A DNA stretch of 64,000 bases. It comes from Candidatus Kaiserbacteria bacterium (lineage in GTDB: Bacteria; Patescibacteriota; Minisyncoccia; Phycocordibacterales; UBA2100). Location of the stretch: positions 32,428-96,427 of the forward strand of contig JACROD010000023.1 of NCBI GenBank assembly GCA_016214605.1, written 5' to 3'. The notes beneath the pieces are model-generated. The model worked only from the letters and a program-made list of their open reading frames with translations, was not told the DNA's origin and ran no database searches. Positions 1-64,000 of this stretch are shown here, piece after piece; position 1 is the first letter of the stretch; each line of letters begins with the position of its first letter. The position numbers and the translations under genes were made by a program.

Positions 1-1797
1 CTTGGACATGGCCTCGCCGATCGTACTCATTGCGGTCGAGAGTGCATCTGATGCTGATTTGATAGCCGCATCATCCGTGCCGGTGCGGGCGGTCTTCAAG
101 GCGTCGATCTTCTCCTGGACATTTTTGCGGATATCTTCGCTGACCTTGTCGCCGTGCTCCTTGAGGGCCTTTTCGGCGGCGTAGACCATCTGGTCGGCGT
201 TGTTTTGAGCTTCGACGAGGTCTTTCTTTTTCTTGTCGGAGTCTGCATTGACCTCGGCGTCTTTACGCATCTTTTCTACATCGGCATCGGAGAGGCCCGA
301 TGAACCCTCGATGCGGATCGACTGTTCTTTGTTGGTTGTCTTGTCCTTGGCCTTGACCGTGAGGATGCCATTGGCATCGATATCAAACGTAACCTCAATT
401 TTTGGCATACCACGAGGAGCTGGCGGGATACCATCGAGATTAAATTCTCCAATGAACTTATTGTCCGCAGCCATGGAGCGCTCGCCCTGCACGACCTTAA
501 TAGTTACCTCGGGCTGATTGTCCGAATAAGTCGAAAAGGTTTGGGAGCGTGATGTGGGAATTGTTGTATTTCGATCAACTAGCCTGGTCGCTATGCCACC
601 AGACGTTTCTATGCCCAGCGAAAGCGGGATCACGTCGAGCAAGAGCACGTCTTTGACATCTCCCTGCAAGATACCGCCCTGGATCGCGGCACCGAGCGCC
701 ACAACCTCGTCGGGATTGACCGACATGTTGGGCTTTTTGCCGAAGAAGGTCTCGACGACCTTTTGGAGTGCGGGCATACGGGTCTGGCCGCCGACCAAGA
801 TGACTTCATTGATATCGGCCACCTTAAAAGGCGAGGCTTCCATCGCGCGCTTGGTGATGGTCATGGCGCGGTCGATGAATTCTGCCGTGAGATCTTCGAG
901 CTTGCTGCGTGAGAGCTTGAGGAGGAGGTGACGGGGGCCGGAAGCATCTGAAGTGATGAACGGGATGTTGATCTCGGATTCGATCGCGCTGGAGAGCTCG
1001 ATCTTGGCGCGTTCGGCGGCCTCGTCGAGGCGCTGGCGCGCGAGCGGATCAGTGCGCACATCGATGCCAGATTCTTTTTTGAATTCGTCGGCGATCCAGC
1101 CGATGATCTTTTGGTCGATGTCTTTGCCGCCGAGATGTGCGTCGCCGTCGGTACTGCGGACCTCGATCACGTCGTCGCCCACTTCGAGCACAGAGATATC
1201 GAAAGTGCCGCCGCCGAAGTCGAAGACAACGATCTTTTCATTCTTCTTTTTATTAAAACCATACGCGAGCGCGGCCGCGGTCGGTTCGTTGATGATGCGC
1301 TTCACGTCGAGTCCGGCGATCTTGCCCGCGTCGCGAGTAGCTTGGCGCTGACTGTCGTTGAAATACGCCGGGACGGTGATGACGGCTTCGGTGATCTTCT
1401 CGCCCAAGCGTGCTTCGGCGTCTGCCTTGAGCTTTTGCAAGATCATCGCCGAGATCTCTTCGGGGCGGAGCCACTTATCTTGCATCAGTACCTCGACGCC
1501 GCCGTTGTCGGATTTGCGGACCTCGAAAGGCACCGTCGCACGGTCTTTGGTGACACCCTCTTCATCAAATGAATGGCCGATGAAGCGCTTGATCTGATAG
1601 ACGGTATTCTTGGGATTGGTGACACCCTGACGGCGTGCAAGGACGCCGACGAGGCGCTCGCCGGTCTTGGAAGTAGCGACGACCGACGGTGTGGTGCGCG
1701 CACCCTCGGCATTCTCGATGATCTCCGGCTCGCCCCCATGGATGTAGGCAAAAGCTGAATTTGTCGTCCCCAAGTCGATTCCAAGAATTTTTGACAT
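1..1797 (-). CDS. dnaK: Molecular chaperone DnaK (Hsp70). The start ATG is at 1795-1797 on the minus strand and the C-terminus runs off the window edge at position 1
   Basis: Translating the minus strand from 1797 gives [41 protein letters not shown]...[13 protein letters not shown]...[26 protein letters not shown]. These are canonical Hsp70 motifs. The overlapping plus-strand ORFs (2..1758) are antisense artefacts. Confidence 0.9.
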
Positions 1798-1907
1798 AAA
1801 TGAGTGGATTGATTACGTAACAATAATAATCTAAATAAGAGAACTAAGCGAATACTTATACTTTAGTGGACTCTAGTAATTTCTAAAAATAATTATGTTT
1901 TGATTAT

Positions 1908-1945
1908 GCTCCTGTAATTCTCGCAATTGCGAGAATTACAGGAGC
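1908..1945. repeat. 38-bp perfect palindrome gctcctgtaattctcgcaa|ttgcgagaattacaggagc (copy 1 of the CTCCTGTAATT family)
   Basis: The self-complementarity was read directly. It lies between the dnaK start and the stop of the 1970..2554 gene. Confidence 0.8.
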
Positions 1946-1969
1946 ATCTCATTACAGTATATTCATTGT

Positions 1970-2554
1970 TCATAACAAGTCAAATAATTTTGCGAATTGT
2001 CGCATGTCATGCACTTCGGTAGCGACGATGTAGCGGATGCATTCGTCTATGCCGTACCATTGTGCGATCGTATGAACTTCCTCGTGGCACTCGTAGGGAT
2101 ATATAAAGACTGAGCGTTGGTACAGACGAAACCCCAAGTCTTCAAGTTTGAGCCGGAAGGGGTCGCGTGCTTTGTTGTGTCGCGCAGGTAGATCAAACAT
2201 CACGAGACGCCATTTCCGATCCCAACGATAAGGCTTTTTGATCGTGATATCATAAATGGCATCCTCGTTAAGTTTTATGTGCCCTTCACTCGTCAGATAC
2301 ACATAGAGGTTGTTGCCGCGCTCTTCAATGCGTATGCGATTCTTCTGCTCGAGGTATTTTATGGTCTTCCAAATACGATTGCGTTCAGTGCGTCCCTTGG
2401 GATTGAGATAGTCGATGAGTTGGAGGGTATTGGGAGCGGCTATCGCCATGCTACCGACTACGATACCAGCGCCTACAAGCCGCAATATATCCTTCGTGAG
2501 CTCACCTCGTCGATACTCTGAGGCGGTCTTTATGCCCTTAAATTTCGTCGCCAT
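1970..2554 (-). CDS. PaaX-like C-terminal domain protein with a Cas2/VapD-like core (WRLVMFDLP...FRLYQRSVF). Paralog of 61645..62238
   Basis: The 194-aa ORF carries ...AAPN..., WDRKWRLVMFDLPARHNKARDPFRLKLEDLGFRLYQRSVFIYPYE. This matches the PaaX_C / Cas2-fold pattern of a beta-strand, FD(I/L)P, an R-rich helix and (R)LQNSV. Confidence 0.5.
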   Translation of the reverse strand: MATKFKGIKTASEYRRGELTKDILRLVGAGIVVGSMAIAAPNTLQLIDYLNPKGRTERNRIWKTIKYLEQKNRIRIEERGNNLYVYLTSEGHIKLNEDAIYDITIKKPYRWDRKWRLVMFDLPARHNKARDPFRLKLEDLGFRLYQRSVFIYPYECHEEVHTIAQWYGIDECIRYIVATEVHDMRQFAKLFDLL

Positions 2555-2578
2555 GAAAAAAGGTTAGCACAACAGACA

Positions 2579-2617
2579 GCTCCTGTAAAACTCGCAATTG
2601 CGAGAATTACAGGAGCA
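2579..2617. repeat. Imperfect palindrome gctcctgtaaaactcgcaattgcgagaattacaggagc (copy 2)
   Basis: It shares both arms with copy 1, with 3 mismatches in the left arm. It sits immediately upstream of the start of the 1970..2554 gene. Confidence 0.75.
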
Positions 2618-2784
2618 GATACTTGACAGAGTGTGGCAATGTATGATAAAGTATATCCGGTAAAAATTGGCTAAATTGCACGGTTCGGAGGGGTCTTCGA
2701 GACTGTGCTTATCGGAGGATAAAACGATGGTGCGTAAAATCCTGAATCAACATTGGTCCGGTTGTCTTCGCTCTGACGGCTATC

Positions 2785-3162
2785 GTGATAGCTACGGCTG
2801 TCATCGGTAGCTTCAATAAGTACACTGAGATGAAGGCACAGCAAATCGCCGCACTTTCCGTCGAACAACGAGCGTTGGCGGAGAAAAACTTCGACGATCT
2901 CGCGACGGCGTTGCCCAAAACCATCGTCGTCATGGAGATCCTATACGATGGGCACAAGGAAGAGCTTGTGCTGTTGTGCAGGACCTATGTCGACGAGAAA
3001 AATGTCATTTGGATTGTCCGTGGTTGCGGACATCCGAGAAACGATAGTTTTCGGTGGGGTCGGGATAGTGATATCTTCGAGCTCCTCACGATGAAAATTG
3101 TGGCACCGGATGCTCCCGAGTACGACAAATTCAAGGACGAATGTCTCGAAAGATTCTTCTGA
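2785..3162 (+). CDS. Hypothetical protein (GTG start). A 27-aa upstream ORF with a GGAGGA RBS starts at 2727
   Basis: 125-aa ORF with no recognisable motif. It is the only plus-strand ORF in the grpE-dnaK gap. Confidence 0.25.
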   Translation: MIATAVIGSFNKYTEMKAQQIAALSVEQRALAEKNFDDLATALPKTIVVMEILYDGHKEELVLLCRTYVDEKNVIWIVRGCGHPRNDSFRWGRDSDIFELLTMKIVAPDAPEYDKFKDECLERFF

Positions 3163-3211
3163 CAAGATTCGCCTGGCCGAACTGAGAGCGCTCGTTTATG
3201 AGCGCTCTCTT

Positions 3212-3790
3212 CTATTTTTTGACGATCACTTGGGCGGGGCGGAGGATTCTTTCGCTTGTCTTATAACCATAGCGGAGAATGCGGACTATTTCGCCCGACT
3301 CCCCTGCCACATCTTCCATCTCTTGGACTATTTCGTGCAGATTGTGATCGGACATGTCGCCGACCTTGGTATAGCGTGTGACGCCGTTGCGCGAGAGTGC
3401 GTCGAGGAGCTGGTTGCGGATTTGCTCGATCCCTGATCGCCAGGATTCGTCGACATTGGCCCAGGCTTCGCCGGTCGCGGCCATGTCGAAGCTATCGAGG
3501 ACGGGGATGATGTCTTCGATGATGGAGTCTTTGGCGCGAGATGCAGCACGATCCGCCGCGGCGAAGGCTTCCTTGCGGACATTGACACTCTCGGCCTTGC
3601 ATCGCTGCCAGCCGTCGAGGTATTCGTCGCGTTTGGCCTGCGCCTCTTTGAGCTGATCGCGGAGCTTTTTGATCTTGGTCTGCGCGCCGGCGAGATCGCC
3701 CATCTCCTCATCAGCCTCAAAATCAAGCTCCGGTTCGTCATGTGAATGGGCACCATTCACGTCGCCAGTGTCATCTTCGTGCTTAAACAT
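3212..3790 (-). CDS. grpE: Nucleotide exchange factor GrpE
   Basis: It has an acidic N-terminus, a coiled-coil region (KKLRDQLKEAQAKRDEYLDGWQRCKAE), and a C-terminal GrpE signature ...HEIVQEMEDVAGESGEIVRILRYGYKTSERILRPAQVIV. Confidence 0.8.
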   Translation of the reverse strand: MFKHEDDTGDVNGAHSHDEPELDFEADEEMGDLAGAQTKIKKLRDQLKEAQAKRDEYLDGWQRCKAESVNVRKEAFAAADRAASRAKDSIIEDIIPVLDSFDMAATGEAWANVDESWRSGIEQIRNQLLDALSRNGVTRYTKVGDMSDHNLHEIVQEMEDVAGESGEIVRILRYGYKTSERILRPAQVIVKK

Positions 3791-3882
3791 GTGGAAAATG
3801 ATAACATAGGGCTTGTTTTATGAGGTATTGACAAATATACACAGTTCTAGTTCTATAAGGAACTAGCTAGTAGGAGGGTCAC

Positions 3883-4074
3883 GTGTCACTGACACACAAG
3901 GACAAACTGAATCCACGATACGCCATGAAGCTTTTGGGGATAGCGGCTATCCTCGCGGCAATCTACCGGGGGCTTTATATGGCGGCTCACTACCGGCATG
4001 CGTTTCCTGTAGGCATCTTACAGATGTTGAATACGGTGATGAGTATCTTGGCGGCAGTTTTTTCGTCTATATAG
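3883..4074 (+). CDS. Small membrane protein (GTG start, RBS AGGAGGG at 3872-3878)
   Basis: The 63-aa ORF has a hydrophobic segment LLGIAAILAAIY. A TTGACA box lies at about 3829. Confidence 0.3.
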   Translation: MSLTHKDKLNPRYAMKLLGIAAILAAIYRGLYMAAHYRHAFPVGILQMLNTVMSILAAVFSSI

Positions 4075-4349
4075 GTTTCTCATACTTTCGCAAGTTGGGA
4101 GACTTTTGTGGCGAAGAGACGCGGGTCGAGGATATGCCGTATTTGTCCATCTTCTTCAGGAGACTGGGACACTGGGCGGGATGGATCATTTTGGTAGGAA
4201 GCTTACTATTCGCTCCCTACTTTATGCAACGCTAACCAAGGAGGATATGTCGATGGTCATCAGTTCTGTGTGGAAACAGAAATTGCTCGAAGTCGCGATG
4301 TTCGCAATCCTCGCCATGGGCATCATATTCGAATGTTGATCCGAGGATC

Positions 4350-4577
4350 GTGATAGCGCTTTGGGTCTTGGAGGCACAAGCAGTCATTCTGTTCATCGCC
4401 TTCAAATACTGGAGACTGGAAGATCTGGCCAGACACATAAATCGAACGTATGTCGCCAAGCGCTTCGGCGAAAAGGTCGGCAAACGCTTCGAGTGGTGGT
4501 GCGGCAGTCTCGTCGGGTGGATCGTGGTGATATTCCTCACTACTTTCTGGTGGGAGAATTTTTACCGCTGTCTCTGA
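4350..4577 (+). CDS. Hypothetical small membrane protein
   Basis: 75 aa with two hydrophobic segments, followed by a terminator at 4617-4650. A 30-aa peptide with RBS AAGGAGG at 4246..4338 precedes it. Confidence 0.3.
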   Translation: MIALWVLEAQAVILFIAFKYWRLEDLARHINRTYVAKRFGEKVGKRFEWWCGSLVGWIVVIFLTTFWWENFYRCL

Positions 4578-4616
4578 CTACCCTGTTCGTGCAATATGTG
4601 CACGAATCACAAACAA

Positions 4617-4650
4617 GCCCCCGGATCTTCGGATCCGGGGGCTCTTTTTA
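4617..4650 (+). terminator. Rho-independent terminator
   Basis: The sequence gcccccggatcttcggatccgggggc is followed by tcttttta. Confidence 0.6.
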
Positions 4651-4711
4651 TGCACAGATATGCTTTGACAAATCTATTTTGTACGTTATTATTGTGCCGG
4701 ACCACAAAGGC

Positions 4712-5104
4712 ATGGGAGAAGCCCACATGGACGACCTGATGTTTCGCTGCCGAGTTTACGGATATTTGTCCGGCGAAAACAACAAAAATTCGATGGAGCC
4801 GATGACGGTGGATGGTATACAAAAGGAGATCCAGAAGGACTGGGACACGGCCGGAAAGGCACCCCCATCTCCGTCGATCTTCTCCGAGCACTTTTCTTTT
4901 TTGCGACCCGATACTTCAAAGATCGGTTTGCCAGAGCCTGACGCGAAAAGGATCAAAAAAGCTCTTGAGACGCTCAAAGAAGAAAAGATGGTCGTTCATC
5001 CTATATTAGGGATGAACGAAAAAGGCGAGCCGGTCTATGATGAAAATCTCTGGATCAGGATCTATAGGGAGCCTGTACAGGAAACCGAACAGGAAGCAGC
5101 CTAG
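4712..5104 (+). CDS. Hypothetical protein
   Basis: This is the ATG-initiated portion of ORF 4361..5104 (MGEAHMDDLMFRCRVYGY...). No motif was recognised. Confidence 0.3.
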   Translation: MGEAHMDDLMFRCRVYGYLSGENNKNSMEPMTVDGIQKEIQKDWDTAGKAPPSPSIFSEHFSFLRPDTSKIGLPEPDAKRIKKALETLKEEKMVVHPILGMNEKGEPVYDENLWIRIYREPVQETEQEAA

Positions 5105-5184
5105 TCATCTAACTAAACAGTTCTTTTTACCGCTTCGAGTCCGATAAGGATCGGGGCGGTATTTTTTTATGCATACTCGATACG

Positions 5185-5220
5185 AAAAAACCCGGCTGGT
5201 GCCGGGTCCTTTCTTTTTTG
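5185..5220. terminator. Bidirectional terminator hairpin (aaaaaacccggctggtgccgggtcctttcttttttg)
   Basis: The stem cccggc/gccggg is flanked by an A-run and a T-run. It lies downstream of rpsI on the minus strand and of the 4712 gene on the plus strand. Confidence 0.5.
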
Positions 5221-5233
5221 TCTTTGGGAGAAA

Positions 5234-5632
5234 TTAGCGCTTACTCCACTGTGGGGCGCGGCGGGCACCCTTGAGACCAAACTTCTTGCGTTCGCGTGAT
5301 CTAGGGTCGCGCTTGAGGTAGCCGCGGACCTTCAGGTCCTTACGCTGTTCGGGGACGATCTCGATCATGGCGCGGGCGACACCGAGACGGATCGATTCGG
5401 CCTGAGCCTTCAATCCCCCACCCTGGACCTTGGCGGAGACGGCGTAGCTGGCACCCACAGCCTGCATAGAGGCGTAGGCGGTCTTGATCATGACCTGAAG
5501 CGGAAAGTACTCCTCTGCGGTCTTGCCATTGACCATCATCGAGGCGCTCTTGGCCGGGACGATGCGGACGCGAGCCGATGCGGTCTTGCGGCGGCCGATG
5601 CCTTCTGTGTATGTCTGTGCTTTGGTAGCCAT
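5234..5632 (-). CDS. rpsI: 30S ribosomal protein S9
   Basis: GRRKTASARVRIVPAKS...GGGLKAQAESIRLGVARA...YLKRDPRSRERKKFGLKGARRAPQWSKR. Confidence 0.9.
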   Translation of the reverse strand: MATKAQTYTEGIGRRKTASARVRIVPAKSASMMVNGKTAEEYFPLQVMIKTAYASMQAVGASYAVSAKVQGGGLKAQAESIRLGVARAMIEIVPEQRKDLKVRGYLKRDPRSRERKKFGLKGARRAPQWSKR

Positions 5633-5751
5633 AGGGATAGTGAATAGGGTTTAGCCACTAGCGACTAGTGATAAGGTTCCCCGATTGTATTTTATTTATA
5701 ATGTAATTCATAGGCGTTTTTTGATTTTTACTAATGGCTATACCCTAGTGG

Positions 5752-6114
5752 CTAGTCGCTAATAATAAGATTTTTCATGCGAGCGACGCGCATAGTGTTG
5801 TCGGGGAGCATACTGTGGATCGCACGGCGCACTGCCTCGCCATGGCCTTTGCGTGTGTTGAGCTTGCCGAGAGTCTCTTTCTTGAAGCCGCCCGGGTAGC
5901 CCGTATAGCGGGTATAGGTCTTTTGGATAAGCTTGCGCTCGCGGACGGTGAGCTTGGAGGTGTTGGTGATGTTGACGCGGACATTTGAACGGATATTGGC
6001 CGTGTACGAAGGCAGAGTCTTGCCCATAAGCATCTTGGCCGCCTCTGAGGCGACACGACCGAGGGACTTGCCTGCGGCGTCGATGGTGTATTCAGCTGTA
6101 GTGTGTGTGGTCAT
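5752..6114 (-). CDS. rplM: 50S ribosomal protein L13
   Basis: The 120-aa ORF shows the L13 pattern (...KLTVRERKLIQKTYTRYTGYPGGFKKETLGKL...). It lies upstream of rpsI in the conserved rplM-rpsI order. Confidence 0.85.
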   Translation of the reverse strand: MTTHTTAEYTIDAAGKSLGRVASEAAKMLMGKTLPSYTANIRSNVRVNITNTSKLTVRERKLIQKTYTRYTGYPGGFKKETLGKLNTRKGHGEAVRRAIHSMLPDNTMRVARMKNLIISD

Positions 6115-6118
6115 ACTA

Positions 6119-6475
6119 TTATTTTACAAATTCGATACGTGCGGATTCGGTGTGCTGCTTGCCAATCTGGCCCATGCGGACGATACGGGTATAACCACCT
6201 TGGCGGTCAGCATACCGCACTGCAAGCGTTTCGTGAAGCTTCTTGACGGCATCCGGGGCGCCTCCAAGGCGGCTGGATACAGTGCGCTGTGAGGCGACGG
6301 TGTTCTTCTTGGCCTGTGTCACCAATCGCTCCACGAAGGGGCGCAGCTCCTTGGCCTTGGCGATCGTGGTCACGATCCCCTCTTCAAGGACGAGTGAGCG
6401 GGCAAGGCCGCGCATAAGGCCGTTGCGCACGTGCTTCACGCGGCCAAATGTTCGTTTACGGTGAAAGTGACGCAT
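6119..6475 (-). CDS. rplQ: 50S ribosomal protein L17
   Basis: MRHFHRKRTFGRVKHVRNGLMRGLARSLVLEEGIVTTIAKAKELRPFVERLVTQAKK... This is L17 and sits downstream of rpoA as in the alpha operon. Confidence 0.9.
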   Translation of the reverse strand: MRHFHRKRTFGRVKHVRNGLMRGLARSLVLEEGIVTTIAKAKELRPFVERLVTQAKKNTVASQRTVSSRLGGAPDAVKKLHETLAVRYADRQGGYTRIVRMGQIGKQHTESARIEFVK

Positions 6476-6483
6476 AAATTTAG

Positions 6484-6567
6484 TTGACAGTTGACAGTTG
6501 ACAGTTGACAGAAAAACCGCGAACGACGTTGGTCGCCACTGTAAACTGTAAACTGTAAACTGTAAAC
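6484..6567. repeat. 84-nt composite element: (TTGACAG)x4, a 26-nt spacer, (ACTGTAA)x4 (copy A)
   Basis: The tandem heptamers were read directly. The two blocks are near-complementary (6/7 per unit), so they could form a long imperfect hairpin. It sits in the rpoA-rplQ intergenic gap. Confidence 0.85.
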
Positions 6568-6581
6568 TTGTTCATAATTAA

Positions 6582-7553
6582 TTACTGTATACGCAGGGTA
6601 AGGCCAAGGTTGGATAGAGCCCTTTTAATGTCTTGCAAGCCCTTCTGACCCATGCCCTCGATCGCGAGAAGATCATCTTCGCGCTTGCGCACGAGGCCGC
6701 CGACCGTACGGATCGATGCGTTGTCGAGCGCCGCTTCGACGCGCTGAGGGAGATTGAGCTCGGTGATGCGGGTCTTCAGGACCTCGGCATCCATCGGGAT
6801 GGATTTGTCTTCGTTCTTCGTGGCGTTTTCTGCAGCCATGACAGGCGCCTCAACAACTTCTTCCTCCTTGAATCCAATGACCGCCTTGAGCTGATGGATC
6901 ATGGTCTCGATTGAAGTCTCGAGGGCCTCGCGCGGAGAGATGGTGCCGTCGGTCTCAATGATCATGCGGAGGCGGTTGAAATCGGTGCGATCGCCGACGC
7001 GCATGTTTTCTACTTCGTAATTGACGCGGCGAATAGGGCTGAAGATCGCATCGAGTGCGATGGTGCCGATGTCCACACGCTCTTTCTGGTGGATTTCCTT
7101 GGGGATATAGCCGAGACCGCGTTCTGCGCGGATCTCGATCTCGAGATTGGTCTTGGATGTGATACTCGCTATGGGAGTCTCCGGATTGAGGATCTCTACC
7201 TGGCCAGGAAGCTTCAAATCGGCGGCAGTGACATCCTTCGGACCTTTGACCGAGAGATGGATGGTCTGCGGTTCATCGGTGAGAAGACGGAAGCGGATCT
7301 TGCGAAGATTGAGCAAGATAGTGACCACGTCTTCTTTGACGCCTTCGATCGCGGAGAATTCGTGGGCTACACCAGGGATCTTGACGTGTGTGACCGCAGC
7401 GCCCGGAAGAGAAGAAAGAATGATGCGGCGAAGACTGTTGCCCAAGGTAAAGCCGTATCCCGGGTAAAGACCGTCGATTTCATAGATACCGCTGCGCTCG
7501 GATTCGCTTACGATACGTGGCTTTCCAGGAAGTGCGATGTGATAGTCAGACAT
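6582..7553 (-). CDS. rpoA: DNA-directed RNA polymerase alpha subunit
   Basis: 323 aa with NSLRRIILSSLPGAAVTHVKIPGVAHEFSAIEGVKEDV... (alpha NTD) and a C-terminal ...VGGLVRKREDDLLAIEGMGQKGLQDIKRAL (alpha CTD HhH). Confidence 0.9.
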   Translation of the reverse strand: MSDYHIALPGKPRIVSESERSGIYEIDGLYPGYGFTLGNSLRRIILSSLPGAAVTHVKIPGVAHEFSAIEGVKEDVVTILLNLRKIRFRLLTDEPQTIHLSVKGPKDVTAADLKLPGQVEILNPETPIASITSKTNLEIEIRAERGLGYIPKEIHQKERVDIGTIALDAIFSPIRRVNYEVENMRVGDRTDFNRLRMIIETDGTISPREALETSIETMIHQLKAVIGFKEEEVVEAPVMAAENATKNEDKSIPMDAEVLKTRITELNLPQRVEAALDNASIRTVGGLVRKREDDLLAIEGMGQKGLQDIKRALSNLGLTLRIQ

Positions 7554-7629
7554 AAATGACGTTTTTGGCCGCTAAAATAATAAATTTCGATAATAAAAAT
7601 TTGAACACCAAAAGTTGGACTATTATACC

Positions 7630-8250
7630 CTATCTACTGTAAAACTCAAACACTGTTGCATAATCAAGTCCGGTCTCGGCGGGGCTGTAGGTGGGCTCAG
7701 TTTGGACCTCGACGCGCAGGGCGGAAAGGTCGACGGCGAGCCATGCTGGGATTCCGCGGACCTGCTCTTCCTTGGCCTCGGCGAGTCCGGCAAAGAGCGG
7801 GCTGATGCGGCTCCCTTCGCGCACAGCGAGAACATCGCCCTTGCGGACGCGATATGAAGGGACGGTGACACGGGTGCCGTTTACCGTGATGTGGCCATGG
7901 CTCACGACTTGGCGTGCAGCGCGGCGAGTAGCAGCGAGACCAGCGCGATACACGGCGCTGTCGAGGCGTGACTCGAGCTCTATGTGAAGCGATTGCGACG
8001 GATCGGCCTGTGTGAAGGCCTTCTCGGCATAATTAGAGAGTTGGCGCTCGGAAAGGCCGTATGTATAGCGTACGCGCTGCTTTTCGATCAGCTGCTTGCC
8101 GTAGTCTGATCCACCACCGCGTCCACCGCGGGTCTTTTTGCTGGCCTTTGAGCGAGCCTCAGAAAGCGCAAACTTCTGGGTCTGGGTCTTTTCGAAGACG
8201 CCAGCACCGAGACGCTTTGCTACTTTGTATTTTGATTTGACCTGCAACAT
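7630..8250 (-). CDS. rpsD: 30S ribosomal protein S4
   Basis: The ATG at 8248-8250 gives MLQVKSKYKVAKRLG... and ...SERQLSNYAEKAFTQ..., RLDSAVYRAGLAATRRAARQVVSHGHITVNGTRVTVPSYRVRKGDV (the S4 domain). The listed 296-aa ORF over-extends upstream into rpsK. Confidence 0.9.
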   Translation of the reverse strand: MLQVKSKYKVAKRLGAGVFEKTQTQKFALSEARSKASKKTRGGRGGGSDYGKQLIEKQRVRYTYGLSERQLSNYAEKAFTQADPSQSLHIELESRLDSAVYRAGLAATRRAARQVVSHGHITVNGTRVTVPSYRVRKGDVLAVREGSRISPLFAGLAEAKEEQVRGIPAWLAVDLSALRVEVQTEPTYSPAETGLDYATVFEFYSR

Positions 8251-8278
8251 AAAAGAAAATAAATAGATGATGAGAGGA

Positions 8279-8713
8279 TTATACGCGACGTGCCTTGCGC
8301 TTGCGCGGGCCATTGTGCGGGACCGGTGTGTCGTCGGCGATGCGAGACACTTCGATTCCCTTTCCTGCAAAAGCGCGAAGGGCTGACTCGCGGCCTGATC
8401 CGACGCCGCGGATGACCACATCCACCTCCTTGATGCCGATAATATTGGCCTTGTCGCCCACAATCTCCCCGACCTTGGCGGCGGCAAAAGGAGTGCCCTT
8501 CTTGGCGCCGGAGAAGCCAAGGGAGCCAGATGACGACCATGCGACGGCGTTGCCGTTCTTGTCCGAGAGAAGGACTTTTGTATTATTAAAAGTCGCCTCG
8601 ATGTGGAGGGTACCCGCGACGATGTTTTTCTTGGCTACACGTGCCAAAGAGCGCGACTTGAGTCCCGCGTCTACGCCGCCGCCTGATTTTCGTATGATTC
8701 GTTTTTTGCCCAT
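8279..8713 (-). CDS. rpsK: 30S ribosomal protein S11
   Basis: ...GTLHIEATFNNTKVLLSDKNGNAVAWSSSGSLGFSGAKKGTPFAAAKVGE... Confidence 0.9.
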   Translation of the reverse strand: MGKKRIIRKSGGGVDAGLKSRSLARVAKKNIVAGTLHIEATFNNTKVLLSDKNGNAVAWSSSGSLGFSGAKKGTPFAAAKVGEIVGDKANIIGIKEVDVVIRGVGSGRESALRAFAGKGIEVSRIADDTPVPHNGPRKRKARRV

Positions 8714-8726
8714 GGTATTTTATTAG

Positions 8727-8810
8727 TTGACAGTTGACAGTTGACAGTTGACAGAAAAAGCATTGAGCGCGTCGAGGCCCACTGTAAACTGTAAACTGTT
8801 GACTGTAAAC
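8727..8810. repeat. Copy B of the 84-nt heptamer element: (TTGACAG)x4, a 26-nt spacer, ACTGTAA ACTGTAA ACTGTTG ACTGTAA
   Basis: Same architecture and flanks as copy A (...cttgttcataa then the TAA stop). It sits in the rpsM-rpsK intergenic gap. Confidence 0.85.
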
Positions 8811-8821
8811 TTGTTCATAAA

Positions 8822-9205
8822 TTATGTTTTCTCCAGCTTACGACGGCCGGATGTCATGGTCTTGCGGACGTTGCCGCGGACGGTGCGAGAATTGGTCTTG
8901 GTGCGTTGGCCGCGAGCGGGCAAACGGCGCAAGTGGCGGATGCCGCGGTGAGCTTTGATGTCGCGCAGGCGTCGGATATTGGCTGCAATTTCACGCTTGA
9001 GCTCGCCTTCTACCGGGCGCTTCTCGATAGCATCGCGCAAGGCTGCTTCTTGGGAATCGGTAAGATCCTTTGGTTTGGAGCCTGGATCAATACCAAGATC
9101 GATAAGAGTAGACTGCGCAAGGGGGCGTCCTACGCCATAGACCGCCGTGAGGCCAATCTCAAGGCGTTTATTGTCGGGGATGGTGATTCCTGAAATTCTC
9201 AACAT
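8822..9205 (-). CDS. rpsM: 30S ribosomal protein S13
   Basis: MLRISGITIPDNKRLEIGLTAVYGVGRPLAQ...IKAHRGIRHLRRLPARGQRTKTNSRT. Confidence 0.9.
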   Translation of the reverse strand: MLRISGITIPDNKRLEIGLTAVYGVGRPLAQSTLIDLGIDPGSKPKDLTDSQEAALRDAIEKRPVEGELKREIAANIRRLRDIKAHRGIRHLRRLPARGQRTKTNSRTVRGNVRKTMTSGRRKLEKT

Positions 9206-9217
9206 AAATATATAAAA

Positions 9218-9331
9218 TTATCCCTGGCGTTGCTTGTGGCGGGGATTGGTGCAGATGACCCAGAGCCGTCCGCGGCGACGCACGTGTCGGCAATGCATGC
9301 AGATTTTCTTGACAGAAGCTTTAACTTTCAT
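9218..9331 (-). CDS. rpmJ: 50S ribosomal protein L36 (37 aa; below the ORF-track length cutoff)
   Basis: Manual translation of the minus strand gives [37 protein letters not shown], which is the L36 zinc-ribbon. Confidence 0.85.
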
Positions 9332-9386
9332 GATGAGAATATGATGAAGATATTGAAATAGTATTGGAGACTCTTTATCACTCTAC

Positions 9387-9593
9387 CTACCCTCTTCGAG
9401 TGATTCGCGACCGGCCGCCATAAGGATCGAGCTGTACTTGGACACGATCGCCTACAAGGACCTTGATGCGATGCAGGCGCATTTTTCCGGCAAGGTACGC
9501 GAGAGTTACCTGCCCGGATGCAAGCTGTACACGAAAAAGTGTATTTGGAAGCGCCTCTTCGACGATTCCTTCGACAACTTCTGGTTCAGCCAT
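9387..9593 (-). CDS. infA: Translation initiation factor IF-1
   Basis: ...EGIVEEALPNTLFRVQLASGQVTLAYLAGKMRLHRIKVLVGDRVQVQLDPYGG... This is the S1-like OB fold, in the expected infA-rpmJ-rpsM order. Confidence 0.8.
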   Translation of the reverse strand: MAEPEVVEGIVEEALPNTLFRVQLASGQVTLAYLAGKMRLHRIKVLVGDRVQVQLDPYGGRSRITRRG

Positions 9594-9630
9594 ATCTGCG
9601 CAAGGAATGATAGCAAAGTGGGGCTGTATG

Positions 9631-11202
9631 TCAAGCTCCGGCCGTGCCGGAAGCCGGTTGAGGGGCTTTGATATCGATCTTTATATCGTTTTGATTGGTC
9701 GGGAAGCTGCCTTTCCAGAAGGGTTCTATACGAGCGCGGGCACTCTCAATACCTGGGAAATTGGCTATAATGCTCTTAAAGGAGGCTTGATCGCGACCTG
9801 CGAGGGCCTTAGAAAGCTCGTCTTTGTCCACATTCCAGATCAATACGGCATCGCCTGTTGGTTTGAAGTGGAAAGGTGCTGTCCCTAGGGTACCTGATGC
9901 GATATCTGATGAGGTCGCGCCAAAGGTGTCTTTGTTGCCCATAAGCGTGAGCTTTGCGGTTTCTGCGTCGGCTGTTACGAGAGACCCGACCATCTGAGCA
10001 AAGATATCAGCAGATAAGATCGGTACGACAGAATGGATCCGCACGTGGATCCCGACACCATTGGATTCGTTGGTATCGGGAAGGTCTTGGTACGTGGTCT
10101 GGGCGAGACTATAGAATATGGTTGCGTTTGGGCCGGCGTTATCAGTGGCTTTTTGTATGGATGCTTGAAGGAGTCGGGTGCGAATATTTGCCGTTGCGGT
10201 TGCACGCGCTGCCGGGTCAGTGGCCGTTTTGTCTCCTGAGAATCCACCTGCCAATGGCGCAGGAGATTGGGCATGTACCCCTTTGTACATGGCATCGTTT
10301 GATTTGAGTCCGGGCAGGGTGAATTCGGTCCCTGAATTAACATTGTATTGTTGTCCTGTCTGGTCGGCGATGACCGTCACATTGACCTGGCCCGGAGTCG
10401 AACCCTTTTTACCGGGGACCACGATATCGTTGGGGGTGCGGAAGATCAGATGATCTGGGGTCTCAAAGCGTGTGGTAGCGATGAGTTTGACCGGAGCGGA
10501 TGAGTATGTGTTGTATACGGTGATCGATCCGGAGGCCTTGGTCTCTACATGGGTAGTGCCTCCCTGTGCGGGGATCACCTCTGAGTCATCGAGATCGATC
10601 GTTTGTACCGAATAAGGGAGTGTTCCCGAAGCTGCGGAAGTCTCCGGATACGCGGTGAACTCGGTAGTCTGGTCAAAAGTGACCTGATGGGAACGCGGGG
10701 TCACGGTGACGACTGTCGGGCGCGTCGCCAAGATCCCAAAGAGTGCGACGACAAGGACGAGTGCTCCGGCGATAAGCCAAATCCAAAGACGAGAACGAGA
10801 TGAGCGGGGCGAATGCGACATCGAGACTCCGGCCCCCGTCAGCGAAGAACCTTTTCTCGGATCAGGTGGTATAGGGCGCGGGCGTCCGCGCGATGGCAGA
10901 TTGATATTACGAATACCTCGAAGTCCGACTTCTTCTCGCAAGACATCTTGCTCCTCCTCAACTGATTCGTCTTCAAGGTCGGAATCGTCACCGGCATCAT
11001 CTTCGGACGCATGATGCGGGTGTGTGCCCTTTATTGGACGTTTAAGTACGATCTCATCGTCATCCTCGATAGTGTCGTCGATATCTTCATCTTGAGGCTT
11101 GATGCGCCGTGCGGGGCTGCCAGTGCGTGCTGGAGTCGGCTTGATCTTGCGAGCACTGCCCGCAGCTGGTGGAATAATGTCTTGAAAATAATCTTTTGCC
11201 AT
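9631..11202 (-). CDS. Hypothetical membrane-anchored protein (acidic low-complexity N-terminus, one TM helix, large extracytoplasmic domain)
   Basis: 523 aa. It has a D/E-rich N-terminus, a TM segment LWIWLIAGALVLVVALFGILA, and a T/S/G-rich ectodomain. No catalytic motif was seen. Confidence 0.4.
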   Translation of the reverse strand: MAKDYFQDIIPPAAGSARKIKPTPARTGSPARRIKPQDEDIDDTIEDDDEIVLKRPIKGTHPHHASEDDAGDDSDLEDESVEEEQDVLREEVGLRGIRNINLPSRGRPRPIPPDPRKGSSLTGAGVSMSHSPRSSRSRLWIWLIAGALVLVVALFGILATRPTVVTVTPRSHQVTFDQTTEFTAYPETSAASGTLPYSVQTIDLDDSEVIPAQGGTTHVETKASGSITVYNTYSSAPVKLIATTRFETPDHLIFRTPNDIVVPGKKGSTPGQVNVTVIADQTGQQYNVNSGTEFTLPGLKSNDAMYKGVHAQSPAPLAGGFSGDKTATDPAARATATANIRTRLLQASIQKATDNAGPNATIFYSLAQTTYQDLPDTNESNGVGIHVRIHSVVPILSADIFAQMVGSLVTADAETAKLTLMGNKDTFGATSSDIASGTLGTAPFHFKPTGDAVLIWNVDKDELSKALAGRDQASFKSIIANFPGIESARARIEPFWKGSFPTNQNDIKIDIKAPQPASGTAGA

Positions 11203-11302
11203 AGTTAAAAAATTATACCTCGTCTAAAGTTTACATCAAAGATACGAGGAGTGTATAAGTGGATCGGATGTCTTAAGAATACCCCCTCCTAATAATAAAA
11301 CA

Positions 11303-12481
11303 CTATCTTTGTTCGATACTCACGAACGCTGCCGACAGCAAGAGGCGTTGATTGATCGTAAGGCGCGAGGGTACGACAAATCGACGCAGGGATTCGGAGC
11401 TGAGAACGATAACCTCAAAGGGGTGCGTGGTGGTGGTGAACTGGGTGAAATCAATGCGTGAAAATATGGTCGTGAGCCACGGAGCGAGCGCGTCTTCACA
11501 AAGAAGTACGAGCAGTGGCGGCAGATAACGGGTCGAGGCAAGTTCGACCATCGCATCGGCAAAGACACGCACCAGGTCCGGTTCGACACGCGTGGTCGCT
11601 TCTGTGATCTCGGTGCATGCGTCGGTACTGCATGTCTCGTCGGTGACCATGCGCATAAGCGAAAGTGTTTCCTCGGGCATTCTTTTTCCGGCGATCCGTT
11701 TGATGATCGATAAGAGACCTTCGTCGACCGTCTTGTGGGCCATCGAGAGCCCTGTATGGATATTGGCAATAATGGTCGTGTCGCGCGTGAGGTCGACCAG
11801 GCAAAAATCTTTCTGGAGACCGGGGATCGCTTCTACGACGGAGAGGATCGTACGGAACTGTGAACGGAAGACGACCGGTGCAGGGAAGAGTCGATGCAGA
11901 GCGTCTTGCACGATAGACCGGATCTGGGGTTCGCACCCACTTATAAGCGCGTAGACGGATACTTTGTGTGCCTGTTTGCCGATCGGCTCGCTCGTAGCAT
12001 AACCATTGAGTTCTATGCGAACGACATTGGCTTCCAAAAGATTGGCCGCATTGATCTCGGTGCTTTCGTCGAGGGCTTGTTTGGCGAGGTCGGCGATCAT
12101 GTGCTCAGTGATCGCCACCTCGGTATCGAATTTTGCGACGGTGCGGATGGTCTGCGAACGGACCCAGGGCGTATTCATGATACAGAAGACATTCGTGATA
12201 GATCCGTGGGATTTTTGCAGGCTGGTATATGTATCAAGTGCCTTTTTCCCAGCCTCATTGATCTGGTCCGGAAGGGCCGCCAAGACCGCCTCAGGGGTCC
12301 GATCTTCAAAAGAAAGGTCGCTGCGCCCTGCGGCGAGGATTTCCAGCGGTTTGTCCTGGTGCAAGAGTGCGATCGCGATCGATACACAGCCGCTCTGGAT
12401 GTCGACGATGGCGACCGGTCGGGTTTTTGAGGACGAGAGAGAAAGCGCGCTCATGTACAAGACAGTATACCGCGAGAACAC
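11303..12481 (-). CDS. Actin-like ATPase (FtsA/PilM/Hsp70 superfamily)
   Basis: The N-terminal RPVAIVDIQSGCVSIAIAL (phosphate-1-like motif) and the later VDLTRDTTIIANIHTG (phosphate-2-like motif) resemble FtsA/PilM. The family assignment is tentative. Confidence 0.35.
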   Translation of the reverse strand: MFSRYTVLYMSALSLSSSKTRPVAIVDIQSGCVSIAIALLHQDKPLEILAAGRSDLSFEDRTPEAVLAALPDQINEAGKKALDTYTSLQKSHGSITNVFCIMNTPWVRSQTIRTVAKFDTEVAITEHMIADLAKQALDESTEINAANLLEANVVRIELNGYATSEPIGKQAHKVSVYALISGCEPQIRSIVQDALHRLFPAPVVFRSQFRTILSVVEAIPGLQKDFCLVDLTRDTTIIANIHTGLSMAHKTVDEGLLSIIKRIAGKRMPEETLSLMRMVTDETCSTDACTEITEATTRVEPDLVRVFADAMVELASTRYLPPLLVLLCEDALAPWLTTIFSRIDFTQFTTTTHPFEVIVLSSESLRRFVVPSRLTINQRLLLSAAFVSIEQR

Positions 12482-12523
12482 ATGCAGTGGGTCTTGACGA
12501 TGTGTATATGTGCGACGATTTCT

Positions 12524-12838
12524 TTACGAAGGTAAATTCACGCCTGTTTTCTGGGCGATTAGGCGGATCCATTCTTCGTGGCGGGAGAGTTGTACTGATA
12601 CGGCGGCATATTCCAGTGAAAGATCGCTTACCACCTTGGCCAAACGATCAATCGCGGTTAATATCTCACCGACCCTCTTGTCTATTTTCTGATCCAAACG
12701 CTCTTCAAGTCGTTTGAGATCATCATGAGTTACCATCGCATCAATCATACGATCGAGCTTGTCGTTCAAATCGTTAAACCCGATCACCTTCTTTTTAGCC
12801 GCTTGTTTTTTGGCCATAGTTAAATGATAACACGGCAC
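12524..12838 (-). CDS. Hypothetical coiled-coil protein (the likely true start is MAKKQAAKKK at 12817)
   Basis: It has a lysine-rich N-terminus followed by a heptad-like pattern (LKRLEERLDQKIDKRVGEILTAIDRLAK). Confidence 0.3.
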   Translation of the reverse strand: MPCYHLTMAKKQAAKKKVIGFNDLNDKLDRMIDAMVTHDDLKRLEERLDQKIDKRVGEILTAIDRLAKVVSDLSLEYAAVSVQLSRHEEWIRLIAQKTGVNLPS

Positions 12839-12844
12839 TTAATA

Positions 12845-14905
12845 CTACAACAGCACCGCTTTGATCCGGCGAATACCTGATGCCACTGCTTCTTCTTTGG
12901 TGATCTTGAAGGTGCCTGCTTGGGCGATCTCGCTGGTGTTTTGCACATGGGGGCCGCCACAGAATTCTATGGAGAAGGCTTTATCGAATTGTGGGTCTTC
13001 CAGGGTCGCTTCGAGCGGCCCGAGCGAGTAGACGGATACGATGTCTGGATATTTGGCGCCGAATTCGTGTTGTGCGCCGAGATGTTCGGCCTCGTCGCGC
13101 GGCATGGTGGAGCGGGTCATCGGCAGGTGCTGTTGGATCGCTTCATTCACGATGCGCTCGACTTCCCTCTTTTGTTCATCGGTCATCTTGGCGTCGTGAG
13201 AAAAGTCGATACGGAGGCGCTCGCCGGTGATGTTGGACCCGCGCTGCTTCACATGCTCGCCGAGTACCATCTGGAGCGCCTTGAGAAGGATGTGGTGCGT
13301 CGTGTGCAGGCGCACGGTCGCCTCGGAATGGTCGGCGAGGCCGCCTTTGAATTTTTGTTCACTGCCGGCGCGGGAGAGGTCCTGGTGTTTTTTCATTAAC
13401 TCTTGAAATTCGGTTAATATACGTTCCCTTCTTTTATTAGGAAGTACATCTAAGCCGTGTTGTTGTCTCATACTGTCGAAAACTTCTAGAGACATTTCTG
13501 CAGGAAAGCCAAATGTAGTGAATAATTCAAAAAGTGTTTTCCCGGAGATAGGCTCAAGTTTAGGTATCGGTTGTCCATCCTCATATTGACGCACTATGGG
13601 TAGATTTTTTTTGAGACTCTCCCGTACACTCCCTATGCCTTCACCGATACGAATTTCATCCGCGACCCGCACTTCCAAGACTTTTAGTCCACGTTCAAGC
13701 GCATGCCCGAACTGCACCTCTTCCTTCCAAATCTCTTTGGTGATCTCTTGGTAGGCTTCTTCGGTGGCGAGCTCGCTGTAGGCGGCTTTGTATTTCTCGA
13801 TGATAATCACTGCACAGCGATTGAGCATACTCTCCTCTCGCCTGTCATTTTGGACGCCGATCTTTTGGGCGTGCTGGCTCGCGCGGCGGATGAGACGACG
13901 TAAGACATAGCCGCGTTCGGTATTGGACGGCCGCACGCCATCGGCGAGCATGAATACCGCGGCGCGCATGTGATCGGCGACGATGCGAAATGAGCGCTGA
14001 TAGAGTGGATCTGCGTATTGTTTGCCCGAAAAGGTCTCGAGGAGGTCGATGATCTCGGTGAATACGTCGATCTTGAAGACATCAGGGTCGTGGTTGGTGG
14101 CCGCGGTGATGCGCTCGAGGCCGCCGCCAAAGTCGACATTGCGTTTGGGAAGGTCAGCAAAGGTCTCACCCTCCCTCTTGATGTATTGCATAAAGACGTT
14201 GTTGCCGATCTCCATGAAGCGGCCGCAATCGCAATTGGGGTGGCAGTGTGCGCCAAATGTCTCGTCGTGCGGCGTGCCGAAGTCATAAAACATCTCCGAG
14301 TCGGGTCCCCCCGGCTCTCCAGCAGGCATTTTGTCGGGTACGCCCGCGCGGCTCCACCAATTCTTCCTGACGCCGTAATAAAAGATGCGGCCGCCTTGCA
14401 TGCCGACCTTGGCGGCATTCTCCTCGGTATCGAGCACTACATCAGCCGCATCGATGTCTTTTGAGGCAAAAAGCGCCTTCCAAGTGAGGGTGGACTCTTC
14501 GTCGCGTGGCATGTCGTACTTTTCGTCGCCCGCAAACACGGTCACGTAGAGATTTTGCGGGTCGAGACCGATCTCGTCGGTCAGGAATTCAAACATCCAG
14601 GTGAGCTGGTCTTTTTTGAAATAATCGCCCAGGGACCAGTTGCCGAGCATCTCGAAGAAGGTGGTGTGGCGATTGTCGCCGACCTCTTCGATGTCTTCGG
14701 CGCGGAAGCTCTTTTGACTGTCGGTGATGCGGGTGCCCTCCGGATGCGGCTCACCCAGGAAATACGGTAGCATTGGCTGCATGCCGGAGCCGGTAAAGAG
14801 TGTCGTGGGGTCATTGAGCGGGACGAGCGAGGCGGAGGGAATTACACGATGCCCGCGGGCTTTGAAGAATTCGAGGTATTTGGTGCGTACGTCGCGGACA
14901 TTCAT
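12845..14905 (-). CDS. alaS: Alanine--tRNA ligase, short form (~687 aa)
   Basis: From the ATG at 14905 the translation reads MNVRDVRTKYLEFFKARGHRVIPSASLVPLNDPTTLFTGSGMQPMLPYFLG...FFEMLGNWSLGDYFK...WWSRAG...HCHPNCDCGRFMEIGNNVFMQY, followed by the editing domain (HTTHHILLKALQ...FCGGPHV). The ORF-track start at 15004 is an upstream over-extension. Confidence 0.9.
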   Translation of the reverse strand: MNVRDVRTKYLEFFKARGHRVIPSASLVPLNDPTTLFTGSGMQPMLPYFLGEPHPEGTRITDSQKSFRAEDIEEVGDNRHTTFFEMLGNWSLGDYFKKDQLTWMFEFLTDEIGLDPQNLYVTVFAGDEKYDMPRDEESTLTWKALFASKDIDAADVVLDTEENAAKVGMQGGRIFYYGVRKNWWSRAGVPDKMPAGEPGGPDSEMFYDFGTPHDETFGAHCHPNCDCGRFMEIGNNVFMQYIKREGETFADLPKRNVDFGGGLERITAATNHDPDVFKIDVFTEIIDLLETFSGKQYADPLYQRSFRIVADHMRAAVFMLADGVRPSNTERGYVLRRLIRRASQHAQKIGVQNDRREESMLNRCAVIIIEKYKAAYSELATEEAYQEITKEIWKEEVQFGHALERGLKVLEVRVADEIRIGEGIGSVRESLKKNLPIVRQYEDGQPIPKLEPISGKTLFELFTTFGFPAEMSLEVFDSMRQQHGLDVLPNKRRERILTEFQELMKKHQDLSRAGSEQKFKGGLADHSEATVRLHTTHHILLKALQMVLGEHVKQRGSNITGERLRIDFSHDAKMTDEQKREVERIVNEAIQQHLPMTRSTMPRDEAEHLGAQHEFGAKYPDIVSVYSLGPLEATLEDPQFDKAFSIEFCGGPHVQNTSEIAQAGTFKITKEEAVASGIRRIKAVLL

Positions 14906-14984
14906 GTGCCAAGGGTAGCGTGTTTTGCACAAAATGGCAAAAAGAATAGGGATCGTCAATGGACGACCCCTATTTGTGTACTTG

Positions 14985-15875
14985 CTATGCGACAGACATC
15001 TCAAGCGCGTGGAGTACAGGCTTGCTTAGTTTGTCGAATTTATTGCGCACTGCAGCAGCCAGCTTCTTGTAGGCGCGGACCTCGATCTGCCTGATGCGCT
15101 CTCTTGACACGCCGAATTCGTTGCCTAATTGTTCAAGCGTAAGCGGCTCTTCGTGCAGGCGGCGTGCCTCAAGGATGCGTCTTTCGCGCGGACCAAGAAT
15201 CCCGAGAGACCCGCGCAATGCCTTAAGGCGATTATCGTCTGTTTGCCGCTGCTCCAAAACTTCTTCGATGCTTGGCGACGGCTCCACCAGTATATCGATG
15301 AATGTCGCTGCCGAATCATCGTCTATAGACGCCGGTGCATTAAGCGAGAGATCGGCCATCAATCGCTGATTCATTTGGATGATGTCGCTTTTTGAGACAC
15401 CCATCATCCGTGAGATCTTCTCGACCTGCTCGACGCTCATATCGCCTTCTCCATAGGCGCGGATCCGGCTCTTGGCTTTGCGCAAGCCGAAGAAGAGCTT
15501 CTTTTGAGTCTGGGTGGTCCCTATCTTTACGACCGATGCAGTCCGTAGAATATAGTCGGTCATGGAGGCGCGGATCCACCATTGCGCATAGGTAGAGAAA
15601 CGGAATTTCAGTTCGGGCTTAAAGCGCGCAGCAGCGTTCATAAGTCCGACATTGCCTTCCTGGACCAGGTCCGACAATGGCGTTCCGTACCCGGAATACT
15701 TTGCGGCCATCGCGATTACCAGCTTGAGATGGCACTGGACGATCTCCTGGAGCGCCTTGAGGTCCTCGTGGTCGCGCCACTGGATGGCGAGCTGTAGCTC
15801 TCTTTCGCGAGAGAGTATCGGGAATTGGTATGCCTGGGTCACAAATGACCCGGCAAGTTCAATGGGCCTTTTCAT
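14985..15875 (-). CDS. rpoH: RNA polymerase sigma-70 family factor, RpoH (sigma-32)-like
   Basis: Regions 2 through 4 are recognisable (LVQEGNVGLMNAAARFKPELKFRFSTYAQWWIRASM, and a region-4 HTH LTLEQLGNEFGVSRERIRQIEVRAYKKL). It also has an RpoH-box-like QKKLFFGLRKAK. The likely start is MKRPIELAG at 15875. Confidence 0.65.
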   Translation of the reverse strand: MKRPIELAGSFVTQAYQFPILSRERELQLAIQWRDHEDLKALQEIVQCHLKLVIAMAAKYSGYGTPLSDLVQEGNVGLMNAAARFKPELKFRFSTYAQWWIRASMTDYILRTASVVKIGTTQTQKKLFFGLRKAKSRIRAYGEGDMSVEQVEKISRMMGVSKSDIIQMNQRLMADLSLNAPASIDDDSAATFIDILVEPSPSIEEVLEQRQTDDNRLKALRGSLGILGPRERRILEARRLHEEPLTLEQLGNEFGVSRERIRQIEVRAYKKLAAAVRNKFDKLSKPVLHALEMSVA

Positions 15876-16006
15876 GACGATGATCCTTTCTGTGAATGAC
15901 CACGTAGCCTGACAAATTTGTACGCTTCTTTCTGGTATTGTCAATGACTTTCGTATGGGCGGGAAGGCATATAAAAAAGGCCGCACTTGCGCGCGGCCTT
16001 TCAATC

Positions 16007-16660
16007 TTATGCAGTACTCGACATAGAGAGCCCGAAAGAGTGGCAGAGAGTATCTACCGTGTCCCTAAAAACGGGGTCTGTGCGTCTGCGACCGCGGGCA
16101 TGCCCCACGATCCGCATTACGGAGATCCTTGAATAGACGCTAAAGATCACATAGAGGTCTTCAGCCTTCCCCTTCATGGCGTCCATAGTCAAGAGAGCAA
16201 TCGCTTGACGTCCCGTTGCGACCCGCCTGTTTTTTTCGGCTCGCGCAGGGCTTGCGATCTGATCAAGGTCCACACCCAATGTTTCCGAAACCTTTTGAGC
16301 GATTTCCCGAGGCGTGAGTTTTGGCTCATGCACAGGGGCGGACCGCTTCTCGAATGCCGCACATATCGCAATCGCGACAGCCGAGAGTTCGGGAGATATG
16401 TCGACGCTATGGATCGCCTGACGAATTTCGTTTTGGGAGCATTCCAGGATGTCCTGGATCTGCCCATCCAAGATCTCCGGAGTCCGATGTGCGGCTGCTA
16501 TAAGAAGTAGTCGAGCCTCGAGCTCCGCCTTGGATCGTTTGTTTTTCGGAAGCATGATCGCCTGCAAATCGACTCGCTTCTTATCGCAAATCAATTCCGC
16601 CAAGGCGTTTATCTTCGTTCCGACGCTTAAAAAAACCATATTCTCACCCTCCATGATCAA
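16007..16660 (-). CDS. Hypothetical protein whose C-terminus resembles DnaA domain IV (HTH)
   Basis: The C-terminal ...RVATGRQAIALLTMDAMKGKAEDLYVIFSVYSRISVMRIVGHARG...DPVFRDTVDTL parallels the DnaA_C pattern (ARQ.AMyL..e.t..S...IG..FggRDHTTV.HA..KI). The call is weak. Confidence 0.3.
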   Translation of the reverse strand: MIMEGENMVFLSVGTKINALAELICDKKRVDLQAIMLPKNKRSKAELEARLLLIAAAHRTPEILDGQIQDILECSQNEIRQAIHSVDISPELSAVAIAICAAFEKRSAPVHEPKLTPREIAQKVSETLGVDLDQIASPARAEKNRRVATGRQAIALLTMDAMKGKAEDLYVIFSVYSRISVMRIVGHARGRRRTDPVFRDTVDTLCHSFGLSMSSTA

Positions 16661-16709
16661 TGCTCACGAAAAAGCGTTTCCACTAGAAATGTGTATAAAC
16701 CCGAATTAC

Positions 16710-18041
16710 CTACTTGTCAATGGATGTCGCCTTATCGTTTGATACCGGTCCAGCGACTGATTCTGAGAGATTTTCGATCACGAGATACTTCTTGAGCGCT
16801 TTGTGGACCTGTGCCTTAGTGAGTTTGAGCACTTGCTTCGGAAATTCGTCGAGATAGGAAGGTTTCTTTCCTTCGACAGCGCAATCATGGGCGACGCGCG
16901 CAAGATCCATAGAATTGGTGGCGCACAAGACGCGCGATCGAGCCTCGTACATTTCGCGGTGTTGCTTGACCTCGCTTGCAGTCGGACCTTCTTCGACGAT
17001 ACGCTTGATCTCGCGCAGGATGGAAGCGCGGCCGCGCTCGAAGAGTTCGGGTGCAAAGGTCCCCCAGATCGCGACGTAGCCGTCGGTGCCGTACATAAAG
17101 CCTCCCGGATACGAATAGACGCCGTATGTGAGACCTTCCACTTCGCGTACGATCTTCATAAGGCGTCCGGTGAAGCCGCTGCGGCTGCCGAGCACCTGAA
17201 GGCCGAGGAGGAGCGCGGGATAATCCGTGTGCGTGTTGGTGATACCGGTCACGCTGCCCAATATATAGTCGATACTCGCTTTGTCGGGGATGGGTGTGAC
17301 GACTTTGCGGGCTTTTTGCGGAAGGGCCCTATCGTATGGCGGAATCGTCACGGTGCGCTGCGGCAAGGTGGAAAAATATTTCTCGACGAGTGTAAATGCT
17401 TTCTCCTTTTTCATATCGCCTGCGATCGAGACGATCAGGAGCGATCGATCGATCGCGTATGTGTGATATTCGCACAGCTCTTTGCGGTTCATTTGTTCGA
17501 CCGCAGCCTTCGAATGAGCCGTGTCTTCTTGGCGATTAGGATGCCGGATGCCAAAGAGTGTCCGAGAAAGATTGATCGAAGCTTGTTCGTGGGGATTCTG
17601 CGCTTCGAGCGAAAGCTCGGCGATCATGCGGGATTTCAAGTGGGCCAATTCTTCCTGTGGGAAGATCGGTTCACGCAAGCATTCGGCGATGAGCGAGAGG
17701 AGCTTGTCCGCATAGACGGCGCGTACCCGCGCATGGAAAACGAGCCGGTCTTTTTCTGCGGCAAAAGAGAGCGAGGCGCCGATCGTATCAAGCATGATCT
17801 GGATCTCTGTCTTGGTATGTGCGGTCGTACCGTCGAGGAGCATCGCGGCATGCATGTCGGCAAGCACATCGCCCGAGAGCGTGCACTCGTCTATGCCTTC
17901 GCATACGAATCCTTGGGCAAGGTGGACGCCACCCTTGAGACTTCCGACGATCGATATTTCCCCATGCGCGGGAAAGGCCGAAAAGAGGGCGCGCGCGCCG
18001 GTCTTGAATCTCTTTTCTTTTATTTTGGAAGCGTAAGACAT
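16710..18041 (-). CDS. M16 family peptidase, non-catalytic partner (no HxxEH motif)
   Basis: 443 aa showing pitrilysin-like domain architecture. It is adjacent to a catalytic M16 gene and lacks the inverted zinc motif. Confidence 0.55.
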   Translation of the reverse strand: MSYASKIKEKRFKTGARALFSAFPAHGEISIVGSLKGGVHLAQGFVCEGIDECTLSGDVLADMHAAMLLDGTTAHTKTEIQIMLDTIGASLSFAAEKDRLVFHARVRAVYADKLLSLIAECLREPIFPQEELAHLKSRMIAELSLEAQNPHEQASINLSRTLFGIRHPNRQEDTAHSKAAVEQMNRKELCEYHTYAIDRSLLIVSIAGDMKKEKAFTLVEKYFSTLPQRTVTIPPYDRALPQKARKVVTPIPDKASIDYILGSVTGITNTHTDYPALLLGLQVLGSRSGFTGRLMKIVREVEGLTYGVYSYPGGFMYGTDGYVAIWGTFAPELFERGRASILREIKRIVEEGPTASEVKQHREMYEARSRVLCATNSMDLARVAHDCAVEGKKPSYLDEFPKQVLKLTKAQVHKALKKYLVIENLSESVAGPVSNDKATSIDK

Positions 18042-18044
18042 AGG

Positions 18045-19457
18045 CTAAAATTCGAAATCATCATCGATATAATGGGTCGGCTGGGTTGCATACGTCGCGG
18101 TCGCGGTATCCGATATCGGCGATTCGACGGTATCAAGGAGGATGCCGGTCGTTTCGCCCTGTCGGACGAGGTATTTCTTCGCTACGCGATTGACGTCGGT
18201 GCGCGTGATCTTTTTTACCGTGCGTTCAAAAGCGTAGGCGAGCGTCCAGTCTCCGGCCGCGATTGATTCCGAGACAGTGCGAATCTCGTTGAAGATGCCG
18301 TCGCGCTCTTCGGCCATCGACGAGAGGATGCGTTCTCGCGCACGGTCGACTTCGGCTGCATCCACTCCTTTTTCTACGAGGTCGGATATTTCTTTGCGCA
18401 TGAGACGCACCAGCTTGTCCGGAGCGACGTGCTCCGCGGATGTCGCGGTAAACGTGAGAATGCCGGGGTCAAAAGTAGGCAACGTCATATGCGAAAGATC
18501 GGAGGCGAGTCCGCGGTCGACGAGCTTCTTTTGGAGCCTGCTTGAAAAGCCGCCGGCGAGTATGGTCGCAAGCACATAGATCGGCGCAAAATCCGGATGG
18601 AGTGCTTGCGGTGTCTTGTATGCGAGTATGGCGATCGAGACGCCGGCGGCCTTTTTGATCTCGCAGGATCGGGGCGTTTTTTGCACCGGTTCGACTATAT
18701 CCATCGTCGGGATCGGCGAGGGCGATGTCGGGATCTTGGCAAAATGCTTTATGACGAGCCGCTCCAATTCCGCGCGCGACACATCGCCAAAGACGGAAAG
18801 TGTCGCGTTGTTGGGCCAGTAGAACGTATCGTAAAACTCGCGCAGTTTTGCGGCGGTCGATGCCTCGATATCCTCCTTCGTGCCGATGGTGGGGATACGA
18901 TATGGGTGCACGCTGAAGGCGGTCGCGGTGACCTCCTCATCGAGCAATTCGTAGGGATTGTTGCGTCCGCGTTCGTATTCATTGCGCACAACGGTCATTT
19001 CCGATGCGAGATCGGCGTCGTTGAAAAGCGAATTACGCATACGATCCGCTTCGAGCGCAAGGGCATCTTCGAGGCGTTCCTTCGGCAAGAGCTCGAAATA
19101 ATTGGTCCGGTCGAGCCAGGTCGTGGCATTGACAAGGGCGCCCATCCATTCCAAATGCCCAGTGATCGCCTTGCCGTTCTTCTGATTAAAAAGCTTGGAA
19201 TCCTTGAAAAGGAGGTGTTCGAGGATGTGTGTCGACCCGGTGTGACCGGGGGCTTCGTTGCGGGACCCTACGTGGAAGGTAACGCAGACAGCGACCACGG
19301 GAGCAGACCTTTCTGGCTTGTAGAGGACGCGTAATCCATTGGAGAGACGGTATTCGGTAACACCGAAAATAGTACGTATTTTAGGCATTTTTTGGGTTTT
19401 TCGTCTTGGGGTGCGAGCCATGGAGGCAACAATAGCGCACCTTTTTCGTTCACACAA
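18045..19457 (-). CDS. M16 family zinc peptidase (pitrilysin/insulinase-like, catalytic)
   Basis: It has the inverted zinc-binding motif HILEH within ...HFHVGSRNEAPGHTGSTHILEHLLFK and the downstream NA(T/Y)T...E region. Confidence 0.65.
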   Translation of the reverse strand: MCERKRCAIVASMARTPRRKTQKMPKIRTIFGVTEYRLSNGLRVLYKPERSAPVVAVCVTFHVGSRNEAPGHTGSTHILEHLLFKDSKLFNQKNGKAITGHLEWMGALVNATTWLDRTNYFELLPKERLEDALALEADRMRNSLFNDADLASEMTVVRNEYERGRNNPYELLDEEVTATAFSVHPYRIPTIGTKEDIEASTAAKLREFYDTFYWPNNATLSVFGDVSRAELERLVIKHFAKIPTSPSPIPTMDIVEPVQKTPRSCEIKKAAGVSIAILAYKTPQALHPDFAPIYVLATILAGGFSSRLQKKLVDRGLASDLSHMTLPTFDPGILTFTATSAEHVAPDKLVRLMRKEISDLVEKGVDAAEVDRARERILSSMAEERDGIFNEIRTVSESIAAGDWTLAYAFERTVKKITRTDVNRVAKKYLVRQGETTGILLDTVESPISDTATATYATQPTHYIDDDFEF

Positions 19458-19458
19458 A

Positions 19459-20130
19459 TCACACCCAGTCTATCGCTTTTTTACCGTGTTTCGTCAAATA
19501 TTCGTTCGCCTTACTGAAATGTTTGCATCCGAAAAAGCCGCTGTATGCGGAAAAGGGCGACGGATGAGCAGATTCAAGGACGAGATGTTTGGTGCGATCG
19601 ATGTGCGCACCTTTTGTCTTTGCATAGTTGCCCCAAAGAATAAAAACCAAATGTTCGCGCTCATCGGAGAGTGCTTTGATCGCGGCGTCGGTGAATTCTT
19701 CCCACCCCTTTCCTTGATGTGATCCTGCGGAATGTGCGCGTACGGTGAGTGTCGCATTGAGAAGAAGCACTCCTTGTCGAGCCCAGCGTTCCAGATCGCC
19801 GGTCTTGTGGACGAGTGGTGTCCCGAGGTCGCTCTCGATCTCTTTGAAAATATTTTGTAGCGACGGCGGCAGGCGGATCCCCTCTCCTACCGCAAAACAC
19901 AGGCCGTTGGCCTGATCGGGACCGTGATACGGATCTTGGCCGAGGATCACGACCTCGACATCGTCGAAAGGACAGAGGTCAAAGGCGCGAAAGATATTTT
20001 TGGGCGGTGGAAACACGATCGCATGTTTGTATTCATCATGCACGAACGCGGAGAGATCTTTGAAATACGGTTTTTCAAACTCATTCACCAGATGACGTTG
20101 CCAAGAGGGGTCAATTTTAACTTCACTCAT
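19459..20130 (-). CDS. ung: Uracil-DNA glycosylase (family 1)
   Basis: ...VVILGQDPYHGPDQANGLCFAV... (the water-activating loop) and the C-terminal HPSPFSAYSGFFG. The start MSEVKIDPSW is at 20130. Confidence 0.8.
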   Translation of the reverse strand: MSEVKIDPSWQRHLVNEFEKPYFKDLSAFVHDEYKHAIVFPPPKNIFRAFDLCPFDDVEVVILGQDPYHGPDQANGLCFAVGEGIRLPPSLQNIFKEIESDLGTPLVHKTGDLERWARQGVLLLNATLTVRAHSAGSHQGKGWEEFTDAAIKALSDEREHLVFILWGNYAKTKGAHIDRTKHLVLESAHPSPFSAYSGFFGCKHFSKANEYLTKHGKKAIDWV

Positions 20131-20213
20131 GTGCTCATTGTATACGTTGTTTCCCAAGAAAACGATCCTGTATGCGTTTTATGCATACAGGATCGCGAGT
20201 GAGTCAAGCGCAT

Positions 20214-20720
20214 TTATCCCGAGGCAGGTGCGCGCGCATGTCGCCATCGCGGCGGTGGCTGCGAACAGACCGCGAAATATGCTGCGAGCGGTCCTGTAAG
20301 ATACAGGCTCGCGAACAGCATTAGCTGATGCCACTGGAACGTCACCCAGAACTCATGGATGAATGGTCCCGTGCTCCATATAAGAACACACACCAGAACT
20401 ACGCGAGCGACCTTCGAGAACATCGATATTCTTATAGGATTTGCGATTCCTCCAAAATGCGACAAGCGTTCGATGACCGGAATGCCTGTCGCATAAAGTA
20501 GAGCCATGAACGCAAAGAAGAGGATCTGCAGGGTGGGGAAAGATGTTTCTTGCGCCCACCATACGATCATCCACGCACTGCTTCCACCGCCGAGGTAGCA
20601 GCAAAACTGTGCCCATCGAATAGGCGATACTCTTGTCCAGTCGACCAACCTCTGGAAGAGGTTGATCAGTGATTCATCGAGGCGCCATATCATGCCCCAC
20701 ATGACCAACCTCCCTTCCAT
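20214..20720 (-). CDS. Hypothetical polytopic membrane protein
   Basis: 168 aa with about 5 hydrophobic helices. A 12-bp-stem hairpin at 20165-20195 downstream is a probable terminator. Confidence 0.3.
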   Translation of the reverse strand: MEGRLVMWGMIWRLDESLINLFQRLVDWTRVSPIRWAQFCCYLGGGSSAWMIVWWAQETSFPTLQILFFAFMALLYATGIPVIERLSHFGGIANPIRISMFSKVARVVLVCVLIWSTGPFIHEFWVTFQWHQLMLFASLYLTGPLAAYFAVCSQPPPRWRHARAPASG

Positions 20721-20751
20721 ATTTTTTGATGGGTATTATTGCCTAATCAAA

Positions 20752-21033
20752 CTATACCACAGTTTGTTCTTTTATTAATATGCGCTCTTTTACCACGGCA
20801 CCGCCGCGATTGTAGCCGCCCATTGATCCGTCGCTCTTGATCACACGATGGCAGGGTATCGCAGGGTCATAATTTTTTCGCATGATGGCGCCGACCGCGC
20901 GAGCGGCACGCGGATTCCCCGCCCTCGTCGCAACCTCTTTGTAAGTCATCGTCTTTCCTCTAGGGATTTTGCCGACGATTGTGCGGACCTTGTCGGCAAA
21001 TGTCTTCATACCTGGAGTATACTTGCAAATCAC
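20752..21033 (-). CDS. MGMT-family (O6-alkylguanine-DNA alkyltransferase C-terminal domain-like) protein
   Basis: TYKEVATRAGNPRAARAVGAIMRKNYDPAIPCHRVIKSDGSMGGY... This is the PCHRV active-site motif. Only the ~90-aa DNA-binding/active-site domain is present. Confidence 0.6.
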   Translation of the reverse strand: MICKYTPGMKTFADKVRTIVGKIPRGKTMTYKEVATRAGNPRAARAVGAIMRKNYDPAIPCHRVIKSDGSMGGYNRGGAVVKERILIKEQTVV

Positions 21034-21058
21034 CCGTCCGGCAGTAGTTCAGGCCCAA

Positions 21059-21096
21059 CCTCCTGTAATTTCACCAATTGGTGAAATTACAGGAGT
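21059..21096. repeat. 36-bp perfect palindrome cctcctgtaatttcaccaa|ttggtgaaattacaggag (copy 3 of the CTCCTGTAATT family)
   Basis: It has the same outer half-sites as copies 1 and 2, with compensatory changes in the centre that preserve the palindrome. Confidence 0.8.
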
Positions 21097-21139
21097 AGTT
21101 AATGATTAAATCAAACGGATCGAGGCTCGAAATCCCCCC

Positions 21140-21913
21140 TTACTTCTTACTCTTTGAGATTTGTGCGTGGAGTGCCTTGCCTGCCGCTTCGCGATAGAGA
21201 CAATAATCGCAATCGGAGTTTGCGGGCGGAATTTGCTCGCTGTCGAGGCATTTTTTGATAGCGAGGAGTGTGTCATCGATCCAATCGGCATCGCCCTTAT
21301 ATGGTATGAGTGTGACATCAAAGACAAGCTTGCGGTCGAAAGCTTTTTCGTCCTTACTTGCGTTGGCATACACAAAATATCCCGTGTCGGAGACGTCGAA
21401 TCCGCGTTGCCGGAGGAGCCACTGATATACCTCCATTTGCCGCTTGTATCCGATGTGCCAGTCTTCGTCGAGGGATTCGATCTTGGTGTCTTTGCTTGTC
21501 GATTTGTAATCCACGACGATCAGTTCGCCGGCAGGATTCACCCAAATATCGTCGACCGCGCCGGAAACGGTGAATCCGGTCGGTTGGTGTACGTATTCGA
21601 TGCCTTTAAAATTTTCGCGCCAGATATCGAGGTCTTCGTGGGTATAGGGCACTGCATCGACGCCGTATTGTTCCATGAGTGGGTGTGCGGCGCCGTGGGC
21701 GCGATGGATATCGAATTCTTTTTTGAGGAGCGCATCGACAGCGCTATTGAGATTGAAAGGAAAACCTGGCGGGCGTGCCACGCCGAGCTTGTTGTCGAGA
21801 TAGAAACAACGCTTGCACTGCATGAAGAGATCGATCTTGGAGCGCGACAACCGCCACCGAGAACCGCCATAATTCCAGTCCGGCTTGCGGTTGGGTTTGT
21901 AGAATCCGCTCAT
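21140..21913 (-). CDS. PD-(D/E)xK nuclease with an N- and C-terminal cysteine cluster (Cas4/RecB-like fold), standalone
   Basis: The N-terminus has QCKRCFY and the core has ...ELIVVDYKS... (the D-x-K motif). The C-terminus has ...PPANSDCDYCLY, a Cas4-like 4-Cys arrangement. The ATG at 21913 gives MSGFYKPNRKPDW. Confidence 0.45.
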   Translation of the reverse strand: MSGFYKPNRKPDWNYGGSRWRLSRSKIDLFMQCKRCFYLDNKLGVARPPGFPFNLNSAVDALLKKEFDIHRAHGAAHPLMEQYGVDAVPYTHEDLDIWRENFKGIEYVHQPTGFTVSGAVDDIWVNPAGELIVVDYKSTSKDTKIESLDEDWHIGYKRQMEVYQWLLRQRGFDVSDTGYFVYANASKDEKAFDRKLVFDVTLIPYKGDADWIDDTLLAIKKCLDSEQIPPANSDCDYCLYREAAGKALHAQISKSKK

Positions 21914-21983
21914 GTGTTGAGTATAACAGACACAGCTTCGTCGAAGAGTCGGCGAAGCTCTGTGAATAGTACCGATTATGTGC

Positions 21984-22493
21984 CTAGTGCTGAGGAGGCG
22001 TTTGGTGCAGGGTGTCGCCGTGCTCGTGATAGTCCTTAAACCAATGTTTGAAGCGGTCTTCCACGTACCACATGCCAGTAAACAGGATGAGTACGAGCAT
22101 GGTCGCAAATATAGACAGTGCATAGAGGCCAAAACCGATCGACATGCCGACCGCGGTCGCTACCCATATGCCAGCGGCGGTCGTCGCGCCATGAAGGGCG
22201 TCTCTTCGGAATATAATGAGTCCGCCGCCCAGGAATCCGATACCCATGATGACACCGGCGGCGATACGTAGAGGATCAAAATTGAGAATACCGATAAAAG
22301 CGGTGTCGACGTAAGTGCCGACAAGGATGAAAAGACATGCGCCGAGTGAGACAAGACCGAATGTGCGCGTTCCGACCGGCTGATGTGCAATGACCGAACG
22401 TTCCGTGCCGATGATCCCACCGAGGACCATGGCGAGCAGGAGCTTCATAAACATGACTGTGTTCGTGTCGACGAATTGTTCGGTGCCGTGCAT
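21984..22493 (-). CDS. MgtC/SapB family membrane protein
   Basis: LLLAMVLGGIIGTERSVIAHQPVGTRTFGLVSLGACLFILVG...GGGLIIFRRD... matches the MgtC family pattern. Confidence 0.7.
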   Translation of the reverse strand: MHGTEQFVDTNTVMFMKLLLAMVLGGIIGTERSVIAHQPVGTRTFGLVSLGACLFILVGTYVDTAFIGILNFDPLRIAAGVIMGIGFLGGGLIIFRRDALHGATTAAGIWVATAVGMSIGFGLYALSIFATMLVLILFTGMWYVEDRFKHWFKDYHEHGDTLHQTPPQH

Positions 22494-22543
22494 AGAGAAA
22501 GTATAAACTAGAACTAATAAATAATGAAACGCGGACTGGATTA

Positions 22544-23434
22544 TCAGTGGATTACAGGTGACCCGGCGTTATTGATCGTCATATCGGGTGCATTCGTGAT
22601 AATGCCCGGGTCTCCACATAGCTGGCGCGCTTCTTCGAGCACTTTCGGAATATGGGACGGCTTTACGCCATATTCTTGAAGCAAATGCGGTGTTTGGATG
22701 TGCCTGCACAGTACAATGCGCTTATCCAAGAGGCGTCGCTTTTCGCCTTCTGAAAGTGTGGTGAGAGCAGTGAGCGGATGCACGCGGCCAGCTTCGATCA
22801 TCGCAAAGAGCCCGCGTCCACGCGGGAACTCCCATCCGAGGAGTTTGAGATTCGAGCACTGAGCATACCGTATCGCATTGCGCGTAAAACGTGTATTTGT
22901 CACGAGCCAGCCCTCGTCGACGCGAGAAGATCTTTCCGGCGCATTCCTGAGGTCCTCGTAACGCGCATGGATATAAAGTGCATCTTTGACGTCGGTCTTG
23001 CCGCCGGGATCGTTGTGGAATTTTGCCTCGATTCCGATCCTTCGATGGTCCTTCTCGGCCAAGACATCCACTTCATGCGGGGCGCAGCGGCCGTTGAGGT
23101 TGATACCGGTACGTACCTGATATCCTTGGGAACGCAGGACCTCGGCGAGGAACTGCTCGAAGGGAAATCCGGACGGCCCGAGCGAGAAGACAGCGCGTTT
23201 GATCGAATATCGCGCTGCGACCGGCACCGTTTCCTCTTCCCGCAAATGATCGAAGGCATGGCGATAGATCTCCTCGGTCATCATGCCAGGGCGAAGCTCA
23301 CGGATAATCCGTGCAAGGATCTTGGCGCGCGCCGTTGAGGAAGCGCCGGCGAGTGCCAGCGAATGCTCCAGCTTTTCTGGGCTGAAACGCTCTTGGTCGC
23401 CGTCTGCTTTTGTTATGAGAATATGATCTGGCAT
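22544..23434 (-). CDS. ATP-cone domain fused to an Mrr/NERD-like restriction endonuclease fold
   Basis: The N-terminal ILITKADGDQERFSPEKLEHSL is ATP-cone-like. The central ...HEVDVLAEKDHRRIGIEAKFH... is a D...E-x-K nuclease core. Confidence 0.45.
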   Translation of the reverse strand: MPDHILITKADGDQERFSPEKLEHSLALAGASSTARAKILARIIRELRPGMMTEEIYRHAFDHLREEETVPVAARYSIKRAVFSLGPSGFPFEQFLAEVLRSQGYQVRTGINLNGRCAPHEVDVLAEKDHRRIGIEAKFHNDPGGKTDVKDALYIHARYEDLRNAPERSSRVDEGWLVTNTRFTRNAIRYAQCSNLKLLGWEFPRGRGLFAMIEAGRVHPLTALTTLSEGEKRRLLDKRIVLCRHIQTPHLLQEYGVKPSHIPKVLEEARQLCGDPGIITNAPDMTINNAGSPVIH

Positions 23435-23443
23435 AGAAGATAT

Positions 23444-23863
23444 TTAGTGTATTCCCCGCAAAGGTATTTCTGGTATGACAGCTATGGGAATCGATTCTCC
23501 ATTGAGAGTGGCCGTAAAAGATACACCGATCGAGGCGGCAAAAATAATCGCACGAAAATCTCGTGTCGAGTTTTGGGTCACGCAAGAAGTAATATAAGGC
23601 TCTCGCCAGGTATTGAATATGATGAGATATGACGAATCCGATATGCGCTGGGTATAGACGACGACCTCGTCGCACGAGGATGTGATCGGAACCGTCCCCG
23701 ACAACGTATGCGAGCCGACGCCGATCATGTCTCGGATCAAGATGGGTGTGACCGACTTGAGGTTTGCGCGTACGATCTCATTGGCGACCATCAGCGTGGT
23801 GCCGAGCCCGATGATCAGAATAAGCACGAACCATACAATAGATCGAAAAAATCCCATCGTCAT
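23444..23863 (-). CDS. Hypothetical N-terminally anchored protein
   Basis: It has an N-terminal TM segment (IVWFVLILIIGLGTTLMVA) with no prepilin motif. Confidence 0.3.
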   Translation of the reverse strand: MTMGFFRSIVWFVLILIIGLGTTLMVANEIVRANLKSVTPILIRDMIGVGSHTLSGTVPITSSCDEVVVYTQRISDSSYLIIFNTWREPYITSCVTQNSTRDFRAIIFAASIGVSFTATLNGESIPIAVIPEIPLRGIH

Positions 23864-23944
23864 GGGTGTATTATATCCTGCCCACTACAGGCCACTGATC
23901 GCTATTCACACAAAGGCATGTGGTCGCCGGGAGCGAATATCGCG

Positions 23945-25009
23945 TCAGTGAGACATCTCGATCACGCCGCCTCCCAGGACACGTTCTCCATCGTACAAAA
24001 CGAGCGATTGGCCCGGAGAAATAAGATGCGGCTCGTCGAATACCGCTGTGAAGCGGTCATCCGAGGAATGTACAGTGATCGCAAAAGGCTTTTCCCGATA
24101 GCGTGACTGCGCATGAGTATGTAAAGAAGGTCGCGGCACCTCACTGATCCAGTGGAGATCGCTCAGGTCTGCCTTGCCGACCGCCGCGGCTCCACGATCC
24201 AATGACACCATGATCGTGTTGTCCTCTATAGAGAGTTTCACGACATAATGGATCCCCTTGCGTGCTTCTGCGCCGTTGACCGTGAATCCATGTCGCTGTC
24301 CTATTGTGTAGAGCACCGCACCGTCGTGCGTCCCGATCTTGTTACCCTTCGTGTCAAGCACCGTACCCTCTTTCAAAGTGATGTAGCGAGCGAGAAAATC
24401 GCGCATGCTCACATCGCCGACGAAACAAAGCCCTTGGCTGTCCGGCTTTTGTGCGACCGGCAGACCGAAGGTCCGTGCCCTCTCACGGACTTGTGATTTG
24501 CACAGATCGCCGATCGGAAAGAGCGTCCGTGCCAATTCTCTCTCGCCGATGCGGTATAAGAAGTACGATTGATCTTTTTCGGTGTCTGCTCCGCGCAGGA
24601 GTGCTGTCTTGCCGTCGATCGTGGCAGTGCGCGCATAGTGGCCGGTCGCGATTAGATCGGCACCATGATCAAATGCCCATTGTGCGAACACGCCGAATTT
24701 GATCTTTTCGTTGCAGAGGATATCGGGATTGGGTGTGATGCCACGCTCATAGTCGCTAACCATCGAATCGACTACTTCTTTTTTGTACTCGTGCGAAAGA
24801 TCAATCTCGCGAAAAGGGATGTCAAGGCTCGCGGCGATGCGTATCGCGTCGAGACGGTCCTCCCGCCAGGTGCATTCGATGAATTCTGGCTGCCAGATCT
24901 TGATGAACACGCCGACGACACCATAGCCGCGTTCTTTAAGTATCGCGGCCGAAGTGCCGCTATCTACCCCACCGGAAAGCCCGACGAATACTATCTTCTT
25001 ATTATTCAT
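23945..25009 (-). CDS. mnmA: tRNA-specific 2-thiouridylase MnmA
   Basis: KIVFVGLSGGVDSGTSAAIL (the PP-loop), the later CF... and the catalytic cysteines. The start MNNKKIVFV is at 25009. Confidence 0.85.
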   Translation of the reverse strand: MNNKKIVFVGLSGGVDSGTSAAILKERGYGVVGVFIKIWQPEFIECTWREDRLDAIRIAASLDIPFREIDLSHEYKKEVVDSMVSDYERGITPNPDILCNEKIKFGVFAQWAFDHGADLIATGHYARTATIDGKTALLRGADTEKDQSYFLYRIGERELARTLFPIGDLCKSQVRERARTFGLPVAQKPDSQGLCFVGDVSMRDFLARYITLKEGTVLDTKGNKIGTHDGAVLYTIGQRHGFTVNGAEARKGIHYVVKLSIEDNTIMVSLDRGAAAVGKADLSDLHWISEVPRPSLHTHAQSRYREKPFAITVHSSDDRFTAVFDEPHLISPGQSLVLYDGERVLGGGVIEMSH

Positions 25010-25094
25010 AAGGGATATTGACTTGTCGATCGTTTTTGATAACATATTGGTACATTCGGGATTTTCCCACGGCCCCACCGCAAGGTGGGGAATA

Positions 25095-25499
25095 TTATTT
25101 ATACAGTGAGTTGAAGCCGTCGCGCACCCGTTTAAAATCAGTATCGTCAAGCTCTCCCAATTGCGAGGATAGGCGGCGATAATCGATTACGCGTATCTGA
25201 TGCAGACAAGCAACCATAGCAGTACCCTTCTGGCGGAACAACACATACCATGTTCCTGTATGTTCTTTGGTGGTGGTCGGGATGACAAGGTAAAATCCAT
25301 GCGCCAGTTTCTTAAATATGATGACCGGACGAGAAAACTGAAAATTTTTACCATTGATCTCGGAGCCGATATTTTCACCGAGGCTTGCCCACCAGATTTG
25401 ATGTTCCGCAACTCGCGGTGGTTTGGCGGTTAGCGCGTGCAGTTTTTCTTTTAGTCCAACCCACTCAAGAAAACGCTTCAGTTGTTGCATGGGCGCCAT
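25095..25499 (-). CDS. MazF/PemK-like endoribonuclease-fold protein (orphan toxin candidate) with a ~30-aa N-terminal extension
   Basis: ...IWWASLGENIGSEINGKNFQFSRPVIIFKKL...VIPTTTKEH...VACLHQIRVIDYRRL parallels the PemK pattern (...iw.vdf.p..GsEq.g.RPvlVls..........capiTs......vAlcdQIRtiDk.RL). Confidence 0.5.
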   Translation of the reverse strand: MAPMQQLKRFLEWVGLKEKLHALTAKPPRVAEHQIWWASLGENIGSEINGKNFQFSRPVIIFKKLAHGFYLVIPTTTKEHTGTWYVLFRQKGTAMVACLHQIRVIDYRRLSSQLGELDDTDFKRVRDGFNSLYK

Positions 25500-25592
25500 G
25501 GTAGCACATATTTCCTTTTACGCTCTTTTTCACGAATCCATTGAAGTGATGTTGTCCGTGATTCTCGAATACCATGGTGTTTTAGCGGTACA

Positions 25593-25620
25593 CAAAAAGG
25601 GCCGACACAGAGATCGGCCC
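25593..25620 (-). terminator. Rho-independent terminator (minus strand: ggccgatctctgtgtcggcc + ctttttgtg)
   Basis: Stem-loop plus U-run when read in the minus-strand direction. It follows the 25656..25940 gene. Confidence 0.55.
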
Positions 25621-25655
25621 ATCATGAGGATATCCAGGCGTGCAAGGACCGTCGT

Positions 25656-25940
25656 TCAGTGGATGTCTGACACAGAACGCAGGATTCTATCCGTGAGGGC
25701 CTCTCCGGCTGATTCTGAATCGCAAGACACGGCTATTCCGGAGCCAGAGACCACAACCTTCCCGGATACTGTCTGACCACTCAGAAGGAAACTGAACGTT
25801 ACAGTCCCATCCTTCCATTCCTCCTGTAGGTTACTGATTGCTGAGGTGAACATGGCGGGCATGTTAGCGAACATGCCCTTCATGGTCATAAACGCTTCCC
25901 TATAGGGAAGATTGTGAGTCACAAATCTCTCCAGTTGCAT
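25656..25940 (-). CDS. Hypothetical protein
   Basis: 94-aa ORF with its own terminator. It is lower in GC than the neighbouring genes. Confidence 0.3.
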   Translation of the reverse strand: MQLERFVTHNLPYREAFMTMKGMFANMPAMFTSAISNLQEEWKDGTVTFSFLLSGQTVSGKVVVSGSGIAVSCDSESAGEALTDRILRSVSDIH

Positions 25941-26014
25941 CGTTCCGCCCTTCCTATGCGCTTGATGTCCGTCGGAAAGTTACCGTGTTTTCATTAATGT
26001 GTCAATACAACTCT

Positions 26015-27064
26015 CTAATTATCTATATAGGCGTCTTTTTTGATCAGGTGCTGCTGATAGGTCTTGCTGTAGTGGGTCACGCCGTTTTCGTCGGCGAGAT
26101 AGAAAAGGTAGTCGCTCTTGATCGGATCGACCGCTGCCTCGATCGCGTTCATCGAAGGGCTGCCGATCGGAGTCGGCGGAAGCCCTTTGTGGGTGTAGGT
26201 GTTGTACGGCGAATCGCTCTTGAGATCTTGTCGCGTGAGATCAAAGGTCCCCTTGCCCACGGTGTAGAGGAACGTGACATCCACTTGAAGCGGCATATTT
26301 TTTGAGAGGCGATTCCATAGCACTCCGGCGATTTTTTGGCGGTCGTCCCCCTTGCCGGTCGCCTCGCGCTCCAGGATCGAAGCCATGATGATGATATCGC
26401 TGAGAGAGTGCCCAGAAGCTTCAATTTGGTCTTGGATCTCAGTTATGTGTGCGTCAAAATTTTGCCGCATGGTCTTTATCACGGTCTCTTCGGTCGCGTT
26501 GGGCAGGAAGAAATACGTATCGGGAAAGAGATATCCTTCCATTGGCTGTGCTTGCACGAGGAAATTTGCCTGGTCGAAACGCTCGAGCTGAGATCTGAAG
26601 ATGACCGCCATTTGCCGTGTGGTCGCACCTTCGGGTATGCGAATATGGATCGGTTCGAGGCCGTATGCACCTATCGAGATCGTCCGCGCCACCGAAAAAA
26701 GTTCTTGGGGTTCCTTGAAAAGATAATCGCCCGCCCGCATGTGGCGACCCTTGCCGAGAATAGTTGCCATGACGCGGAATGCCAGAGAGGAACGGACAAC
26801 CCCTTGCTTTTGGAGGGTGTCACCGATCTGTTTGAGGGACTGTCCATCAGGCACGGAGACGAGGTGATCAAGCGGGAAGTTATCTGGCGGCCGGATCAAG
26901 AAAAGGTACGAGAAAGTGGCAATAATACCGATGACGATAATGATCACGAGGGTGCGCCGGTTCGTGTGTTCGACCCAGCGCTCGGAAAGACGCAGCTGCA
27001 GACGATCCATATCATCAAAAAATTGACGCAAGGTATAGAATATTGATCTCATAGGTGGCATACG
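26015..27064 (-). CDS. mltG: Endolytic murein transglycosylase MltG (YceG family)
   Basis: It has an N-terminal TM segment (LVIIIVIGIIATFSYLF) and the YceG core ...PDTYFF...ASILEREA...KIAGVLWNRL...LQVDVTFLY...YNTYTHKGLPPTPIGSP. The start is uncertain (27064 or 27160). Confidence 0.7.
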   Translation of the reverse strand, partial: RMPPMRSIFYTLRQFFDDMDRLQLRLSERWVEHTNRRTLVIIIVIGIIATFSYLFLIRPPDNFPLDHLVSVPDGQSLKQIGDTLQKQGVVRSSLAFRVMATILGKGRHMRAGDYLFKEPQELFSVARTISIGAYGLEPIHIRIPEGATTRQMAVIFRSQLERFDQANFLVQAQPMEGYLFPDTYFFLPNATEETVIKTMRQNFDAHITEIQDQIEASGHSLSDIIIMASILEREATGKGDDRQKIAGVLWNRLSKNMPLQVDVTFLYTVGKGTFDLTRQDLKSDSPYNTYTHKGLPPTPIGSPSMNAIEAAVDPIKSDYLFYLADENGVTHYSKTYQQHLIKKDAYIDN

Positions 27065-27069
27065 CGGCG

Positions 27070-28473
27070 TTACATGGGGAGGTTCGGGGGCGGAGCGGCT
27101 TTCTTGGCGGGAATGCGACTGATACCGGGAGAAGCGATCCCGCTGCTCGGGAAATGCCAAAGGGTTGCGATGGCCTCGACACTCATGACGTTGATCTCAG
27201 CGGTCCATGGCGGATAGAACGATGATCGTCGGCGATAAGCATCAAGGAATCGGCGAAGAAGGAATTTTTTGTACATACCCTGAAAATCTTGCCATGGATA
27301 ATTGAAGATATTGTGGCCGCCGGTGTTATCCGGTGCGAGTTCGTTGAGATACCCGGTGCCAAGCGGTTTCCAGAGGAAGCGAAGCGTGCCGATGTTGGAG
27401 CCGTGGACATGGCCCTTGGTCGTATCCACAAGATAAATACCTCGCGCACATACATCAAAAGTGTTTTTGCCCGAATGCCGTTCGATGGCTTCCATCTGCT
27501 GTTTTTGTTTCCAGGTAGGATTTGGAATACGGACCGTGCTTTCGCGTTCGTCCTCGGGGATGCCTTGTTTGCGAATATTCTCGATCTCTTTTTCGACCCT
27601 AGCCTGCCATTCTTTTGCGGTGTCATTCGGAAAAAAGATACCACCGGATGCCTTGGAAGAGCGGAGTGTGATCTGCACCCATACTTGTTCGTGTGGTTTG
27701 AGACCGCTCAAATACTCAAACATGTATGCGAGCGGATCCACCTTAAACTCCTCCTTCGGATCCTTGTCGAGCTCTGCGTCGATATAGCTTGAAATCGGGT
27801 ATACGTCATCTGCTACGAGCTTATAATCATTGACGAAGCCATCATATCGTGCAGGATCGTATTGGAGCTTGGAAGCATAGTCTTCGACCGCGTGGATCTC
27901 GGCATCCGGAAATTGCGAGTAGATCGCGGCCTCGGCGACATTACGATACAGACCCCATGTCCATATATAGAAATGGATCTCTCCACCAAAACTGGCGATC
28001 TCAAGAGAGAACCATGGGCGGACGCGTCCGACCCAGACGCGCTTGATAAAATCAGTTTCTCCCGAGGTCTGCCATAGGGCGCCGAGTGCCGTCTCTATGG
28101 CGCGCGGCGATTTGAAAACTTCGCGTGGCACATGTATCTCGAGCAATACAGGATCGCGACCCGATATCCAGTCAGAACGAATATAACGCACCCACGTCTG
28201 GTACGACGCGATCAGGAGGACGAACGGAAGCCAGACCGGTGCGGTCCCGAAGATCCATCCGAGTGCGAAAACGAAGAGGTGCGGGATCTCGGTAGAGAGA
28301 ATACTGAGCAGGCCCAGGAAAAGTACCGTGAGAAATAAAGGGCGCGGAATACCCCATCCCCAAAACCATTGGACCCAGGCATCAAAATCAAGCCATGACG
28401 TCGATCCGAATCCTAGTTTTTTCTGTAACGCCGTTTTCTCCGGTTTTTTTGGTTTCTTTTCCGCCATGTACAC
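27070..28473 (-). CDS. Hypothetical integral membrane protein (W-rich N-terminal TM bundle plus a large soluble domain)
   Basis: 467 aa with several TM helices at the N-terminus. No motif was recognised. Confidence 0.35.
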   Translation of the reverse strand: MYMAEKKPKKPEKTALQKKLGFGSTSWLDFDAWVQWFWGWGIPRPLFLTVLFLGLLSILSTEIPHLFVFALGWIFGTAPVWLPFVLLIASYQTWVRYIRSDWISGRDPVLLEIHVPREVFKSPRAIETALGALWQTSGETDFIKRVWVGRVRPWFSLEIASFGGEIHFYIWTWGLYRNVAEAAIYSQFPDAEIHAVEDYASKLQYDPARYDGFVNDYKLVADDVYPISSYIDAELDKDPKEEFKVDPLAYMFEYLSGLKPHEQVWVQITLRSSKASGGIFFPNDTAKEWQARVEKEIENIRKQGIPEDERESTVRIPNPTWKQKQQMEAIERHSGKNTFDVCARGIYLVDTTKGHVHGSNIGTLRFLWKPLGTGYLNELAPDNTGGHNIFNYPWQDFQGMYKKFLLRRFLDAYRRRSSFYPPWTAEINVMSVEAIATLWHFPSSGIASPGISRIPAKKAAPPPNLPM

Positions 28474-28560
28474 ACAATACTACCACTTTTGTCGCTCGTT
28501 CTGACTACTTATTAACAAAGAAAGAGGTTATGAAATCGTTGATTCTCAGACACCAAAAAA

Positions 28561-28596
28561 CCGGATCATGATCCGGTTTTTTGGTGTCTGAAAAGT
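28561..28596. terminator. Bidirectional terminator caccaaaaaaccggatcatgatccggttttttggtg
   Basis: A perfect hairpin flanked by A and T runs. Confidence 0.6.
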
Positions 28597-28607
28597 ATAC
28601 CTCCAGA

Positions 28608-29648
28608 CTATTTATTCTGCTGCTTTTCTACAGTGTAGCGTCCGTCAGGAAGGCGTTTGAAAATGCCGCTCTGGAGATTGACCGCGATGGTCGCATCCTT
28701 GACGTAGCGCTCACGCTTGACACGTTCGATGATCTCTTCGCGTGTGAGCGGTCCTTCACGCTCGATGACCCCGCGGATCACATCGCGCACGACGCCCGGC
28801 TGATAGCCCCACTCCTTGAGCGCATAGAGTCCCCGACCGACAAGTACGAAACGCTTATCCTTGATGAGTTCGTTATGGGTTGTCGCGGGGTGTGTCTTGC
28901 GCTTGAAGAGTTTCTCGATACCCTTGGCGACTTCAGTGAAGTGCATCGGGGAGCCGTTGCGCTTGATGGTGAGATAAGCAAAATCGCGCGTGTTCTTGAT
29001 GCGGACATGAGGACTGTCCATGCGACCCCATTCACCGAGCGGATTCTTGCCGACACGCTTAGACATCGAGAGCCAGCGGCTCATGACCTCGTCGGGCTTA
29101 CCTTTGACCCCAGCAGCCTTGAGATTTTTGGCGAACATCTGCAAGAAATCCTCTTCGGCAGTGAGCATGTTGGGTTCGAGGGATTCATAGAGATTCTTCA
29201 GAGCGGTCTCGACCTGTTCGGCGATCTGCTCGTCGATGAGCCAGCGTGTGTGAAAATCGGTGTTCTCGCGGCGTTCGTCGAAATGATGTCCGAGCGTGAG
29301 AAGGAAAATGAGGTGGTTGCGCTCGGCGGTGGTCTGCGCGAGCTCGTTGAGAACGGCATCCTCTGAGACGACGCCTCCGAGCGCGTGGACCTGCTTCTTC
29401 AGATCTTCGAGGATGGCCATTTGTTCACGGTAAATGCTCGACTCGCGGACCGCGGCCAAGGCGTGATTCTCGATCTGGCGAACGCGTTCACGGGTGATGC
29501 CGTATTCTTGGCCGATGGCATCGAGCGTGCGCTTCTCACCCTTGGGAGAGAGGCCGAAACGATCGGTGAGTACGCGTCGCGAACGATCCGGAAGGCCGGT
29601 GAGCAGATCCTTACTGATCGACTTGGGTGAAAATGAAAGCGCTGACAT
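28608..29648 (-). CDS. Sigma-70 region-4-like HTH protein with a C-terminal HARE-HTH/winged-helix-like domain
   Basis: The N-terminus has RTLDAIGQEYGITRERVRQIENHAL (a sigma region-4 HTH). The C-terminus has ...MHFTEVAKGIEKLF...VGRGLYALKEWGY. Confidence 0.4.
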   Translation of the reverse strand: MSALSFSPKSISKDLLTGLPDRSRRVLTDRFGLSPKGEKRTLDAIGQEYGITRERVRQIENHALAAVRESSIYREQMAILEDLKKQVHALGGVVSEDAVLNELAQTTAERNHLIFLLTLGHHFDERRENTDFHTRWLIDEQIAEQVETALKNLYESLEPNMLTAEEDFLQMFAKNLKAAGVKGKPDEVMSRWLSMSKRVGKNPLGEWGRMDSPHVRIKNTRDFAYLTIKRNGSPMHFTEVAKGIEKLFKRKTHPATTHNELIKDKRFVLVGRGLYALKEWGYQPGVVRDVIRGVIEREGPLTREEIIERVKRERYVKDATIAVNLQSGIFKRLPDGRYTVEKQQNK

Positions 29649-30081
29649 AGACTCGTTTTATAATTATTGACTAAATTTTAATAATTTTTTCTAATACTGT
29701 TTAACTGAAAATACAGCTCAAAACATGACCTTTTTGATACTTGCCAGGCCGAGATTCGCATCCTACTCCCCTGCTATGTCTTGTTTGTAGCAAAAATACT
29801 GATAATGGTCAAGTGCCTGCACTTAAGACGACAAACGGAGTTTTTGTTGTGATCGGCAAGGTGCGGACGGGTGGTCGAATAGAAACAGGAGGTCAAAACC
29901 GGTACGGACTCGGTGAACCAAACTTGCCCCACTATGCCAGTTTTCTACATGAGAGCAAGCTCTATCGATCGATGTTCATTTGATACTCACGTGATACTCA
30001 CGCGAAAAGAAACATTGTAGTATAATGTCCGTACAGAAGACCTCGGTTTTTTTGTTCTTTTTATCAGTATTTACCTTCGAT

Positions 30082-30492
30082 ATTCCTATGCTTAAGGGAT
30101 TTAGAGATTTTATCTTACGCGGCAATGTCGTCGACCTGGCGGTCGGCGTTATGATCGGTGCGTCGTTTGGTGCAGTGGTCACGACCCTGGTCAAAGGTAT
30201 TCTCACTCCGCTGATCTCCGCACTGTTCAGTCAGCCGGATTTTTCCAAACTCTCTTTTACGATACATGGCTCACAGATTCTGTACGGGGACTTTCTCAAT
30301 GCCACCGCATCCTTCCTTATTACTGCCACCGTGATCTATTTCATCGTCGTGACGCCCCTTAATGAGCTCATGCTTGCATTCAAAGGCCCGGTCGTCCCCG
30401 AAGATCCAACCACCAAAGAGTGCCCCGAATGCCTCAGTAAGATCCCAAAGAAAGCCAAGCGTTGCGCCTTTTGCACTGCGCAACTCACGTAA
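30082..30492 (+). CDS. mscL: Large-conductance mechanosensitive channel MscL with a C-terminal CxxC...CxxC zinc-ribbon tail
   Basis: MLKGFRDFILRGNVVDLAVGVMIGASFGAVVTTLVKGILTPLISALF... is the MscL TM1. The C-terminus has KECPECLSKIPKKAKRCAFCTAQLT. The ORF-track start at 30025 is upstream of the Met at 30082. Confidence 0.8.
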   Translation: MPMLKGFRDFILRGNVVDLAVGVMIGASFGAVVTTLVKGILTPLISALFSQPDFSKLSFTIHGSQILYGDFLNATASFLITATVIYFIVVTPLNELMLAFKGPVVPEDPTTKECPECLSKIPKKAKRCAFCTAQLT

Positions 30493-30599
30493 TTAAGATG
30501 CCCTTGACTTCCTATGCGAATATAGTATATTAGCCACGGTTTGAGATAGTAGTGAACTAGTAGTGAACTACTCAAACAGACCAAAAGGAGGGCCTAAAA

Positions 30600-30827
30600 A
30601 TGAAAATTGAAATTACCTCGGAAGACCAGAAGAAGTTGCAATCCTCACTGAAAGGGGCGGGAAAGACACTGATCCTTCTCTTCCATATTGCCCTGCTGGT
30701 GATTGCCTTCATACTCATCCTTGGGGGTCCGGCATTGGGAAACTGGACTTTAGCGCTTGCCGGCGTTGTTCTGGGAGCACTGACGATATTTGCCGGCGAG
30801 GTTTTGAGCGAATATGGTCTGATGTAG
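30600..30827 (+). CDS. Small two-helix membrane protein
   Basis: 75 aa with two hydrophobic helices. It has the RBS AAAAGGAGGG and a terminator at 30840-30876. Confidence 0.35.
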   Translation: MKIEITSEDQKKLQSSLKGAGKTLILLFHIALLVIAFILILGGPALGNWTLALAGVVLGALTIFAGEVLSEYGLM

Positions 30828-30839
30828 GTTTCTATTTAT

Positions 30840-30876
30840 GGGCCGCCGGATAAGACCGGCGGCCCATCTTTTTTAT
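30840..30876 (+). terminator. Rho-independent terminator (gggccgccggataagaccggcggccc + atctttttt)
   Basis: Hairpin followed by a T-run. Confidence 0.6.
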
Positions 30877-30935
30877 GCAGTCAAAATCGGAAAACGTACC
30901 TATTTTTATATGTTACCATCACCATTACTACGCTG

Positions 30936-31829
30936 ATGAAAAATAAACTCACGTTCATCTTTGTGATCGCGATTATCATTGCTCTCTGGGCGGTTCTTTT
31001 CATACTCTCGCAGGGTGTTGATGTCTCCGTCTTGAATCCGAAAGGTTGGGTCGCGCTCCAGGAGAAAAATCTCATCATCACGGCAGTTCTCCTGATGTCT
31101 ATCGTGGTCGTGCCGGTGTACATCCTCACCTTCTTGATCGCTTGGAAATACCGCGCCAGCAACGCTTCCGCTGTATATGATCCCGACCATGACCATGATC
31201 TGCGCGTAGAGATCTTTTGGTGGGCCGTCCCGATCACGATCATTCTTATTCTCGGTACCATAACCTGGAAGACCACGCACGAGCTCGATCCTTTCAGACA
31301 TTTGGATTCCAATGCACGGCCGCTCACGGTCTATGTCGTCGCGCTCAATTGGAAATGGTTGTTCATTTATCCTGAGCAAGGGATCGCCACGGTGAATTTC
31401 GTCGAATTCCCCGAAAATAGGCCGATCGACTTTTGGATCACCGCCGATACGCCGATGAACTCCTTTTGGATACCGAGCTTGGGCAGCCAGATCTACGCGA
31501 TGGCTGGTATGACGACACAACTGCATCTGATCGCCGATCAAGTCGGCACATTCAACGGCCTTTCGGCGAATTTTAGCGGAGAGGGATTTTCGGGGATGAA
31601 ATTCGTCGCGCAATCAGTCTCGCAAAGCGATTTTGACCAATGGGTGCATTCGGTCCAGGAGCTTCCTACCATACTCGACGCGGACGAATACGTCCGATTG
31701 GCCGCACCTAGCTCAAACGTGCCCACGATGTATTTCGGTTCCGCCGATATGGGGCTGTATAATACAGTAGTCTTGAAATACATGACGCCCAACGTCTCGA
31801 TCCCCGCGATGGATCACGACGCGCATTAA
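30936..31829 (+). CDS. cyoA: Quinol oxidase subunit II (CyoA/QoxA-type; no CuA ligands)
   Basis: It has two N-terminal TM helices and a cupredoxin-like domain lacking the CuA Cys/His motif (..[18 protein letters not shown]..). It is immediately followed by subunits I, III and IV. Confidence 0.8.
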
Positions 31830-31837
31830 GATCAATT

Positions 31838-33814
31838 ATGTTCGGCAAACTCACACTCGATGCATTTCCGCAAAATCCGATCGTCATGTCGGCGTTAATC
31901 TTCATGATCGTGATCGGTGTCGCCATAGCGGGTGCCTTGTTCTATTTCAAGCGTTGGCGATGGTTCTGGGATGAATGGCTCACCTCGCTCGACGCCAAGC
32001 GTATCGGCGTGATGTATATCGCCGTCGGTTTCGTCATGCTGCTGCGCGGTGCCATAGACGCCGCGATGATGCGCGGGCAGCAGGCGATATCGGTCGGCGA
32101 TTCGTATGGTTATCTCACCCCCGACCACTTCGATCAGGTTTTCACCGCGCACGGCGTGATCATGATCTTCTTCGTCGCCATGCCGTTGATGTTTGGTCTC
32201 TTCAATCTCGTGGTGCCGCTTCAGATCGGCGCGCGCGATGTGGCATTTCCCTTCCTCAATTCAGTCAGCTTCTGGCTTTTTGCCGCCGGAGCGATACTCA
32301 TCAATATCTCGCTCGTCTACGGCGAATTCGCCAAGATCGGCTGGCTCGGCTACCCTCCGCTCTCTGAGCTCCAATACAGTCCCGGGGTCGGTGTCGATTA
32401 TTATATATGGCTGCTGCAGATCGCAGGCTTAGGCAGCCTCTTTGGCGCGATCAATTTTTTCGTGACGATCATCAAGATGCGCGCGCCAGGGATGACCTTG
32501 ATGCGCATGCCGATGTTTGAATGGACAACGCTCGCGAGTGTGGTGCTTATGATCGTTATATTCCCCATACTCACCGCGACCTTGGCGATGCTCTCCCTCG
32601 ATCGCTTGCTCGGGATGCATTTCTTTACTTCCGACTCCGGCGGCAACGCGATGATGTACGTCAATCTTATTTGGGCGTGGGGGCATCCGGAAGTATACGT
32701 GCTGATCTTGCCAGCCTTCGGCGCATTCTCGGAGATCGTACCGACCTTTGCGCGCAAGCCACTCTTTGGATATGCATCAATGGTCGCTGCATCAATCGTC
32801 ATTTGTTTTTTCTCGTTCATCGTATGGCTCCACCACTTCTTCACGATGGGTGCGGGAGCAAACGTAAACGCATTCTTTGGTATCGCGACGATGGTCATCG
32901 CCATCCCGACCGGTGTCAAAGTCTTCAACTGGCTCGCCACGATGTATCGCGGGCGCATCACTTTTACTTCGCCGATGTATTGGTTCCTCGGTTTTGTCGC
33001 AACCTTCACCCTCGGTGGCATGACCGGTGTGATGCTCGCAGTGCCGGGGATTGACTTCCAGGTCCACAACAGCCTCTTCTTGGTCGCGCACTTCCATAAT
33101 ATGGTGATCGGCGGTGTCGTGTTTGGTTATCTCGCGGCACTTTCTTTCTGGTTCCCCAAGATATTTGGTTTCCGGCTCAACGAAAAGTGGGGCATACGCG
33201 CCTTTTGGTGCTGGATCGTTGGATTCTTCGTGGCATTTATGCCGCTCTACGTACTCGGCTTCATGGGTGCGACGCGCCGCCTTGATCACTACGACGCTTC
33301 GACGGGTTGGCAGCCGCTTTTTATCGTGGCGGGCATCGGCGTCGCGATCATTGCGCTCGGTATCGTGTGTCAGGCGATACAGCTGATCGTGAGTATCAAG
33401 GAACGCAAACAAAATGCAGACACGACCGGCGATGCTTGGAATGATGGGCGCACGCTCGAATGGTCCACCTCCTCGCCGGCACCATTCTATAACTATGCCG
33501 TCATTCCGACCGTGCACGGACGCGATGCCTTTTGGGCGATGAAGCAGTCCGGCAACATTGGGCAAGCCAGGCTTGCCCAAGAGTACACAGACATTGAACT
33601 GCCGCGCAATACTCCTATGGGAGTGTATATCGGCGCATTCGCGCTCGTATTCGGATTCTCTCTCGTGTGGCACATCTGGTGGCTCGCCCTCATCGGAGCC
33701 CTGGGGATCGTCGCGTGCATTATCGCGCGCTCGTTTGATGAGCACACCGAATACATCCTCCCGGCCGCAGAGGTCGCTCGCATGGAAGCCGCTCGCGGCG
33801 CACAAACGATATGA
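31838..33814 (+). CDS. cyoB: Quinol oxidase subunit I (heme-copper oxidase catalytic subunit)
   Basis: 658 aa with ...[17 protein letters not shown]..., ...HHFFTMG... and [15 protein letters not shown], the classic HCO subunit I signatures. Confidence 0.9.
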
Positions 33815-34383
33815 CGCAGGACCTTTCTGAAAATAAGACAGTGTTCGGATTTTGGATCTATATCCTGAGCGATTGTTTTCTTTTTGCGACGCTTTTTGCC
33901 ACGTATGCGGTCTTGCACGGAAGCACATTTGGAGGGCCGGGAGCGGATACGCTCTTTAGTTTGCCGTTTGTCCTTGCCGAGACTCTCATCCTGCTCACCA
34001 GCAGCTTCACCGCAGGCCTCGCCATGCTTGCCGGGCATCAGGGCAAGCGCATACATGTGCTCGTATGGATTGGTATTACACTTCTCCTTGGACTCACCTT
34101 CGTTGGATTGGAGCTCAGGGAATTTGCCGCATTCATCGCTGAGGGCAATAGCTGGACCCGTAGCGGATTCTTGTCGGGATTCTTCACATTAGTGGGCACG
34201 CATGGCGCACACGTGGCCGCCGGATCGCTCTGGATGATCGTACTCATGGTCCAGATCACAAAGAAAGGCCTCACGGACACTCTGATGAACCGACTCATGC
34301 GCTGGAACCTTTTCTGGCATTTCCTGGATGTTGTGTGGATCTTTATCTTTACGTTCGTCTACCTTTTGGGCATAGCCCTCTAA
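33811..34383 (+). CDS. cyoC: Quinol oxidase subunit III
   Basis: 190 aa with five TM helices. Its position and length match CyoC. Confidence 0.8.
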
Positions 34384-34387
34384 CACT

Positions 34388-34786
34388 ATGGAAGACTCTA
34401 CGCATCACATGATCGATCATTCCCACTCATCTCGGCACGGTTCGCTCGTCTCATACATCATCGGCTTTGTGATCTCGATCGTCCTCACGCTTGCTGCATA
34501 TTTCATCGTGCAGCAGCATGTCTCTTCGCTCCACGAGACCTTCAGTCATTCATTTATCACCTTTGCCGTGGTCGGCTTCGCACTGCTGCAGCTTCTGGTC
34601 CAGCTCATTTTCTTTTTGCACCTGGGCCGCGACGCCAAACCCCATTGGAATCTTATCGTCTTTGTGTACGCATTTCTCCTGCTCCTTATCATCGTCGTAG
34701 GCTCTCTCTGGGTCATGCATCACCTCAACTACAACATGATGCTCATGCCGCCAGCGGAGGTCGATGCCTACATGCTTGATAAATAG
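34388..34786 (+). CDS. cyoD: Quinol oxidase subunit IV
   Basis: 132 aa with three TM helices immediately after subunit III. Confidence 0.7.
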   Translation: MEDSTHHMIDHSHSSRHGSLVSYIIGFVISIVLTLAAYFIVQQHVSSLHETFSHSFITFAVVGFALLQLLVQLIFFLHLGRDAKPHWNLIVFVYAFLLLLIIVVGSLWVMHHLNYNMMLMPPAEVDAYMLDK

Positions 34787-34817
34787 CTCACGGTGAGCAA
34801 GCCAGGCTTGCTCAAAT

Positions 34818-34850
34818 GGCAGGGAACGATGCCCTGCCATTTTTCATTTT
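34818..34850 (+). terminator. Rho-independent terminator after cyoD (ggcagggaacgatgccctgcc + atttttcatttttg)
   Basis: Hairpin followed by a T-run. The 19-bp palindrome at 34795-34813 precedes it. Confidence 0.6.
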
Positions 34851-34855
34851 TGTAA

Positions 34856-34878
34856 AAATATGTAACGTATGGTATGAT
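34856..34878 (+). promoter_or_regulatory. Sigma-70-like promoter TTGTAA-N17-TATGAT, 8 nt upstream of the hicB ATG (near-leaderless)
   Basis: The hexamers and spacing were read directly. No RBS lies between the -10 and the ATG at 34887. Confidence 0.4.
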
Positions 34879-34886
34879 GATTTATC

Positions 34887-35129
34887 ATGAAAAGGAAATC
34901 AAAAACAGTTACGACCTATACGGCAGTTGTTGAGAAGGACGAAAAGTCGGGCTATTGGGCGTATGTGCCCGCACTCCCTGGATGCTATACGCAGGGAGAG
35001 ACGCTTGATGCGATATACAAAAATCTGCAAGAAGCGACCGTGTTGTATCTAGCGGCACTGAAAGACGATAAAAAACCAGTGCCGCACTCGCATTTTTTGA
35101 GCACAGTGCAAGTGCAAGTTCCTGTTTGA
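34887..35129 (+). CDS. hicB: HicB-family antitoxin (UPF0150)
   Basis: YTAVVEKDEKSGYWAYVPALPGCYTQGETLDAIYKNLQEATVLYL is the HicB RNase-H-like fold signature. Confidence 0.65.
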   Translation: MKRKSKTVTTYTAVVEKDEKSGYWAYVPALPGCYTQGETLDAIYKNLQEATVLYLAALKDDKKPVPHSHFLSTVQVQVPV

Positions 35130-35138
35130 GATTTCGAT

Positions 35139-35354
35139 ATGGCGAAAATTCCTCGCGGCAGAGAGATGGTGCGAAAACTGTTGCGAATCGGTTTCGTATT
35201 GAATCGTCAGCATGGAAGCCATTGCGTAATGAAAAATGCAACGGGAGAGACTATTGTAGTGCCCGTGCATGCCGGCAGAGAATTAAAGATTGGCCTCTTT
35301 CGAAGTATTTTCTCGCAAATCGGCGTGTCCGAAGAAGAATTCTGGGAGATATGA
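35139..35354 (+). CDS. hicA: HicA-family toxin (mRNA interferase)
   Basis: MVRKLLRIGFVLNRQHGSHCVMKNATGETIVVPVHAGRELKIGLFRSIFSQIG is the HicA dsRBD-like motif, including the catalytic-region GSH. Confidence 0.65.
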   Translation: MAKIPRGREMVRKLLRIGFVLNRQHGSHCVMKNATGETIVVPVHAGRELKIGLFRSIFSQIGVSEEEFWEI

Positions 35355-36211
35355 TCAAGCGATACATCTCGCTCACCAAGCCCGGGATCATCATGGGCAA
35401 TGCGATCACGGCCTCGGGAGGATTTTTCCTCGCTTCGCGAGGGGCTTTTGATCCGGTGCTTTATCTCGCGATGCTCGCCGGGCTCTCACTCATCATCGCC
35501 TCTGGCTGTGTGATCAACAATTACTTCGATCGCGACATCGACGGCCTCATGGAACGCACCAAAAACCGCGCGCTCGTAAGTGGTGCAATGGTGCCCATTG
35601 CACCATGGAAGGCCATTTTTTTTGCGGCAGCACTCGGGGTCTTGGGGGTATGGATACTCTATCGATATACGAATCTCCTCACACTCGAGGTCGCGCTCTT
35701 TGGCGCTTTCGTATATATCGTGCTCTATACGCTCTGGTCTAAGCGCCGATCGACCAAAAGCACCTTCATAGGAAGCCTTTCGGGCGCGGTGCCACCGGTC
35801 ATCGGCTACTGTGCCGTGACCAATACGATCGATGCTGCGGCGATCCTCCTCTTTCTCATCCTTGTGCTCTGGCAAATGCCGCATTTCTTCGCGATCGCGC
35901 TGTATCGCATCGAGGATTACACGGCCGCCGCGATCCCGGTCTTGCCGGTCAAGAAAGGGATCTTGGCAACCAAGATCCAGATGATCCTCTATATCAACGC
36001 TTTTATCGTCGCGACACTCGCGTTGACCGCACTGGACTACACGGGATATTTCTACGCGCTTGTCATGGCGGTACTCGGAATCGTGTGGCTCGTCCTCGCG
36101 ATCATGGGATTCAAGGCGCCGGACACCAAAAAATGGGCACGGAGGATGTTTATCCTCTCACTGGTGGTCATTGTGACGTTTCCTGTCATGCTCGCAATTG
36201 ACGTACGGTAA
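35351..36211 (+). CDS. cyoE: Protoheme IX farnesyltransferase (heme O synthase)
   Basis: The ATG at 35351 overlaps the hicA stop (ATGA). The translation MIKRYISLTKPGIIMGNAITASGGFFLA...NNYFDRDIDGLMERTKNRAL... is the UbiA-family CyoE/CtaB. ORF-track frame 35126..36211 is an upstream over-extension. Confidence 0.85.
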   Translation: MIKRYISLTKPGIIMGNAITASGGFFLASRGAFDPVLYLAMLAGLSLIIASGCVINNYFDRDIDGLMERTKNRALVSGAMVPIAPWKAIFFAAALGVLGVWILYRYTNLLTLEVALFGAFVYIVLYTLWSKRRSTKSTFIGSLSGAVPPVIGYCAVTNTIDAAAILLFLILVLWQMPHFFAIALYRIEDYTAAAIPVLPVKKGILATKIQMILYINAFIVATLALTALDYTGYFYALVMAVLGIVWLVLAIMGFKAPDTKKWARRMFILSLVVIVTFPVMLAIDVR

Positions 36212-36212
36212 A

Positions 36213-39028
36213 TACTACAACAGTAGAAATTCCCTATAACGATTTGGCAACCGCTGTTGGAACGCCTTTATTACATCTACAACAGTAGAAATTCCCTATA
36301 ACGATTTGGCACGTCGGGCTTTTGGCATACGTTTAATCTACAACAGTAGAAATTCCCTATAACGATTTGGCGTACTTCGGGCACAGCCAACACCGGATCT
36401 ACAACAGTAGAAATTCCCTATAACGATTTGGCTTTTGTGACCTGATCGCTAGTAACTCATCTACAACAGTAGAAATTCCCTATAACGATTTGGCCCTACT
36501 CGCTCAACATCACACACGGCATCTACAACAGTAGAAATTCCCTATAACGATTTGGCGCAAAGCAATGGCATTGTGGACATTATCTACAACAGTAGAAATT
36601 CCCTATAACGATTTGGCCTGACATCAGGTTGGGTTTGGGGTTACATCTACAACAGTAGAAATTCCCTATAACGATTTGGCCGAATACATGGGTGGGGTGA
36701 ATCGAGAATCTACAACAGTAGAAATTCCCTATAACGATTTGGCGAATCCGACGTATACGATCGGCGTATTATCTACAACAGTAGAAATTCCCTATAACGA
36801 TTTGGCAAAACAATTTTGCCATGCAGAATAGATCTACAACAGTAGAAATTCCCTATAACGATTTGGCGGTGGAGGCAATGATTAGCGGGTTCTATCTACA
36901 ACAGTAGAAATTCCCTATAACGATTTGGCGTCATGCACAACCCACATCTCTTTGATCTACAACAGTAGAAATTCCCTATAACGATTTGGCGAATTATCAG
37001 TACGATGAGGTAGCAATCTACAACAGTAGAAATTCCCTATAACGATTTGGCGCGCTCGCCTTCGATAACAATTATATCTACAACAGTAGAAATTCCCTAT
37101 AACGATTTGGCCGTGAAACACCCCGAGCGTCGTGTATATCTACAACAGTAGAAATTCCCTATAACGATTTGGCGATAACGGGCGTATACTTGGAGTACCA
37201 TCTACAACAGTAGAAATTCCCTATAACGATTTGGCGAAAGAAGCCGCGAACAAAACAAAATATCTACAACAGTAGAAATTCCCTATAACGATTTGGCCCG
37301 CAGGGGTAATAAACACGTCTTTATCTACAACAGTAGAAATTCCCTATAACGATTTGGCGTCCGGAGCACCAGACCTTCTCTCCATCTACAACAGTAGAAA
37401 TTCCCTATAACGATTTGGCAGTGCCCGGAGCGGAGGTTTATGAGATCTACAACAGTAGAAATTCCCTATAACGATTTGGCACGTGTGCACGTTGCTACTA
37501 CTATCAAATCTACAACAGTAGAAATTCCCTATAACGATTTGGCATGGTGGCGGGGGTAAACTCGTTATAATCTACAACAGTAGAAATTCCCTATAACGAT
37601 TTGGCGGTTCTCGAAGTCGTTGAACCATATATCTACAACAGTAGAAATTCCCTATAACGATTTGGCGCCAACGACGCAACGAAAGCCGCCTAATCTACAA
37701 CAGTAGAAATTCCCTATAACGATTTGGCGTGATTTCAACATCACCCAGGAGGACATCTACAACAGTAGAAATTCCCTATAACGATTTGGCAAAAGCCGAA
37801 GAAACGGCGTTTCAAACATCTACAACAGTAGAAATTCCCTATAACGATTTGGCGAATCCAGCGAAGGAGTAATAAAAAAATCTACAACAGTAGAAATTCC
37901 CTATAACGATTTGGCGTGAGCGTGGTATGTGTGAGGGCCAAATCTACAACAGTAGAAATTCCCTATAACGATTTGGCAGTGAACGTGCGCACCTCCCAGT
38001 CCTATCTACAACAGTAGAAATTCCCTATAACGATTTGGCCCCGAATTGGTAGCAAAATATAATATATCTACAACAGTAGAAATTCCCTATAACGATTTGG
38101 CCAATCAATCTTGATCCGCAGATTATTTATCTACAACAGTAGAAATTCCCTATAACGATTTGGCATCACAGCTTAATATGCAACCTACAATCTACAACAG
38201 TAGAAATTCCCTATAACGATTTGGCAGGTGTACGCACGCGAGGAGGCACAAGATCTACAACAGTAGAAATTCCCTATAACGATTTGGCACGGGTCGTGAG
38301 GGACGAGGATACCTATCTACAACAGTAGAAATTCCCTATAACGATTTGGCACCGATATTCTATAACGATTAGTGAAATCTACAACAGTAGAAATTCCCTA
38401 TAACGATTTGGCCAACGAAAGCGCGACGAAGCAGCGCGATCTACAACAGTAGAAATTCCCTATAACGATTTGGCACCCCGAAATCGTCGCGCAATATCAG
38501 ATCTACAACAGTAGAAATTCCCTATAACGATTTGGCTCGATCTCGATATTGAGATGGTAGCATCTACAACAGTAGAAATTCCCTATAACGATTTGGCTTT
38601 TTGTGAATGCTGATTATTTTCAATCTACAACAGTAGAAATTCCCTATAACGATTTGGCTATTGCATTCTCATCAAGTGCCTCCAATCTACAACAGTAGAA
38701 ATTCCCTATAACGATTTGGCTTAAAGGCTCTGATATTCAGGGCATATCTACAACAGTAGAAATTCCCTATAACGATTTGGCAGGGTCAAGACCACGTATC
38801 TCTCTTTATCTACAACAGTAGAAATTCCCTATAACGATTTGGCTCGTGCTAAGAGGAAAAATAAAATATATCTACAACAGTAGAAATTCCCTATAACGAT
38901 TTGGCCGATCGTGTAGCGTGATCGGTTTTTGATCTACAACAGTAGAAATTCCCTATAACGATTTGGCCAGCGCTAAATAGACATCTATATGGATCTACAA
39001 CAGTAGAAATTCCCTATAACGATTTGGC
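36213..39028 (-). CRISPR. CRISPR array with 46 copies of a 36-nt repeat (minus-strand sense GCCAAATCGTTATAGGGAATTTCTACTGTTGTAGAT) and 45 spacers of ~25-27 nt. It is transcribed on the minus strand with the leader at the high-coordinate end
   Basis: Counted directly. Period is ~62 nt. The repeat's 3' 19 nt (AATTTCTACTGTTGTAGAT) forms the short UCUAC-UGUU-GUAGA hairpin typical of type V-A repeats. The leader-distal repeat at 36213 is degenerate (atactacaac) and starts 2 nt after the cyoE stop. Confidence 0.95.
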
Positions 39029-39223
39029 TGCGGGGATGGCTTGGTTGAGCCGCAGGATACAAATGAGGCACGAAGGCACTCACGACCTGGTTGGCTCAAC
39101 GAAGCCATTGTAAGGCCTCATCAAAAAATAAAGACTCCGGTTTTCACCGATCCCCGCAAGCGAAATCGAATCGTTACAATACAACTTCCACTCTTGTTGT
39201 TATGAAATTTTCAAAGGTCAGAG
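39029..39223 (-). promoter_or_regulatory. CRISPR leader (~195 bp) between cas2 and the first repeat, AT-rich with inverted repeats
   Basis: 16-nt inverted repeats atggcttggttgagcc (39036-39051) and ggctcaacgaagccat (39093-39108). A second pair atgaggc (39063-39069) and gcctcat (39115-39121) is interleaved with the first. An A/T-rich tract lies at 39120-39135. Confidence 0.5.
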
Positions 39224-39505
39224 TTAGTCGAAAACAACCACTTCTTTATCGTCGTTTTCTGCATAGCCGTACCGAACAATTTTCTTGCGGCACTGCTCGC
39301 AAAGAGGCACGATCATGACGCTATCCGCGCCCGTGAACTGCTTCTTATAATGCAATTCTATCTCCTTTTTAATGTTGCGCAAGATGCGATCACTATTACG
39401 TATCTCGTACACCGAGAATTGCAATTTGCGCCCAAACTTGCACAAAAACTTGGAAAATTTAGTCCGTACCTTATCGTTGGAGATGTCGTAAGATGTAACG
39501 AGCAT
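39224..39505 (-). CDS. cas2: CRISPR-associated endoribonuclease Cas2
   Basis: MLVTSYDISNDKVRTKFSKFLCKFGRKLQFSVYEI... is the Cas2 N-terminal beta-strand with Asp and the (R)LQxSV core. Its position next to cas1 and the array supports the call. Confidence 0.85.
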   Translation of the reverse strand: MLVTSYDISNDKVRTKFSKFLCKFGRKLQFSVYEIRNSDRILRNIKKEIELHYKKQFTGADSVMIVPLCEQCRKKIVRYGYAENDDKEVVVFD

Positions 39506-39510
39506 AATGT

Positions 39511-40467
39511 CTATATGTTAAATACGGGAAATTCCACTTCACCTTCGTTCATGACGTACCTATAATACCCATGTACGTATTTATACAAATCCTCCTTATG
39601 ACACATAATTGTTTCCATAAAGATCTCGGCATATTTACGACTCGCCTCGTATGAGAGTGTGTATCGTCCCTTCACCACTGTAAAATCCTTCGGGTCTATC
39701 TGCTTTAGATTCCACGCTTTGAGGAGTTGCTTGTCGATGATGCAGCGGAATGGCTCCATAATGTCACAGGCAAGCGACTTGCGCTGGAAGAAAAGCTTGT
39801 GATAAAAACCCTTATAGGTATCGAATCCATGTAGGCGGAGCAATGAATCGGTGCAATTGAATAGCATCGAATATCCGATGTCTAGCATAATATTGTGTAT
39901 GTCCCCCTTGGTGCGTGGGGCTCGTCGCACCCAACCTGTTTCGCCGTAATATTCTTCAAAAAACCTCCGCGAAGCATTACCCTCAAGTCCACGCAGAGTC
40001 TCATCACTACCCGCGCCCTGTATGGCGAGCAGTGTAGTATCCAGATCAGCTACCATACCATCTTTTTTCTTTCGTTCTTTGAGAAGTTTTGCTTGATTGG
40101 AAACTTTGTTTGCCATGAGCAATCGTGCCATGCTCATTTCCACATCCTCATTCCACGCATACTGGCGACTACGCAAGAGATAGTGCCCCTCTGCCACCGC
40201 ACCAAAGCTGGCATATGTCTCCAGATTGTCCTTGAGAAAGAAGAATGACACGCCGTGTTTGACCCCGTCACGCATGAGGCCGCTCGTGATGGTAATGTCC
40301 CCTATCACAAACGCGCCAAAGACCTTGTGACACGATGCCCTATTGATCACCTTGTCGTCCTTCATAAAGACCAAATTGTCATTAAAGAATTTGATCTTGT
40401 TGAAAACGCCACGCTCGGCCCGTATGAAGAGAAGTTGTTTTTCTTTGAAGTCAGGTAGTGAAATCAT
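39511..40467 (-). CDS. cas1: CRISPR-associated integrase Cas1
   Basis: 318 aa with ...GFDTYKGFYHKLFFQRKSLACDIMEPFRCIIDKQL... This corresponds to the Cas1 GxH...R.SL..DLMEPFRP.VD catalytic region. Confidence 0.9.
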   Translation of the reverse strand: MISLPDFKEKQLLFIRAERGVFNKIKFFNDNLVFMKDDKVINRASCHKVFGAFVIGDITITSGLMRDGVKHGVSFFFLKDNLETYASFGAVAEGHYLLRSRQYAWNEDVEMSMARLLMANKVSNQAKLLKERKKKDGMVADLDTTLLAIQGAGSDETLRGLEGNASRRFFEEYYGETGWVRRAPRTKGDIHNIMLDIGYSMLFNCTDSLLRLHGFDTYKGFYHKLFFQRKSLACDIMEPFRCIIDKQLLKAWNLKQIDPKDFTVVKGRYTLSYEASRKYAEIFMETIMCHKEDLYKYVHGYYRYVMNEGEVEFPVFNI

Positions 40468-40474
40468 ATGCGTA

Positions 40475-41014
40475 TTACCATGCTAGTGCTCCATAAATGC
40501 TTTCTTCGCAGCGTATACAGGAGTGTCCGTGGACGGCAGACATGTCGAAAGCGCGCATGTCTGCGAGCACTTGCTCAAAACGTGTTTTTTCAGCTTCGCC
40601 AGGGATGGGTATTTCATAGCGCTTGTTATCTTCGAGTGAGTGGAGAAATAGCTTGTCTATCTCGTATCCCATTTCGATCATGCAGTAGTATTGGGCGTAG
40701 AGCTGGTATCGGTAGCCGTCTCGGATCTCCTTGATGCGCGTTTTGCGTTCGATGAGGTGCTTTTTGTCGGCGTCGTATAGGTCAATCCGACCTGCCACCG
40801 CAAGCCTTTCGGAGTAGACTTCCATTCCCCCGATAAACCGACGTGCAGTGGAGTAGGTGTCGTCGTCGAGATGTGCATGGTTGGCCCGGCCGACGATCTG
40901 GGGCGTTTGATGGTAGGTCTTGGTGTTGAATCCTTCATAGAGATTATGGAGATAGATGGAGACCGGACAATACAAAAAGTCGTTGATATTGGAGATTTTG
41001 ATGTACGGTTCCAT
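40475..41014 (-). CDS. cas4: CRISPR-associated Cas4 (PD-(D/E)xK exonuclease with Fe-S cysteines)
   Basis: N-terminal FLYCPVSIYLHNLY, a core D...E.K (RIDLYDADKKHLIERKTR), and a C-terminal ...HGHSCIRCEESIY cysteine cluster. Confidence 0.8.
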   Translation of the reverse strand: MEPYIKISNINDFLYCPVSIYLHNLYEGFNTKTYHQTPQIVGRANHAHLDDDTYSTARRFIGGMEVYSERLAVAGRIDLYDADKKHLIERKTRIKEIRDGYRYQLYAQYYCMIEMGYEIDKLFLHSLEDNKRYEIPIPGEAEKTRFEQVLADMRAFDMSAVHGHSCIRCEESIYGALAW

Positions 41015-41203
41015 GGCTTGATAACAAAATAGCGACCCGCTAGGATCGCCACCTTGTTATCATGTGGTTGATCTTACGTCAAGTGTGTTGTATTTATGAT
41101 TAGGCCCTTTGTATCTCTTTTGTGGTTTCCTACTGTATGGACGATGCTGATTGTAAGCCACGATAAGCTATCCCAGTCTCTTGTAGAGACTCTAAAGGCC
41201 TAA
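41015..41203 (-). promoter_or_regulatory. Structured 189-bp spacer between the cas12a stop and the cas4 start. It has nested inverted repeats (a possible terminator or attenuator) plus a TTGACG box
   Basis: Outer arms gattaggccctttg (41097-41110) and ctaaaggcctaatc (41191-41204). Inner hairpin agtctcttgtagagact (41174-41190) lies 14 nt after the cas12a TGA. A second IR gataacaa...ttgttatc is at 41021-41062. Confidence 0.4.
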
Positions 41204-44200
41204 TCATAGTTGTATTCCGTGTTTAGTTGCCCATTCGTCCCACTGTTCTTTACTGATGTATAAATCCGGTTTTTCTGGATTATCATTTATACGGCCAATG
41301 GTGATAATACCCTTTCGAGCAATGTTGTAGGCGCCGAGAGAGTCGCCATTCGCCAGATTGATGTCACATGGATTTGGCTTTGGCGCATTGAGGGTTGTGA
41401 AGAATGGAGCAACGGGTGATGCAATGAAGTCGGTCTTATCAGACGAATTTCGGATATCGAGAATGATATTGAAGATATAGATGAATGCCTGGAAGAAGTT
41501 CCTTTCTCGCCCGTCAATCATCTTATAGCTGCTGAGTTCTCCATTTTTCATCTTTTCCTCGATCTTACTTTTTAGGTCGGTCGCTATTTTGTCCTCAAAA
41601 TTCCACGCCTCAAACAGAGACTTGAACATATCGTTCGGATTTACATTCCGAGCATTCCAAACACCTTGTTCGTTTCTCTCGCGACGAATACGTGGCACAT
41701 CTGCATATACCGTCCATAATTTCGATATCGTTTTAGTTTTCTCCTTCTTATCTACAAGTCTAACTGGATCGTAAGTGATAAAGTAGCTTTGCCTTTCTTC
41801 GTTCCAACCAATAGCATCGAAAGATTTAATTGCTTTTTCTAACTTCTCTTTGGTAGCTGAGTTACTGACATACACATTCTTACGGAATCCGGTGACAGGA
41901 TCTGTCGTCGACGTGTATGCTGCTTCAGTGTAGAAGACGATACCGGTCTGATTACCCATGTCTTTGAACGACTCAAACGGCGCGGCGAGTTGATAACCGT
42001 TTAGGACACCGCCTATTTCAAGCTCCGGCCTGTCTTTGAACACCATGTGACCGAGCTTGTCTACGAGTTGCTTTTCGAGCTGTTGGTATACACTCTTTTC
42101 AATACCACTACGAATTTGTTTGAAACGCATGTTGAGATTTTCGAGCACGATAATCGCGTTGTGTTCTATGGCGAGGTCGCAAATCTTTTTGACAGCATGC
42201 GATACATATCCACGCTTGAGGTCTTTGATCTGGCGCACCGGTAACCATGCTTGGCGATTGGCAGTACGTTCTTTCTCCTTGCCATCAAGAAGCTTGTGAT
42301 AGTCGGTGCCGCTAATCTCATTTAGACTCCCTTCGTCGACAATCACACCTTTTTGATTGATCACTGAATAGTATGCGAGATGCTTTTCCCCGCGATCAAT
42401 GCCGATGATGCAAAAGTCTTTTGCGCGCTTCGCGATAAGCTCGGCATTGAGTATCTTATTGAATTGATATTGGCTACGCATTGCATCCGTCCCCGCGTTG
42501 ATCTTGATTGGCACATGGAAGAATACCTTGTCTTCGGTAAAACGTTTGTATTTGGTGATGTCTCGCGGGAAGTTGCGTTTTTCTTTTTCCGGCTCCACCG
42601 ATGCCTCGCGGTAAAAAATCTCCGCATTTCCGGCGAGTTGTACCACAGTCGGTGTCTGTGCGAGATTTGCTTCGGAAAAGAGTTGTGAGAAGTAGAGTGA
42701 ATGCACATTTTTAGTACCCGTTGATCCGCTCGCAAAGTCTTTGCTTTTAATTTTGAACAAATACATCTCTCCTTTTGCAACATGCTCATCAATGTAGTCC
42801 GCATCTACTGGAACAAACTTTATCTTGTAATTTTGCTGTGCAATGTGGTCATTAAATTCACCGATACCCACATATTCCTCTGGTTTCTTCCATGTGAGTC
42901 CAAACGTCTCTTGGTAACCACCTTTGGCGAGACAGTTTTGATAGTACGCAATTAGTCTGGCAGTTTTATTCGCATCAAACTGATTTTTCCACGCACTCTG
43001 ATCTTCCTTTTTTGACTCTTGGAACTTGGCATACTCATCTTTAATCGCCTGCACTTCTGGTGTCCATCCAAACGTTTTTTTGTTGGTTTCCGCGAAAGCC
43101 ACCTTGGGAATCATGCGCTTTGGATCTGGAAACAGTTTGTATTCCATTTTTGAATATCCATTATCACCTGCTCGATACGCTTCGGGGTGTTTCTTCTCCT
43201 CCAGTATGTCACTAAACTGTTTACGCATTATCGCAAGATAATAAGCGCCGTCTTTTCGCAGAATAATGCCCAGCTTCTCTTGCTCTTTGTTTTTGTCCCA
43301 CCCGGAAAGAAGGGTGCCACATTCGAAGTTGAGTTTGACTTTGTTTTCATCGGATGGTTTTTGAGTGAGAAAATTGCGCGCTACATTGTAGAGCGGAAAG
43401 AAAATGTCTTTCGCATATTCTTCGCGATAGGCATCGTAGAATTTTGGGTCGTAACCCTCTTCTGGCTCAACCCAATCTCTCCTGTTTTCCGTCGCAAAGT
43501 ATTTGATCATACGATGCGCATCGCGACAGCTATTAAGGTACGCGCTGATACGATTGATCTGAATTGTCCCCTCATCTTCTTTTTCCTTACGCCTCTGCGA
43601 AAGTGCGCCCGTTGTCCAAAAGGAATCTTTTTTGAGGTCCGCCAAATCAACTGCACTTTCGGCAACACGCGCATCAAGTTCACTCAAGAGTATTGTAATG
43701 AGGTTTGTAAAGTGCCCGACACTCTCGACAAATGCTGCATGTTTCAATATCTCTGACCTGAACAACTCACTCGGTTTCTTCCCTTTATTTATTTCGTTCA
43801 CATCGAGAGCATTCTGTACGTGTTGAAGGGACACAAAATCAGGTAACTCCCCACCTCCACCCTTCGCCGTGCCAACCGCATCGAGAAGTGCGCCCTTGAG
43901 TACACTCCAGTTTGTGAAGTACTTACTCGAAATCGTATTGATCGCACCACTGGAGAAATATATTTTTGACCACTCATACCCACTTTTTTCTGGCATAGTA
44001 AGTGCGTCACGAATGAGCGCCAACATCTTCGTGCAGTAGGCGACATTTTCTTCAGAAAATACCTTTAGTTTCTCCCAGAGTTGGGCATCACCTTTTATCA
44101 CGAGCATCTCAAACACGTCTTTTTCACTCAAAATTTGATTGTGTAATTTTGCCAAAAAACTGATTTTGTTTCCAGTTTTCTGACGGTATTCGTTTACTTT

Positions 44201-45079
44201 TTTATTCACACTTTGCTCAAGCTCGGTACTGCCTCCAAGAACAGTATTGTAAACATCGATTCCGGCTTGCAAAAAACAACGATGATAGGCCTCAACATCG
44301 GTCAGCGCAAGAATCTCGGAATCAGTGAGTCCGATAGCGGTTTTTACTTTCTTATACTCGGATTCAACGATGTGTTTATTGCGCAAAAACTTTTCGAGAT
44401 TTTCGACTACACGTGTAGCCACCGCCGTGCTCGTACCGTCACTCTTGTAGAAATTCTCTCGCGTCTCGTTAAACTTTCCAAAATATGTGAAGAATCCAAA
44501 GAATGTCGAAAACACTTGTGTATCTTCAGCAAACTTATCCATTAGGATATTCAACACCGCTTCGTCAGTGAGAATTTTACAGCCTGTAGATGAGAACTTG
44601 ATTTTCTTTTGCTTGCCTGTGCGCCCAACGGATTCTATTTCTTCATATTGTGCCTTCCACTCATCGCCCATCTCATCAAAGAGACCTGCGACCTCGTACA
44701 AAAGAGCTTTTCTTTCTTTCTCATATGCGCTCTTCTGTTCTTTCGTTTGTGTCTTTTTGGCAACACCGATAAGGGCGTTATATGCACGTACAAAACTTGC
44801 AAGTTTTAACGCACTGACTTTTGATTCTGTAAAAGACGCTTGCACAAACAAACGATGTAATTGGTCCAATCGCACCTTGGTCTTTTGATAGTTTTCCTCG
44901 ACTTTTTTATCTTCTTCAAAAACAGCTTTTAAGGATTCGGAAGTTTTGCCTTGCGGCACCAACTCAAACCGCAATGTCTTCGACAATGCGTATTTGTGAG
45001 TAAAGCTGTCAAACACGGACTTTTGTCCTTCGGGATTCTTTCCACCGGACACAGGCGATCTCTGGGTCATGGTATTCAT
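41204..45079 (-). CDS. cas12a: Type V-A CRISPR effector Cas12a (Cpf1), 1291 aa. It is a single RuvC-like nuclease with no HNH domain
   Basis: The N-terminus FDSFTHKYALSKTLRFELVPQGKTSESLKA (the WED strand conserved in the Cas12a family). RuvC-I CIIGIDRGEKHLAYYSVI. RuvC-II AIIVLENLNMRFKQIRSGIEKSVYQQLEKQLVDKL. Then GIVFYTEAAYTSTTDPVTGF. RuvC-III INLANGDSLGAYNIARKG near the C-terminus. The family Lys-rich helical REC region is present. It lies immediately upstream of cas4-cas1-cas2 and the array. Confidence 0.9.
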   Translation of the reverse strand: MNTMTQRSPVSGGKNPEGQKSVFDSFTHKYALSKTLRFELVPQGKTSESLKAVFEEDKKVEENYQKTKVRLDQLHRLFVQASFTESKVSALKLASFVRAYNALIGVAKKTQTKEQKSAYEKERKALLYEVAGLFDEMGDEWKAQYEEIESVGRTGKQKKIKFSSTGCKILTDEAVLNILMDKFAEDTQVFSTFFGFFTYFGKFNETRENFYKSDGTSTAVATRVVENLEKFLRNKHIVESEYKKVKTAIGLTDSEILALTDVEAYHRCFLQAGIDVYNTVLGGSTELEQSVNKKVNEYRQKTGNKISFLAKLHNQILSEKDVFEMLVIKGDAQLWEKLKVFSEENVAYCTKMLALIRDALTMPEKSGYEWSKIYFSSGAINTISSKYFTNWSVLKGALLDAVGTAKGGGGELPDFVSLQHVQNALDVNEINKGKKPSELFRSEILKHAAFVESVGHFTNLITILLSELDARVAESAVDLADLKKDSFWTTGALSQRRKEKEDEGTIQINRISAYLNSCRDAHRMIKYFATENRRDWVEPEEGYDPKFYDAYREEYAKDIFFPLYNVARNFLTQKPSDENKVKLNFECGTLLSGWDKNKEQEKLGIILRKDGAYYLAIMRKQFSDILEEKKHPEAYRAGDNGYSKMEYKLFPDPKRMIPKVAFAETNKKTFGWTPEVQAIKDEYAKFQESKKEDQSAWKNQFDANKTARLIAYYQNCLAKGGYQETFGLTWKKPEEYVGIGEFNDHIAQQNYKIKFVPVDADYIDEHVAKGEMYLFKIKSKDFASGSTGTKNVHSLYFSQLFSEANLAQTPTVVQLAGNAEIFYREASVEPEKEKRNFPRDITKYKRFTEDKVFFHVPIKINAGTDAMRSQYQFNKILNAELIAKRAKDFCIIGIDRGEKHLAYYSVINQKGVIVDEGSLNEISGTDYHKLLDGKEKERTANRQAWLPVRQIKDLKRGYVSHAVKKICDLAIEHNAIIVLENLNMRFKQIRSGIEKSVYQQLEKQLVDKLGHMVFKDRPELEIGGVLNGYQLAAPFESFKDMGNQTGIVFYTEAAYTSTTDPVTGFRKNVYVSNSATKEKLEKAIKSFDAIGWNEERQSYFITYDPVRLVDKKEKTKTISKLWTVYADVPRIRRERNEQGVWNARNVNPNDMFKSLFEAWNFEDKIATDLKSKIEEKMKNGELSSYKMIDGRERNFFQAFIYIFNIILDIRNSSDKTDFIASPVAPFFTTLNAPKPNPCDINLANGDSLGAYNIARKGIITIGRINDNPEKPDLYISKEQWDEWATKHGIQL

Positions 45080-45357
45080 TTAAACTATTGGGCTTTGTAT
45101 AAAACCTCCGCCACTCCAAGCCACCGAGGGACGACGGTGATCGCCCGATAGAATGCGTGCCAAACGGCTATGCGAATACCGGAACCGTCGCCCCTCGATG
45201 ATTTCGAGAGGGGCATATATCTACAGGCGATCATGGTAACTATAGACTTTGATCATCAGCCATGCAAACATGCCGCCCTTACGGCAGTTATCAACATTGT
45301 ATGTGTACGGACTTGGTTTATACTTATGCAAAATCATTAATATAAAGATACACGCAT

Positions 45358-45900
45358 ATGCAAGAAACAAATCTGTACACCATTACCATCCCGCCGATGA
45401 AGAAGACGCTCCAGGCGTTTTCGCACATACTCGATAAGGCCGCCGCGCATTCGGAATCCAAGAAGCTCTCTTGGATGGATTTTGAATCCGCGCTTCTGGT
45501 CGACAAGATTATCTTTGATCAGTTCAACTTCACGAGACAGGTCCAAATAGCATCCGACAACGCCAAGGGCATTGCCGCGCGTTTGGCCGAGATCGAGATC
45601 CCGGTCTTTGAGGACAACGAGACCACGATCGTACAGCTCAAGGAGCGTTTGGAAAAAACCATCGCCTTCCTGGAGACCATCAAACCCGAACAGGTCATCG
45701 GCAAAGAAGCCGTGAAGGTCACGCTTTCGTATTTCCCCGGCAAGCATATGACAGGATTCGACTATGTGACCCAGTATGCGATGCCCAATTTTTACTTCCA
45801 TATCACGACCGCATACGACATCTTGCGCAAGAACGGCGTGAATATCGGCAAGGGCGATTATACAGGCACTTTGCCGTTTCGCGACGAGGAAAAGGCCTAA
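45358..45900 (+). CDS. DUF1993-like hypothetical protein
   Basis: MQETNLYTITIPPMKKTLQAFSHILDKAAAHSE... This N-terminal pattern resembles the DUF1993 family, recalled from memory. Confidence 0.35.
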   Translation: MQETNLYTITIPPMKKTLQAFSHILDKAAAHSESKKLSWMDFESALLVDKIIFDQFNFTRQVQIASDNAKGIAARLAEIEIPVFEDNETTIVQLKERLEKTIAFLETIKPEQVIGKEAVKVTLSYFPGKHMTGFDYVTQYAMPNFYFHITTAYDILRKNGVNIGKGDYTGTLPFRDEEKA

Positions 45901-45909
45901 TATGCTAAA

Positions 45910-46683
45910 ATGGGCATCTCTATGGCATCAGCACTCAAAATAGAGGGTCTCAAAAAGGTCTACGGCAACGGTGTGGAGGCATTGAAAGGCGTTTCGCTCG
46001 AAATACCCGAGGGTGATTTCTTCGCGCTCTTGGGCTCAAATGGCGCTGGCAAGACGACCATGATCGGTGTCGCGTGCGGTCTGGTCAACAAGACAGGTGG
46101 CTCGGTGAAAGTATTCGGCTACGATATCGACAAACAGCCTGAAATGGCACGTGCGCAGCTCGGCCTCGTCGGGCAAGAGATCAACTTCAACCCTTTCGAA
46201 AGGCCCCTTGATATCGTTGTCAATCAAGCTGGCTACTACGGCGTGCCGCGCTCGGTCGCCATACCGCGCGCCAAGCAACTCCTGACCGATCTTGGATTGG
46301 GTGACAAAATGACCGGCAAGGCGATGCAACTCTCGGGTGGCATGAAGCGCCGACTCATGATCGCGCGCGCCCTCATTCACAAGCCACGCTTCCTCATCCT
46401 CGACGAACCAACAGCTGGTGTCGATGTCGAACTGCGCCATGGCATGTGGAAGTATCTACAGGCGCTTACGAAAGAGGGCTTGACCGTGCTTTTGACCACT
46501 CACTATCTCGAAGAAGCCGAACAGCTCGCCAAGCATGTCGCGATCATTCGCAAGGGAGAAATCGTTGCCAACGGCACCATGGACGATATCTTGGCGCTCC
46601 ACGACGAAGCGAAGGCCGCAAAGAGCGGCTTCCGCGGTGGCAAGCTTGAGGAAGTATTCATTCAGCTTACGAGCGAAACATAG
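45910..46683 (+). CDS. ABC transporter ATP-binding protein (ABC-2 exporter type)
   Basis: Walker A GSNGAGKTT, the signature LSGGMKRRL, and Walker B FLILDEPTAGVD. Confidence 0.85.
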   Translation: MGISMASALKIEGLKKVYGNGVEALKGVSLEIPEGDFFALLGSNGAGKTTMIGVACGLVNKTGGSVKVFGYDIDKQPEMARAQLGLVGQEINFNPFERPLDIVVNQAGYYGVPRSVAIPRAKQLLTDLGLGDKMTGKAMQLSGGMKRRLMIARALIHKPRFLILDEPTAGVDVELRHGMWKYLQALTKEGLTVLLTTHYLEEAEQLAKHVAIIRKGEIVANGTMDDILALHDEAKAAKSGFRGGKLEEVFIQLTSET

Positions 46684-46685
46684 TT

Positions 46686-47156
46686 ATGGAAAACCTCAGT
46701 CGCAGAAATTTTCTAAAGAATGCCGGTGCAACTCTCGCGGCAACGGCAGTCGGCATACCCAGTTTAGAGGCACACGCTTCTGGAGTTATAGGCGAGACCT
46801 ATTCGCATGCCGAACGTGATCAAGCGCTTGCGGCTGGCCTAGATCTTTATACTCAATTACTCGAGAACAATCCGAACACCAAGGAAAAATTGAAAGATTA
46901 TATGTTCTCCATGTCGGACGTTCGCGGAGGTTCGCGCAATCATATAGAAACGTATGAAGCATATGTCATTCATCGCAAAGAGGTATCTGTCGATGAGGGC
47001 TTCATGACCATCGGCGGGGCAACCCTCATCAGTCCCGGAGACCTGGATAAGCAACATCCTGGTGTTCATGCCGTAATACCAGCTGAAATAGGAATGAAAT
47101 ACGAACGCTTCCTCGATCTCTTTAATAGATTTGTGAAGTCGTATAAGGCAAAATAA
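46686..47156 (+). CDS. Tat-signal (SRRNFLKNAGATLAATAVG) secreted hypothetical protein, encoded between the ABC ATPase and the permease
   Basis: A twin-arginine motif followed by a hydrophobic h-region and then AHA. There is no other recognisable domain. Confidence 0.4.
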   Translation: MENLSRRNFLKNAGATLAATAVGIPSLEAHASGVIGETYSHAERDQALAAGLDLYTQLLENNPNTKEKLKDYMFSMSDVRGGSRNHIETYEAYVIHRKEVSVDEGFMTIGGATLISPGDLDKQHPGVHAVIPAEIGMKYERFLDLFNRFVKSYKAK

Positions 47157-47160
47157 CTCT

Positions 47161-47943
47161 ATGAATACTTACCAACAATGGATCTCATTCTACACCATGC
47201 TGCGCAAAGACGTGGTACGTATCGTGCGCATCTGGCCGCAGACGCTCCTGCCGTCGATTGTCACGTCTTCGCTCTACTTCGCCATCTTTGGCGCGGTGCT
47301 CGGATCGCGCATCGGCCCCATGCAAGGTGTCGATTATATGTCGTTCGTTGTGCCGGGTCTCGTGATGCAAGCAGTCATCACCTCGGCGTACGCCAACACA
47401 TCATTCACCTTCTTTTCATCAAAATTCTTCGCGCGCTCCATCGACGAGATATTGGTCTCCCCGACGCCGCCGTGGCTCTTGATCGCCGGATTCATCTCTG
47501 GCGGCATCGTACGCGCGCTTTTGGTCGGGGTCCTCGTCATCATCGTGTCGCTTCTCTTCACACACCTGTCGCTTACGATCACCAATCTCGCGGTCATTCT
47601 CGCATTCGGTTTGCTCACGGCGCTCCTCTTCTCACTCGCTGGCCTCGTCAATGGTATCTATGCCAAATCCATCGACGGAATCAACATCGTACCGACCTTT
47701 GTACTGACGCCCATGGTGTATCTCGGCGGCGTTTTCTATTCGATCAAGACGCTACCGCCACTCGTCCAGACACTCTCACACTTTAATCCCATTTTTTACC
47801 TCATCAACGGTTTCCGCTACGGCTTTTTGGGTATTTCCGACGTGGCACTCGGTACGGCCGCAGGGGTTTTGATCGCACTGGTCGTGATCCTTATTGGCAT
47901 CAATTGGTACCTCATCCGCACCGGCTTGGGTCTGAGACAGTAG
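47161..47943 (+). CDS. ABC-2 family transporter permease
   Basis: 260 aa with 6 TM helices. It sits in an operon with the ABC ATPase. Confidence 0.7.
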   Translation: MNTYQQWISFYTMLRKDVVRIVRIWPQTLLPSIVTSSLYFAIFGAVLGSRIGPMQGVDYMSFVVPGLVMQAVITSAYANTSFTFFSSKFFARSIDEILVSPTPPWLLIAGFISGGIVRALLVGVLVIIVSLLFTHLSLTITNLAVILAFGLLTALLFSLAGLVNGIYAKSIDGINIVPTFVLTPMVYLGGVFYSIKTLPPLVQTLSHFNPIFYLINGFRYGFLGISDVALGTAAGVLIALVVILIGINWYLIRTGLGLRQ

Positions 47944-48024
47944 AAAGTATCGGATTGACGACTTTGCCAAGAAGACCTATAGTCACGACTAGTATTTGGC
48001 AGACTCGAAAAGGAGCAGAAGAAT

Positions 48025-48174
48025 ATGAGCACTACAAAGGTAGTTATCCCTTGGCGTGCGGTGATCGTCAGCGTGATGCTTGCGATGGGTGTCGCGGCGC
48101 TTTCGGTCGGCTTCCTCGCGGGTTCTCCCGCGCTCCAGGAGGCCTATAATCCGGCCTTCCACAAAAAACACTGA
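48025..48174 (+). CDS. Small membrane protein (49 aa) with the strong RBS AAAGGAG
   Basis: A manually found ORF MSTTKVVIPWRAVIVSVMLAMGVAALSVGFLAGSPALQEAYNPAFHKKH. The RBS has perfect spacing. Confidence 0.35.
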   Translation: MSTTKVVIPWRAVIVSVMLAMGVAALSVGFLAGSPALQEAYNPAFHKKH

Positions 48175-48302
48175 TCGGACATCAGTAAAGGAGGAGATCT
48201 CACACTCGCAGGGTTCGCTCTTATCGGCCTTCCTCGTCTATTCTGGTGACCAAGATCCCCCATTCCTCATCTGGCGAGTCTTGTTTGGTGAGTGATCTTT
48301 CA

Positions 48303-48335
48303 GGATCCCGGATCAACTCCGGGATCTTTTTGCAT
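48303..48335 (+). terminator. Rho-independent terminator (gatcccggatcaactccgggatc + tttttg), followed by a second related hairpin at 48338-48366
   Basis: Hairpin followed by a T-run. Confidence 0.5.
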
Positions 48336-48633
48336 AAAAAGATCCCCGTTTTTGGACGGGGATCGAGATCTCGGGGAAAGGTTACGAAGATGTGACCTTC
48401 AGCCCTTCTTTTTTGTGCGTCTTGGGATAGGTCGGGTGGTTATCCCGCGCCCAACGAATTCCCGGGCGCGCGCCCGGGAAACCTCCTGAATTTTGTTTTC
48501 CTTCGCTACACTCGGAAGTGTATCCTCGTAGCGGAGATTCCTTGCGGAAAGTTCGCGGATGAAGCATCGAAACGACCATGACATGATACCTCTCTCCCTT
48601 GACCAGGCCTCCGTAGATACTATAACACTTATA

Positions 48634-49149
48634 TCATTCACGCGCAAGATCTACCCAGCGGTAGGTGATATCGCCCCATTTTTGCTCTTTTCCGGAGATC
48701 TTTTTGGTAAACTGATCTTCGTACGGAGGGAAATACGAATCCCCCTCCTTGTCGTCGTCGACAAGTGTCATATAGAGTTTGTCCACGTATGGAAGTGCGG
48801 CCTTGTATATCTCGCCGCCACCGCCGATGAATATCTCCTCCTGGTCGATCTCCTTTGCCCGATCAATCGCCTCTTCGAGCGAATGTGCAACGATCACGCC
48901 GTCGTAGCCCCACGAGACATCGCGCGTCACCACGATATTGGTACGCCTGGGCAAAGGCCTGCCCAGTAGTGCAACGATAGACTCGAAGGTCTTACGGCCC
49001 ATAATGATCGGGTGATCGAGAGTGAGCTCCTTGAACCGCTTGAGATCCTCGGGTATGTGCCAGAGGAGCTTGCCATCCTTGCCGAGGGCCCCGTTCCACT
49101 GGCGACCATTGCCTATCGCTGCCACGATGCTGATCTGAGGTTTTTTCAT
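48634..49149 (-). CDS. folA: Dihydrofolate reductase
   Basis: ISIVAAIGNGRQWNGALGKDGKLLWHIPEDLKRFKELTLDHPIIMGRKTFESI is the DHFR signature. Confidence 0.85.
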   Translation of the reverse strand: MKKPQISIVAAIGNGRQWNGALGKDGKLLWHIPEDLKRFKELTLDHPIIMGRKTFESIVALLGRPLPRRTNIVVTRDVSWGYDGVIVAHSLEEAIDRAKEIDQEEIFIGGGGEIYKAALPYVDKLYMTLVDDDKEGDSYFPPYEDQFTKKISGKEQKWGDITYRWVDLARE

Positions 49150-49305
49150 ATATCGTCTCTATCGAGTAAAAATACTCTTCTTCCCGAAAGAGAAGTTTAT
49201 CATATAAACATGCCCGACTATCAAGATTGACCCTACTCATCTAAGAACTACAATGCTTTTAGTCGCGACACAGAGTTGCGAATTACATAGTTAGCGGAGG
49301 CCATC

Positions 49306-50007
49306 ATGGACTGGCTGTCAGATCTATCTGACCCGGCTCCTATTGCAGAGCCGCTTAGAGTAGTCAAAACCCACTTGAATCACGAGGTGTTTTTGATTGA
49401 TCGATACGTTTGGGATGGCTGGAGTTCGGAGAATTATGGCCAATGCCGTGTCGACCTGTCGCAGGGGTATTTTACCTTCATTGATGCGACGGTCGTCGAC
49501 CTCGTGTCGGATCGCTCCTGGCACGCGAACATCCAGCGAGATCCGCACACAGGCAAAATACTCAAGGTGTACGCCGTAGCCACTATACAGGGCAAGAAGG
49601 TGACCTTGCATCGGCTTGTCACAGACGCAGGCAAAGGCGTGATCGTCGATCACTTCAACGGCTTGTCACTCGACAATCGGCGATGTAATCTCCGCGCCAC
49701 CACACAGGCCATCAATGTAGCGGGTGCGATCGGTCGAAAGCGTTCGCGCCACAGCGATCTGAATAGTTTTCGCGGGGTCGAAATACGCGGCAAGGGTAGG
49801 TTTGGATGGGAGCTCAAGTTTCATAAAAAGACCTACCGGTCGAAACAAACATGGGACACAGCCAAAGGGGCGCATGACGCGTATTTGGAGGAACATAAGA
49901 AGTTCTTCGGGCATTCTTGTGTCGATGTGGCGGTTGCTCATAAATCGTACCCTATCTTCCCGCCGACTTATCAAGAAGCAGAAGAAGGGACCTATATTCC
50001 CTTCTAA
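49306..50007 (+). CDS. HNH endonuclease with an AP2 DNA-binding domain (free-standing homing-endonuclease-like)
   Basis: HNH: HRLVTDAGKGVIVDHFNGLSLDNRRCNLR. AP2: SFRGVEIRGKGRFGWELKFHKKTYRSKQTWDTAKGAHDAYLEE. Confidence 0.6.
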   Translation: MDWLSDLSDPAPIAEPLRVVKTHLNHEVFLIDRYVWDGWSSENYGQCRVDLSQGYFTFIDATVVDLVSDRSWHANIQRDPHTGKILKVYAVATIQGKKVTLHRLVTDAGKGVIVDHFNGLSLDNRRCNLRATTQAINVAGAIGRKRSRHSDLNSFRGVEIRGKGRFGWELKFHKKTYRSKQTWDTAKGAHDAYLEEHKKFFGHSCVDVAVAHKSYPIFPPTYQEAEEGTYIPF

Positions 50008-50062
50008 TGAACGCCGTGACACTATTACGGCGTTCTTTTTTGCAAAAAAAGACCCCGATACG

Positions 50063-51253
50063 TCAGATATCGGGGTCGTCTATATCGAGAACAAGCTGGA
50101 TCTCTGCCGACGGCGTCATGAGATTTCCGGTTTTATAACGCCGAGGTGCCGTGTGAGGGTGGCGGCACGTATCGAGGGGAAAAAGCTCTTGCGGCACTTC
50201 CATCCGACGGCGCGGATGGATCATGAACATGCCGACCTCGTAGTACGGGCCCGACGGGACATTCCTCACACATGCGTCACTGATCGGACATCTCGCACAT
50301 GATCGCGCATACCACCTTTGGTGGTTGAGATCGTCAGGATCAACATTGAGGACCTGCGGCAAAGTCTTTTTGCCGTCACGATAGTTCTTTCTGGTACTGC
50401 GTCCGACCGAACGATTTCCCGGTGCAAGTGCACAAAGATTCGACGACAAGAGCCATAAGGCATCGGCCAGTTCCACACTTCGCGAGAAATCCCTTTTGAG
50501 ATAGCACTCCAAGAGATTGGCCCCGTATTTGTACGCTTCGTCGTAGCCGATCCTGCGTTCGTAGGTATCCGGCACGAGAATCTCTGTCTCAAACATCACC
50601 CGCAGGAGATGAAAATCGACCGCAGGAATGATCTCGATAGGCGACACCAGCTTCTCGGCAATGAGAAAATACGCAAGCATGCTGGTCATTTTCGCCTGGA
50701 ACCCCTCAAACCCCTGTTCGTGATTGAGAAGTTCATTTGATGGCCTCGTCCCTTGAGTGCGTTTATTCATCACTCTCCTGCGGAGGTCGGCTCCATCCTT
50801 CAGCTTGTGGAAGATGAGCCGGGGATCTCCGCGCCAATACTTGATGAGTCGAGCGGAGTTTTCCTGCCAGAAAACTCCGATCTCATCAATGTGGTAATTG
50901 AGGGCGCGAACGAGCTGACCTTTGATCTCTTCGAGCGGTATCGTCACGACCTTTTCGGGCATGAAGAGATCCGGCCTAAAAGACCACAACGTGACCAATT
51001 GACGTATCGCGGTCGTACTATCCAGTGCCCCGCGCATAAAATGACAGGCATACCATAAGAATTGCGCGTGTCTCAGTGGATCCTTTCGTAGCTCTGCAGG
51101 AACCATATCCTGCGGAAGGACGGCGACATTGTACGGATACCTTACCTCGCGAAACGCCTCCAAGAGAATCCCGAAGACGCGCGAGGCACGTTTGTGATTC
51201 GTCTTTATTCCCATCGGAAGAGTGCTCCTTTTAATCTTTTCCGCGCGCAACAT
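50063..51253 (-). CDS. Hypothetical protein with a C-terminal Cys cluster (CARCPISDAC), possibly a DNA-glycosylase-like Fe-S protein
   Basis: 396 aa. The only recognisable feature is the C-x2-C-x5-C motif near aa 320. The functional guess is weak. Confidence 0.25.
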   Translation of the reverse strand: MLRAEKIKRSTLPMGIKTNHKRASRVFGILLEAFREVRYPYNVAVLPQDMVPAELRKDPLRHAQFLWYACHFMRGALDSTTAIRQLVTLWSFRPDLFMPEKVVTIPLEEIKGQLVRALNYHIDEIGVFWQENSARLIKYWRGDPRLIFHKLKDGADLRRRVMNKRTQGTRPSNELLNHEQGFEGFQAKMTSMLAYFLIAEKLVSPIEIIPAVDFHLLRVMFETEILVPDTYERRIGYDEAYKYGANLLECYLKRDFSRSVELADALWLLSSNLCALAPGNRSVGRSTRKNYRDGKKTLPQVLNVDPDDLNHQRWYARSCARCPISDACVRNVPSGPYYEVGMFMIHPRRRMEVPQELFPLDTCRHPHTAPRRYKTGNLMTPSAEIQLVLDIDDPDI

Positions 51254-51312
51254 ACATTATTTTCGGTGCTTACGCAATCGTCGCGCACGCGCTCTCGCGC
51301 TATACTGATGCC

Positions 51313-51987
51313 ATGCAATCATACGAAGTGGAGGTGAAGGCGCTCCTTGGTGGACCCGAACGCGCCGATGAGATACGGCGAGCGCTGCGAGACACCGATC
51401 CCACATGCGATTTGCGCACCAAAGGGAAACAGCTCAATCACTATTTTATGGGCGGCACCTTACAAGCCCTCGCCCAAGCGATCGCTCCGCATCTCTCTCT
51501 GGGCGCGCGCGTCAAGCTCGCGGATTTTGCCCTTCACGCAAAGGACTTCTCAGTGCGTACACGTCAAAAGGACGATCAAGTGCTCTTTGTGATCAAGGCA
51601 TCCGTCGACGACACAACGAGTGCCAATGGCATCGCCCGCATGGAGATCGAAGAACCCGTCTCGCTTTCTCTGAATGATCTCGACGAAATCATTCTCGGCG
51701 CAGAATTTAATTATCAGGCGAAATGGTCCCGCGAACGCGAAGAATACCTTTGCAGCGGCGTGAATGTCACGCTCGACAAGAATGCGGGCTACGGATGGCT
51801 GGCCGAATTTGAGCGCGTCGTGGATGATCCGACCAAACTGACCGAAGCAGAAGCACACGTGCGCGCTCTCATGGACACGCTCAAGGTCGAAGAGCTCCCC
51901 CAAGACCGCCTCGCGCGCATGTTTGCCTTTTACAACGAACATTGGCCGGAGTATTACGGGACAGAAAATATTTTTGAGATACAATAG
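51313..51987 (+). CDS. CYTH-domain protein (triphosphate tunnel metalloenzyme)
   Basis: It has the N-terminal EVEVKALL (CYTH ExExK motif) and later acidic strands. Confidence 0.5.
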   Translation: MQSYEVEVKALLGGPERADEIRRALRDTDPTCDLRTKGKQLNHYFMGGTLQALAQAIAPHLSLGARVKLADFALHAKDFSVRTRQKDDQVLFVIKASVDDTTSANGIARMEIEEPVSLSLNDLDEIILGAEFNYQAKWSREREEYLCSGVNVTLDKNAGYGWLAEFERVVDDPTKLTEAEAHVRALMDTLKVEELPQDRLARMFAFYNEHWPEYYGTENIFEIQ

Positions 51988-51992
51988 GATGT

Positions 51993-52574
51993 ATGTTTCT
52001 CTCCGACATGGATATCGAGAAGGCGATCTTGGCGGGCGAAATCGTCCTCGACACGTTTGATAGCAAGCGCCTCCAACCAGTAAGCTATGATATCCGCCTC
52101 GGCAACAAATTCATCGTCAACGACGAAAGCTCCACTCACAAGATCGATCCGGTGAAGAAGATATATGCCCAGACACGAGAGATTATTATCGAGGACGGCA
52201 AAGAATTCGTCCTTCACCCTGGCATCTCCGTCCTTGGCTTATCAAAAGAGTATTTCGGTTCCGACCATTATCTGATCCAAGTCGGCGGCAAATCTTCGCT
52301 TGCGCGCGTGGGGCTCATGATCCACAACACGGCAGGCATCATTAATCCCGGGCATTTCCTCTGTGTGACCCTTGAATTGAGCAATCAAAACAACGTACCG
52401 ATCATCCTGAGGCCGGGCATGGAAATAGCGCAACTTACCTTTTCAAAGATTACCTCCCCGACCAAACAAACCTACAAAAAAACCGGCCGTTTCGCTGAAA
52501 ACAACTGGAACAACTTCGCTCCCGCAAAGAAAAAGGCCATTATCAAGAAGAAGAAAACGCCCGCAAAAAAATAA
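51993..52574 (+). CDS. dcd: dCTP deaminase
   Basis: MFLSDMDIEKAILAGEIVLDTFDSKRLQPVSYDIRLG... and ...GLMIHNTAGIINPGH are dUTPase-fold Dcd signatures. Confidence 0.8.
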   Translation: MFLSDMDIEKAILAGEIVLDTFDSKRLQPVSYDIRLGNKFIVNDESSTHKIDPVKKIYAQTREIIIEDGKEFVLHPGISVLGLSKEYFGSDHYLIQVGGKSSLARVGLMIHNTAGIINPGHFLCVTLELSNQNNVPIILRPGMEIAQLTFSKITSPTKQTYKKTGRFAENNWNNFAPAKKKAIIKKKKTPAKK

Positions 52575-52576
52575 AT

Positions 52577-53539
52577 ATGGAGAAAAAACACCTTGAATAT
52601 CAATACCTGGATCTATTGCGCGAGACGCTTGAGTCGGGTGAAGAACAAATAGACAAAGGCACTGGAGTCAAGACCTACAGTGTTTTCGGCCGACAGATCC
52701 GGTTTGATCTTTCTGAAGGACTGCCGATGCTCACCACGAAGCGCGTGTATTGGAAAGGTGTCCTTGAAGAGCTGTATTGGTTTATGTCGGGACAATCCAA
52801 TATCAAGTACCTCGTGGATCATGATGTGCATATTTGGGACGATTATCCGTACAGGATCTATGGAGAGCGGGCCGCGCGCTCGGAAGTGCCGCAACTAAGC
52901 AAGGAAGAATTCATCTCAAAAATAAAAGACGATAGCGATTTCGCAAAGATCCATGGTGAATTGCCGCATATCTACGGCGAGCTTTGGCGTCGCTGGCCAG
53001 CGCACGATGGCCGCGCAGTCGATCAGCTCCAGTGGACTATCGATGAGCTTAAGAAGGACCCTGATGCGCATAATACGATCGTCACCTCATGGAATCCCGA
53101 GTATCTCTACAGTATGGCGGCTCCCGGCAAAGGGGCGCGTTTTCCCATCTGTCACAATATGTATCAGATCAATATCAAACACGGTAAAGTCTGCCTCCAG
53201 CTTTATCAGCGCAGCGCAGATGTCTTTCTCGGTGTCCCGTTCAATATCGCCTCGTATTCCCTCCTGACGATCATTATCGCGAAGATACTCGGTCGCGAGC
53301 CAGGCGAATTCATTCACACCTTTGGTGATCTCCATATCTACGAAAATCACAAAGATCAGGCGCGTGAACAGCTCGCGCGCGAACCACGATCATTTCCGAC
53401 CGTCTCCTTTGCGCAAAATTTCGATTCGCTCGATTCGTTCAAGCCCGAATACGTGCGGCTCAAGGATTACAATCCCGAAGCGACCATAAAGGCCGAACTT
53501 ACCGTCGCCGGGGGTTATAACAAGGATCTCCACTCATAA
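52577..53539 (+). CDS. thyA: Thymidylate synthase (ThyA, long form 320 aa)
   Basis: QYLDLLRETLESG...TGVKTYSVFGRQIRFDLSEGLPMLTTKRVYWKGVLEELYWFMSGQSN... and ...FPICHNMYQ... (the catalytic Cys region). Confidence 0.9.
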   Translation: MEKKHLEYQYLDLLRETLESGEEQIDKGTGVKTYSVFGRQIRFDLSEGLPMLTTKRVYWKGVLEELYWFMSGQSNIKYLVDHDVHIWDDYPYRIYGERAARSEVPQLSKEEFISKIKDDSDFAKIHGELPHIYGELWRRWPAHDGRAVDQLQWTIDELKKDPDAHNTIVTSWNPEYLYSMAAPGKGARFPICHNMYQINIKHGKVCLQLYQRSADVFLGVPFNIASYSLLTIIIAKILGREPGEFIHTFGDLHIYENHKDQAREQLAREPRSFPTVSFAQNFDSLDSFKPEYVRLKDYNPEATIKAELTVAGGYNKDLHS

Positions 53540-53573
53540 GAAAAGGCACCGTATCGCGGTGCCTTCCTGGTGT

Positions 53574-54347
53574 TTACTTCGCGCGAATCGCATCGTAGAT
53601 GTCCTGTGCGGACATAAAGCGATGCGTACATTCTCCCGATGGCTTCTTCTCGAAATGCCTGCAATTGCACGGAAAGGACCGGCATACCGGACATTCGCTG
53701 CCATAGAGCGATATAACAGAATCCTCCAGCGAAATTTTCAACAGCGATGCGCAAGCAAATGTCCATGCGAGGACATCGGTGAATTCTTGAGCATATTTAC
53801 GCCTGACATCTTTGAGATTGTCGTTAAAGCCGTCTGCGCTATGCAAGATCAGCCCGACTTCCGCGACTTCTTCAAAAAGCCTGTTGAGAGCTCTTGGGAT
53901 ACCGCCTGTGCTGTTGTTCGGCCCATAGAGCTGTTCGAGATGTTCTTGCCACCGGTTGATTGACCACAGATACTGGCTTGTACTGGGGACCGAAACAACA
54001 TGTTCCGCTCGATGTGCTTCTTCACAAATGCATGGGAAGTGCCCGCAATAGCCACAGCCCATCGCTGGGAATTTGTCGCCCATTGCATTGGTCAAGAGTA
54101 ACCCTGCATCTGTGCGAAATAACTCCTCTGCAAGGCTCGCAAACCACGCGACAATCTGAGCGAGCGCAATCGGATATAGCCCCGTCTTTTCCTTGCGAAC
54201 GCAACGAGCCAGGTCCGCGCACGCAAGAACGAGAAAACTATATCGATCATTGCGATTCATAGTGAGTGCGTCCGAGCTCGAGAAGGTTGCTACCAGCCGC
54301 TCAATCGATGATCCTATGGTTAGCCGGTCATCTGACATTGCATACAC
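53574..54347 (-). CDS. Tandem MazG-like nucleotide pyrophosphohydrolase-fold protein, each half followed by a CxxC...CxC motif
   Basis: Two EExxE-type helices (LAEELF..., RLFEEVAEVGLILH) and two Cys motifs (CGYCGHFPCIC, CPVCRSFPCNC). The assignment is tentative. Confidence 0.35.
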   Translation of the reverse strand: MYAMSDDRLTIGSSIERLVATFSSSDALTMNRNDRYSFLVLACADLARCVRKEKTGLYPIALAQIVAWFASLAEELFRTDAGLLLTNAMGDKFPAMGCGYCGHFPCICEEAHRAEHVVSVPSTSQYLWSINRWQEHLEQLYGPNNSTGGIPRALNRLFEEVAEVGLILHSADGFNDNLKDVRRKYAQEFTDVLAWTFACASLLKISLEDSVISLYGSECPVCRSFPCNCRHFEKKPSGECTHRFMSAQDIYDAIRAK

Positions 54348-54416
54348 TCCTTATATTTCCTATGCGAGTGTAGCAGAATGGCCAAATTACTCAAATGATC
54401 CCCCTCCTATATACTG

Positions 54417-55094
54417 GTGACTATGATCAAAACATCTGCCAAGACGGCTAGACGTGGTACATTCATCGTTATCGATGGCATGGACGGTTCGGGCAAAGGC
54501 ACACAGATCAGGCTTTTGCAAGAAAAATTGACTGGACATCCGGTGATATTCACGCGCGAGCCGGGTGGTACGCCCAAGGCCGAGGAGATCCGTAAGCTCT
54601 TGCTCAATAAAGACGGACCCGCATCAGATCCGCTGAAGGACTTTTGGCTTTTTTGGGAAGCTCGCGAATCCCATGTGGAAGAATTGATAGGACCTTCATT
54701 GGAGCAAGGCACGCATGTGCTCTGCGACCGATACGATTCCTCGACACATGCCTTTCAGATCCATGGAGAGCAACAGAACTCGCTCCTCGATCTGTTCAAG
54801 GAGAAGCGCGAAACACTTCCTCCCAAATATCATCCGCACGCGTATATCATTCTCGACCTGCCTGCAGAAGTAGCGTACGGGCGCCGCCTCAAGGATTCTG
54901 TGCAGGAAAAGACTCGTTTCGACGTAAAACCGATCGAGTATCATGCGCGCGTGCGGGACGGTTTCTTGCAATTCGGAGAGTATCTAAAAGATTCAAAGTC
55001 CGACAGTATCTGTTATTTCATCGACGCCGATCGTCCGGTGGAAGCGATCCACGCTGACATTTGGAAGATCGTCTCTCGCGAATTGGGTATCTGA
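54417..55094 (+). CDS. tmk: Thymidylate kinase
   Basis: GTFIVIDGMDGSGKGTQIRLLQEKL (P-loop) and the ...DRY... LID region. Confidence 0.85.
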   Translation: MTMIKTSAKTARRGTFIVIDGMDGSGKGTQIRLLQEKLTGHPVIFTREPGGTPKAEEIRKLLLNKDGPASDPLKDFWLFWEARESHVEELIGPSLEQGTHVLCDRYDSSTHAFQIHGEQQNSLLDLFKEKRETLPPKYHPHAYIILDLPAEVAYGRRLKDSVQEKTRFDVKPIEYHARVRDGFLQFGEYLKDSKSDSICYFIDADRPVEAIHADIWKIVSRELGI

Positions 55095-55116
55095 TCTCTA
55101 TCATGAGCACGAGACC

Positions 55117-55177
55117 CCCCATACACGTATCTTATGCTATAGCATAGAATACGTGTATGGGGTTTTGTTCTCTTTTG
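55117..55177 (+). terminator. Strong rho-independent terminator after tmk (~20-bp stem ccccatacacgtat...atacgtgtatgggg + ttttgttctctttt)
   Basis: Long hairpin followed by a T-run. Confidence 0.65.
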
Positions 55178-55191
55178 TACATTTTGTACAA
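55175..55191. promoter_or_regulatory. Inverted repeat TTGTACA-TTT-TGTACAA upstream of glyA (candidate operator)
   Basis: 7-bp perfect arms with a 3-bp spacer, 85 bp upstream of the glyA ATG and overlapping the likely promoter region. Confidence 0.3.
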
Positions 55192-55275
55192 TCCTGTTTT
55201 TATGCGTTATCATTTCATGTATGATCTAGTTACGCGTACATGTCCCTTTTATCCCACTCATAATACCCATTTGAT

Positions 55276-56547
55276 ATGTACGAACACGTAAAAAAACAAG
55301 ACAAACAAGTGTATAAGGCGCTCATAGGGGAAGAGACGCGTGAAGCCGAGGGCCTCGAGCTCATCCCGAGCGAGAATTACGTCTCACTCGCCGTACGTGA
55401 AGCCAATGCATCAATCCTCACCAACAAATACTCCGAGGGCTATCCCGGCCGCCGCTACTACGGCGGGCAGGAATATACCGACATGGTCGAAAATCTCGCA
55501 CGTGATCGGGCCAAGAAACTTTTTGGCGCGAAATACGCCAACGTCCAGCCTTTGGGTGGCGCCAATGCCAATATCGCGATGTATATGGCGCTTCTTGAGC
55601 CAGGAGACACCGTACTCGGCATGGATCTCTCCCATGGTGGACACCTCACGCACGGACACCCAGTCACGTATCTGACCAAGATGTTCCGCTTCGTCCGCTA
55701 CAAGATGAAAAACGCCGAGACCGGTGAGATCGATTACGAAGAAATGCGCCAAGTCGCCGTCATCGAACGGCCCAAGATCATTCTCGCGGGGTTTTCGGCA
55801 TACCCACGCGAACTCGACTATGCCAAATTCGTCGAGATCGCGCGCGAAGTGGGCGCGACTGCCGTAATGGACATCGCGCACATCGCCGGACTCATCGCAG
55901 GCAAGGCTGTAAAGAATCCATTCGACTACGGGTTCGATATCATGACTACCACCACGCACAAGACCCTGCGCGGACCCCGTGGCGGTATGATCCTCGTGCG
56001 CGAGAGCGAAGAACTCGCCAAGAAAATAGATAAGGCGGTATTCCCGGGCCTCCAGGGTGGTCCGCACATGAACAACATTGCCGCCAAAGCGGTCGCATTC
56101 GGCGAAGCGCAGAAGCCATCGTTCAAAAAATACGCCAAACAGATTCTCAAAAACGCTCAGGCGATGGAAAAAGTGTTCAAGGATCGCGGTATCCGCCTGA
56201 TCACGGGCGGTACCGACAACCACCTGCTTTTGGCGGATGTATACGGCTCGCTCGGAGTCACCGGCAAAGAAGCACAAGAAATCCTCGACATGATCGGTAT
56301 CACCGTCAACAAGAATTCGATCGCGGACGATACACGCGGCCCCATGGATCCATCCGGCATCCGCTTTGGCACGCCGGCGATCACAACCCGTGGATTCAAA
56401 GAGCAGCAATGCACCCGGATCGCCGAACTCATGATCGACGCACTTGCACACAAAAACGAAACCAAAAAGCTCAAGATCATTCGCGCGGAAGTCCATTCCC
56501 TTTGTAAAAAGTTTCCGATCCCGAAATCATTCGCCGCACAGAAGTAG
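55276..56547 (+). CDS. glyA: Serine hydroxymethyltransferase
   Basis: LIPSENYVS...YSEGYPGRRYYGG...TTTHKTLRGPRGG (the PLP-lysine region). Confidence 0.9.
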   Translation: MYEHVKKQDKQVYKALIGEETREAEGLELIPSENYVSLAVREANASILTNKYSEGYPGRRYYGGQEYTDMVENLARDRAKKLFGAKYANVQPLGGANANIAMYMALLEPGDTVLGMDLSHGGHLTHGHPVTYLTKMFRFVRYKMKNAETGEIDYEEMRQVAVIERPKIILAGFSAYPRELDYAKFVEIAREVGATAVMDIAHIAGLIAGKAVKNPFDYGFDIMTTTTHKTLRGPRGGMILVRESEELAKKIDKAVFPGLQGGPHMNNIAAKAVAFGEAQKPSFKKYAKQILKNAQAMEKVFKDRGIRLITGGTDNHLLLADVYGSLGVTGKEAQEILDMIGITVNKNSIADDTRGPMDPSGIRFGTPAITTRGFKEQQCTRIAELMIDALAHKNETKKLKIIRAEVHSLCKKFPIPKSFAAQK

Positions 56548-56602
56548 ACATCGAATGTGTGCGGCATGATCGACAAAATATGCTACAATACAGCGACATT
56601 TT

Positions 56603-57226
56603 ATGATGTCTCTTCTTACGCATGTGAGCTTGCCTCACCTGATACAGATCGTCGGTTACCCCGGGCTTTTTGCTGCCGTATTCCTCGAATCCGGCGTTTT
56701 TTTCGGATTCTTCCTACCAGGCGCCTCGATGCTCTTTACTGCTGGCCTCCTTGCTTCGCAGGGATTTTTCAACGTATGGGCGCTGATCCCATTACTCACC
56801 CTGGCTGCTATCCTCGGAGACAACGCTGGGTACTGGTTTGGCAACAAGGTCGGCGTAACGCTTTTTTTCAGGAAAGACTCGCGTTTCTTCAAGCACGAAT
56901 ACCTCGAGCGTGCGAAGGATTTTTATGACAAACACGGCGCGCAGACGATCTTCTTGGCGCGCTTCATTCCGATCGTGCGCACCTTTGCGCCCATCCTCGC
57001 TGGGATTACCAAGATGCGCTATGTGACATTCATTACGTACAACGTCCTAGGCGCGGTCTCTTGGGGAGCTGGTGTGACATTTGCGGGATTTTATCTCGGA
57101 CGCCGCGTACCCAACATGGAACATTACCTCATGTATGTGGTCCTCGCGATCATTGTCGTGACGACACTGCCGATATTCTGGGAGCTGCGCAAGCCAAGGC
57201 CCGAGACCGCTAGAAAGCTTCAATAA
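56603..57226 (+). CDS. DedA/SNARE-associated family membrane protein
   Basis: ...FLESGVFFGFFLPG...ILGDNAGYWFGNKVG... is the DedA signature. Confidence 0.7.
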   Translation: MMSLLTHVSLPHLIQIVGYPGLFAAVFLESGVFFGFFLPGASMLFTAGLLASQGFFNVWALIPLLTLAAILGDNAGYWFGNKVGVTLFFRKDSRFFKHEYLERAKDFYDKHGAQTIFLARFIPIVRTFAPILAGITKMRYVTFITYNVLGAVSWGAGVTFAGFYLGRRVPNMEHYLMYVVLAIIVVTTLPIFWELRKPRPETARKLQ

Positions 57227-57229
57227 AAA

Positions 57230-57305
57230 AAACAGGTCGCCCGTCGCATCCTCGCAGCAAGCTGCGAGGTATTGCGCGGGCGACACCAGGCTGTTTTTTT
57301 GGAAG
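57230..57305. terminator. Bidirectional terminator (A-run, nested hairpins, T-run). A related hairpin ccccgcagcaagctgcgggg is at 57341-57360
   Basis: aaaaaaaacaggtcgcccg...ctcgcagcaagctgcgag...cgggcgacaccaggctgttttttt. Confidence 0.5.
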
Positions 57306-57405
57306 GTGTAGCGGCCGCCGCCGCTTCAAATCTATTAGCCTCTCAACCCCGCAGCAAGCTGCGGGGTATTCTCGGCTTCCAATAACACCCAAGTATCCTT
57401 CCGGC

Positions 57406-58227
57406 TCAATCCAACTGCCTGAGCCGAGCAAGCCCGCCATGAAGGCCGCCAAGATCGCCGAGCGATGAGTGAAGTATCTCGGGAAGTTCCGGAAGTACCT
57501 TGGTGATCCTCTCGAGATGGAATCGGACTCGCTCGACTGAAATACCTATTTCATTGAACATAGACCCTCCGAGGACGATCCTGTCGGGCGACCAAAACAA
57601 AATAGCATTGTGCAGGCCGAAAGCAGTGATGATAGCGAGATCCTCCCAAACGGATGAATCAGGTCCCAGATCGCGCGGATGCTTGCCGTACCTTTTCTCG
57701 ATCGAAGAACCCGAGAGAAGGTCTTCCCAGGTGATGTCATTTGATGATGGAGAGAGGTATTGGTGCCCGATCTCCGTCCCGAAGACGGCCGGATCGATCT
57801 TGTTATCGACGATACGTACACCATTGACTCCGGTAGAGACCGTAATATACATCATGATGCGCGCGCCTTGCCCTGCACCTGCAGTAGCCTCACCGAGTCC
57901 GATCTGCGCGACGTCGTTTTCAAAATAAATATTTGTAGACAAGGCGGTCTCGATATCGTCGGCGATGTGCTTCCCGATCCACTCGGGTATGTGCGGACCT
58001 GCACCTGCGATGACCCTGCGATCACGCGAAAGGAGCGCGGGTACGCCCGCAGCAATCTTGGTTATCTCCTCTCCCGCGGCGATCTCTTTTGCCGTCTCCA
58101 CAAAAGCAGCGATCCCTTCTTGGTATGATTGCGGAGTCTTTATGATGACCGGCTCGTCGAAATGCTCAAGGTCGCGGCTGCCCGCGATCCGCATTTTGGT
58201 CCCCCCAATGTCTGCGATGATGTACAT
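57406..58227 (-). CDS. ROK/BadF-type sugar kinase (glucokinase-like)
   Basis: MYIIADIGGTKMRIAGS (the actin-fold phosphate-1 motif) and later ...GGSMFNEIG... No ROK Cys-zinc motif was seen. Confidence 0.5.
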   Translation of the reverse strand: MYIIADIGGTKMRIAGSRDLEHFDEPVIIKTPQSYQEGIAAFVETAKEIAAGEEITKIAAGVPALLSRDRRVIAGAGPHIPEWIGKHIADDIETALSTNIYFENDVAQIGLGEATAGAGQGARIMMYITVSTGVNGVRIVDNKIDPAVFGTEIGHQYLSPSSNDITWEDLLSGSSIEKRYGKHPRDLGPDSSVWEDLAIITAFGLHNAILFWSPDRIVLGGSMFNEIGISVERVRFHLERITKVLPELPEILHSSLGDLGGLHGGLARLRQLD

Positions 58228-58244
58228 ATAGATTACAAGGTAGA

Positions 58245-58862
58245 TTACAAAGCGACGCTTTGTATTTTTAGGTTGTGGTCTAATGTTATTGGAATCCCGC
58301 CAAGATCTACCTTTCGGACTTCTTTATAAAGCTTGTTGGGTATCAATAGCGGGGCACCGTCGCGTTCGACGACATAATACGCGAAACCGCGCATCTGCTT
58401 GACCTGTTCATAATCGGCATGTCCCGGCATCGAAGCAGAATCATCCGGACCCGCCACAGGACTATCATCGGTCGTTACGAGCCACTGTGCGCCGGTATTG
58501 ACCAGAAGATGACCGAAGCCGGACGGCATGTGTACCGAATCCCCCGCCTTGACCGGGATCGCTCTAAACTCTTCGATGATGTTTGGATTATCCACGCCGT
58601 CGATGACCGCCATCTTTTGGAGGAGTGCGATGCCTTCCCCCTGCAGGATCCAATACATCTCTTGGAGATCGCCTTTGTGATAGTGGCCGTAGGTCTTGAT
58701 ATATTCGCCGCCGACGGTACCCGTCTCCCAGATGGTGATGTTATGCTTCTCTGATCCGCCGCGGATCATGTAATAGTGGATCGCAGGTCCCGCAGCCTCG
58801 GGATGCATCAGGACTTCCTGCATCTTTTCGTGTGTTCGTGCGGCAAAGGCTTCAAATGACAT
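58245..58862 (-). CDS. Cupin-type glucose-6-phosphate isomerase (archaeal cPGI-like)
   Basis: ...TYGHYHKGDLQEMYWILQGEG... and ...GDSVHMPSGFGHLLVNTG... match the cPGI metal-binding motifs TxGHxH...E and GxxxxxPxGxxHxxxN. Confidence 0.5.
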   Translation of the reverse strand: MSFEAFAARTHEKMQEVLMHPEAAGPAIHYYMIRGGSEKHNITIWETGTVGGEYIKTYGHYHKGDLQEMYWILQGEGIALLQKMAVIDGVDNPNIIEEFRAIPVKAGDSVHMPSGFGHLLVNTGAQWLVTTDDSPVAGPDDSASMPGHADYEQVKQMRGFAYYVVERDGAPLLIPNKLYKEVRKVDLGGIPITLDHNLKIQSVAL

Positions 58863-58995
58863 GGGGAAATTGTATCACAAAGAATAGCGCCTCACTTCAC
58901 CACCACCGTCCGTGTCGCGGTGGCCGTCTGGCCGAAGGTATCGGTGACGACGAAACGCTCTGCAAGAGGAAAATCAGCACCGGCTTTTTTAATTA

Positions 58996-60996
58996 TTATG
59001 GGACAGGATTGCAGACCTTATGGAAACAGATCCCAAGCTCCTCGAGACGGTCGAGATATTTGAGCACTGCCGATATATATGACGCATGGCTCCAGGCCAG
59101 GGGCGACGACGATGCCGGGGCGCCGGTCTTGGGATGCAGTTGTTCGGAAAGAATGCCCGACGGCCGCGCATACCGCACGACCCAGTTGAATATCTCGCGC
59201 ACACGGTCAAAGTCGGCATCGGTGTGCGCATTTGCAATGAGATACTCCGCATACCACAGCGTCGTGGTGATCCACGGATCTCCGACGACATCGCGCTCCG
59301 TACGAAAATATTCGTCATTCTCATACCGTGCGATCCCTCCTATCGTGATGCCGCGCGAAAGCGTACGCACACTCGTTTCAAAAGCCCTGCTCAATCGCGG
59401 GTCATCGGACGGAAGGACTCCGAACGAGAAGATGCCATAGACACTAGATATGTCGATCGTCTCGTCGTATACGAAACCCCCCTCTTCCTTCCGCACCAGC
59501 TTCACAAAAGTGCCCGTCTTTTCGTCGTAAAGATGCCTCATGATCGCTGCTTGCACCTCAACGGCAGCTTCGCGATACCGTGTCTCGTGTTTGCCTTTAC
59601 CGAGAATGTTGGAAAGATCGGCAGCCGCCATGAGTGCTCCGTAGACCGCAGCAGCCGTAAAGGTCGATGTCCCGCGCTTCTCTTCCCATAGATCATATGA
59701 AGCTTCCGGAAGATTTGTCTCACGATCGCGATAATGCACCATGAAATCCGCCGCCTTCTCGATGAGGGGGTTATACATGGTCTCTAAGAATTCGAGATCA
59801 TGACTATGCGAATAGTGTTCGCGTAGTGCAATGATGACCAGGGCCGTTTCGTCCTCTTGGATCGGGATCTGGAGCTGTCCGTTGAGTACCCAAGGGTGCC
59901 ATGAGGATCCGAGTGAGCCGTCGGGCAGATACTTGTGCATAAAATAACCGTTGTGTGCAATGACCGTCTGGCAAAACTCAAAGAATCGTTTGGCGACATT
60001 GGGATCGCCCGCTCGATCGAGTGCGAGTGCCGCATACGCCGCATCGCGCGGCCAGACATACGCATACGTATCGTAGCCATGTTGAAGCATATCGGAATCA
60101 ACCGAAGCGATGATCCCGCCATCGATATCCACATGAGCGCGGACGTAAAGCAGTGATTTATAAAACAGCACTACCTGTTCCGGAGTCATTCCATAAAACT
60201 GCCAATCATAGGCGGTCGCCCAGGCATGCCAATAATTACTCGCGGTGCGCAGGAGGTGTTCGGGGCGTTTTTTTTGCACATATTGATCCAACTCCAGCGC
60301 TCCCACGATGGATTGGGCCGCTACGAGCCAGTAGAAGATCGTGTGGGACTCTTGGGGTGCGTATTCGGCGTACAATCCGAGTACCGAATCCACCTGCCCA
60401 TGCTCAATAGGGTTTTTCGAGAGGAGGCCGTCTTCGGCATCACGATGCGTCCCTTCTTTGCCGCCCGATCCTGTGGTGCCAGTCGCATAATCAGTGAAGC
60501 GTTCGCCGTCGATCGTAGCCGCAACCAAAAATACGCGGCGACCCTTATAGTGAATAAGCGAGCGGGAAGAGGGATCGTAGTATGCGGTATCGCCGCCATG
60601 AGCTTTGTATATTTCGAATTGCTGACCGAAATAGACCTTGATCATGCGTTTGTGGTCGGCGAGATTAGTGACGGTCGCCTTGCGAACAAAAACCGGTTTT
60701 TCGTTGTAGACGATGTCTGCGAAGATGATCTCGACCTGAAGACGTTCGTGACGCGCGATGATATGGCTCGTCAATGTCTTATCCTCGCATTCAATCGTGA
60801 TCTGCCACGACGGATCTTCGGAGAACCAACTGATCTCGCCATCGACCCAGATGCCGATGCGATGTATGTAGTGTCCGCGTACGTGATTCTCGAGCCCCAC
60901 ATGCGGATAGTAGAGATCGCGTACGAGCCCATGATCGTCGAGTGCGACACAAAGCTCGCCATTGGAAAGGACGATAGATCGGGACATACCATTCAT
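58996..60996 (-). CDS. Glycoside hydrolase family 15 (glucoamylase/glucodextranase-like)
   Basis: ...YVWPRDAAYAALAL..., ...ASYDLWEEKRGTSTFTAAAVYGAL... and ...LAWSHASYI... are the GH15 (alpha/alpha)6-barrel signatures, preceded by an N-terminal beta-domain. The start is at 60996 or 60987. Confidence 0.7.
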   Translation of the reverse strand: MNGMSRSIVLSNGELCVALDDHGLVRDLYYPHVGLENHVRGHYIHRIGIWVDGEISWFSEDPSWQITIECEDKTLTSHIIARHERLQVEIIFADIVYNEKPVFVRKATVTNLADHKRMIKVYFGQQFEIYKAHGGDTAYYDPSSRSLIHYKGRRVFLVAATIDGERFTDYATGTTGSGGKEGTHRDAEDGLLSKNPIEHGQVDSVLGLYAEYAPQESHTIFYWLVAAQSIVGALELDQYVQKKRPEHLLRTASNYWHAWATAYDWQFYGMTPEQVVLFYKSLLYVRAHVDIDGGIIASVDSDMLQHGYDTYAYVWPRDAAYAALALDRAGDPNVAKRFFEFCQTVIAHNGYFMHKYLPDGSLGSSWHPWVLNGQLQIPIQEDETALVIIALREHYSHSHDLEFLETMYNPLIEKAADFMVHYRDRETNLPEASYDLWEEKRGTSTFTAAAVYGALMAAADLSNILGKGKHETRYREAAVEVQAAIMRHLYDEKTGTFVKLVRKEEGGFVYDETIDISSVYGIFSFGVLPSDDPRLSRAFETSVRTLSRGITIGGIARYENDEYFRTERDVVGDPWITTTLWYAEYLIANAHTDADFDRVREIFNWVVRYARPSGILSEQLHPKTGAPASSSPLAWSHASYISAVLKYLDRLEELGICFHKVCNPVP

Positions 60997-61106
60997 TATA
61001 CATCGCGTATAAGATCTACTCCTCGTTATTCCACAGCGCCCCGTAGATTCCCATGTCCTAGCTATAGCTAATTTTAGGGAATATTCGTAGAGTGCGGTGT
61101 GAGACA

Positions 61107-61142
61107 AAAAAAATCGGGACCCATCGTGCGATGAGTCCCTTG
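61107..61142 (-). terminator. Minus-strand terminator (gggactcatcgcacgatgggtccc + gatttttttt), nearly identical to the one at 62496-62535
   Basis: Hairpin followed by a U-run when read in the minus direction, downstream of the 61158..61523 gene. Confidence 0.55.
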
Positions 61143-61157
61143 CTATCTTTTTGACAA

Positions 61158-61523
61158 TCACCCTCCACCTGGAATACTGTTTCGCAAAATACGGCACTTG
61201 TTCTCGATGTTTTGTTTGATCTTCTCCAATACAGCCTTATGTTCTACTGGCGCATATTTCTTCAGCCACTCCAAGTCTTCCTTTTGATGGTCACTACCAT
61301 CAAAGTAATTGTAGATGCGCCATGCCAACAAAAACCTGCACTCTAGACTCAGTTTACCGCCGTCTAATATTAAGGCCATTCTACCGGCGGTATTCCTATC
61401 CATCCATCGCTCACATGCCTCATGGGTTATTAGCTGAATAAGTTCTTGAAGCTCAGCTTCCCGATCCTCCTTCACGGCATTGGCCCTATCAACCTCATCT
61501 GTCCAGTCTCGTATAAAGCCCAT
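61158..61523 (-). CDS. Hypothetical protein
   Basis: 121-aa ORF, lower in GC than its neighbours. It has its own terminator. Confidence 0.3.
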   Translation of the reverse strand: MGFIRDWTDEVDRANAVKEDREAELQELIQLITHEACERWMDRNTAGRMALILDGGKLSLECRFLLAWRIYNYFDGSDHQKEDLEWLKKYAPVEHKAVLEKIKQNIENKCRILRNSIPGGG

Positions 61524-61644
61524 GACACCCTCCTCCTTTGGTTATCAAATGCCCTACAGGGGCACCTTGTCTTTCTAGCTTATACCACCCCTGCAGATCG
61601 GTGGCAATATTCCTAAGATTAGGCGGTCGCTTATTATAAGGAAT

Positions 61645-62238
61645 ATGAGTACAGGTGGAAACAAGATGGAAATTGAATCAGGAAAGAGGAGGCGGAAAAA
61701 CGCAATCCAACAAACCGTGTTGGCGGCGGTCGGTATGGCAGGCTTGCTTACGGTCGCCGCCGTCGCCCCCAATATTTTCCAGGCGTTTCCGCGCATCATT
61801 GGCAAGCAACGCTACAAGCTCGCCTTTCAGGCCCGTACTGCTGTGCAACGCCTTGTGATAAAAGGGCATGTGCAGTGGGTCGAAACGAGCGGCAAAAAAT
61901 ATCTGGAGATCACTGAGAGCGGCCAGCGTGCCCTGGACCTATCCATTGCCCGCGCGAGCGCACCGGCCCGCAAGAAGCGCCGATGGGATCGCCGCTGGCG
62001 CATGGTTATCTTCGACATCCCCGAACGCCGCCGCGCCGTACGCGAACGACTGCGTATACTTATGCATGAGTTCGGCTTTCTCCGACTCCAAAACAGCGTC
62101 TGGATCTCACCGGATGACTGCGAGGAATTGATCGCACTCATCAAAGCCGATCTCAAGGTCGGCAAAGACATCCTTTATGTGATCGCCGACTCGATAGAAA
62201 ACGACACCTGGATCAAAAAACATTTCGAGCTTTCGTAG
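61645..62238 (+). CDS. PaaX-like C-terminal domain protein with a Cas2-like core (paralog of 1970..2554)
   Basis: ...AAVGMAGLLTVAAVAPN...KKRRWDRRWRMVIFDIPERRRAVRERLRILMHEFGFLRLQNSVWISPDD. It shares the AAPN and WRxVxFD(I/L)P...RLQNSV motifs with the first paralog. Confidence 0.5.
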   Translation: MSTGGNKMEIESGKRRRKNAIQQTVLAAVGMAGLLTVAAVAPNIFQAFPRIIGKQRYKLAFQARTAVQRLVIKGHVQWVETSGKKYLEITESGQRALDLSIARASAPARKKRRWDRRWRMVIFDIPERRRAVRERLRILMHEFGFLRLQNSVWISPDDCEELIALIKADLKVGKDILYVIADSIENDTWIKKHFELS

Positions 62239-62306
62239 GATCTCCTCAGACAGACTCTGCCTACATATTCTGCATATTGTTTTTTGCATTTCTGCTCTGT
62301 GCAAAA

Positions 62307-62474
62307 AATATTCCTATTTATTAGCTATAGCTAGTGGATAGGAATATTTCTTTGCTGATCGTTTACGGACATAAATCCCATATTCCTATTCATAGGCTAT
62401 AGCCACCTCTTAGGAATCTTTCTGGGGTTCGTAATATTCCCTATTATTAGCGACCGCCTAGACTTAGGAATATG
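62307..62474. repeat. Three tandem ~40-bp inverted-repeat elements with half-sites AATATTCC(C)TA / TAGGAATAT. Related copies are at 61046-61091 and 61591-61633
   Basis: 62307-62349 is aatattcctat-N20-ataggaatatt. 62381-62418 and 62434-62474 are analogous. 61591-61633 is nearly the reverse complement of 62434-62474. Confidence 0.7.
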
Positions 62475-62495
62475 TTGCGGAAAAGGCATGGTACG

Positions 62496-62535
62496 TAACA
62501 AAAATCGGGACCCACCTTGCGATGAGTCCCTACCG
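62496..62535 (-). terminator. Minus-strand terminator (gggactcatcgcaaggtgggtccc + gatttttgtt), a duplicate of 61107-61142
   Basis: The same hairpin with 3 substitutions, downstream of the 62546..62812 gene. Confidence 0.55.
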
Positions 62536-62545
62536 TATTTGATAT

Positions 62546-62812
62546 TCATGCGTCAAGGTGCTCATTCATGACTATTTCTGGGATATGATCCTGAACATAA
62601 TCACAATCGAGGCAAACAAGTACGACTTTTCCATCAAGCTCCCTGGGAACAAGAACTTGGTGTCGACTATCGTTACCACACGTAAGTGGGTGAACAAGAA
62701 CTGAATTTTGCCAGCGATTAACTTTGCCGATAATTTCCTGATTGGTCATTGAGACCCCTTGTCCGGAAACTTCCACTGGAGAACAGCATACTTGCGGCAG
62801 TTTGATTCCCAT
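62546..62812 (-). CDS. Hypothetical small Cys-containing (zinc-ribbon-like) protein
   Basis: 88 aa with ...HPLTCGNDSRHQVLVPRELDGKVVLVCLDCDY... Confidence 0.3.
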   Translation of the reverse strand: MGIKLPQVCCSPVEVSGQGVSMTNQEIIGKVNRWQNSVLVHPLTCGNDSRHQVLVPRELDGKVVLVCLDCDYVQDHIPEIVMNEHLDA

Positions 62813-63135
62813 TTCTTCTACTCCTTAATGTTAGGAACTAGACTTTTCGAGCCCAGGAAAAACAAAGGATACTCGCGGCGATGCCCATCAACACAGTGAA
62901 CATGGAGTACGCCACCAGCCACTACGACATCTTATCTTGATGTGTCGATAGTTGTGCCAAAAGCAAAATGACATCAATGGTAAAGAAGGTCGATGCTCCG
63001 TAATAACAGATCTCCTGGAAGGTTTTACTTGGTCCGGTCATCGTACATTACTCCCGCTTCACGACCTCTGAGATGCATGTTCTCCGGTCAATCTAATCGA
63101 AATATGGCACAAAAGAGACTCTCACACAAGAACAG

Positions 63136-64000
63136 TTACCGTGCTTTTTCTACCCGCAGACGCAGGTCGGAGAGGGCGTTCATGTAGGCTATGTAGGCGT
63201 CGTAGGGAGAATCATAGGGGGAGAAATAGGCGTGGACATCGCCATCGGCGAACCATTTGGTACACATATAGTAAAAATGGTCCGAGGTCTGCATCTTGCG
63301 CCAGTCTTCGAGGAGGCGGCCATCGTTGGCAAGCATCACATCCTCGCCCATCGCATAGATCGCATCGATCGCGGCTCTCTGCATGGGATTGCCTGTCCAG
63401 GCAGTGAGGTCGCGATCGGTGTCGGCCCAGGTGACCGTGTGTGGCATATCTACCTGATCACGCGGAGCGTAGCTCTGGATCACCTGTGTCGGCGTTTTAA
63501 AATCAATGCCCGGATTCTTGAAAAGCTCCTCGGGCAACTGCTCAAGAAAATGGAAGATGCCAGTGTCTTCCCATTGATGTTCACCGAAGGTCTCGTAGTC
63601 CATGAAGAGATTGATCGTGTCGCCCTCGGCCTCCCCTATCCACTGGCCAAATTTTTCGGTCGTGAGCGGCCACTCGGACCACTGCTTGGACGAAAAGCGG
63701 AATGCGATGTCGTCGGAAAAACGATAATTCTTGAGGAGGAGGCGGATATTGCTCGTGTCTTTGGGCTGATAGACATAATTGGGACTGCGCCAACCAAGTA
63801 TCGGATCCCACCCTTCGGCGAGAATGCCGACATAGCCACGGCTGTCGGCCCACTGCGCGAGGTCGTTGCGATATGAGAGTTCGGTATTGCGAAACACACG
63901 CGGCCATACGCCGAAGGTCTTACGGATGAGATCGCGATGTTTGTTGACCTGCATCTCGAATTCGAGCGGCGAATAGAAGAATGCGAGGGAATGATAGTAG
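63136..64000 (-). CDS. Glycoside hydrolase family 57-like alpha-glucan enzyme (C-terminal part; the N-terminus lies beyond the window end)
   Basis: The frame stays open to position 64000. The motif ...INLFMDYETFGEHQWEDTG... resembles the GH57 acid/base region (DGE(L/T)FGHxW). Confidence 0.45.
   Translation of the reverse strand, partial: YYHSLAFFYSPLEFEMQVNKHRDLIRKTFGVWPRVFRNTELSYRNDLAQWADSRGYVGILAEGWDPILGWRSPNYVYQPKDTSNIRLLLKNYRFSDDIAFRFSSKQWSEWPLTTEKFGQWIGEAEGDTINLFMDYETFGEHQWEDTGIFHFLEQLPEELFKNPGIDFKTPTQVIQSYAPRDQVDMPHTVTWADTDRDLTAWTGNPMQRAAIDAIYAMGEDVMLANDGRLLEDWRKMQTSDHFYYMCTKWFADGDVHAYFSPYDSPYDAYIAYMNALSDLRLRVEKAR

Follow-up and report, generated by a model that had tools for sequence, protein, structure and literature searches.

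What fills the unusually long gap between the rpoA and rplQ genes of this genome, and how the operon tolerates it, were the questions raised by this locus. Within the stretch of DNA analysed (64,000 nt in all, hereafter the window), the gap covers 106 nt (6476–6581), from the rplQ start codon (CAT, 6473–6475) to the rpoA stop codon (TTA, 6582–6584), and its unusual length, pointed out in the original prediction, was borne out, as the gap at rpoA-rplQ is 1–30 nt in relatives. The repeat layout was likewise confirmed, with four copies of TTGACAG (6484–6511), a 26-nt spacer (6512–6537), and four copies of ACTGTAA (6538–6565) following each other on the plus strand, giving 82 nt of arms and core. 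TRF analysis of the window returned two arrays with a period of 7 (4.3 and 4.4 copies, both with 100% match) and a total extent of 87 nt (6482–6568). The 14-mers of the arms, allowing at most two mismatches, had 10 matches vs 0.30 and 0.11 expected from shuffles, and the arms are thus far above chance. The RpoA protein of the window was nearest to Candidatus Kaiserbacteria/Paceibacteria proteins (top match 95%), and exact look-up in public assemblies yielded no record for either this RpoA or the 31-aa frame described below. The window was also scanned for tRNA genes, and none was found.

The operon lies on the minus strand, and therefore the mRNA of this repeat (copy 1) reads (UUUACAG)4, GGCGACCAACGUCGUUCGCGGUUUUU, (CUGUCAA)4, and the regular mismatch between the arms is U.C. 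Copy 1 takes up the entire rpoA-rplQ insert (6476..6581, minus strand, 106 nt), with rpoA (6582..7553, minus strand) on its 5' side and rplQ (encoding L17; 6119..6475, minus strand), which has no Shine-Dalgarno motif, on its 3' side. In mRNA sense, the 5' arm is (TTTACAG)x4 (6538..6565, minus strand) and, as read from the sequence, contains zero stops in any frame. It is followed by the 26-nt core GGCGACCAACGTCGTTCGCGGTTTTT (6512..6537, minus strand), in which a weak GC hairpin precedes U5, and by the 3' arm (CTGTCAA)x4 (6484..6511, minus strand), which is separated from the rplQ ATG by the 8 nt CTAAATTT. An open frame of 31 codons plus TAA, MNKFTVYSLQFTVATNVVRGFSVNCQLSTVN (6480..6575, minus strand), runs through the whole structure, starting 6 nt past the rpoA stop and ending 4 nt short of the rplQ ATG, with its TAA located inside CTAAATTT.

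A second copy was detected in the same operon, where it fills the rpsM-rpsK gap (8714..8821, minus strand, 108 nt) between rpsM (8822..9205, minus strand) and rpsK (8279..8713, minus strand). Copy 2 has arms and flanks as in copy 1 and a different 26-nt core. Its 5' arm reads TTTACAG TCAACAG TTTACAG TTTACAG in mRNA sense (8781..8808, minus strand), its core is GGGCCTCGACGCGCTCAATGCTTTTT (8755..8780, minus strand), and its 3' arm is (CTGTCAA)x4 (8727..8754, minus strand), followed by 13 nt (CTAATAAAATACC) up to the rpsK ATG. The flanks common to both copies are, in mRNA sense, ATGAACAAG at the 5' edge and CTAA at the 3' edge, and each core sequence was found once within the window. Copy 2 also contains an open frame of 31 codons plus TAA, MNKFTVNSLQFTVGLDALNAFSVNCQLSTVN (8723..8818, minus strand), which starts 3 nt past the rpsM stop and ends 9 nt short of the rpsK ATG. 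Moreover, the rplM-rpsI gap holds a third foldback insert (5633..5751, minus strand), which belongs to another family with arms built on CCACTAG/CTAGTGG (repeat I4).

Syntenic loci were gathered by exact-protein look-up (six) and from a metagenome scan (80), and the six junctions from rpsM to rpsI were measured per locus, with 91 relatives tabulated in addition to L210 and L211. Junction gaps in these relatives were normally 1–30 nt. At rpoA-rplQ, the gap was 6 nt (TAA-ATCTTT-ATG) in L119–L122 and L125 (RpoA identity 94–95%), 10 nt in L210 (92%), 9 nt in L123 (90%), 6 nt in L211 (89%), and 4 nt in L127 (87%), while L209 was uninformative for this gap, its contig stopping exactly at the rpoA stop. 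The rpoA-rplQ insert was common to the window and only L039, a Kaiserbacteria MAG with 91% RpoA identity, among the relatives examined. At rpsM-rpsK, an orthologous insert was present in L124 (88%), a 4-nt gap in L123, and a remnant-like stretch of 47 nt in both L119 and L120. The states of the junctions were almost all-or-none: the 96-nt frame was intact, or 10 nt or less separated the genes. Given that relatives with 87–95% RpoA identity have rpoA-rplQ gaps of 4–10 nt, the element of the window was inserted and is only patchily present in relatives, unlike a conserved operon signal. The search for the module in other genomes that had been suggested at the outset gave a twofold outcome, recovering the L039 copy and other CPR copies and finding the rpoA-rplQ sites of most close relatives empty.

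Seven CPR copies were available for comparison, namely two at rpoA-rplQ (window copy 1, L039), two at rpsM-rpsK (window copy 2, L124), two at pilT-pilC (L051, L055), and L041, which is cut by the locus end. L039, L051, and L055 are Kaiserbacteria MAGs, L124 is a metagenome contig, and L041 comes from an unclassified MAG. All seven are oriented in the operon sense, begin with ATG, and read ATGA..[A/G/C]AG-(TTTACAG)4 on the 5' side. In the standard 5' end of the family, T-TAG-(TTGACAG)n, each of the three frames is closed by a stop (TAG once and TGA twice), and the 5' arms of all seven CPR copies are without TAG and TGA. In the 5' arm of copy 1, TTTACAG replaces TTGACAG and AAG replaces TAG, and these changes removed every stop and at the same time created the regular U.C mismatch, which corresponds exactly to the G-to-T change by which TGA was lost. 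Free of stop codons, the version of this lineage is readable as a bridge of 31 codons linking two genes.

In all six complete CPR copies the distance from ATG to stop is 96 nt, equal to 31 codons; the frames start 0–10 nt past the upstream stop, and 0–9 nt separate their end from the ATG of the next gene. The TGA of pilT and the ATG of the frame overlap as ATGA in both L051 and L055, and L055 has a second ATGA overlap at the downstream end. The native operon junctions of the genome are 2–10 nt or overlapping, and the mini-frame spacings fall in the same range. The genome is without Shine-Dalgarno use, Shine-Dalgarno-like motifs having been detected upstream of 11 of 65 genes vs a 13% background. 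The heptamer phase of the frame varies among loci (MNKFTVYSLQFTV at one, MRKSLQFTVYSLQ at another), and a phmmer search of the 31-aa peptide against 1.84 billion representative proteins retrieved the L039 copy as the only relative, indicating that what recurs is the open frame and not a protein. A small protein gene was accordingly rejected, in view of the lack of peptide conservation among homologues. Two other asymmetric members located in co-directional gaps, L012 and L074, have the same orientation, and L074 has stops.

The orthologous copies were also compared with their surroundings. In the comparison of the window with L039, 91 of 96 positions of the element (95%) and 25 of 26 positions of the core are identical, vs 79–84% nucleotide identity for rpoA, rplQ, and rplM. 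Between the window and L124, the core of copy 2 is identical at 23 of 26 positions with no indels, the flanking genes are 74–82% identical, and the heptamers have diverged while the element persists. At the same distance, the CCACTAG-type insert at rplM-rpsI keeps its ends around an unrelated core. The TTGACAG-type copies may therefore be either constrained or recent independent arrivals at the same sites. Five core types occur among the seven CPR copies, and sharing is limited to orthologous sites; the cores thus appear to be site-specific, which favours orthology with constraint. The core conservation of 25/26 between the window and L039 exceeds what a translated frame alone would need. No local alignment of a core with its flanking DNA, in direct or complementary sense, beat shuffles at p < 0.05 in six copies, and the idea that the cores were copied from, or are complementary to, the neighbouring DNA was dropped; guided targeting likewise found no core-flank similarity to draw on in these six copies.

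A scan of one genome per species with the pattern TTGACAGTTGACAG-N15-45-ACTGTMAACTGTMA placed these copies in a far wider family. At least 118 loci, distributed over 12 or more phyla, were recovered with the module (AGTTGAC)n-core-(GTCAACT)n. These include Bacteroidota (Parabacteroides, Bacteroides, Prevotellaceae, Paludibacter, Saprospiraceae, Chitinophagaceae, and Cytophagales), in which the module was most abundant among the matches listed, and Cyanobacteria (Chroococcidiopsis, Microcoleus, and Microseira; L001, L032, L079, L088, and L108 are cyanobacterial). Further loci belong to Thermoleophilia, Acidobacteriota, Gemmatimonadota, Chloroflexota, Myxococcota, Desulfobacterales, Desantisbacteria, Omnitrophota, Oscillospiraceae and other Clostridia, and three Kaiserbacteria MAGs. 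In one Saprospiraceae MAG alone, the copies exceed 20, and their 19-nt cores are nearly identical. Among the 88 elements parsed from the matches listed, exactly four heptamers were counted in 46 left arms and 53 right arms, core lengths peaked at 18–20 nt and 28 nt, and the ends were TAG in 39 and CTA in 39, the adjacent outer base being A or T. The consensus form is T-TAG-(TTGACAG)4-core-(CTGTCAA)4-CTA-A, and canonical copies carry TTGACAG on both strands. Family elements usually begin 0–10 nt past a stop codon; where the genes on both sides are co-directional, roughly half of the elements adjoin the following start codon as well. Tight gaps in Bacteroidota are filled by copies that lack any ORF, their arms being perfectly palindromic and every frame having stops.

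In terms of known classes of mobile DNA, the element has the size (~100 nt), the inverted arms (28 nt), the dispersed copies (two in 64 kb), and the presence/absence polymorphism at orthologous sites that characterize MITEs. No arm pair 200–6000 bp apart and enclosing an ORF, as expected of an autonomous parent, was detected in the 8 kb inspected at each of the 118 loci listed, which is a weak test, and no transposase-bearing element with the same ends was found in the loci scanned. The target-site data fit TA or TAA (TAA...CAAC-TAA), and L055 has a 7-bp CTATGAG direct repeat; TA being palindromic, a duplication is indistinguishable from the end of the inverted repeat. A search of viral contigs gave no match to the module. 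A viral link through core A was discarded, as its 19-mer matches one unrelated prophage family lacking the heptamers, at about chance level. A search of the accessible literature for dimers of the heptamer found none in a relevant context, and the element is a member of an apparently undescribed family spanning many phyla.

The capacity of the element to fold, as advanced in the original prediction, proved real. Copy 1 folds into a 28-bp stem with one U.C mismatch per heptad, the arms pairing at six of seven positions per unit, and its MFE of -34 kcal/mol (z = -4.5) was equalled by none of 200 shuffles. The MFE ranged from -31 to -36 kcal/mol in five of six copies and was only -13.7 kcal/mol in L124, though core and frame are kept there. 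However, none of 26 stem pairs had changed on both sides and the paired fraction equalled that of shuffles, which indicates that the pairing reflects inverted-repeat identity and not selection on an RNA fold. The main stem is followed by CUAAAUUUAUG, without a U-tract. Both window cores gave weak terminator-like matches in mRNA sense (5–7 pairs, then U5), the L041 core has no U-run, and the ordinary terminators of the genome, with GC-rich hairpins and long U-runs, are unlike the element. No Rfam match was obtained, neither at the gathering thresholds nor at E values up to 1.

The proposed mechanism builds on observed features, namely the insertion itself, the family membership, the architecture, the orientation, and where the open frame begins and ends. 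The block is best described as a non-autonomous, MITE-like foldback repeat of ~100 nt, inserted at the stop/start junction of translationally coupled genes. Ribosomes finishing rpoA would then re-initiate on the ATG at the 5' edge of the element, translate 31 codons through the hairpin, melting it on the way, and come to the stop 4 nt short of the rplQ ATG, where they would initiate once more. In a genome without Shine-Dalgarno sites, the coupling of the two genes would thereby survive the insertion. Such a relay would account for the mismatch in every heptad and for the orientation of the copies, and equally for the ATG and the position of the stop. Translation of the frame is plausible, and from the arrangement of the sequence we infer that the frame is translated and that this may be the reason why the insert is tolerated. 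Taken as a whole, the statement that a MITE-like foldback insert is tolerated through ribosomes translating across it stands at about an even chance, and its first part, the inserted repeat, is on its own highly probable.

Several further analyses bear on the relay. In its favour, an ATG-initiated ORF with 12 or more codons and its end no further than 25 nt from the next start was found, among 56 expanded operon gaps of relatives, in 28 gaps in sense and in 12 in antisense, and shuffles gave a mean of 8.2 and a maximum of 13. Counted by sequence cluster (30 in total), such ORFs occurred in 14 in sense, 7 in antisense, and 2 in the reversed sequence, which points the same way, though the sense vs antisense contrast at this level, just 14 vs 7 of 30, is a weak point. 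In addition, all three frames are open in sense across the element, so an open frame alone is weak evidence, and the seven CPR copies come from one subfamily, so their shared features may be inherited and not separately selected. Retention of the frame in L124 was considered as a sign of selection and set aside, with 21% of simulants carrying the same 17 substitutions staying intact. Stop triplets on the sense strand of the inserts were depleted (385 vs 534, p = 0.0035 at the cluster level), a test which does not single out the inserts, as native rpsD-rpoA gaps share the depletion with the same strand bias, and it was not retained as evidence for the relay.

The main competitor of the relay is a selfish or neutral foldback, harmless to its host, in which the open frame is incidental and the arms would be kept uniform via slippage and gene conversion. 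It agrees with the absence of the element from most close relatives, the lack of any compensatory change, the loss of the fold in L124, where frame retention is not significant, and the openness of all sense frames, by which some ORF is expected; moreover, the palindromic Bacteroidota copies with stops in every frame sit in tight gaps without any ORF. Nevertheless, neutrality would have to accommodate the shared orientation, the stop-purged 5' arm, and the 5'-edge ATG in 7/7 CPR copies, the stop at the downstream ATG in 6/6 complete ones, and the near all-or-none states (a 96-nt frame or a gap of at most 10 nt). It would also leave unaccounted for an element that is 95% identical where flanking genes are 79–84% identical, at an evolutionary distance over which a CCACTAG-type core was wholly replaced. 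Overall, a selfish or neutral foldback seems rather unlikely. The fallback given at the outset, a neutral slippage product, taken here as a local one of replication with no history elsewhere, could appeal to the general over-representation of heptamer simple repeats in bacteria (PMC4692102). It is hardly credible here, considering that the two window copies share flanks, that related copies exist in L039, L051, L055, and L124 together with the cut copy L041, and that at least 118 loci in other phyla show a defined size and defined ends; neutral slippage did not survive the finding of a dispersed family with a preference for 4 + 4 units.

A function in the RNA or DNA itself was also considered. 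A cis-acting hairpin selected for tuning the alpha operon, whether through partial termination or attenuation, through processing by RNase III, or through mRNA stabilisation that fixes the rpoA:rplQ ratio, would fit the strong fold in five of six copies, the weakly terminator-like window cores (a small GC hairpin, then U5), and a core better conserved than the flanking genes. It is improbable, however, for a signal missing from the closest relatives and present at unrelated junctions such as pilT-pilC, with no compensatory pairs, pairing no better than in shuffles, an ortholog at -13.7 kcal/mol in L124, a main stem without the U-tract of the genome's GC-rich terminators, and no Rfam match. The intra-operon attenuator or processing site initially suggested is not supported, on account of the empty sites in relatives with 87–95% RpoA identity, the lack of compensation, the loss of the fold in L124, and the missing U-tract after the main stem. 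A binding array for a heptamer-recognising factor, which might act on DNA or RNA and could even be the mobilising enzyme, would account for the recurrence, in at least 12 phyla, of one heptamer and of a preference for four units in each arm, and for a 3' arm that ends 8 nt (CTAAATTT) before an ATG without a Shine-Dalgarno motif; the heptamer also shares AACTG with the TAACTGA repeat (PMC4679880). This reading is quite improbable, though, as a candidate protein was not identified, the start-proximal arm would be sequestered in the hairpin, the element persists in L124 with diverged heptamers, and other CPR inserts have unrelated heptamers in the same architecture. The four plus-strand TTGACA copies are indeed literal matches to the -35 hexamer, as originally pointed out, but the antisense sigma-70 promoter stack read into them is very improbable. 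No -10 hexamer was found 16–18 nt from any of the four, nor any plus-strand promoter site in the element, and the minus-strand matches (TTTACA-17-TACAGT, 9/12) are repeat artefacts. Canonical copies, furthermore, have TTGACAG on both strands, and the family is commonest, among the matches listed, in Bacteroidota, which have a different promoter consensus and are not known to use TTGACA promoters.

Beyond this locus, the broader claim would be that one foldback family with four AGTTGAC heptamers per arm and TAG...CTA ends has spread to at least 12 phyla, and that in CPR bacteria without Shine-Dalgarno sites a stop-free variant serves as a translated relay and is either kept intact or cleanly deleted; this extended version is tentative and on balance somewhat doubtful. 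If the relay is true, being kept intact or cleanly deleted would explain why the element is conserved above its neighbouring genes. The CPR copies suggest a rule for invading a coupled essential operon, according to which an insert should lend itself to translation, with a frame that opens at the stop of the gene before it and closes at the start of the gene after it, and this rule would explain the regular mismatch. Heptamer arrays and small palindromic repeats are long-standing puzzles of bacterial genomes, and the sharing of a single heptamer-armed element by very distant phyla, the ultra-small genomes of CPR among them, would require one mechanism that mobilises or generates it in all of them. 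Even if the relay is wrong, the finding helps annotation, as long gaps in CPR ribosomal operons are repeat insertions and not regulatory leaders.

Among known systems, the MITEs and small palindromic repeats found in operons (Correia, ERIC/IRU, RUP, and REP/BIME) are similar in being ~100 nt long, with terminal inverted repeats and many copies, and in being intergenic, often co-transcribed, and variably present between relatives. The present element differs from them in its tandem-heptamer arms, and no parent IS or RAYT gene was found for it. The Rickettsia palindromic elements (RPE) reportedly described by Ogata in 2000 are said to be selfish and to survive in a compact genome through their translatability; they lie in-frame within genes and join the host protein, whereas the present repeat would form a separate mini-frame between genes. 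Termination-reinitiation coupling in operons is an established mechanism, and the spacings on either side of the mini-frame (0–10 nt, or an ATGA overlap as in L051 and L055) are like those at native junctions of the genome. To our knowledge, no case has been described in which an inserted repeat supplies an intermediate frame in termination-reinitiation.

As regards the heptamers, Mazel reportedly described cyanobacterial heptamer repeats (STRR) in 1990, and STRR3, which we take to be CAACAGT, differs from the unit CAACTGT at one base (6/7). Elhai is said to have reported in 2008 small dispersed repeats (SDR) that are embedded in tandem heptamers and confined to Nostocaceae. Tandem intergenic heptamers around a core of 21–27 nt and a suspected very small mobile element are common ground between the STRR/SDR arrangement and the present module, which, compared by description only, differs in its occurrence in at least 12 phyla including CPR, its preference for 4 + 4 units, and its TAG...CTA ends. 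The element shares with the STRR/TAACTGA class the tandem intergenic 7-nt units and an array a few nucleotides upstream of a start without a Shine-Dalgarno motif. Bacteria in general show an over-representation of simple repeats with heptamer units (PMC4692102), and heptamer repeats near start codons have been described in Nostoc (bioRxiv 10.1101/2022.06.06.494920). Closest in position are the TAACTGA direct repeats upstream of start codons without Shine-Dalgarno motifs in Beggiatoaceae, Cyanobacteria, and Bacteroidetes, which were proposed to be bound by a factor, with the S1, Csp, and Csr families as candidates (MacGregor 2015, PMC4679880). They similarly form arrays of two to six heptamers a few nucleotides upstream of such starts, related strains differ by indels in 7-nt steps, and their patchy phyletic spread suggests horizontal transfer, with no known vector (PMC4679880). 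Their unit shares AACTG with CAACTGT/TTTACAG (5/7 positions), and the specific unit is not matched. The TAACTGA repeats are direct, with stops in all forward frames and one inverted example reported (PMC4679880), whereas the present element consists of two arrays inverted around a core and, in its CPR version, is stop-free in sense.

The heptamer-arm foldback architecture is broader than the TTGACAG unit. Other CPR (candidate phyla radiation) relatives show the same arrangement, with a core flanked by inverted arms of tandem 7-mers, but build it from heptamers unrelated to TTGACAG (loci L137, L140, L154, L155, L158, L166, L168, L169, L190, and L201), for example GTATCTN/ATACNAA, AGTAGNN/CTACTAA, AGCGAAA/CTATTCG, CACAAAN/TTTGTGN, and TAGGCGN/CGCCTAR. 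The window itself carries a third foldback insert, of a family other than the TTGACAG element, in the rplM-rpsI gap (5633-5751), with arms of CCACTAG/CTAGTGG-like heptamers and an ATG-initiated frame running from the core into the 3' arm. CCACTAG-type inserts also occupy the rplQ-rplM and rplM-rpsI gaps of the related Kaiserbacteria metagenome-assembled genome L039, and their ends are common to both genomes, whereas the cores are unrelated.

In addition, a second and larger insert family (120-235 nt) has invaded the corresponding ribosomal operon of relatives (L124, L126, L138, L139-L141, L153, L155, L165, L168, L173, L175, L182, and L183) at several gaps, with up to four inserts per operon among the gaps listed. 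Its conserved ends read TTATGAGCGAAGCGAATTACAAG..ACCCAGCACC[variable]GGTGCTGGGTGTAAG..AAAATCTAAC, the 3' end lying immediately 5' of the next ATG. A fragment of this family adjoins the TTGACAG heptamer element in L051, a Kaiserbacteria genome with a pilT-pilC copy.

Other inverted repeats were also detected in the window. A near-perfect intergenic palindrome, present in three copies (1906-1947, 2579-2616, and 21060-21095), is built on CTCCTGTAAnn...AATTACAGGAG with arms of 18-21 nt and without a loop, and represents another small repeat family or possibly a protein-binding site. Moreover, an inverted-repeat cluster (61042-61087, 61607-61646, and 62303-62421) has the common motifs ATATTCCTA / TAGGAATAT and GCTATAGC, and positions 62299-62428 gave a predicted fold of -45 kcal/mol (z = -6.3).

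Beyond these repeats, the window harbors a type V-A CRISPR-Cas locus (36215-45079), comprising an array (36215-39028) in which a 36-nt repeat recurs about 45 times and genes encoding Cas2 (39224-39505), Cas1 (39511-40467), and the 1291-aa Cas12a/Cpf1 (41204-45079). A 179-aa ORF of this locus (40475-41014) returned zero matches in a Pfam search and may encode Cas4 or some other protein. At 9631-11202 lies a conserved, roughly 500-aa ORF with a weak Baseplate_J-like Pfam match under the curated cut-off (E = 6e-4). It is located upstream of the infA-rpmJ-rpsM block in the clade that includes the window and the relatives L123 and L124. Many co-directional gene junctions in the window span just 2-10 nt, Shine-Dalgarno use was undetectable there (motif at 11 of the 65 long ORFs versus a 13% background), and no tRNA genes were found in the 64 kb.

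A direct GTCAAC[T/C] array of about 40 units was identified in Desulfobacterales bacterium HSG2 (L047, 2590-2860), and the heptamer of the TTGACAG element therefore also makes long one-sided arrays, similar to the long TAACTGA arrays reported from Bacteroidetes and Cyanobacteria.

What the first reader, a model, noticed from the sequence alone, without database searches (positions are those of the whole stretch)
8714..8821. Second copy of the same heptamer element in the rpsM-rpsK gap
The same architecture recurs 2.2 kb away. It has TTGACAG x4, a spacer of identical length (26 nt) but different sequence, then ACTGTAA x4 with one unit changed to ACTGTTG. The same CTTGTTCATAA(W)TTA tail abuts the upstream gene's stop.

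Conservation of block sequence and spacer length, together with divergence of the spacer sequence, argues for selection on the repeat blocks and their geometry. That points to a functional regulatory or structural RNA or DNA element of the ribosomal-protein operon rather than a chance repeat.
Basis: seen in the sequence. Interest (0 to 1): 0.6.

Follow-up and report, generated by a model that had tools for sequence, protein, structure and literature searches.

The report
Mobile heptamer-repeat hairpin between ribosomal genes
The repeat is real, but it is not a ribosomal-operon regulator: it is one copy of an apparently undescribed family of about 100-base, hairpin-forming, translatable inserts that sit at gene junctions and in pilin gene leaders of Candidatus Kaiserbacteria.

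Summary
All genes here are on the minus strand, in a Candidatus Kaiserbacteria (CPR) alpha operon.

On the mRNA strand each copy reads ATGAACAAG, then (TTTACAG)x4, a 26-nt spacer ending in T5, (CTGTCAA)x4, then CTAA. This folds into a long hairpin with one U.C mismatch per heptad (about -32 kcal/mol, z about -5). It is also an intact 31-codon ORF that starts 3-6 nt after the upstream stop and ends 4-9 nt before the next ATG.

It is not operon-specific. At least 12 related contigs have 1-16 nt junctions, or a 47-nt remnant, at these sites. The B site is filled only in one more distant relative (ORF intact, hairpin lost). The A site is filled only in another.

The same element lies at the pilT-pilC junction and, in frame, inside prepilin leaders of other Kaiserbacteria. 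There, other complementary heptamer pairs build the same architecture.

The genome is nearly Shine-Dalgarno-free. My best reading is a MITE-like junction cassette that is tolerated because its mini-ORF relays ribosomes between cistrons. That mechanism is inferred, not shown. No published description was found in the searches made here.

The parts
8714..8821 (-). Copy B: the whole rpsM-rpsK intercistronic insert (108 nt)
   Evidence: Relatives have 1-16 nt here, or a 47-nt remnant.
8723..8818 (-). Copy B mini-ORF, 31 codons plus TAA (MNKFTVNSLQFTVGLDALNAFSVNCQLSTVN*). Its ATG is 3 nt after the rpsM stop. Its stop is 9 nt before the rpsK ATG.
   Evidence: The ortholog in L145 keeps the same start, stop and length despite 17 of 96 substitutions.
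8781..8808 (-). Copy B 5' arm on the mRNA: TTACAGT CAACAGT TTACAGT TTACAGT (the + strand ACTGTAA block)
8755..8780 (-). Copy B spacer or loop. It is GC-rich and ends in T5 on the mRNA strand.
   Evidence: It contains a weak terminator-like motif.
8727..8754 (-). Copy B 3' arm on the mRNA: (CTGTCAA)x4 (the + strand TTGACAG block)
6476..6581 (-). Copy A: the whole rpoA-rplQ intercistronic insert (106 nt)
   Evidence: Relatives have 6-10 nt here.
6480..6575 (-). Copy A mini-ORF, 31 codons plus TAA (MNKFTVYSLQFTVATNVVRGFSVNCQLSTVN*). Its ATG is 6 nt after the rpoA stop. Its stop is 4 nt before the rplQ ATG.
   Evidence: The ortholog in L138 is 91/96 identical, including a TAA-to-TGA change.
6538..6565 (-). 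Copy A 5' arm on the mRNA: (TTACAGT)x4
6484..6511 (-). Copy A 3' arm on the mRNA: (CTGTCAA)x4
8822..9205 (-). rpsM (S13), the cistron upstream of copy B
   Evidence: Pfam
8279..8713 (-). rpsK (S11), the cistron downstream of copy B. It has no Shine-Dalgarno sequence.
   Evidence: Pfam
6582..7553 (-). rpoA, the cistron upstream of copy A
   Evidence: Pfam
6119..6475 (-). rplQ (L17), the cistron downstream of copy A. It has no Shine-Dalgarno sequence.
   Evidence: Pfam

Best explanation
Copy B, and copy A, are members of a dispersed family of about 100-nt cassettes in Candidatus Kaiserbacteria. Each cassette is built from two partly complementary arrays of four heptamers around a spacer of about 26 nt.

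Shown:
- They are insertions relative to the tight ancestral gene junctions.
- Their distribution among relatives is patchy, and they decay.
- The same cassette occurs at other cistron junctions (pilT-pilC) and in frame inside prepilin leader-coding regions.
- The mRNA strand folds into a long hairpin with one mismatch per heptad.
- The mRNA strand is almost free of stop codons in all three frames.
- The stand-alone copies carry an ATG next to the upstream stop and a stop next to the downstream ATG.

Inferred mechanism: the cassette is co-transcribed with the operon. In this nearly Shine-Dalgarno-free genome, internal cistrons depend on termination-reinitiation. A ribosome finishing rpsM (or rpoA) restarts on the cassette's ATG, melts the hairpin while translating the 31 codons, stops, and restarts on rpsK (or rplQ). 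The built-in mini-ORF is therefore what lets a selfish or neutral hairpin insert persist inside an essential operon. At most the hairpin tunes how much translation is passed on.

How the cassette moves is unknown.
For: 1. Insertion and patchiness.
- Junctions in relatives are 1-16 nt at the B site and 6-10 nt at the A site.
- The window is nearer to element-free L121-L125 (86-91% nt identity) than to L138 (80-84%), which carries A.

2. Dispersal. A metagenome scan found the same arms upstream of pilC (L130/L136, L131, L135), inside prepilins (L129/L133, L152) and upstream of rplQ in L138.

3. Hairpin.
- Free energy is -31.5 kcal/mol for copy B and -33 kcal/mol for copy A, with z of -5.3 and -5.0.
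- Other family members behave the same way.
- Other heptamer pairs give the same architecture with 1-2 mismatches per heptad: AAAACAG/CTGTTCT at pilT-pilC in L156, and GAGTATG/ACGCCAT, AGTATCA/GATACGC, AGCTTCA/GCTCGTA and TCAGGTT/AAACCTA in pilin leaders.
- By my arithmetic, a random heptamer pair reaches 1 mismatch or fewer in some rotation with p of about 0.009.

4. ORF.
- It is 96 nt from ATG to stop in window A, window B, L138, L145, L136 and L131, even though the head, spacer and arm lengths differ (9+28+27+28+4, 11+28+25+28+4 and 11+28+23+21+13).
- L156 has 27 codons.
- Each stand-alone ORF ends between -4 and +9 nt of the next ATG.
- Upstream stops overlap the ATG as ATGA in L131, L156 and L133.
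- L145 keeps the ORF after losing the hairpin (-13.6 kcal/mol, z 0.07).
- Sense frames carry 1/1/0 stops. Antisense frames carry 2-6.

5. Shine-Dalgarno-free context. Only 8 of 60 ORFs have an SD-like motif, and many have a -10 box 6-9 nt before the ATG.

6. Precedent. Bacterial MITEs of 100-200 bp form long stem-loops and often carry ORFs fused in frame to genes, including signal peptides (PMC2229807).
Against: - No expression or translation data exist, so the relay is pure inference.
- No transposase, clear terminal inverted repeat or unambiguous target-site duplication was found. The only hints are TAA/TA on both flanks of A and B and a 7-nt CTATGAG direct repeat in L131.
- Only two copies occur in 64 kb. 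The rest of the genome could not be searched.
- In L136 another element separates pilT from the cassette's ATG.
- The second junction family in this window, the GCCACTAG type at 5633-5751, has no tight relay ORF.
- L132 and L134 copies lack the ORF.
- Copy A is 95% identical between the window and L138 while flanking genes are 81-84% identical. This hints at a sequence-level function or recent transfer that the neutral-passenger view does not explain.
- Complementary arms could come from origin by inverted duplication rather than from selection.
Confidence: 0.5

Rival explanations
1. A cis-regulatory RNA of the ribosomal-protein operon, bound by S4 or another r-protein for autoregulation.
For: - Both copies in the window lie inside the alpha operon.
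- The RNA is strongly structured.
- Copy A is better conserved between the window and L138 than its flanking genes.
Against: - It is absent from relatives whose S11 or L17 protein is identical to the window's, and from five other rpoA relatives (L144, L146-L149).
- The same element occurs at pilus genes.
- There is no Rfam match.
- The B ortholog in L145 has lost the structure.
Confidence: 0.03
2. A portable internal promoter. (TTTACAG)x4 followed by T reads TTTACA-N17-TACAGT and would drive the downstream gene.
For: - The consensus scan picks this site in both copies, at 9 of 12 matches.
- The genome uses promoters placed very close to start codons.
Against: - Transcripts would start in the spacer and lose the ATG that prepilin genes need, because the arms hold no other start codon.
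- The T at the last -10 position is not conserved: it is TACAGA in L129 and L136.
- Other heptamer subfamilies, such as AAAACAG and GTATGGA, do not make this motif.
Confidence: 0.06
3. A phase-variation (contingency) switch. Slippage by one heptamer shifts the reading frame, turning the downstream or fused gene on or off. The copies in the ribosomal operon would be stray, non-functional members.
For: - The unit length is not a multiple of three.
- The arrays sit in the leader-coding part of surface pilin genes. My knowledge: Neisseria opa genes carry CTCTT repeats in a comparable position.
- The element is open in all three sense frames.
- The same G>T change in three successive units in L145 shows that units turn over together.
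Against: - Unit numbers are the same (4+4) in independent assemblies from different samples: L152-L155, L156/L157, L130/L136 and L129/L133.
- The 96-nt length is conserved across lineages.
- Four units is short for a hypermutable tract.
- A frame switch upstream of rpsK or rplQ would be harmful.
Confidence: 0.12
4. Binding arrays for a sequence-specific RNA- or DNA-binding protein that controls translation initiation, as proposed for TAACTGA repeats placed just upstream of start codons.
For: - The 3' arm (TCAACTG)n ends 4-9 nt before the start codon, in forward orientation. It shares the AACTG core with TAACTGA (PMC4679880).
- The arms are identical across lineages whose pilC proteins differ and whose spacers are unrelated.
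Against: - At the same junctions, other lineages use quite different heptamers with the same geometry. This argues for shape rather than for a sequence read by one protein.
- No candidate protein was identified.
Confidence: 0.1
5. A genuine small-protein gene encoding a functional 31-residue peptide.
For: - ORF length and position are conserved.
- In the B/L145 spacer, two of three changes are synonymous and the third is L to I (my count).
- A gene caller has called the L138 version (P0002).
Against: - The middle of the peptide is unrelated between A, B, L136 and L131.
- Family members are read in different frames.
- Over the whole B/L145 pair there are 6 synonymous and about 11 non-synonymous changes, which is close to neutral.
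- The heptamer repeat dictates the peptide.
Confidence: 0.04
6. An mRNA processing or stability hairpin, like REP or Correia elements. It would act as a 3' exonuclease barrier or nuclease site and set different levels for the cistrons on either side.
For: - It is a long stable stem-loop inside a polycistronic mRNA.
- The periodic mismatch limits perfect duplex to 6 bp, a feature that could modulate double-strand nucleases (inference).
- Correia elements are RNase III targets (PMC2229807).
Against: - This does not explain the conserved ATG, stop and length, nor the survival of the ORF after hairpin loss in L145.
- It does not explain the in-frame use in prepilins.
- It is compatible with the best explanation rather than exclusive of it.
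Confidence: 0.12

Closest known systems
Bacterial MITE-like small palindromic repeats that carry ORFs: Correia/NEMIS 107 bp, ERIC/IRU, Rickettsia RPE, Yersinia YPAL (review PMC2229807)
   Same: - About 100 nt long.
- The transcript is a long imperfect stem-loop.
- Found in transcribed intergenic regions of operons.
- Presence or absence differs between relatives.
- The open reading frame can be fused in frame to genes and can form part of a signal peptide.
   Different: - The arms are tandem arrays of four heptamers rather than unique terminal inverted repeats.
- Several subfamilies share the geometry but use different complementary heptamers.
- A start codon and a stop codon are placed to bridge two cistrons.
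- No clear TA duplication or partner transposase was found.
- The host is a CPR bacterium.
TAACTGA heptamer direct repeats of marine Beggiatoaceae, some cyanobacteria and Bacteroidetes (MacGregor 2015, PMC4679880)
   Same: - Tandem heptamers with an AACTG core.
- Forward orientation, a few nt upstream of start codons that lack Shine-Dalgarno sequences.
- Includes sites internal to ribosomal-protein operons.
- Patchy distribution, suggesting transfer.
   Different: - TAACTGA arrays are single direct arrays with no predicted structure and with stops in all forward frames.
- Here two complementary arrays form a hairpin, and the forward strand is stop-free and carries an ORF.
Cyanobacterial STRR heptamer repeats (STRR1-3; my knowledge, Mazel et al. 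1990) and the (TTGACAG)n arrays of Microcoleus, Richelia and Calothrix
   Same: - Tandem heptamers.
- Exactly (TTGACAG)n is abundant in filamentous cyanobacteria.
- One unit of copy B is CAACAGT, which is the STRR3 unit.
   Different: - None of the 120 fetched loci has the ACTGTAA partner arm or the ATG head.
- The host phylum is different.
- Array length is variable there, against a fixed 4+4 here.
Simple-sequence-repeat contingency loci in leader-peptide coding regions, such as Neisseria opa CTCTT (my knowledge; reviews listed, not opened)
   Same: Non-triplet tandem repeats in the cleaved leader-coding part of surface-structure genes. This applies to the pilin copies in relatives.
   Different: - No length variation was seen between assemblies.
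- A complementary second array is present.
- Copies also occur in an essential operon.
E. coli alpha-operon S4 translational operator (Rfam Alpha_RBS; my knowledge)
   Same: The same operon, and a structured RNA.
   Different: - That operator lies at the rpsM start, is a pseudoknot, and is conserved within its clade.
- This element lies at internal junctions, is a simple hairpin, is missing from close relatives, and gives no Rfam hit.

Membership tests
Bacterial MITE-like small mobile repeat | Small size (about 100-200 bp), with a transcript that forms a long stem-loop | tested here: met
   The ATG-to-stop unit is 96 nt, in gaps of 106-108 nt. Free energy is -31.5 and -33 kcal/mol, z about -5.
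Bacterial MITE-like small mobile repeat | Filled and empty orthologous sites among related genomes | tested here: met
   Empty junctions occur in L121-L125, L139-L144 and L147-L149. Filled sites are in the window, L138 (A) and L145 (B).
Bacterial MITE-like small mobile repeat | The same sequence at non-homologous loci (dispersal) | tested here: met
   It occurs at the rpoA-rplQ, rpsM-rpsK and pilT-pilC junctions and in prepilin leaders, across several Kaiserbacteria contigs.
Bacterial MITE-like small mobile repeat | Many copies within one genome | tested here: inconclusive
   There are 2 copies in this 64-kb window and 3 within 1.4 kb in L133. The rest of the source genome was not retrievable.
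Bacterial MITE-like small mobile repeat | Terminal inverted repeats and a target-site duplication (often TA) | tested here: inconclusive
   The arms are inverted repeats but lie internal to an unpaired ATG head. TAA/TA flanks both ends of A and B, and a 7-nt CTATGAG direct repeat flanks the L131 copy. No consistent rule emerged.
Bacterial MITE-like small mobile repeat | A partner transposase or parent insertion sequence | not tested
   No transposase search was made. Nothing suggestive was seen next to any copy.
Ribosomal-protein autoregulatory leader (S4 / alpha operon type) | Conserved across relatives at the regulated cistron | tested here: not met
   It is absent from most relatives.
Ribosomal-protein autoregulatory leader (S4 / alpha operon type) | Match to a curated r-protein leader model | tested here: not met
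   Rfam gave no hit at gathering score, and none at E<=10 in 6300-9000 apart from one chance lncRNA hit.
TAACTGA-type start-proximal heptamer repeats | Tandem heptamers in forward orientation within a few nt upstream of a start codon | tested here: met
   The 3' arm ends 8-13 nt before the rplQ and rpsK start codons in the window. The cassette's stop lies between -4 and +9 nt of the next ATG across the family.
TAACTGA-type start-proximal heptamer repeats | The unit is TAACTGA, the array is unstructured, and stops occur in all forward frames | tested here: not met
   The unit is CTGTCAA (TCAACTG), which shares only the AACTG core. The array is paired with a complementary array. The forward frames are open.
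Cyanobacterial STRR | Tandem heptamers of the STRR1-3 consensus in a heterocystous or filamentous cyanobacterium | tested here: not met
   The host is Ca. Kaiserbacteria. The units differ except for one CAACAGT unit. Cyanobacterial (TTGACAG)n loci lack the partner arm.
Simple-sequence contingency (phase-variable) locus | Repeat number varies between closely related strains or within populations | tested here: not met
   Unit counts are identical in independent assemblies. Read-level variation is not testable with these tools.
Intrinsic terminator | A GC-rich stem followed directly by a U tract | tested here: not met
   The long hairpin is followed by CUAAAUUU or CUAAUAAAA. The only matches are weak 5-7 bp stems before the internal T5 run, in a scan that finds 10 such sites against 4.3 expected.

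The most novel reading that the evidence does not exclude
Kaiserbacteria, which are CPR bacteria, may possess a general and so far undescribed class of heptamer-array hairpin cassettes.

Features of the class:
- Two co-varying arrays of four heptamers.
- One mismatch per heptad.
- Open in all three frames.

These could act as programmable translational gates at cistron junctions and at the 5' ends of type IV pilus genes. Their sequence would renew itself through concerted unit turnover while the geometry is held. The gate could be set by register or unit number, or opened by upstream translation, to control pilus and other operon stoichiometry in organisms that lack Shine-Dalgarno-based initiation. 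The ribosomal-operon copies would then be working members rather than passengers.
Probability: 0.15. Interest if true: 0.8.

Novelty: new variant of a known kind. Interest (0 to 1): 0.6.

Why it matters
If the reading is right, it shows how a selfish hairpin insert can live inside the most essential and tightly coupled operons of a reduced, Shine-Dalgarno-free genome: it carries its own start and stop codons and so hands ribosomes on.

It also reveals that pilin genes of Kaiserbacteria commonly begin with hairpin-forming heptamer arrays. The two arms stay complementary while their sequence changes. These pili are thought to mediate host attachment and DNA uptake in CPR episymbionts (my knowledge).

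That gives a concrete handle on translation control in uncultivated CPR bacteria. It is also a natural set of covarying hairpins that could be tested in reporters.

For annotation, it warns that unusually long prepilin leaders and 31-residue ORFs in these genomes are products of repeat elements.

Tried and rejected
- **Genome-collection scan with (TTGACAG)x3.** It returned 120 or more loci, mostly filamentous cyanobacteria with STRR-like arrays. None had the partner arm or head.
It returned mainly spurious cyanobacterial repeat ORFs. The one true relative was P0002, the L138 copy.
- **Exact look-up of the window's RpoA.** It is not on record, so the source contig and the rest of the genome could not be examined.
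- **Rfam.** Nothing at gathering or relaxed thresholds.
- **Viral contigs.** Not there.
- **Promoter idea (TTTACA-N17-TACAGT).** Rejected as a general explanation, because prepilin genes need the upstream ATG and other subfamilies lack the motif.
- **Terminator idea.** There is no U tract after the long stem.
- **Stop-codon avoidance as the cause of the periodic mismatch.** A perfect complement of either arm would indeed create TAA or TGA. It explains TTTACAG/CTGTCAA but not AAAACAG/CTGTTCT or GTATGGA/CCATACG.
- **Pilus genes in the window.** A search for pilC or prepilin genes, to test for same-genome copies, found none.

Full report
**1. Observation**

- TTGACAG x4 at 8727-8754.
- A 26-nt spacer at 8755-8780.
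- ACTGTAA, ACTGTAA, ACTGTTG, ACTGTAA at 8781-8808.
- ACTTGTTCATAAA, running up to the stop of the neighbouring gene.

Copy A at 6476-6581 has the same layout.

The double heptamers occur 10 times each in the window, against 0.3 and 0.1 expected by shuffling, and only at these two places. TRF reports the arrays. The spacers match at 13 of 26 positions.

Pfam confirms the gene order on the minus strand: infA, rpmJ, rpsM, [B], rpsK, rpsD, rpoA, [A], rplQ, rplM.

NCBI names for proteins identical to the window's S11 and L17 place the organism in Candidatus Kaiserbacteria, in the CPR/Patescibacteria.

**2. Anatomy on the mRNA strand**

Both copies read as follows:
- ATGAACAAG.
- Four TTTACAG-type units. 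In copy B one unit is altered (UU to CA), which reads CAACAGT in the TTACAGT register.
- A GC-rich spacer ending in T5.
- (CTGTCAA)x4.
- CTAA.

The two arms pair at six of seven positions, leaving a U.C mismatch in every heptad. The RNA folds at -31.5 kcal/mol (B) and -33 kcal/mol (A), with z of -5.3 and -5.0.

The same 96 nt form an ORF of 31 codons.
- In A, the ATG is 6 nt after the rpoA stop and the TAA is 4 nt before the rplQ ATG.
- In B, the distances are 3 nt and 9 nt.

Because 7 and 3 share no factor, a heptamer array encodes the same cyclic heptapeptide in every frame.

Across the 96 nt, the three sense frames hold only three stops or fewer. These are the terminal stop, the TGA inside ATGA, and none in the third frame. 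The antisense frames hold 2-6 stops each.

**3. Not a conserved feature of the operon**

- Eight contigs encode an S11 identical to the window's and five encode an identical L17. Two contigs appear in both sets. They have a 6-nt rpoA-rplQ junction and a 47-nt rpsM-rpsK gap without the element.
- Further RpoA relatives at 85-90% amino-acid identity have junctions of 1-16 nt at the B site and 6-10 nt at the A site.
- Copy A recurs only in L138. There the 96-nt unit is 91/96 identical, including a TAA-to-TGA change, while the flanking genes are only 80-84% identical. The window is closer (86-91%) to the element-free contigs.
- Copy B recurs in L145 with the same gap length, ATG, TAA and 31 codons, and a similar spacer. 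But there are 17 substitutions and the arms have diverged: the right arm is CTTTCAA in three successive units. The hairpin is gone (-13.6 kcal/mol, z 0.07).
- The 47-nt gap of the closest relatives aligns with the 3' part of the element and looks like a remnant. L138 has a scrambled remnant at the B site.

So B is old, patchy and decaying. A is either constrained or recently acquired.

**4. The same element elsewhere**

One metagenome scan for the two arms with a 16-40 nt spacer returned ten loci.
- In L130/L136, L131 and L135 the element lies directly upstream of pilC (T2SSF). It follows pilT, which directly abuts it in L131. The arms are identical between these loci, but the spacers are unrelated apart from the T run.
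- In L129/L133 and L152 it lies in frame inside prepilin genes. It supplies a leader of about 35 residues before the RGFTLIE cleavage motif. Pfam N_methyl matches at residues 34-54.
- L133 has three such genes in tandem.
- The stand-alone copies in L136 and L131 again measure exactly 96 nt from ATG to stop, although head, spacer and arm lengths differ. In L131 the stop overlaps the pilC ATG.

**5. The architecture is more general than the sequence**

- Other prepilin genes in L136, L133 and L156 begin with different heptamer arrays, each paired with a complementary array 20-45 nt downstream. The second array ends just before the cleavage motif.
- At the pilT-pilC junction of L156 the pair is (AAAACAG)x4 / (CTGTTCT)x4. 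It has an ATGA overlap with the pilT stop, a 27-codon ORF, a TAA 3 nt before the pilC ATG, and folds at -32.5 kcal/mol.
- The same junction in L152 is a bare 6 nt.
- In each pair the arm consensus differs from the perfect complement at only 1-2 positions per heptad. For random heptamers, 1 mismatch or fewer in any rotation has a probability of about 0.009 (my arithmetic).
- Among 120 homologs of one minor pilin, mostly from Kaiserbacteria, leaders range from 1 to more than 80 residues. Roughly a third have 27-40-residue leaders made of two stretches with 7-residue periodicity, of many different sequences.

**6. Translation context**

- Only 8 of 60 ORFs in the window have a Shine-Dalgarno-like motif.
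- Many ORFs have a TATAAT-like box 6-9 nt before the ATG, which suggests leaderless or near-leaderless mRNAs.
- Internal cistrons such as rpsK and rplQ have no such signals. In relatives they sit within a few nt of the preceding stop.

**7. Interpretation**

Shown:
- The element is a dispersed, lineage-specific insert.
- It forms a hairpin.
- It is kept open for translation, and it is placed so that it bridges two cistrons.

Inferred:
- It is co-transcribed and translated.
- Its mini-ORF preserves termination-reinitiation coupling, which is why it is tolerated between essential genes.
- This also explains why the ORF outlives the hairpin in L145.
- The hairpin may modulate coupling or mRNA stability.

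How it spreads is unknown. TAA/TA flanks both ends of A and B, and a CTATGAG direct repeat flanks the L131 copy. These are leads only.

**8. Rivals considered**

- **r-protein autoregulation.** Contradicted by the distribution among relatives.
- **Promoter.** The scan does find TTTACA-17-TACAGT. But prepilin genes need the upstream ATG, and other subfamilies lack the motif.
- **Phase variation.** It is attractive for pilins. But unit numbers are identical in independent assemblies, and the length is conserved.
- **Heptamer-binding regulator.** This is the proposal made for TAACTGA repeats (PMC4679880). Different heptamers at the same junction argue for shape over sequence.
- **Functional peptide.** The peptide is not conserved.
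- **Processing or stability hairpin.** This is compatible with the main reading but does not explain the ORF.

**9. Comparison with what is known**

- The nearest described kind is the bacterial MITE-like small palindromic repeat that carries ORFs and can be fused in frame to genes, even forming signal peptides (PMC2229807).
- The nearest described sequence motif is the start-proximal TAACTGA heptamer repeat, which also occurs inside ribosomal-protein operons of an SD-poor genome (PMC4679880).
- The element differs from both. Its arms are paired heptamer arrays with a periodic mismatch. Several heptamer subfamilies share one geometry. It has a built-in start and stop.
- Literature searches found no description of it in CPR bacteria.

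**10. Verdict**

The operon-specific interpretation is not supported. The element is a new variant of a known kind, with an inferred but untested translational-relay mechanism. It opens onto a wider and unexplained phenomenon in Kaiserbacteria pilus loci.

Noticed in passing
window 36215-39028 and 39511-45079: A type V-A CRISPR-Cas locus. The array has about 45 repeats with a 62-nt period. Next to it lie cas1 (39511-40467, minus strand), a 179-residue ORF with no Pfam hit (40475-41014), and a 1291-residue Cas12a/Cpf1 with RuvC, REC1, NUC and PI domains (41204-45079, minus strand). This block has lower GC content (0.42-0.46) than the rest of the window (about 0.52).
   Followed up: partly
window 5633-5751 (rplM-rpsI gap): A third insert in the same operon, from a different family: a palindromic element of about 119 nt (..TAGCCACTAGGG..CTAGTGGCTAA..CACTATCCCT ATG) with its own internal ATG. 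Relatives have 4-29 nt at this junction. L138 carries three copies of this family at the rpsK-rpsD, infA-rpmJ and rpmJ-rpsM junctions.
   Followed up: partly
L145 1996-2185 and 3113-3294; L136 minus strand 4680-4823: A further junction element family of about 140-180 nt. It starts with ..TTGTTATGAGC and has arms AATCCAGCACCACTTTTGA / TCAAAAGTGGTGCTGGG. In L136 it sits between pilT and the heptamer cassette and is followed by a near-copy of the pilT 3' end.
   Followed up: no
window 1906-1947, 2579-2616, 21060-21095: Three copies of a near-perfect palindrome of 36-42 bp with no loop (..GCTCCTGTAATTCTCGCAA|TTGCGAGAATTACAGGAGC..). This looks like another repeat family or a protein-binding site.
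   Followed up: no
window, all ORF starts: Only 8 of 60 ORFs have a Shine-Dalgarno-like motif. Many have a TATAAT-like box 6-9 nt before the ATG, which implies widespread leaderless or near-leaderless mRNAs. A strong TTGACA-16-TATCAT promoter lies at 9634-9607 (minus strand), upstream of infA.
   Followed up: partly
window 31838-33814 and 35351-36211: A heme-copper oxidase subunit I (COX1, E 2.5e-146) and a UbiA prenyltransferase. To my knowledge CPR bacteria usually lack respiratory chains, so this is unexpected.
   Followed up: no
P0336, P0339 (Kaiserbacteria prepilin homologs): Leaders of 83-111 residues that contain two to four repeated pseudo-cleavage motifs (RGFTPTPI...) before the real RGFTLIET. 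This is a different kind of repeat expansion in the same gene.
   Followed up: no
L001-L120 (genome-contig hits): Exact (TTGACAG)n arrays are very common in Microcoleus, Richelia, Calothrix and other filamentous cyanobacteria, and occur sporadically in Bacteroidota. A Parabacteroides locus (L105) and a Saprospiraceae locus (L113) have perfect inverted TTGACAG/CTGTCAA arrays.
   Followed up: partly
L146 (2147-bp contig): This Logan contig ends exactly at the end of rpoA, where copy A would sit. An assembly break at a repeat could be hiding a filled A site.
   Followed up: no

Follow-up and report, generated by a model that had tools for sequence, protein, structure and literature searches.

The DNA analysed (the window) was a 64-kb stretch assigned to an uncultivated Candidatus Kaiserbacteria (CPR/Patescibacteria); this assignment rests on the name of the metagenome-assembled genome. 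The features found between positions 36213 and 45079 are listed below. ORF calls and the repeat count reproduced the gene order and strand given in a first-pass annotation, and every coordinate and count claimed there was recovered.

36213-45079, minus strand: cas12a-cas4-cas1-cas2-leader-array type V-A locus, all elements co-directional
41204-45079, minus strand: cas12a (cpf1), 1291-aa ORF (TIGR04330, Pfam and PDB matches)
42539-42610, minus strand: shortened WED loop of Cas12a, residues 824-847 (REASVEPEKEKRNFPRDITKYKRF), site of the pre-crRNA RNase in FnCas12a
41015-41203, minus strand: structured cas12a-cas4 gap, 189 nt (minimum free energy -60 kcal/mol)
40475-41014, minus strand: cas4, 179 aa, type V subtype (TIGR04328; GenBank MBI5004311.1)
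39511-40467, minus strand: cas1, 318 aa, type V subtype (TIGR04329, Pfam Cas_Cas1; GenBank MBI5004310.1)
39224-39505, minus strand: cas2, 93 aa (Pfam CRISPR_Cas2, TIGR01573; GenBank MBI5004309.1)
39029-39223, minus strand: leader, 195 nt, flanked by the cas2 stop and repeat 1
39036-39108, minus strand: 73-nt leader hairpin (inverted repeat), arms ATGGCTTCGTTGAGCC and GGCTCAACCAAGCCAT
36213-39028, minus strand: CRISPR array, 46 repeats and 45 spacers (exact-pattern count)
36213-36248, minus strand: degenerate terminal (leader-distal) repeat, two mismatches at its 3' end

Effector and adaptation proteins

The large ORF had been placed in the Cas12a family, with a split RuvC, REC features and no HNH, and a profile search against Cas12a/Cpf1 models had been proposed. 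This search was run and bore out the placement: the NCBI Cas12a equivalog model TIGR04330 (cas_Cpf1) was passed with 752.9 bits (cutoff 300). The Pfam search found the REC1, REC2, PI, RuvC_1 and NUC domains (PF18501, PF21918, PF22222, PF18516, PF18510) and no HNH family in the ORF. Solved Cas12a structures matched over nearly the full length with E-values down to 1e-165, and the FnCas12a structure (PDB) matched with an E-value of about 1e-147. The protein was 100% identical to P0001. It shares 56-82% identity within a small clade of seven, formed with the metagenomic Cas12a proteins P0002-P0007 (loci L001, L002, L004, L005 and L006), and at most 40% with all homologues outside. The GenBank entry (MBI5004312.1) starts three codons downstream of the ORF start and thus comprises 1288 aa. 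GenBank already holds all four Cas proteins (MBI5004309-MBI5004312), with type V names given by the annotation pipeline.

The RuvC triad (D895/E980/D1246) and the Nuc arginine (R1210) were present. D895 and E980 occupy the columns of Fn D917 and E1006, which are invariant in 121 homologues. D1246 aligns with the RuvC-III Asp of Fn (D1255; motif DANGAY) and R1210, in a conserved RNS motif, with that of Fn MRNS (R1218); both are invariant in the clade. The lysine motifs of the WED and PI domains (GWDKNKE and RMIPKV), which we take from family knowledge to be PAM-reading, were present and conserved.

Cas4 matched TIGR04328 (cas4_PREFRAN) with 186 bits (cutoff 70), Cas1 matched TIGR04329 (cas1_PREFRAN) with 324.5 bits (cutoff 300) and Cas2 matched TIGR01573 with 45.9 bits (cutoff 24.5). 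Canonical catalytic motifs had been claimed for all three proteins. They were found in Cas1 (E162, H223, D235 and E238, invariant in five relatives) and in Cas2, whose N-terminus MLVTSYD bears D7. For Cas4, the claim held for the nuclease motifs (D...ExK and QxxxY; D78, E89, K91 and Q104-Y106/Q108, invariant in six relatives) and for C16, but not for the C-terminal cysteine triad. The Cas4 cysteines are non-canonical (C16, C111, C166 and C169): the Fe-S triad CxxCx5C is replaced by HGHxC166xxC169, where C169 is kept, Ser and Ala occupy the remaining positions of the triad, and C166 is an extra cysteine inside HGHxCxxC. The four-cysteine Fe-S set typical of Cas4, a RecB-like nuclease (N-terminal Cys plus C-terminal CxxCx5C), is incomplete in the window Cas4; the canonical triad was found in relatives L001 and L005, and a reduced cysteine set in L004. 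Cas4 C16 and D78 and Cas2 D7 correspond to residues of proven importance in F. novicida: full-site integration there requires D7 of Cas2, and D78 is the position that was mutated in FnoCas4 (PMC13034035).

Another type V subtype, for instance V-B or V-E with a tracrRNA, could have been misread as V-A, as the RuvC region weakly matches the Cas12e model. This match is sub-threshold (53.7 bits, cutoff 200), whereas the Cas12a equivalog score lies far above its cutoff, the Cas12a-specific REC, PI and Nuc domains were found, Cas4 and Cas1 match V-A specific models, the repeat carries a V-A handle and the 64 kb contain no detected anti-repeat (see below). A V-B or V-E system with tracrRNA was refuted by the model scores (752.9 against 300 for TIGR04330, 53.7 against 200 for Cas12e), and a subtype misreading of any kind is considered extremely improbable.

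Non-coding elements and genomic setting

Counting of the exact pattern gave 46 copies of a 36-nt repeat (minus-strand sequence GCCAAATCGTTATAGGGAATTTCTACTGTTGTAGAT) in 36213-39028, the number previously reported. Of these, 45 are identical; the start of the deviating leader-distal copy and the stop codon of a convergent UbiA-family gene are 1 nt apart. The spacers are 24-27 nt long, all 45 are unique and no 12-mer is shared. None of the 45 had a match elsewhere in the 64-kb window at up to five mismatches, or a protospacer in the cultured-phage and plasmid collections; no protospacer was found in IMG/VR for the eight spacers queried. The last 19 nt of the repeat, AATTTCTACTGTTGTAGAT, had been described as identical to the Cas12a crRNA handle, and they equal the repeat handle of F. 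novicida. The F. novicida repeat used for this comparison is consistent with the motif positions in PMC13034035. A 5-bp stem (UCUAC/GUAGA) was predicted at the repeat 3' end, which fits the V-A handle pattern UCUACU-N3-5-GUAGAU. The lack of an anti-repeat, initially noted for flanks of about 1 kb, extended to the entire 64 kb: outside the array, neither the repeat nor its complement was found at up to eight mismatches, and the best local match was 10 nt long (E = 1.3). The V-A class is supported by the family models, the structure homologues, the RuvC and Nuc residues, the handle with its stem and the absent anti-repeat.

The 195 bp claimed as leader were indeed left between the cas2 ORF and the array. 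The leader is strongly conserved with that of L002 and has blocks common to L001 and L004. Within it, a T-run block (39121-39132) lies 4 nt downstream of a small hairpin (39137-39150). The 73-nt hairpin has z-scores of -6.2 (minus strand) and -6.5 (plus strand), and 7 nt separate its end from repeat 1. The architecture of this hairpin recurs with different sequences in L001, L002, L004 and L005. RNAalifold on four sequences gave 20 pairs, eight with compensatory changes; in its structure, the hairpin is conserved among five relatives. Promoter matches in the consensus scan were at chance level, and none could be assigned. In F. novicida, the Cas1-Cas2 target site has TCTA palindromes at the two ends of the repeat, and the leader-proximal one is essential (PMC13034035). 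The 3' end of the window repeat (...GTAGAT) includes TAGA, the complement of TCTA; at the 5' end (GCCAAA), TCTA is absent. Because of this absence and of the conserved hairpin 7 nt upstream, the means by which the integrase locates the leader-side site is less certain.

The cas12a-cas4 gap was correctly labelled 'structured', since its 189 nt fold at -60 kcal/mol with z = -6.0 (200 shuffles). One part of the fold is a closed domain of 104 nt (41100-41203); another is a 20-bp hairpin with a U-tract after it (41019-41062), which stops 4 nt short of the cas4 ATG. This hairpin has four G-U pairs on the sense transcript and includes a terminator-like match; the Rfam search of the gap gave a sub-threshold match only. 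The spacing of the two genes among relatives ranges from overlap up to 189 nt: the gap is structured, yet not conserved. With less certainty, hairpin and U-tract may partly terminate transcription or provide a site for processing, which would uncouple the expression of cas12a from that of cas4-cas1-cas2.

The cas genes have a GC content of 44.3%, against about 52% for the flanks. Two relatives, whose loci lie among different neighbouring genes, show this contrast too. The flanking genes of the window locus are housekeeping genes.

With a probability of about 0.93, this is a chromosomal, horizontally acquired CRISPR-Cas adaptive immune locus of type V-A (Cas12a) in Candidatus Kaiserbacteria, complete and seemingly intact. 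It could instead be a decaying or domesticated remnant, nuclease-dead or adaptation-dead and with a non-immune role, like the RuvC-mutated Cas12a of some Roizmanbacteria: CRISPR-Cas is rarely kept in CPR genomes, some CPR Cas12a carry RuvC substitutions (PMC6509639), the spacer targets were not found in the collections searched (45 spacers in phages and plasmids, eight in IMG/VR) and part of the Cas4 cysteine set is lost. However, the catalytic residues of RuvC, Nuc, Cas1 and Cas2 and the nuclease residues of Cas4 are all intact, the four ORFs are full length, the repeats are identical but for one, the spacers are all unique and the leader is conserved, and a remnant is judged very unlikely.

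For an intact immune locus, family knowledge predicts the following course. Transcription of the array would start from the leader, and each crRNA would carry a repeat-derived 5' handle (AAUUUCUACUGUUGUAGAU) and a spacer-derived guide. Cas12a would bind one crRNA and read a 5' T-rich PAM, and its single RuvC site would cut both DNA strands. In Cas12a systems, such a cut is expected to be staggered and PAM-distal, with collateral ssDNase activity as a further trait. Cas4 would trim pre-spacers beside the PAM, and Cas1-Cas2 would insert them at the leader-repeat junction. Cas12a has been known in CPR bacteria since 2015 (PMC6509639), and GenBank already carries an annotation of this very locus. 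The locus is of a known kind, a typical representative of a familiar family.

The WED loop and pre-crRNA processing

The RNase site of FnCas12a comprises H843 as general acid, K852, and K869 as proposed base (PMC11127173). The corresponding WED segment has 24 residues in the window Cas12a versus 41 in Fn (R833-F873), and is thus about 17 residues shorter. Within the limits of an uncertain loop alignment, none of these 24 residues is a histidine alignable to Fn H843, K843 and F847 pair with Fn K869 and F873, and R835 falls close to K852. All seven members of the clade carry K, R or H at position 843. In a set of 121 homologues, close and distant, an Fn-like loop occurs in only 11; 43 show a His at position 870, and in 52 the segment is free of His. 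The missing-His condition is common to most environmental homologues, and all matching solved Cas12a structures have the long loop. Many relatives also carry the EKRNF(P)R motif, and this recurrence points to a functional pocket that is conserved.

The effector had been described as tracrRNA-independent and self-processing. The first part agrees with the lack of an anti-repeat in 64 kb; the second is not readable, the H843 equivalent being absent. Because the loop lacks this histidine, we infer self-processing and do not read it from motifs, and maturation of pre-crRNA by the window Cas12a itself is less certain. The enzyme might not mature its own pre-crRNA, or might use a different catalytic set, which would make it a functional variant and not a textbook V-A effector; processing upstream of the handle would then fall to a host RNase or to the Lys/Arg/Tyr residues of the 'EKRNFPR...TKYKRF' loop. 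The loss of the general acid in a shortened segment, the rarity of Fn-like loops among homologues, the frequent lack of His and the long loop of the matched structures argue for such a variant. Against it stand the kept K843, F847 and R835, the recurring EKRNF(P)R motif and a crRNA handle identical to that of Fn. To our knowledge, every Cas12a tested so far processes its own crRNA. Moreover, Fn processing-site mutants still make processed crRNA in vivo, at a reduced level (PMC11797020). A variant of this kind is possible but rather unlikely.

A wider proposal is put forward as speculation that is more probably wrong than right by a good measure: in the clade, and perhaps in most environmental short-loop Cas12a, the pre-crRNA RNase site would be remodelled or absent and would lack the general-acid His; the conserved hairpin of the leader would mark the integration site instead of the 5' TCTA palindrome, and Cas4 would have altered Fe-S ligands. 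If true, these V-A systems would mature their crRNAs and recognise their leaders by mechanisms other than those of the Francisella, Acidaminococcus and Lachnospiraceae paradigm.

Comparison with known systems

The clade loci share with the window the gene order, the short His-poor WED loop, the position of the leader hairpin, cas genes lower in GC than their flanks and related repeats with the handle (A/G/T)ATTTCTACT(G/T)TTGTAGAT. They differ in cas12a-cas4 spacing, genomic neighbourhood, spacers, which are unrelated, and Cas4 cysteine pattern.

Cas12a systems of other CPR bacteria were reportedly described by Zetsche in 2015 and Chen in 2019. The named CPR homologues among the Cas12a matches belong to Kaiserbacteria, Dojkabacteria and Patescibacteria. 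Other CPR Cas12a (Parcubacteria, Dojkabacteria, Roizmanbacteria) have the same host super-group and subtype; the window differs from these systems by its long 46-repeat array and by an identity of at most 40% outside the clade. The RuvC is reportedly substituted in the 'group 1' Cas12a of Roizmanbacteria (PMC6509639), whereas the RuvC residues of the window Cas12a are intact.

The V-A system of F. novicida U112 is alike in gene order, 36-nt repeat, 19-nt 3' handle, absence of a tracrRNA, RuvC D/E/D, Nuc Arg and the K869 and F873 equivalents, and Cas4 C16 and D78 and Cas2 D7 are at the same positions. In contrast, the window has a WED RNase loop 17 residues shorter and without the H843 equivalent, an altered Cas4 C-terminal cysteine triad, spacers of 24-27 nt versus a preferred pre-spacer of 27-29 bp in Fn (PMC13034035), and, unlike F. 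novicida, the 189-nt structured cas12a-cas4 gap and the 73-nt leader hairpin. Its repeat begins with GCCA and not with GTCTA, so that the leader-side TCTA palindrome, essential for integration in F. novicida, is missing.

Identity and genomic setting of the locus

The locus was assigned to type V-A, as the first-pass annotation had proposed; the one caveat concerns self-processing of the pre-crRNA. Gene order, the 189-nt cas12a-cas4 gap and the 195-nt leader were recalculated from the ORF coordinates and came out exactly as described there.

Features of the type V-A locus (minus strand; window positions)
41204-45079, minus strand: cas12a, 1291-aa ORF
42539-42610, within cas12a: shortened WED loop (Cas12a residues 824-847), counterpart of R833-F873 in Francisella novicida (Fn)
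41015-41203, minus strand: cas12a-cas4 intergenic gap, 189 nt
40475-41014, minus strand: cas4, 179 aa
39511-40467, minus strand: cas1, 318 aa
39224-39505, minus strand: cas2, 93 aa
39029-39223, minus strand: leader, 195 nt
36213-39028, minus strand: CRISPR array, 46 copies of a 36-nt unit (pattern count)
36213-36248: degenerate terminal repeat, the copy most distant from the cas genes, with two mismatches at its 3' end

The 1291-aa ORF had been read as a Cas12a with three RuvC motifs and no HNH insertion. It scored 752.9 bits against the NCBI Cas12a/Cpf1 equivalog model, far above the cutoff of 300. The REC1, REC2, PI, RuvC and Nuc domains of Cas12a were found in Pfam searches and HNH was absent. 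Alignment to the structure of FnCas12a (from strain U112) spanned nearly the whole protein (E about 1e-147), and AsCas12a, LbCas12a, Lb2Cas12a and an entry deposited as 'ReChb' were the further solved structures matched. RuvC-I D895 (GIDRGE) and RuvC-II E980 (VLENLN) lie in columns invariant in 121 homologues. RuvC-III D1246 (NGDSLGAYNIARKG) was aligned to the aspartate of Fn DANGAY and R1210 (IRNS) to the Fn Nuc arginine motif, and neither residue varies within a seven-member clade of related Cas12a proteins, outside which identity is at most 40%.

The protein shows 100% identity to GenBank MBI5004312.1, 'type V CRISPR-associated protein Cas12a/Cpf1 [Candidatus Kaiserbacteria bacterium]', which starts three codons downstream and is recorded on a 120,006-bp contig. 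Two in-frame ATGs stand three codons apart at 45071-45079 (MNTM...), giving 1291 aa with the ORF finder and 1288 aa in GenBank; no clear Shine-Dalgarno sequence was seen at a suitable distance before either. Cas4 (MBI5004311.1), Cas1 (MBI5004310.1) and Cas2 (MBI5004309.1) are also named type V there. Type V-A systems are textbook, Cas12a from the candidate phyla radiation (CPR) has been on record since 2015 and GenBank already names this very locus, so its discovery value is small. CRISPR-Cas is rare in CPR bacteria, and Cas12a has been recognised in Parcubacteria, Dojkabacteria and Roizmanbacteria since Zetsche 2015 (PMC6509639); with the GenBank names, this means that the first pass correctly read a locus that had been annotated before and belongs to a known family. 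Because of its low identity outside the clade, this apparently intact, uncharacterised Cas12a with the crRNA handle of FnCas12a may be considered as a candidate ortholog for editing or diagnostic use.

The flanks consist of housekeeping genes (AlaRS, RpoA, MnmA, YceG, ThyA, SHMT and ABC transporters) plus a cyo-type quinol oxidase operon, and the locus is therefore placed on the chromosome. GC content is 44.3% in the cas genes and about 52% on either side, a contrast also found in two related metagenomic loci, L001 (43.7% against 54-55%) and L002 (45% against 51%). A low-GC cassette lying in unrelated gene neighbourhoods in these three cases points to horizontal acquisition, as judged from base composition and gene context. 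The low-GC island (36213-45357) showed no integrase, transposase or flanking direct repeat. Scans of genome contigs for relatives gave only L002, and a metagenome alignment query, run with unspecific peptide patterns, gave one partial locus, L003.

Several neighbouring ORFs were recorded. The cyo-type operon (30936-36211, plus strand) is complete, with heme-copper oxidase subunit II (COX_ARM), subunit I (658 aa, 'cytochrome o ubiquinol oxidase subunit I' in GenBank), subunits III and IV and a UbiA-family heme O synthase. A single nucleotide separates the stop of the operon's final gene from the terminal CRISPR repeat. The genome carrying this operon is labelled Candidatus Kaiserbacteria, a group generally regarded as devoid of respiratory chains. 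About 13 kb from the array (21140-23434, minus strand), a 330-aa PD-(D/E)XK protein adjoins a 296-aa protein with ATP-cone and Mrr_cat domains, a pair that may have a further defence or repair function. A 346-aa ORF (28608-29648, minus strand) carries an N-terminal Sigma70 region 4 with HARE-HTH, a combination that is unusual among sigma-like proteins. Four minus-strand ORFs of 392-523 aa (9631-11202, 11303-12481, 27070-28473 and 50063-51253) had no Pfam match at E <= 1e-5. A 154-aa minus-strand ORF (45337-45801) was not accepted as a gene, since no family matched it and a strong DUF1993 gene overlaps it on the plus strand.

The array, its handle and its spacers

The array of 46 repeats of 36 nt was reproduced at 36213-39028, and Tandem Repeats Finder and a repeat finder recovered the same array. 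In the minus-strand sense the repeat is GCCAAATCGTTATAGGGAATTTCTACTGTTGTAGAT, identical in 45 of the 46 copies; the two mismatches in the outermost copy are expected of a degenerate terminal repeat. A 5-bp stem (UCUAC/GUAGA) was predicted at the repeat 3' end, where the crRNA handle is AAUUUCUACUGUUGUAGAU. The final 19 nt, claimed at first pass to equal the handle of characterised orthologs, match the F. novicida handle; the Fn repeat used for this comparison is consistent with where PMC13034035 places the repeat motifs.

Anti-repeats, reported absent from about 1 kb on either side, were absent from the full 64 kb, as were stray repeats outside the array (none at <=8 mismatches; best local match 10 nt, E = 1.3). 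No Rfam family exceeded threshold over 35.5-46.5 kb, the sole match being a chance-level snoRNA within cas12a. The promoter scan found 19 candidates against 19.0 expected; at this chance level none was assigned to the array or the cas genes.

The 45 spacers are 24-27 nt long (26 nt, n = 22; 25 nt, n = 15; 27 nt, n = 7; 24 nt, n = 1), all distinct, and no two have a 12-mer in common. None matched elsewhere in the window at <=5 mismatches, so no self-target was seen there. All 45, joined by N spacers, gave no blastn match in 50,697 phage records and 72,556 plasmids, and exact 22-mers of spacers 1-6, 8 and 9 gave none in IMG/VR. Since no protospacer was obtained, a PAM could not be derived, and PAM, targets and current activity are read from family knowledge. 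The motifs GWDKNKE and RMIPKV, which are conserved, lend indirect support to this reading. Such a long array in a relatively rare CPR carrier could assist in linking CPR hosts with their phages once viral sequences that match become available.

The pre-crRNA RNase site of Cas12a

Cleavage of pre-crRNA by FnCas12a involves H843 (acid), K852 and K869 (base) (PMC11127173), and Fn processing-site mutants still process somewhat in vivo (PMC11797020). The WED loop was compared in 121 sequences (the window protein and 120 homologues) to which an Fn reference segment, checked against PDB chain 8y0b_A (residues 825-1042), was added. The window counterpart of Fn R833-F873 is REASVEPEKEKRNFPRDITKYKRF, 24 residues against 41 in Fn, and contains no histidine. 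K843 was aligned to Fn K869 and F847 to F873, and R835 fell near K852. In independent HMMER alignments to 'ReChb' and AsCas12a, the His-bearing stretch likewise fell in a query gap. The long loop is present in every solved Cas12a structure matched.

The Fn-type H843 loop is missing from most of the environmental homologues retrieved, not from the window protein alone: 11 of the 121 sequences have an Fn-like long loop, 43 have a histidine at position 870 (that of Fn D870, motif xNHKRY), 5 at 869 and 10 elsewhere in the segment, and 52 have none. Among His-less sequences the motif EKRNF(P)R recurs, which suggests a conserved alternative pocket, and the alignment suggests at least three RNase-site configurations within the family. 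Self-processing by the window Cas12a, expected at first pass, is plausible, given the conserved handle, the lack of a tracrRNA, the retention of K843 and the partial activity of Fn mutants in vivo; against it stands the absence of an H843-type histidine.

Adaptation genes, intergenic gap and leader

Cas4 and Cas1 passed type V-specific models (cas4_PREFRAN 186, cutoff 70; cas1_PREFRAN 324.5, cutoff 300), and Cas2 scored above the cutoff of its generic model. Canonical catalytic motifs had been claimed for all three. This was borne out for Cas2, for Cas1 (E162, H223, D235 and E238, invariant in five relatives) and for the nuclease residues of Cas4, but not for the Cas4 C-terminal cysteine triad: at residues 162-169, CxxCx5C is replaced by HGHxC166xxC169 in the window, L002 and L006. 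Unlike these, the relatives L001 and L005 have the triad, and L004 keeps one of the four canonical cysteines. Solubility of F. novicida Cas4 (FnoCas4) depends on its 4-Cys Fe-S cluster (PMC13034035). Cas4 proteins sharing 90% identity or more with that of the window occur on 10 other contigs (ENA, JGI, Logan assemblies), whereas Cas12a relatives reach just 56-82%. Compared with the effector, the adaptation module appears to be better conserved or to have been sampled more widely.

The cas12a-cas4 gap is structured, as had been noted (z = -6.0 for folding stability against shuffled sequences). At its end stand a 20-bp hairpin (four G-U pairs in the sense transcript) and, after it, a U-tract, with 4 nt left to the cas4 ATG; the gap matches no known RNA family in Rfam. 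The spacing is 188 nt in L002 (z = -3.8), 72 in L006, 27 in L004 and 21 in L005, and the genes overlap in L001. What sequence similarity there is between the window and L002 gaps lies mainly in a short stretch at the centre and around the 3' hairpin; L002 and L006 carry a different GC hairpin with T-tract at the same spot before cas4. A conserved module was therefore rejected, since length varies and only the GC hairpin with T-tract recurs (window, L002, L006). The gap does not define the V-A system; it is best read as lineage-specific, a putative terminator, attenuator or processing site that separates the effector from the adaptation genes.

The leader is strongly conserved in L002, and blocks of it occur in L001 and L004 too. 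In each of the five loci having a leader, a three-tier hairpin of like architecture but differing sequence is predicted at the corresponding place, ending 7-14 nt upstream of the first repeat.

Leader hairpins
39036-39108, window: 73 nt, 7 nt upstream of repeat 1; z = -6.2 (opposite strand, z = -6.5)
About 15681-15764: L001
About 15978-16050: L002
About 7421-7501: L004
About 5953-6035: L005

RNAalifold of four of the five leaders gave 20 pairs, and compensatory changes were seen in 8 of them. Given the small number of sequences, this hints at a structure conserved across the clade but does not prove it. The hairpin may act as DNA, marking the integration site, or as RNA, stabilising a 5' end. 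It matched no known RNA family in Rfam, and no V-A leader element of this kind is described in PMC13034035. That the clade combines a His-free or absent RNase site with a leader recognition other than that of Francisella seems unlikely. The His-less WED loop, the altered Cas4 cysteines, the missing 5' TCTA and the leader hairpin are pointers to diversity in V-A crRNA maturation and adaptation.

Integration in F. novicida needs TCTA palindromes at both repeat ends, the leader-side one being essential, and Cas2 D7 and Cas4 C16 and D78 were shown to be important (PMC13034035). Compared with that system, the window repeat reads GCCAAA at its 5' end, without TCTA, and has the palindrome at its 3' end (...GTAGAT); Cas2 D7 and Cas4 C16 and D78 stand at identical residue numbers.
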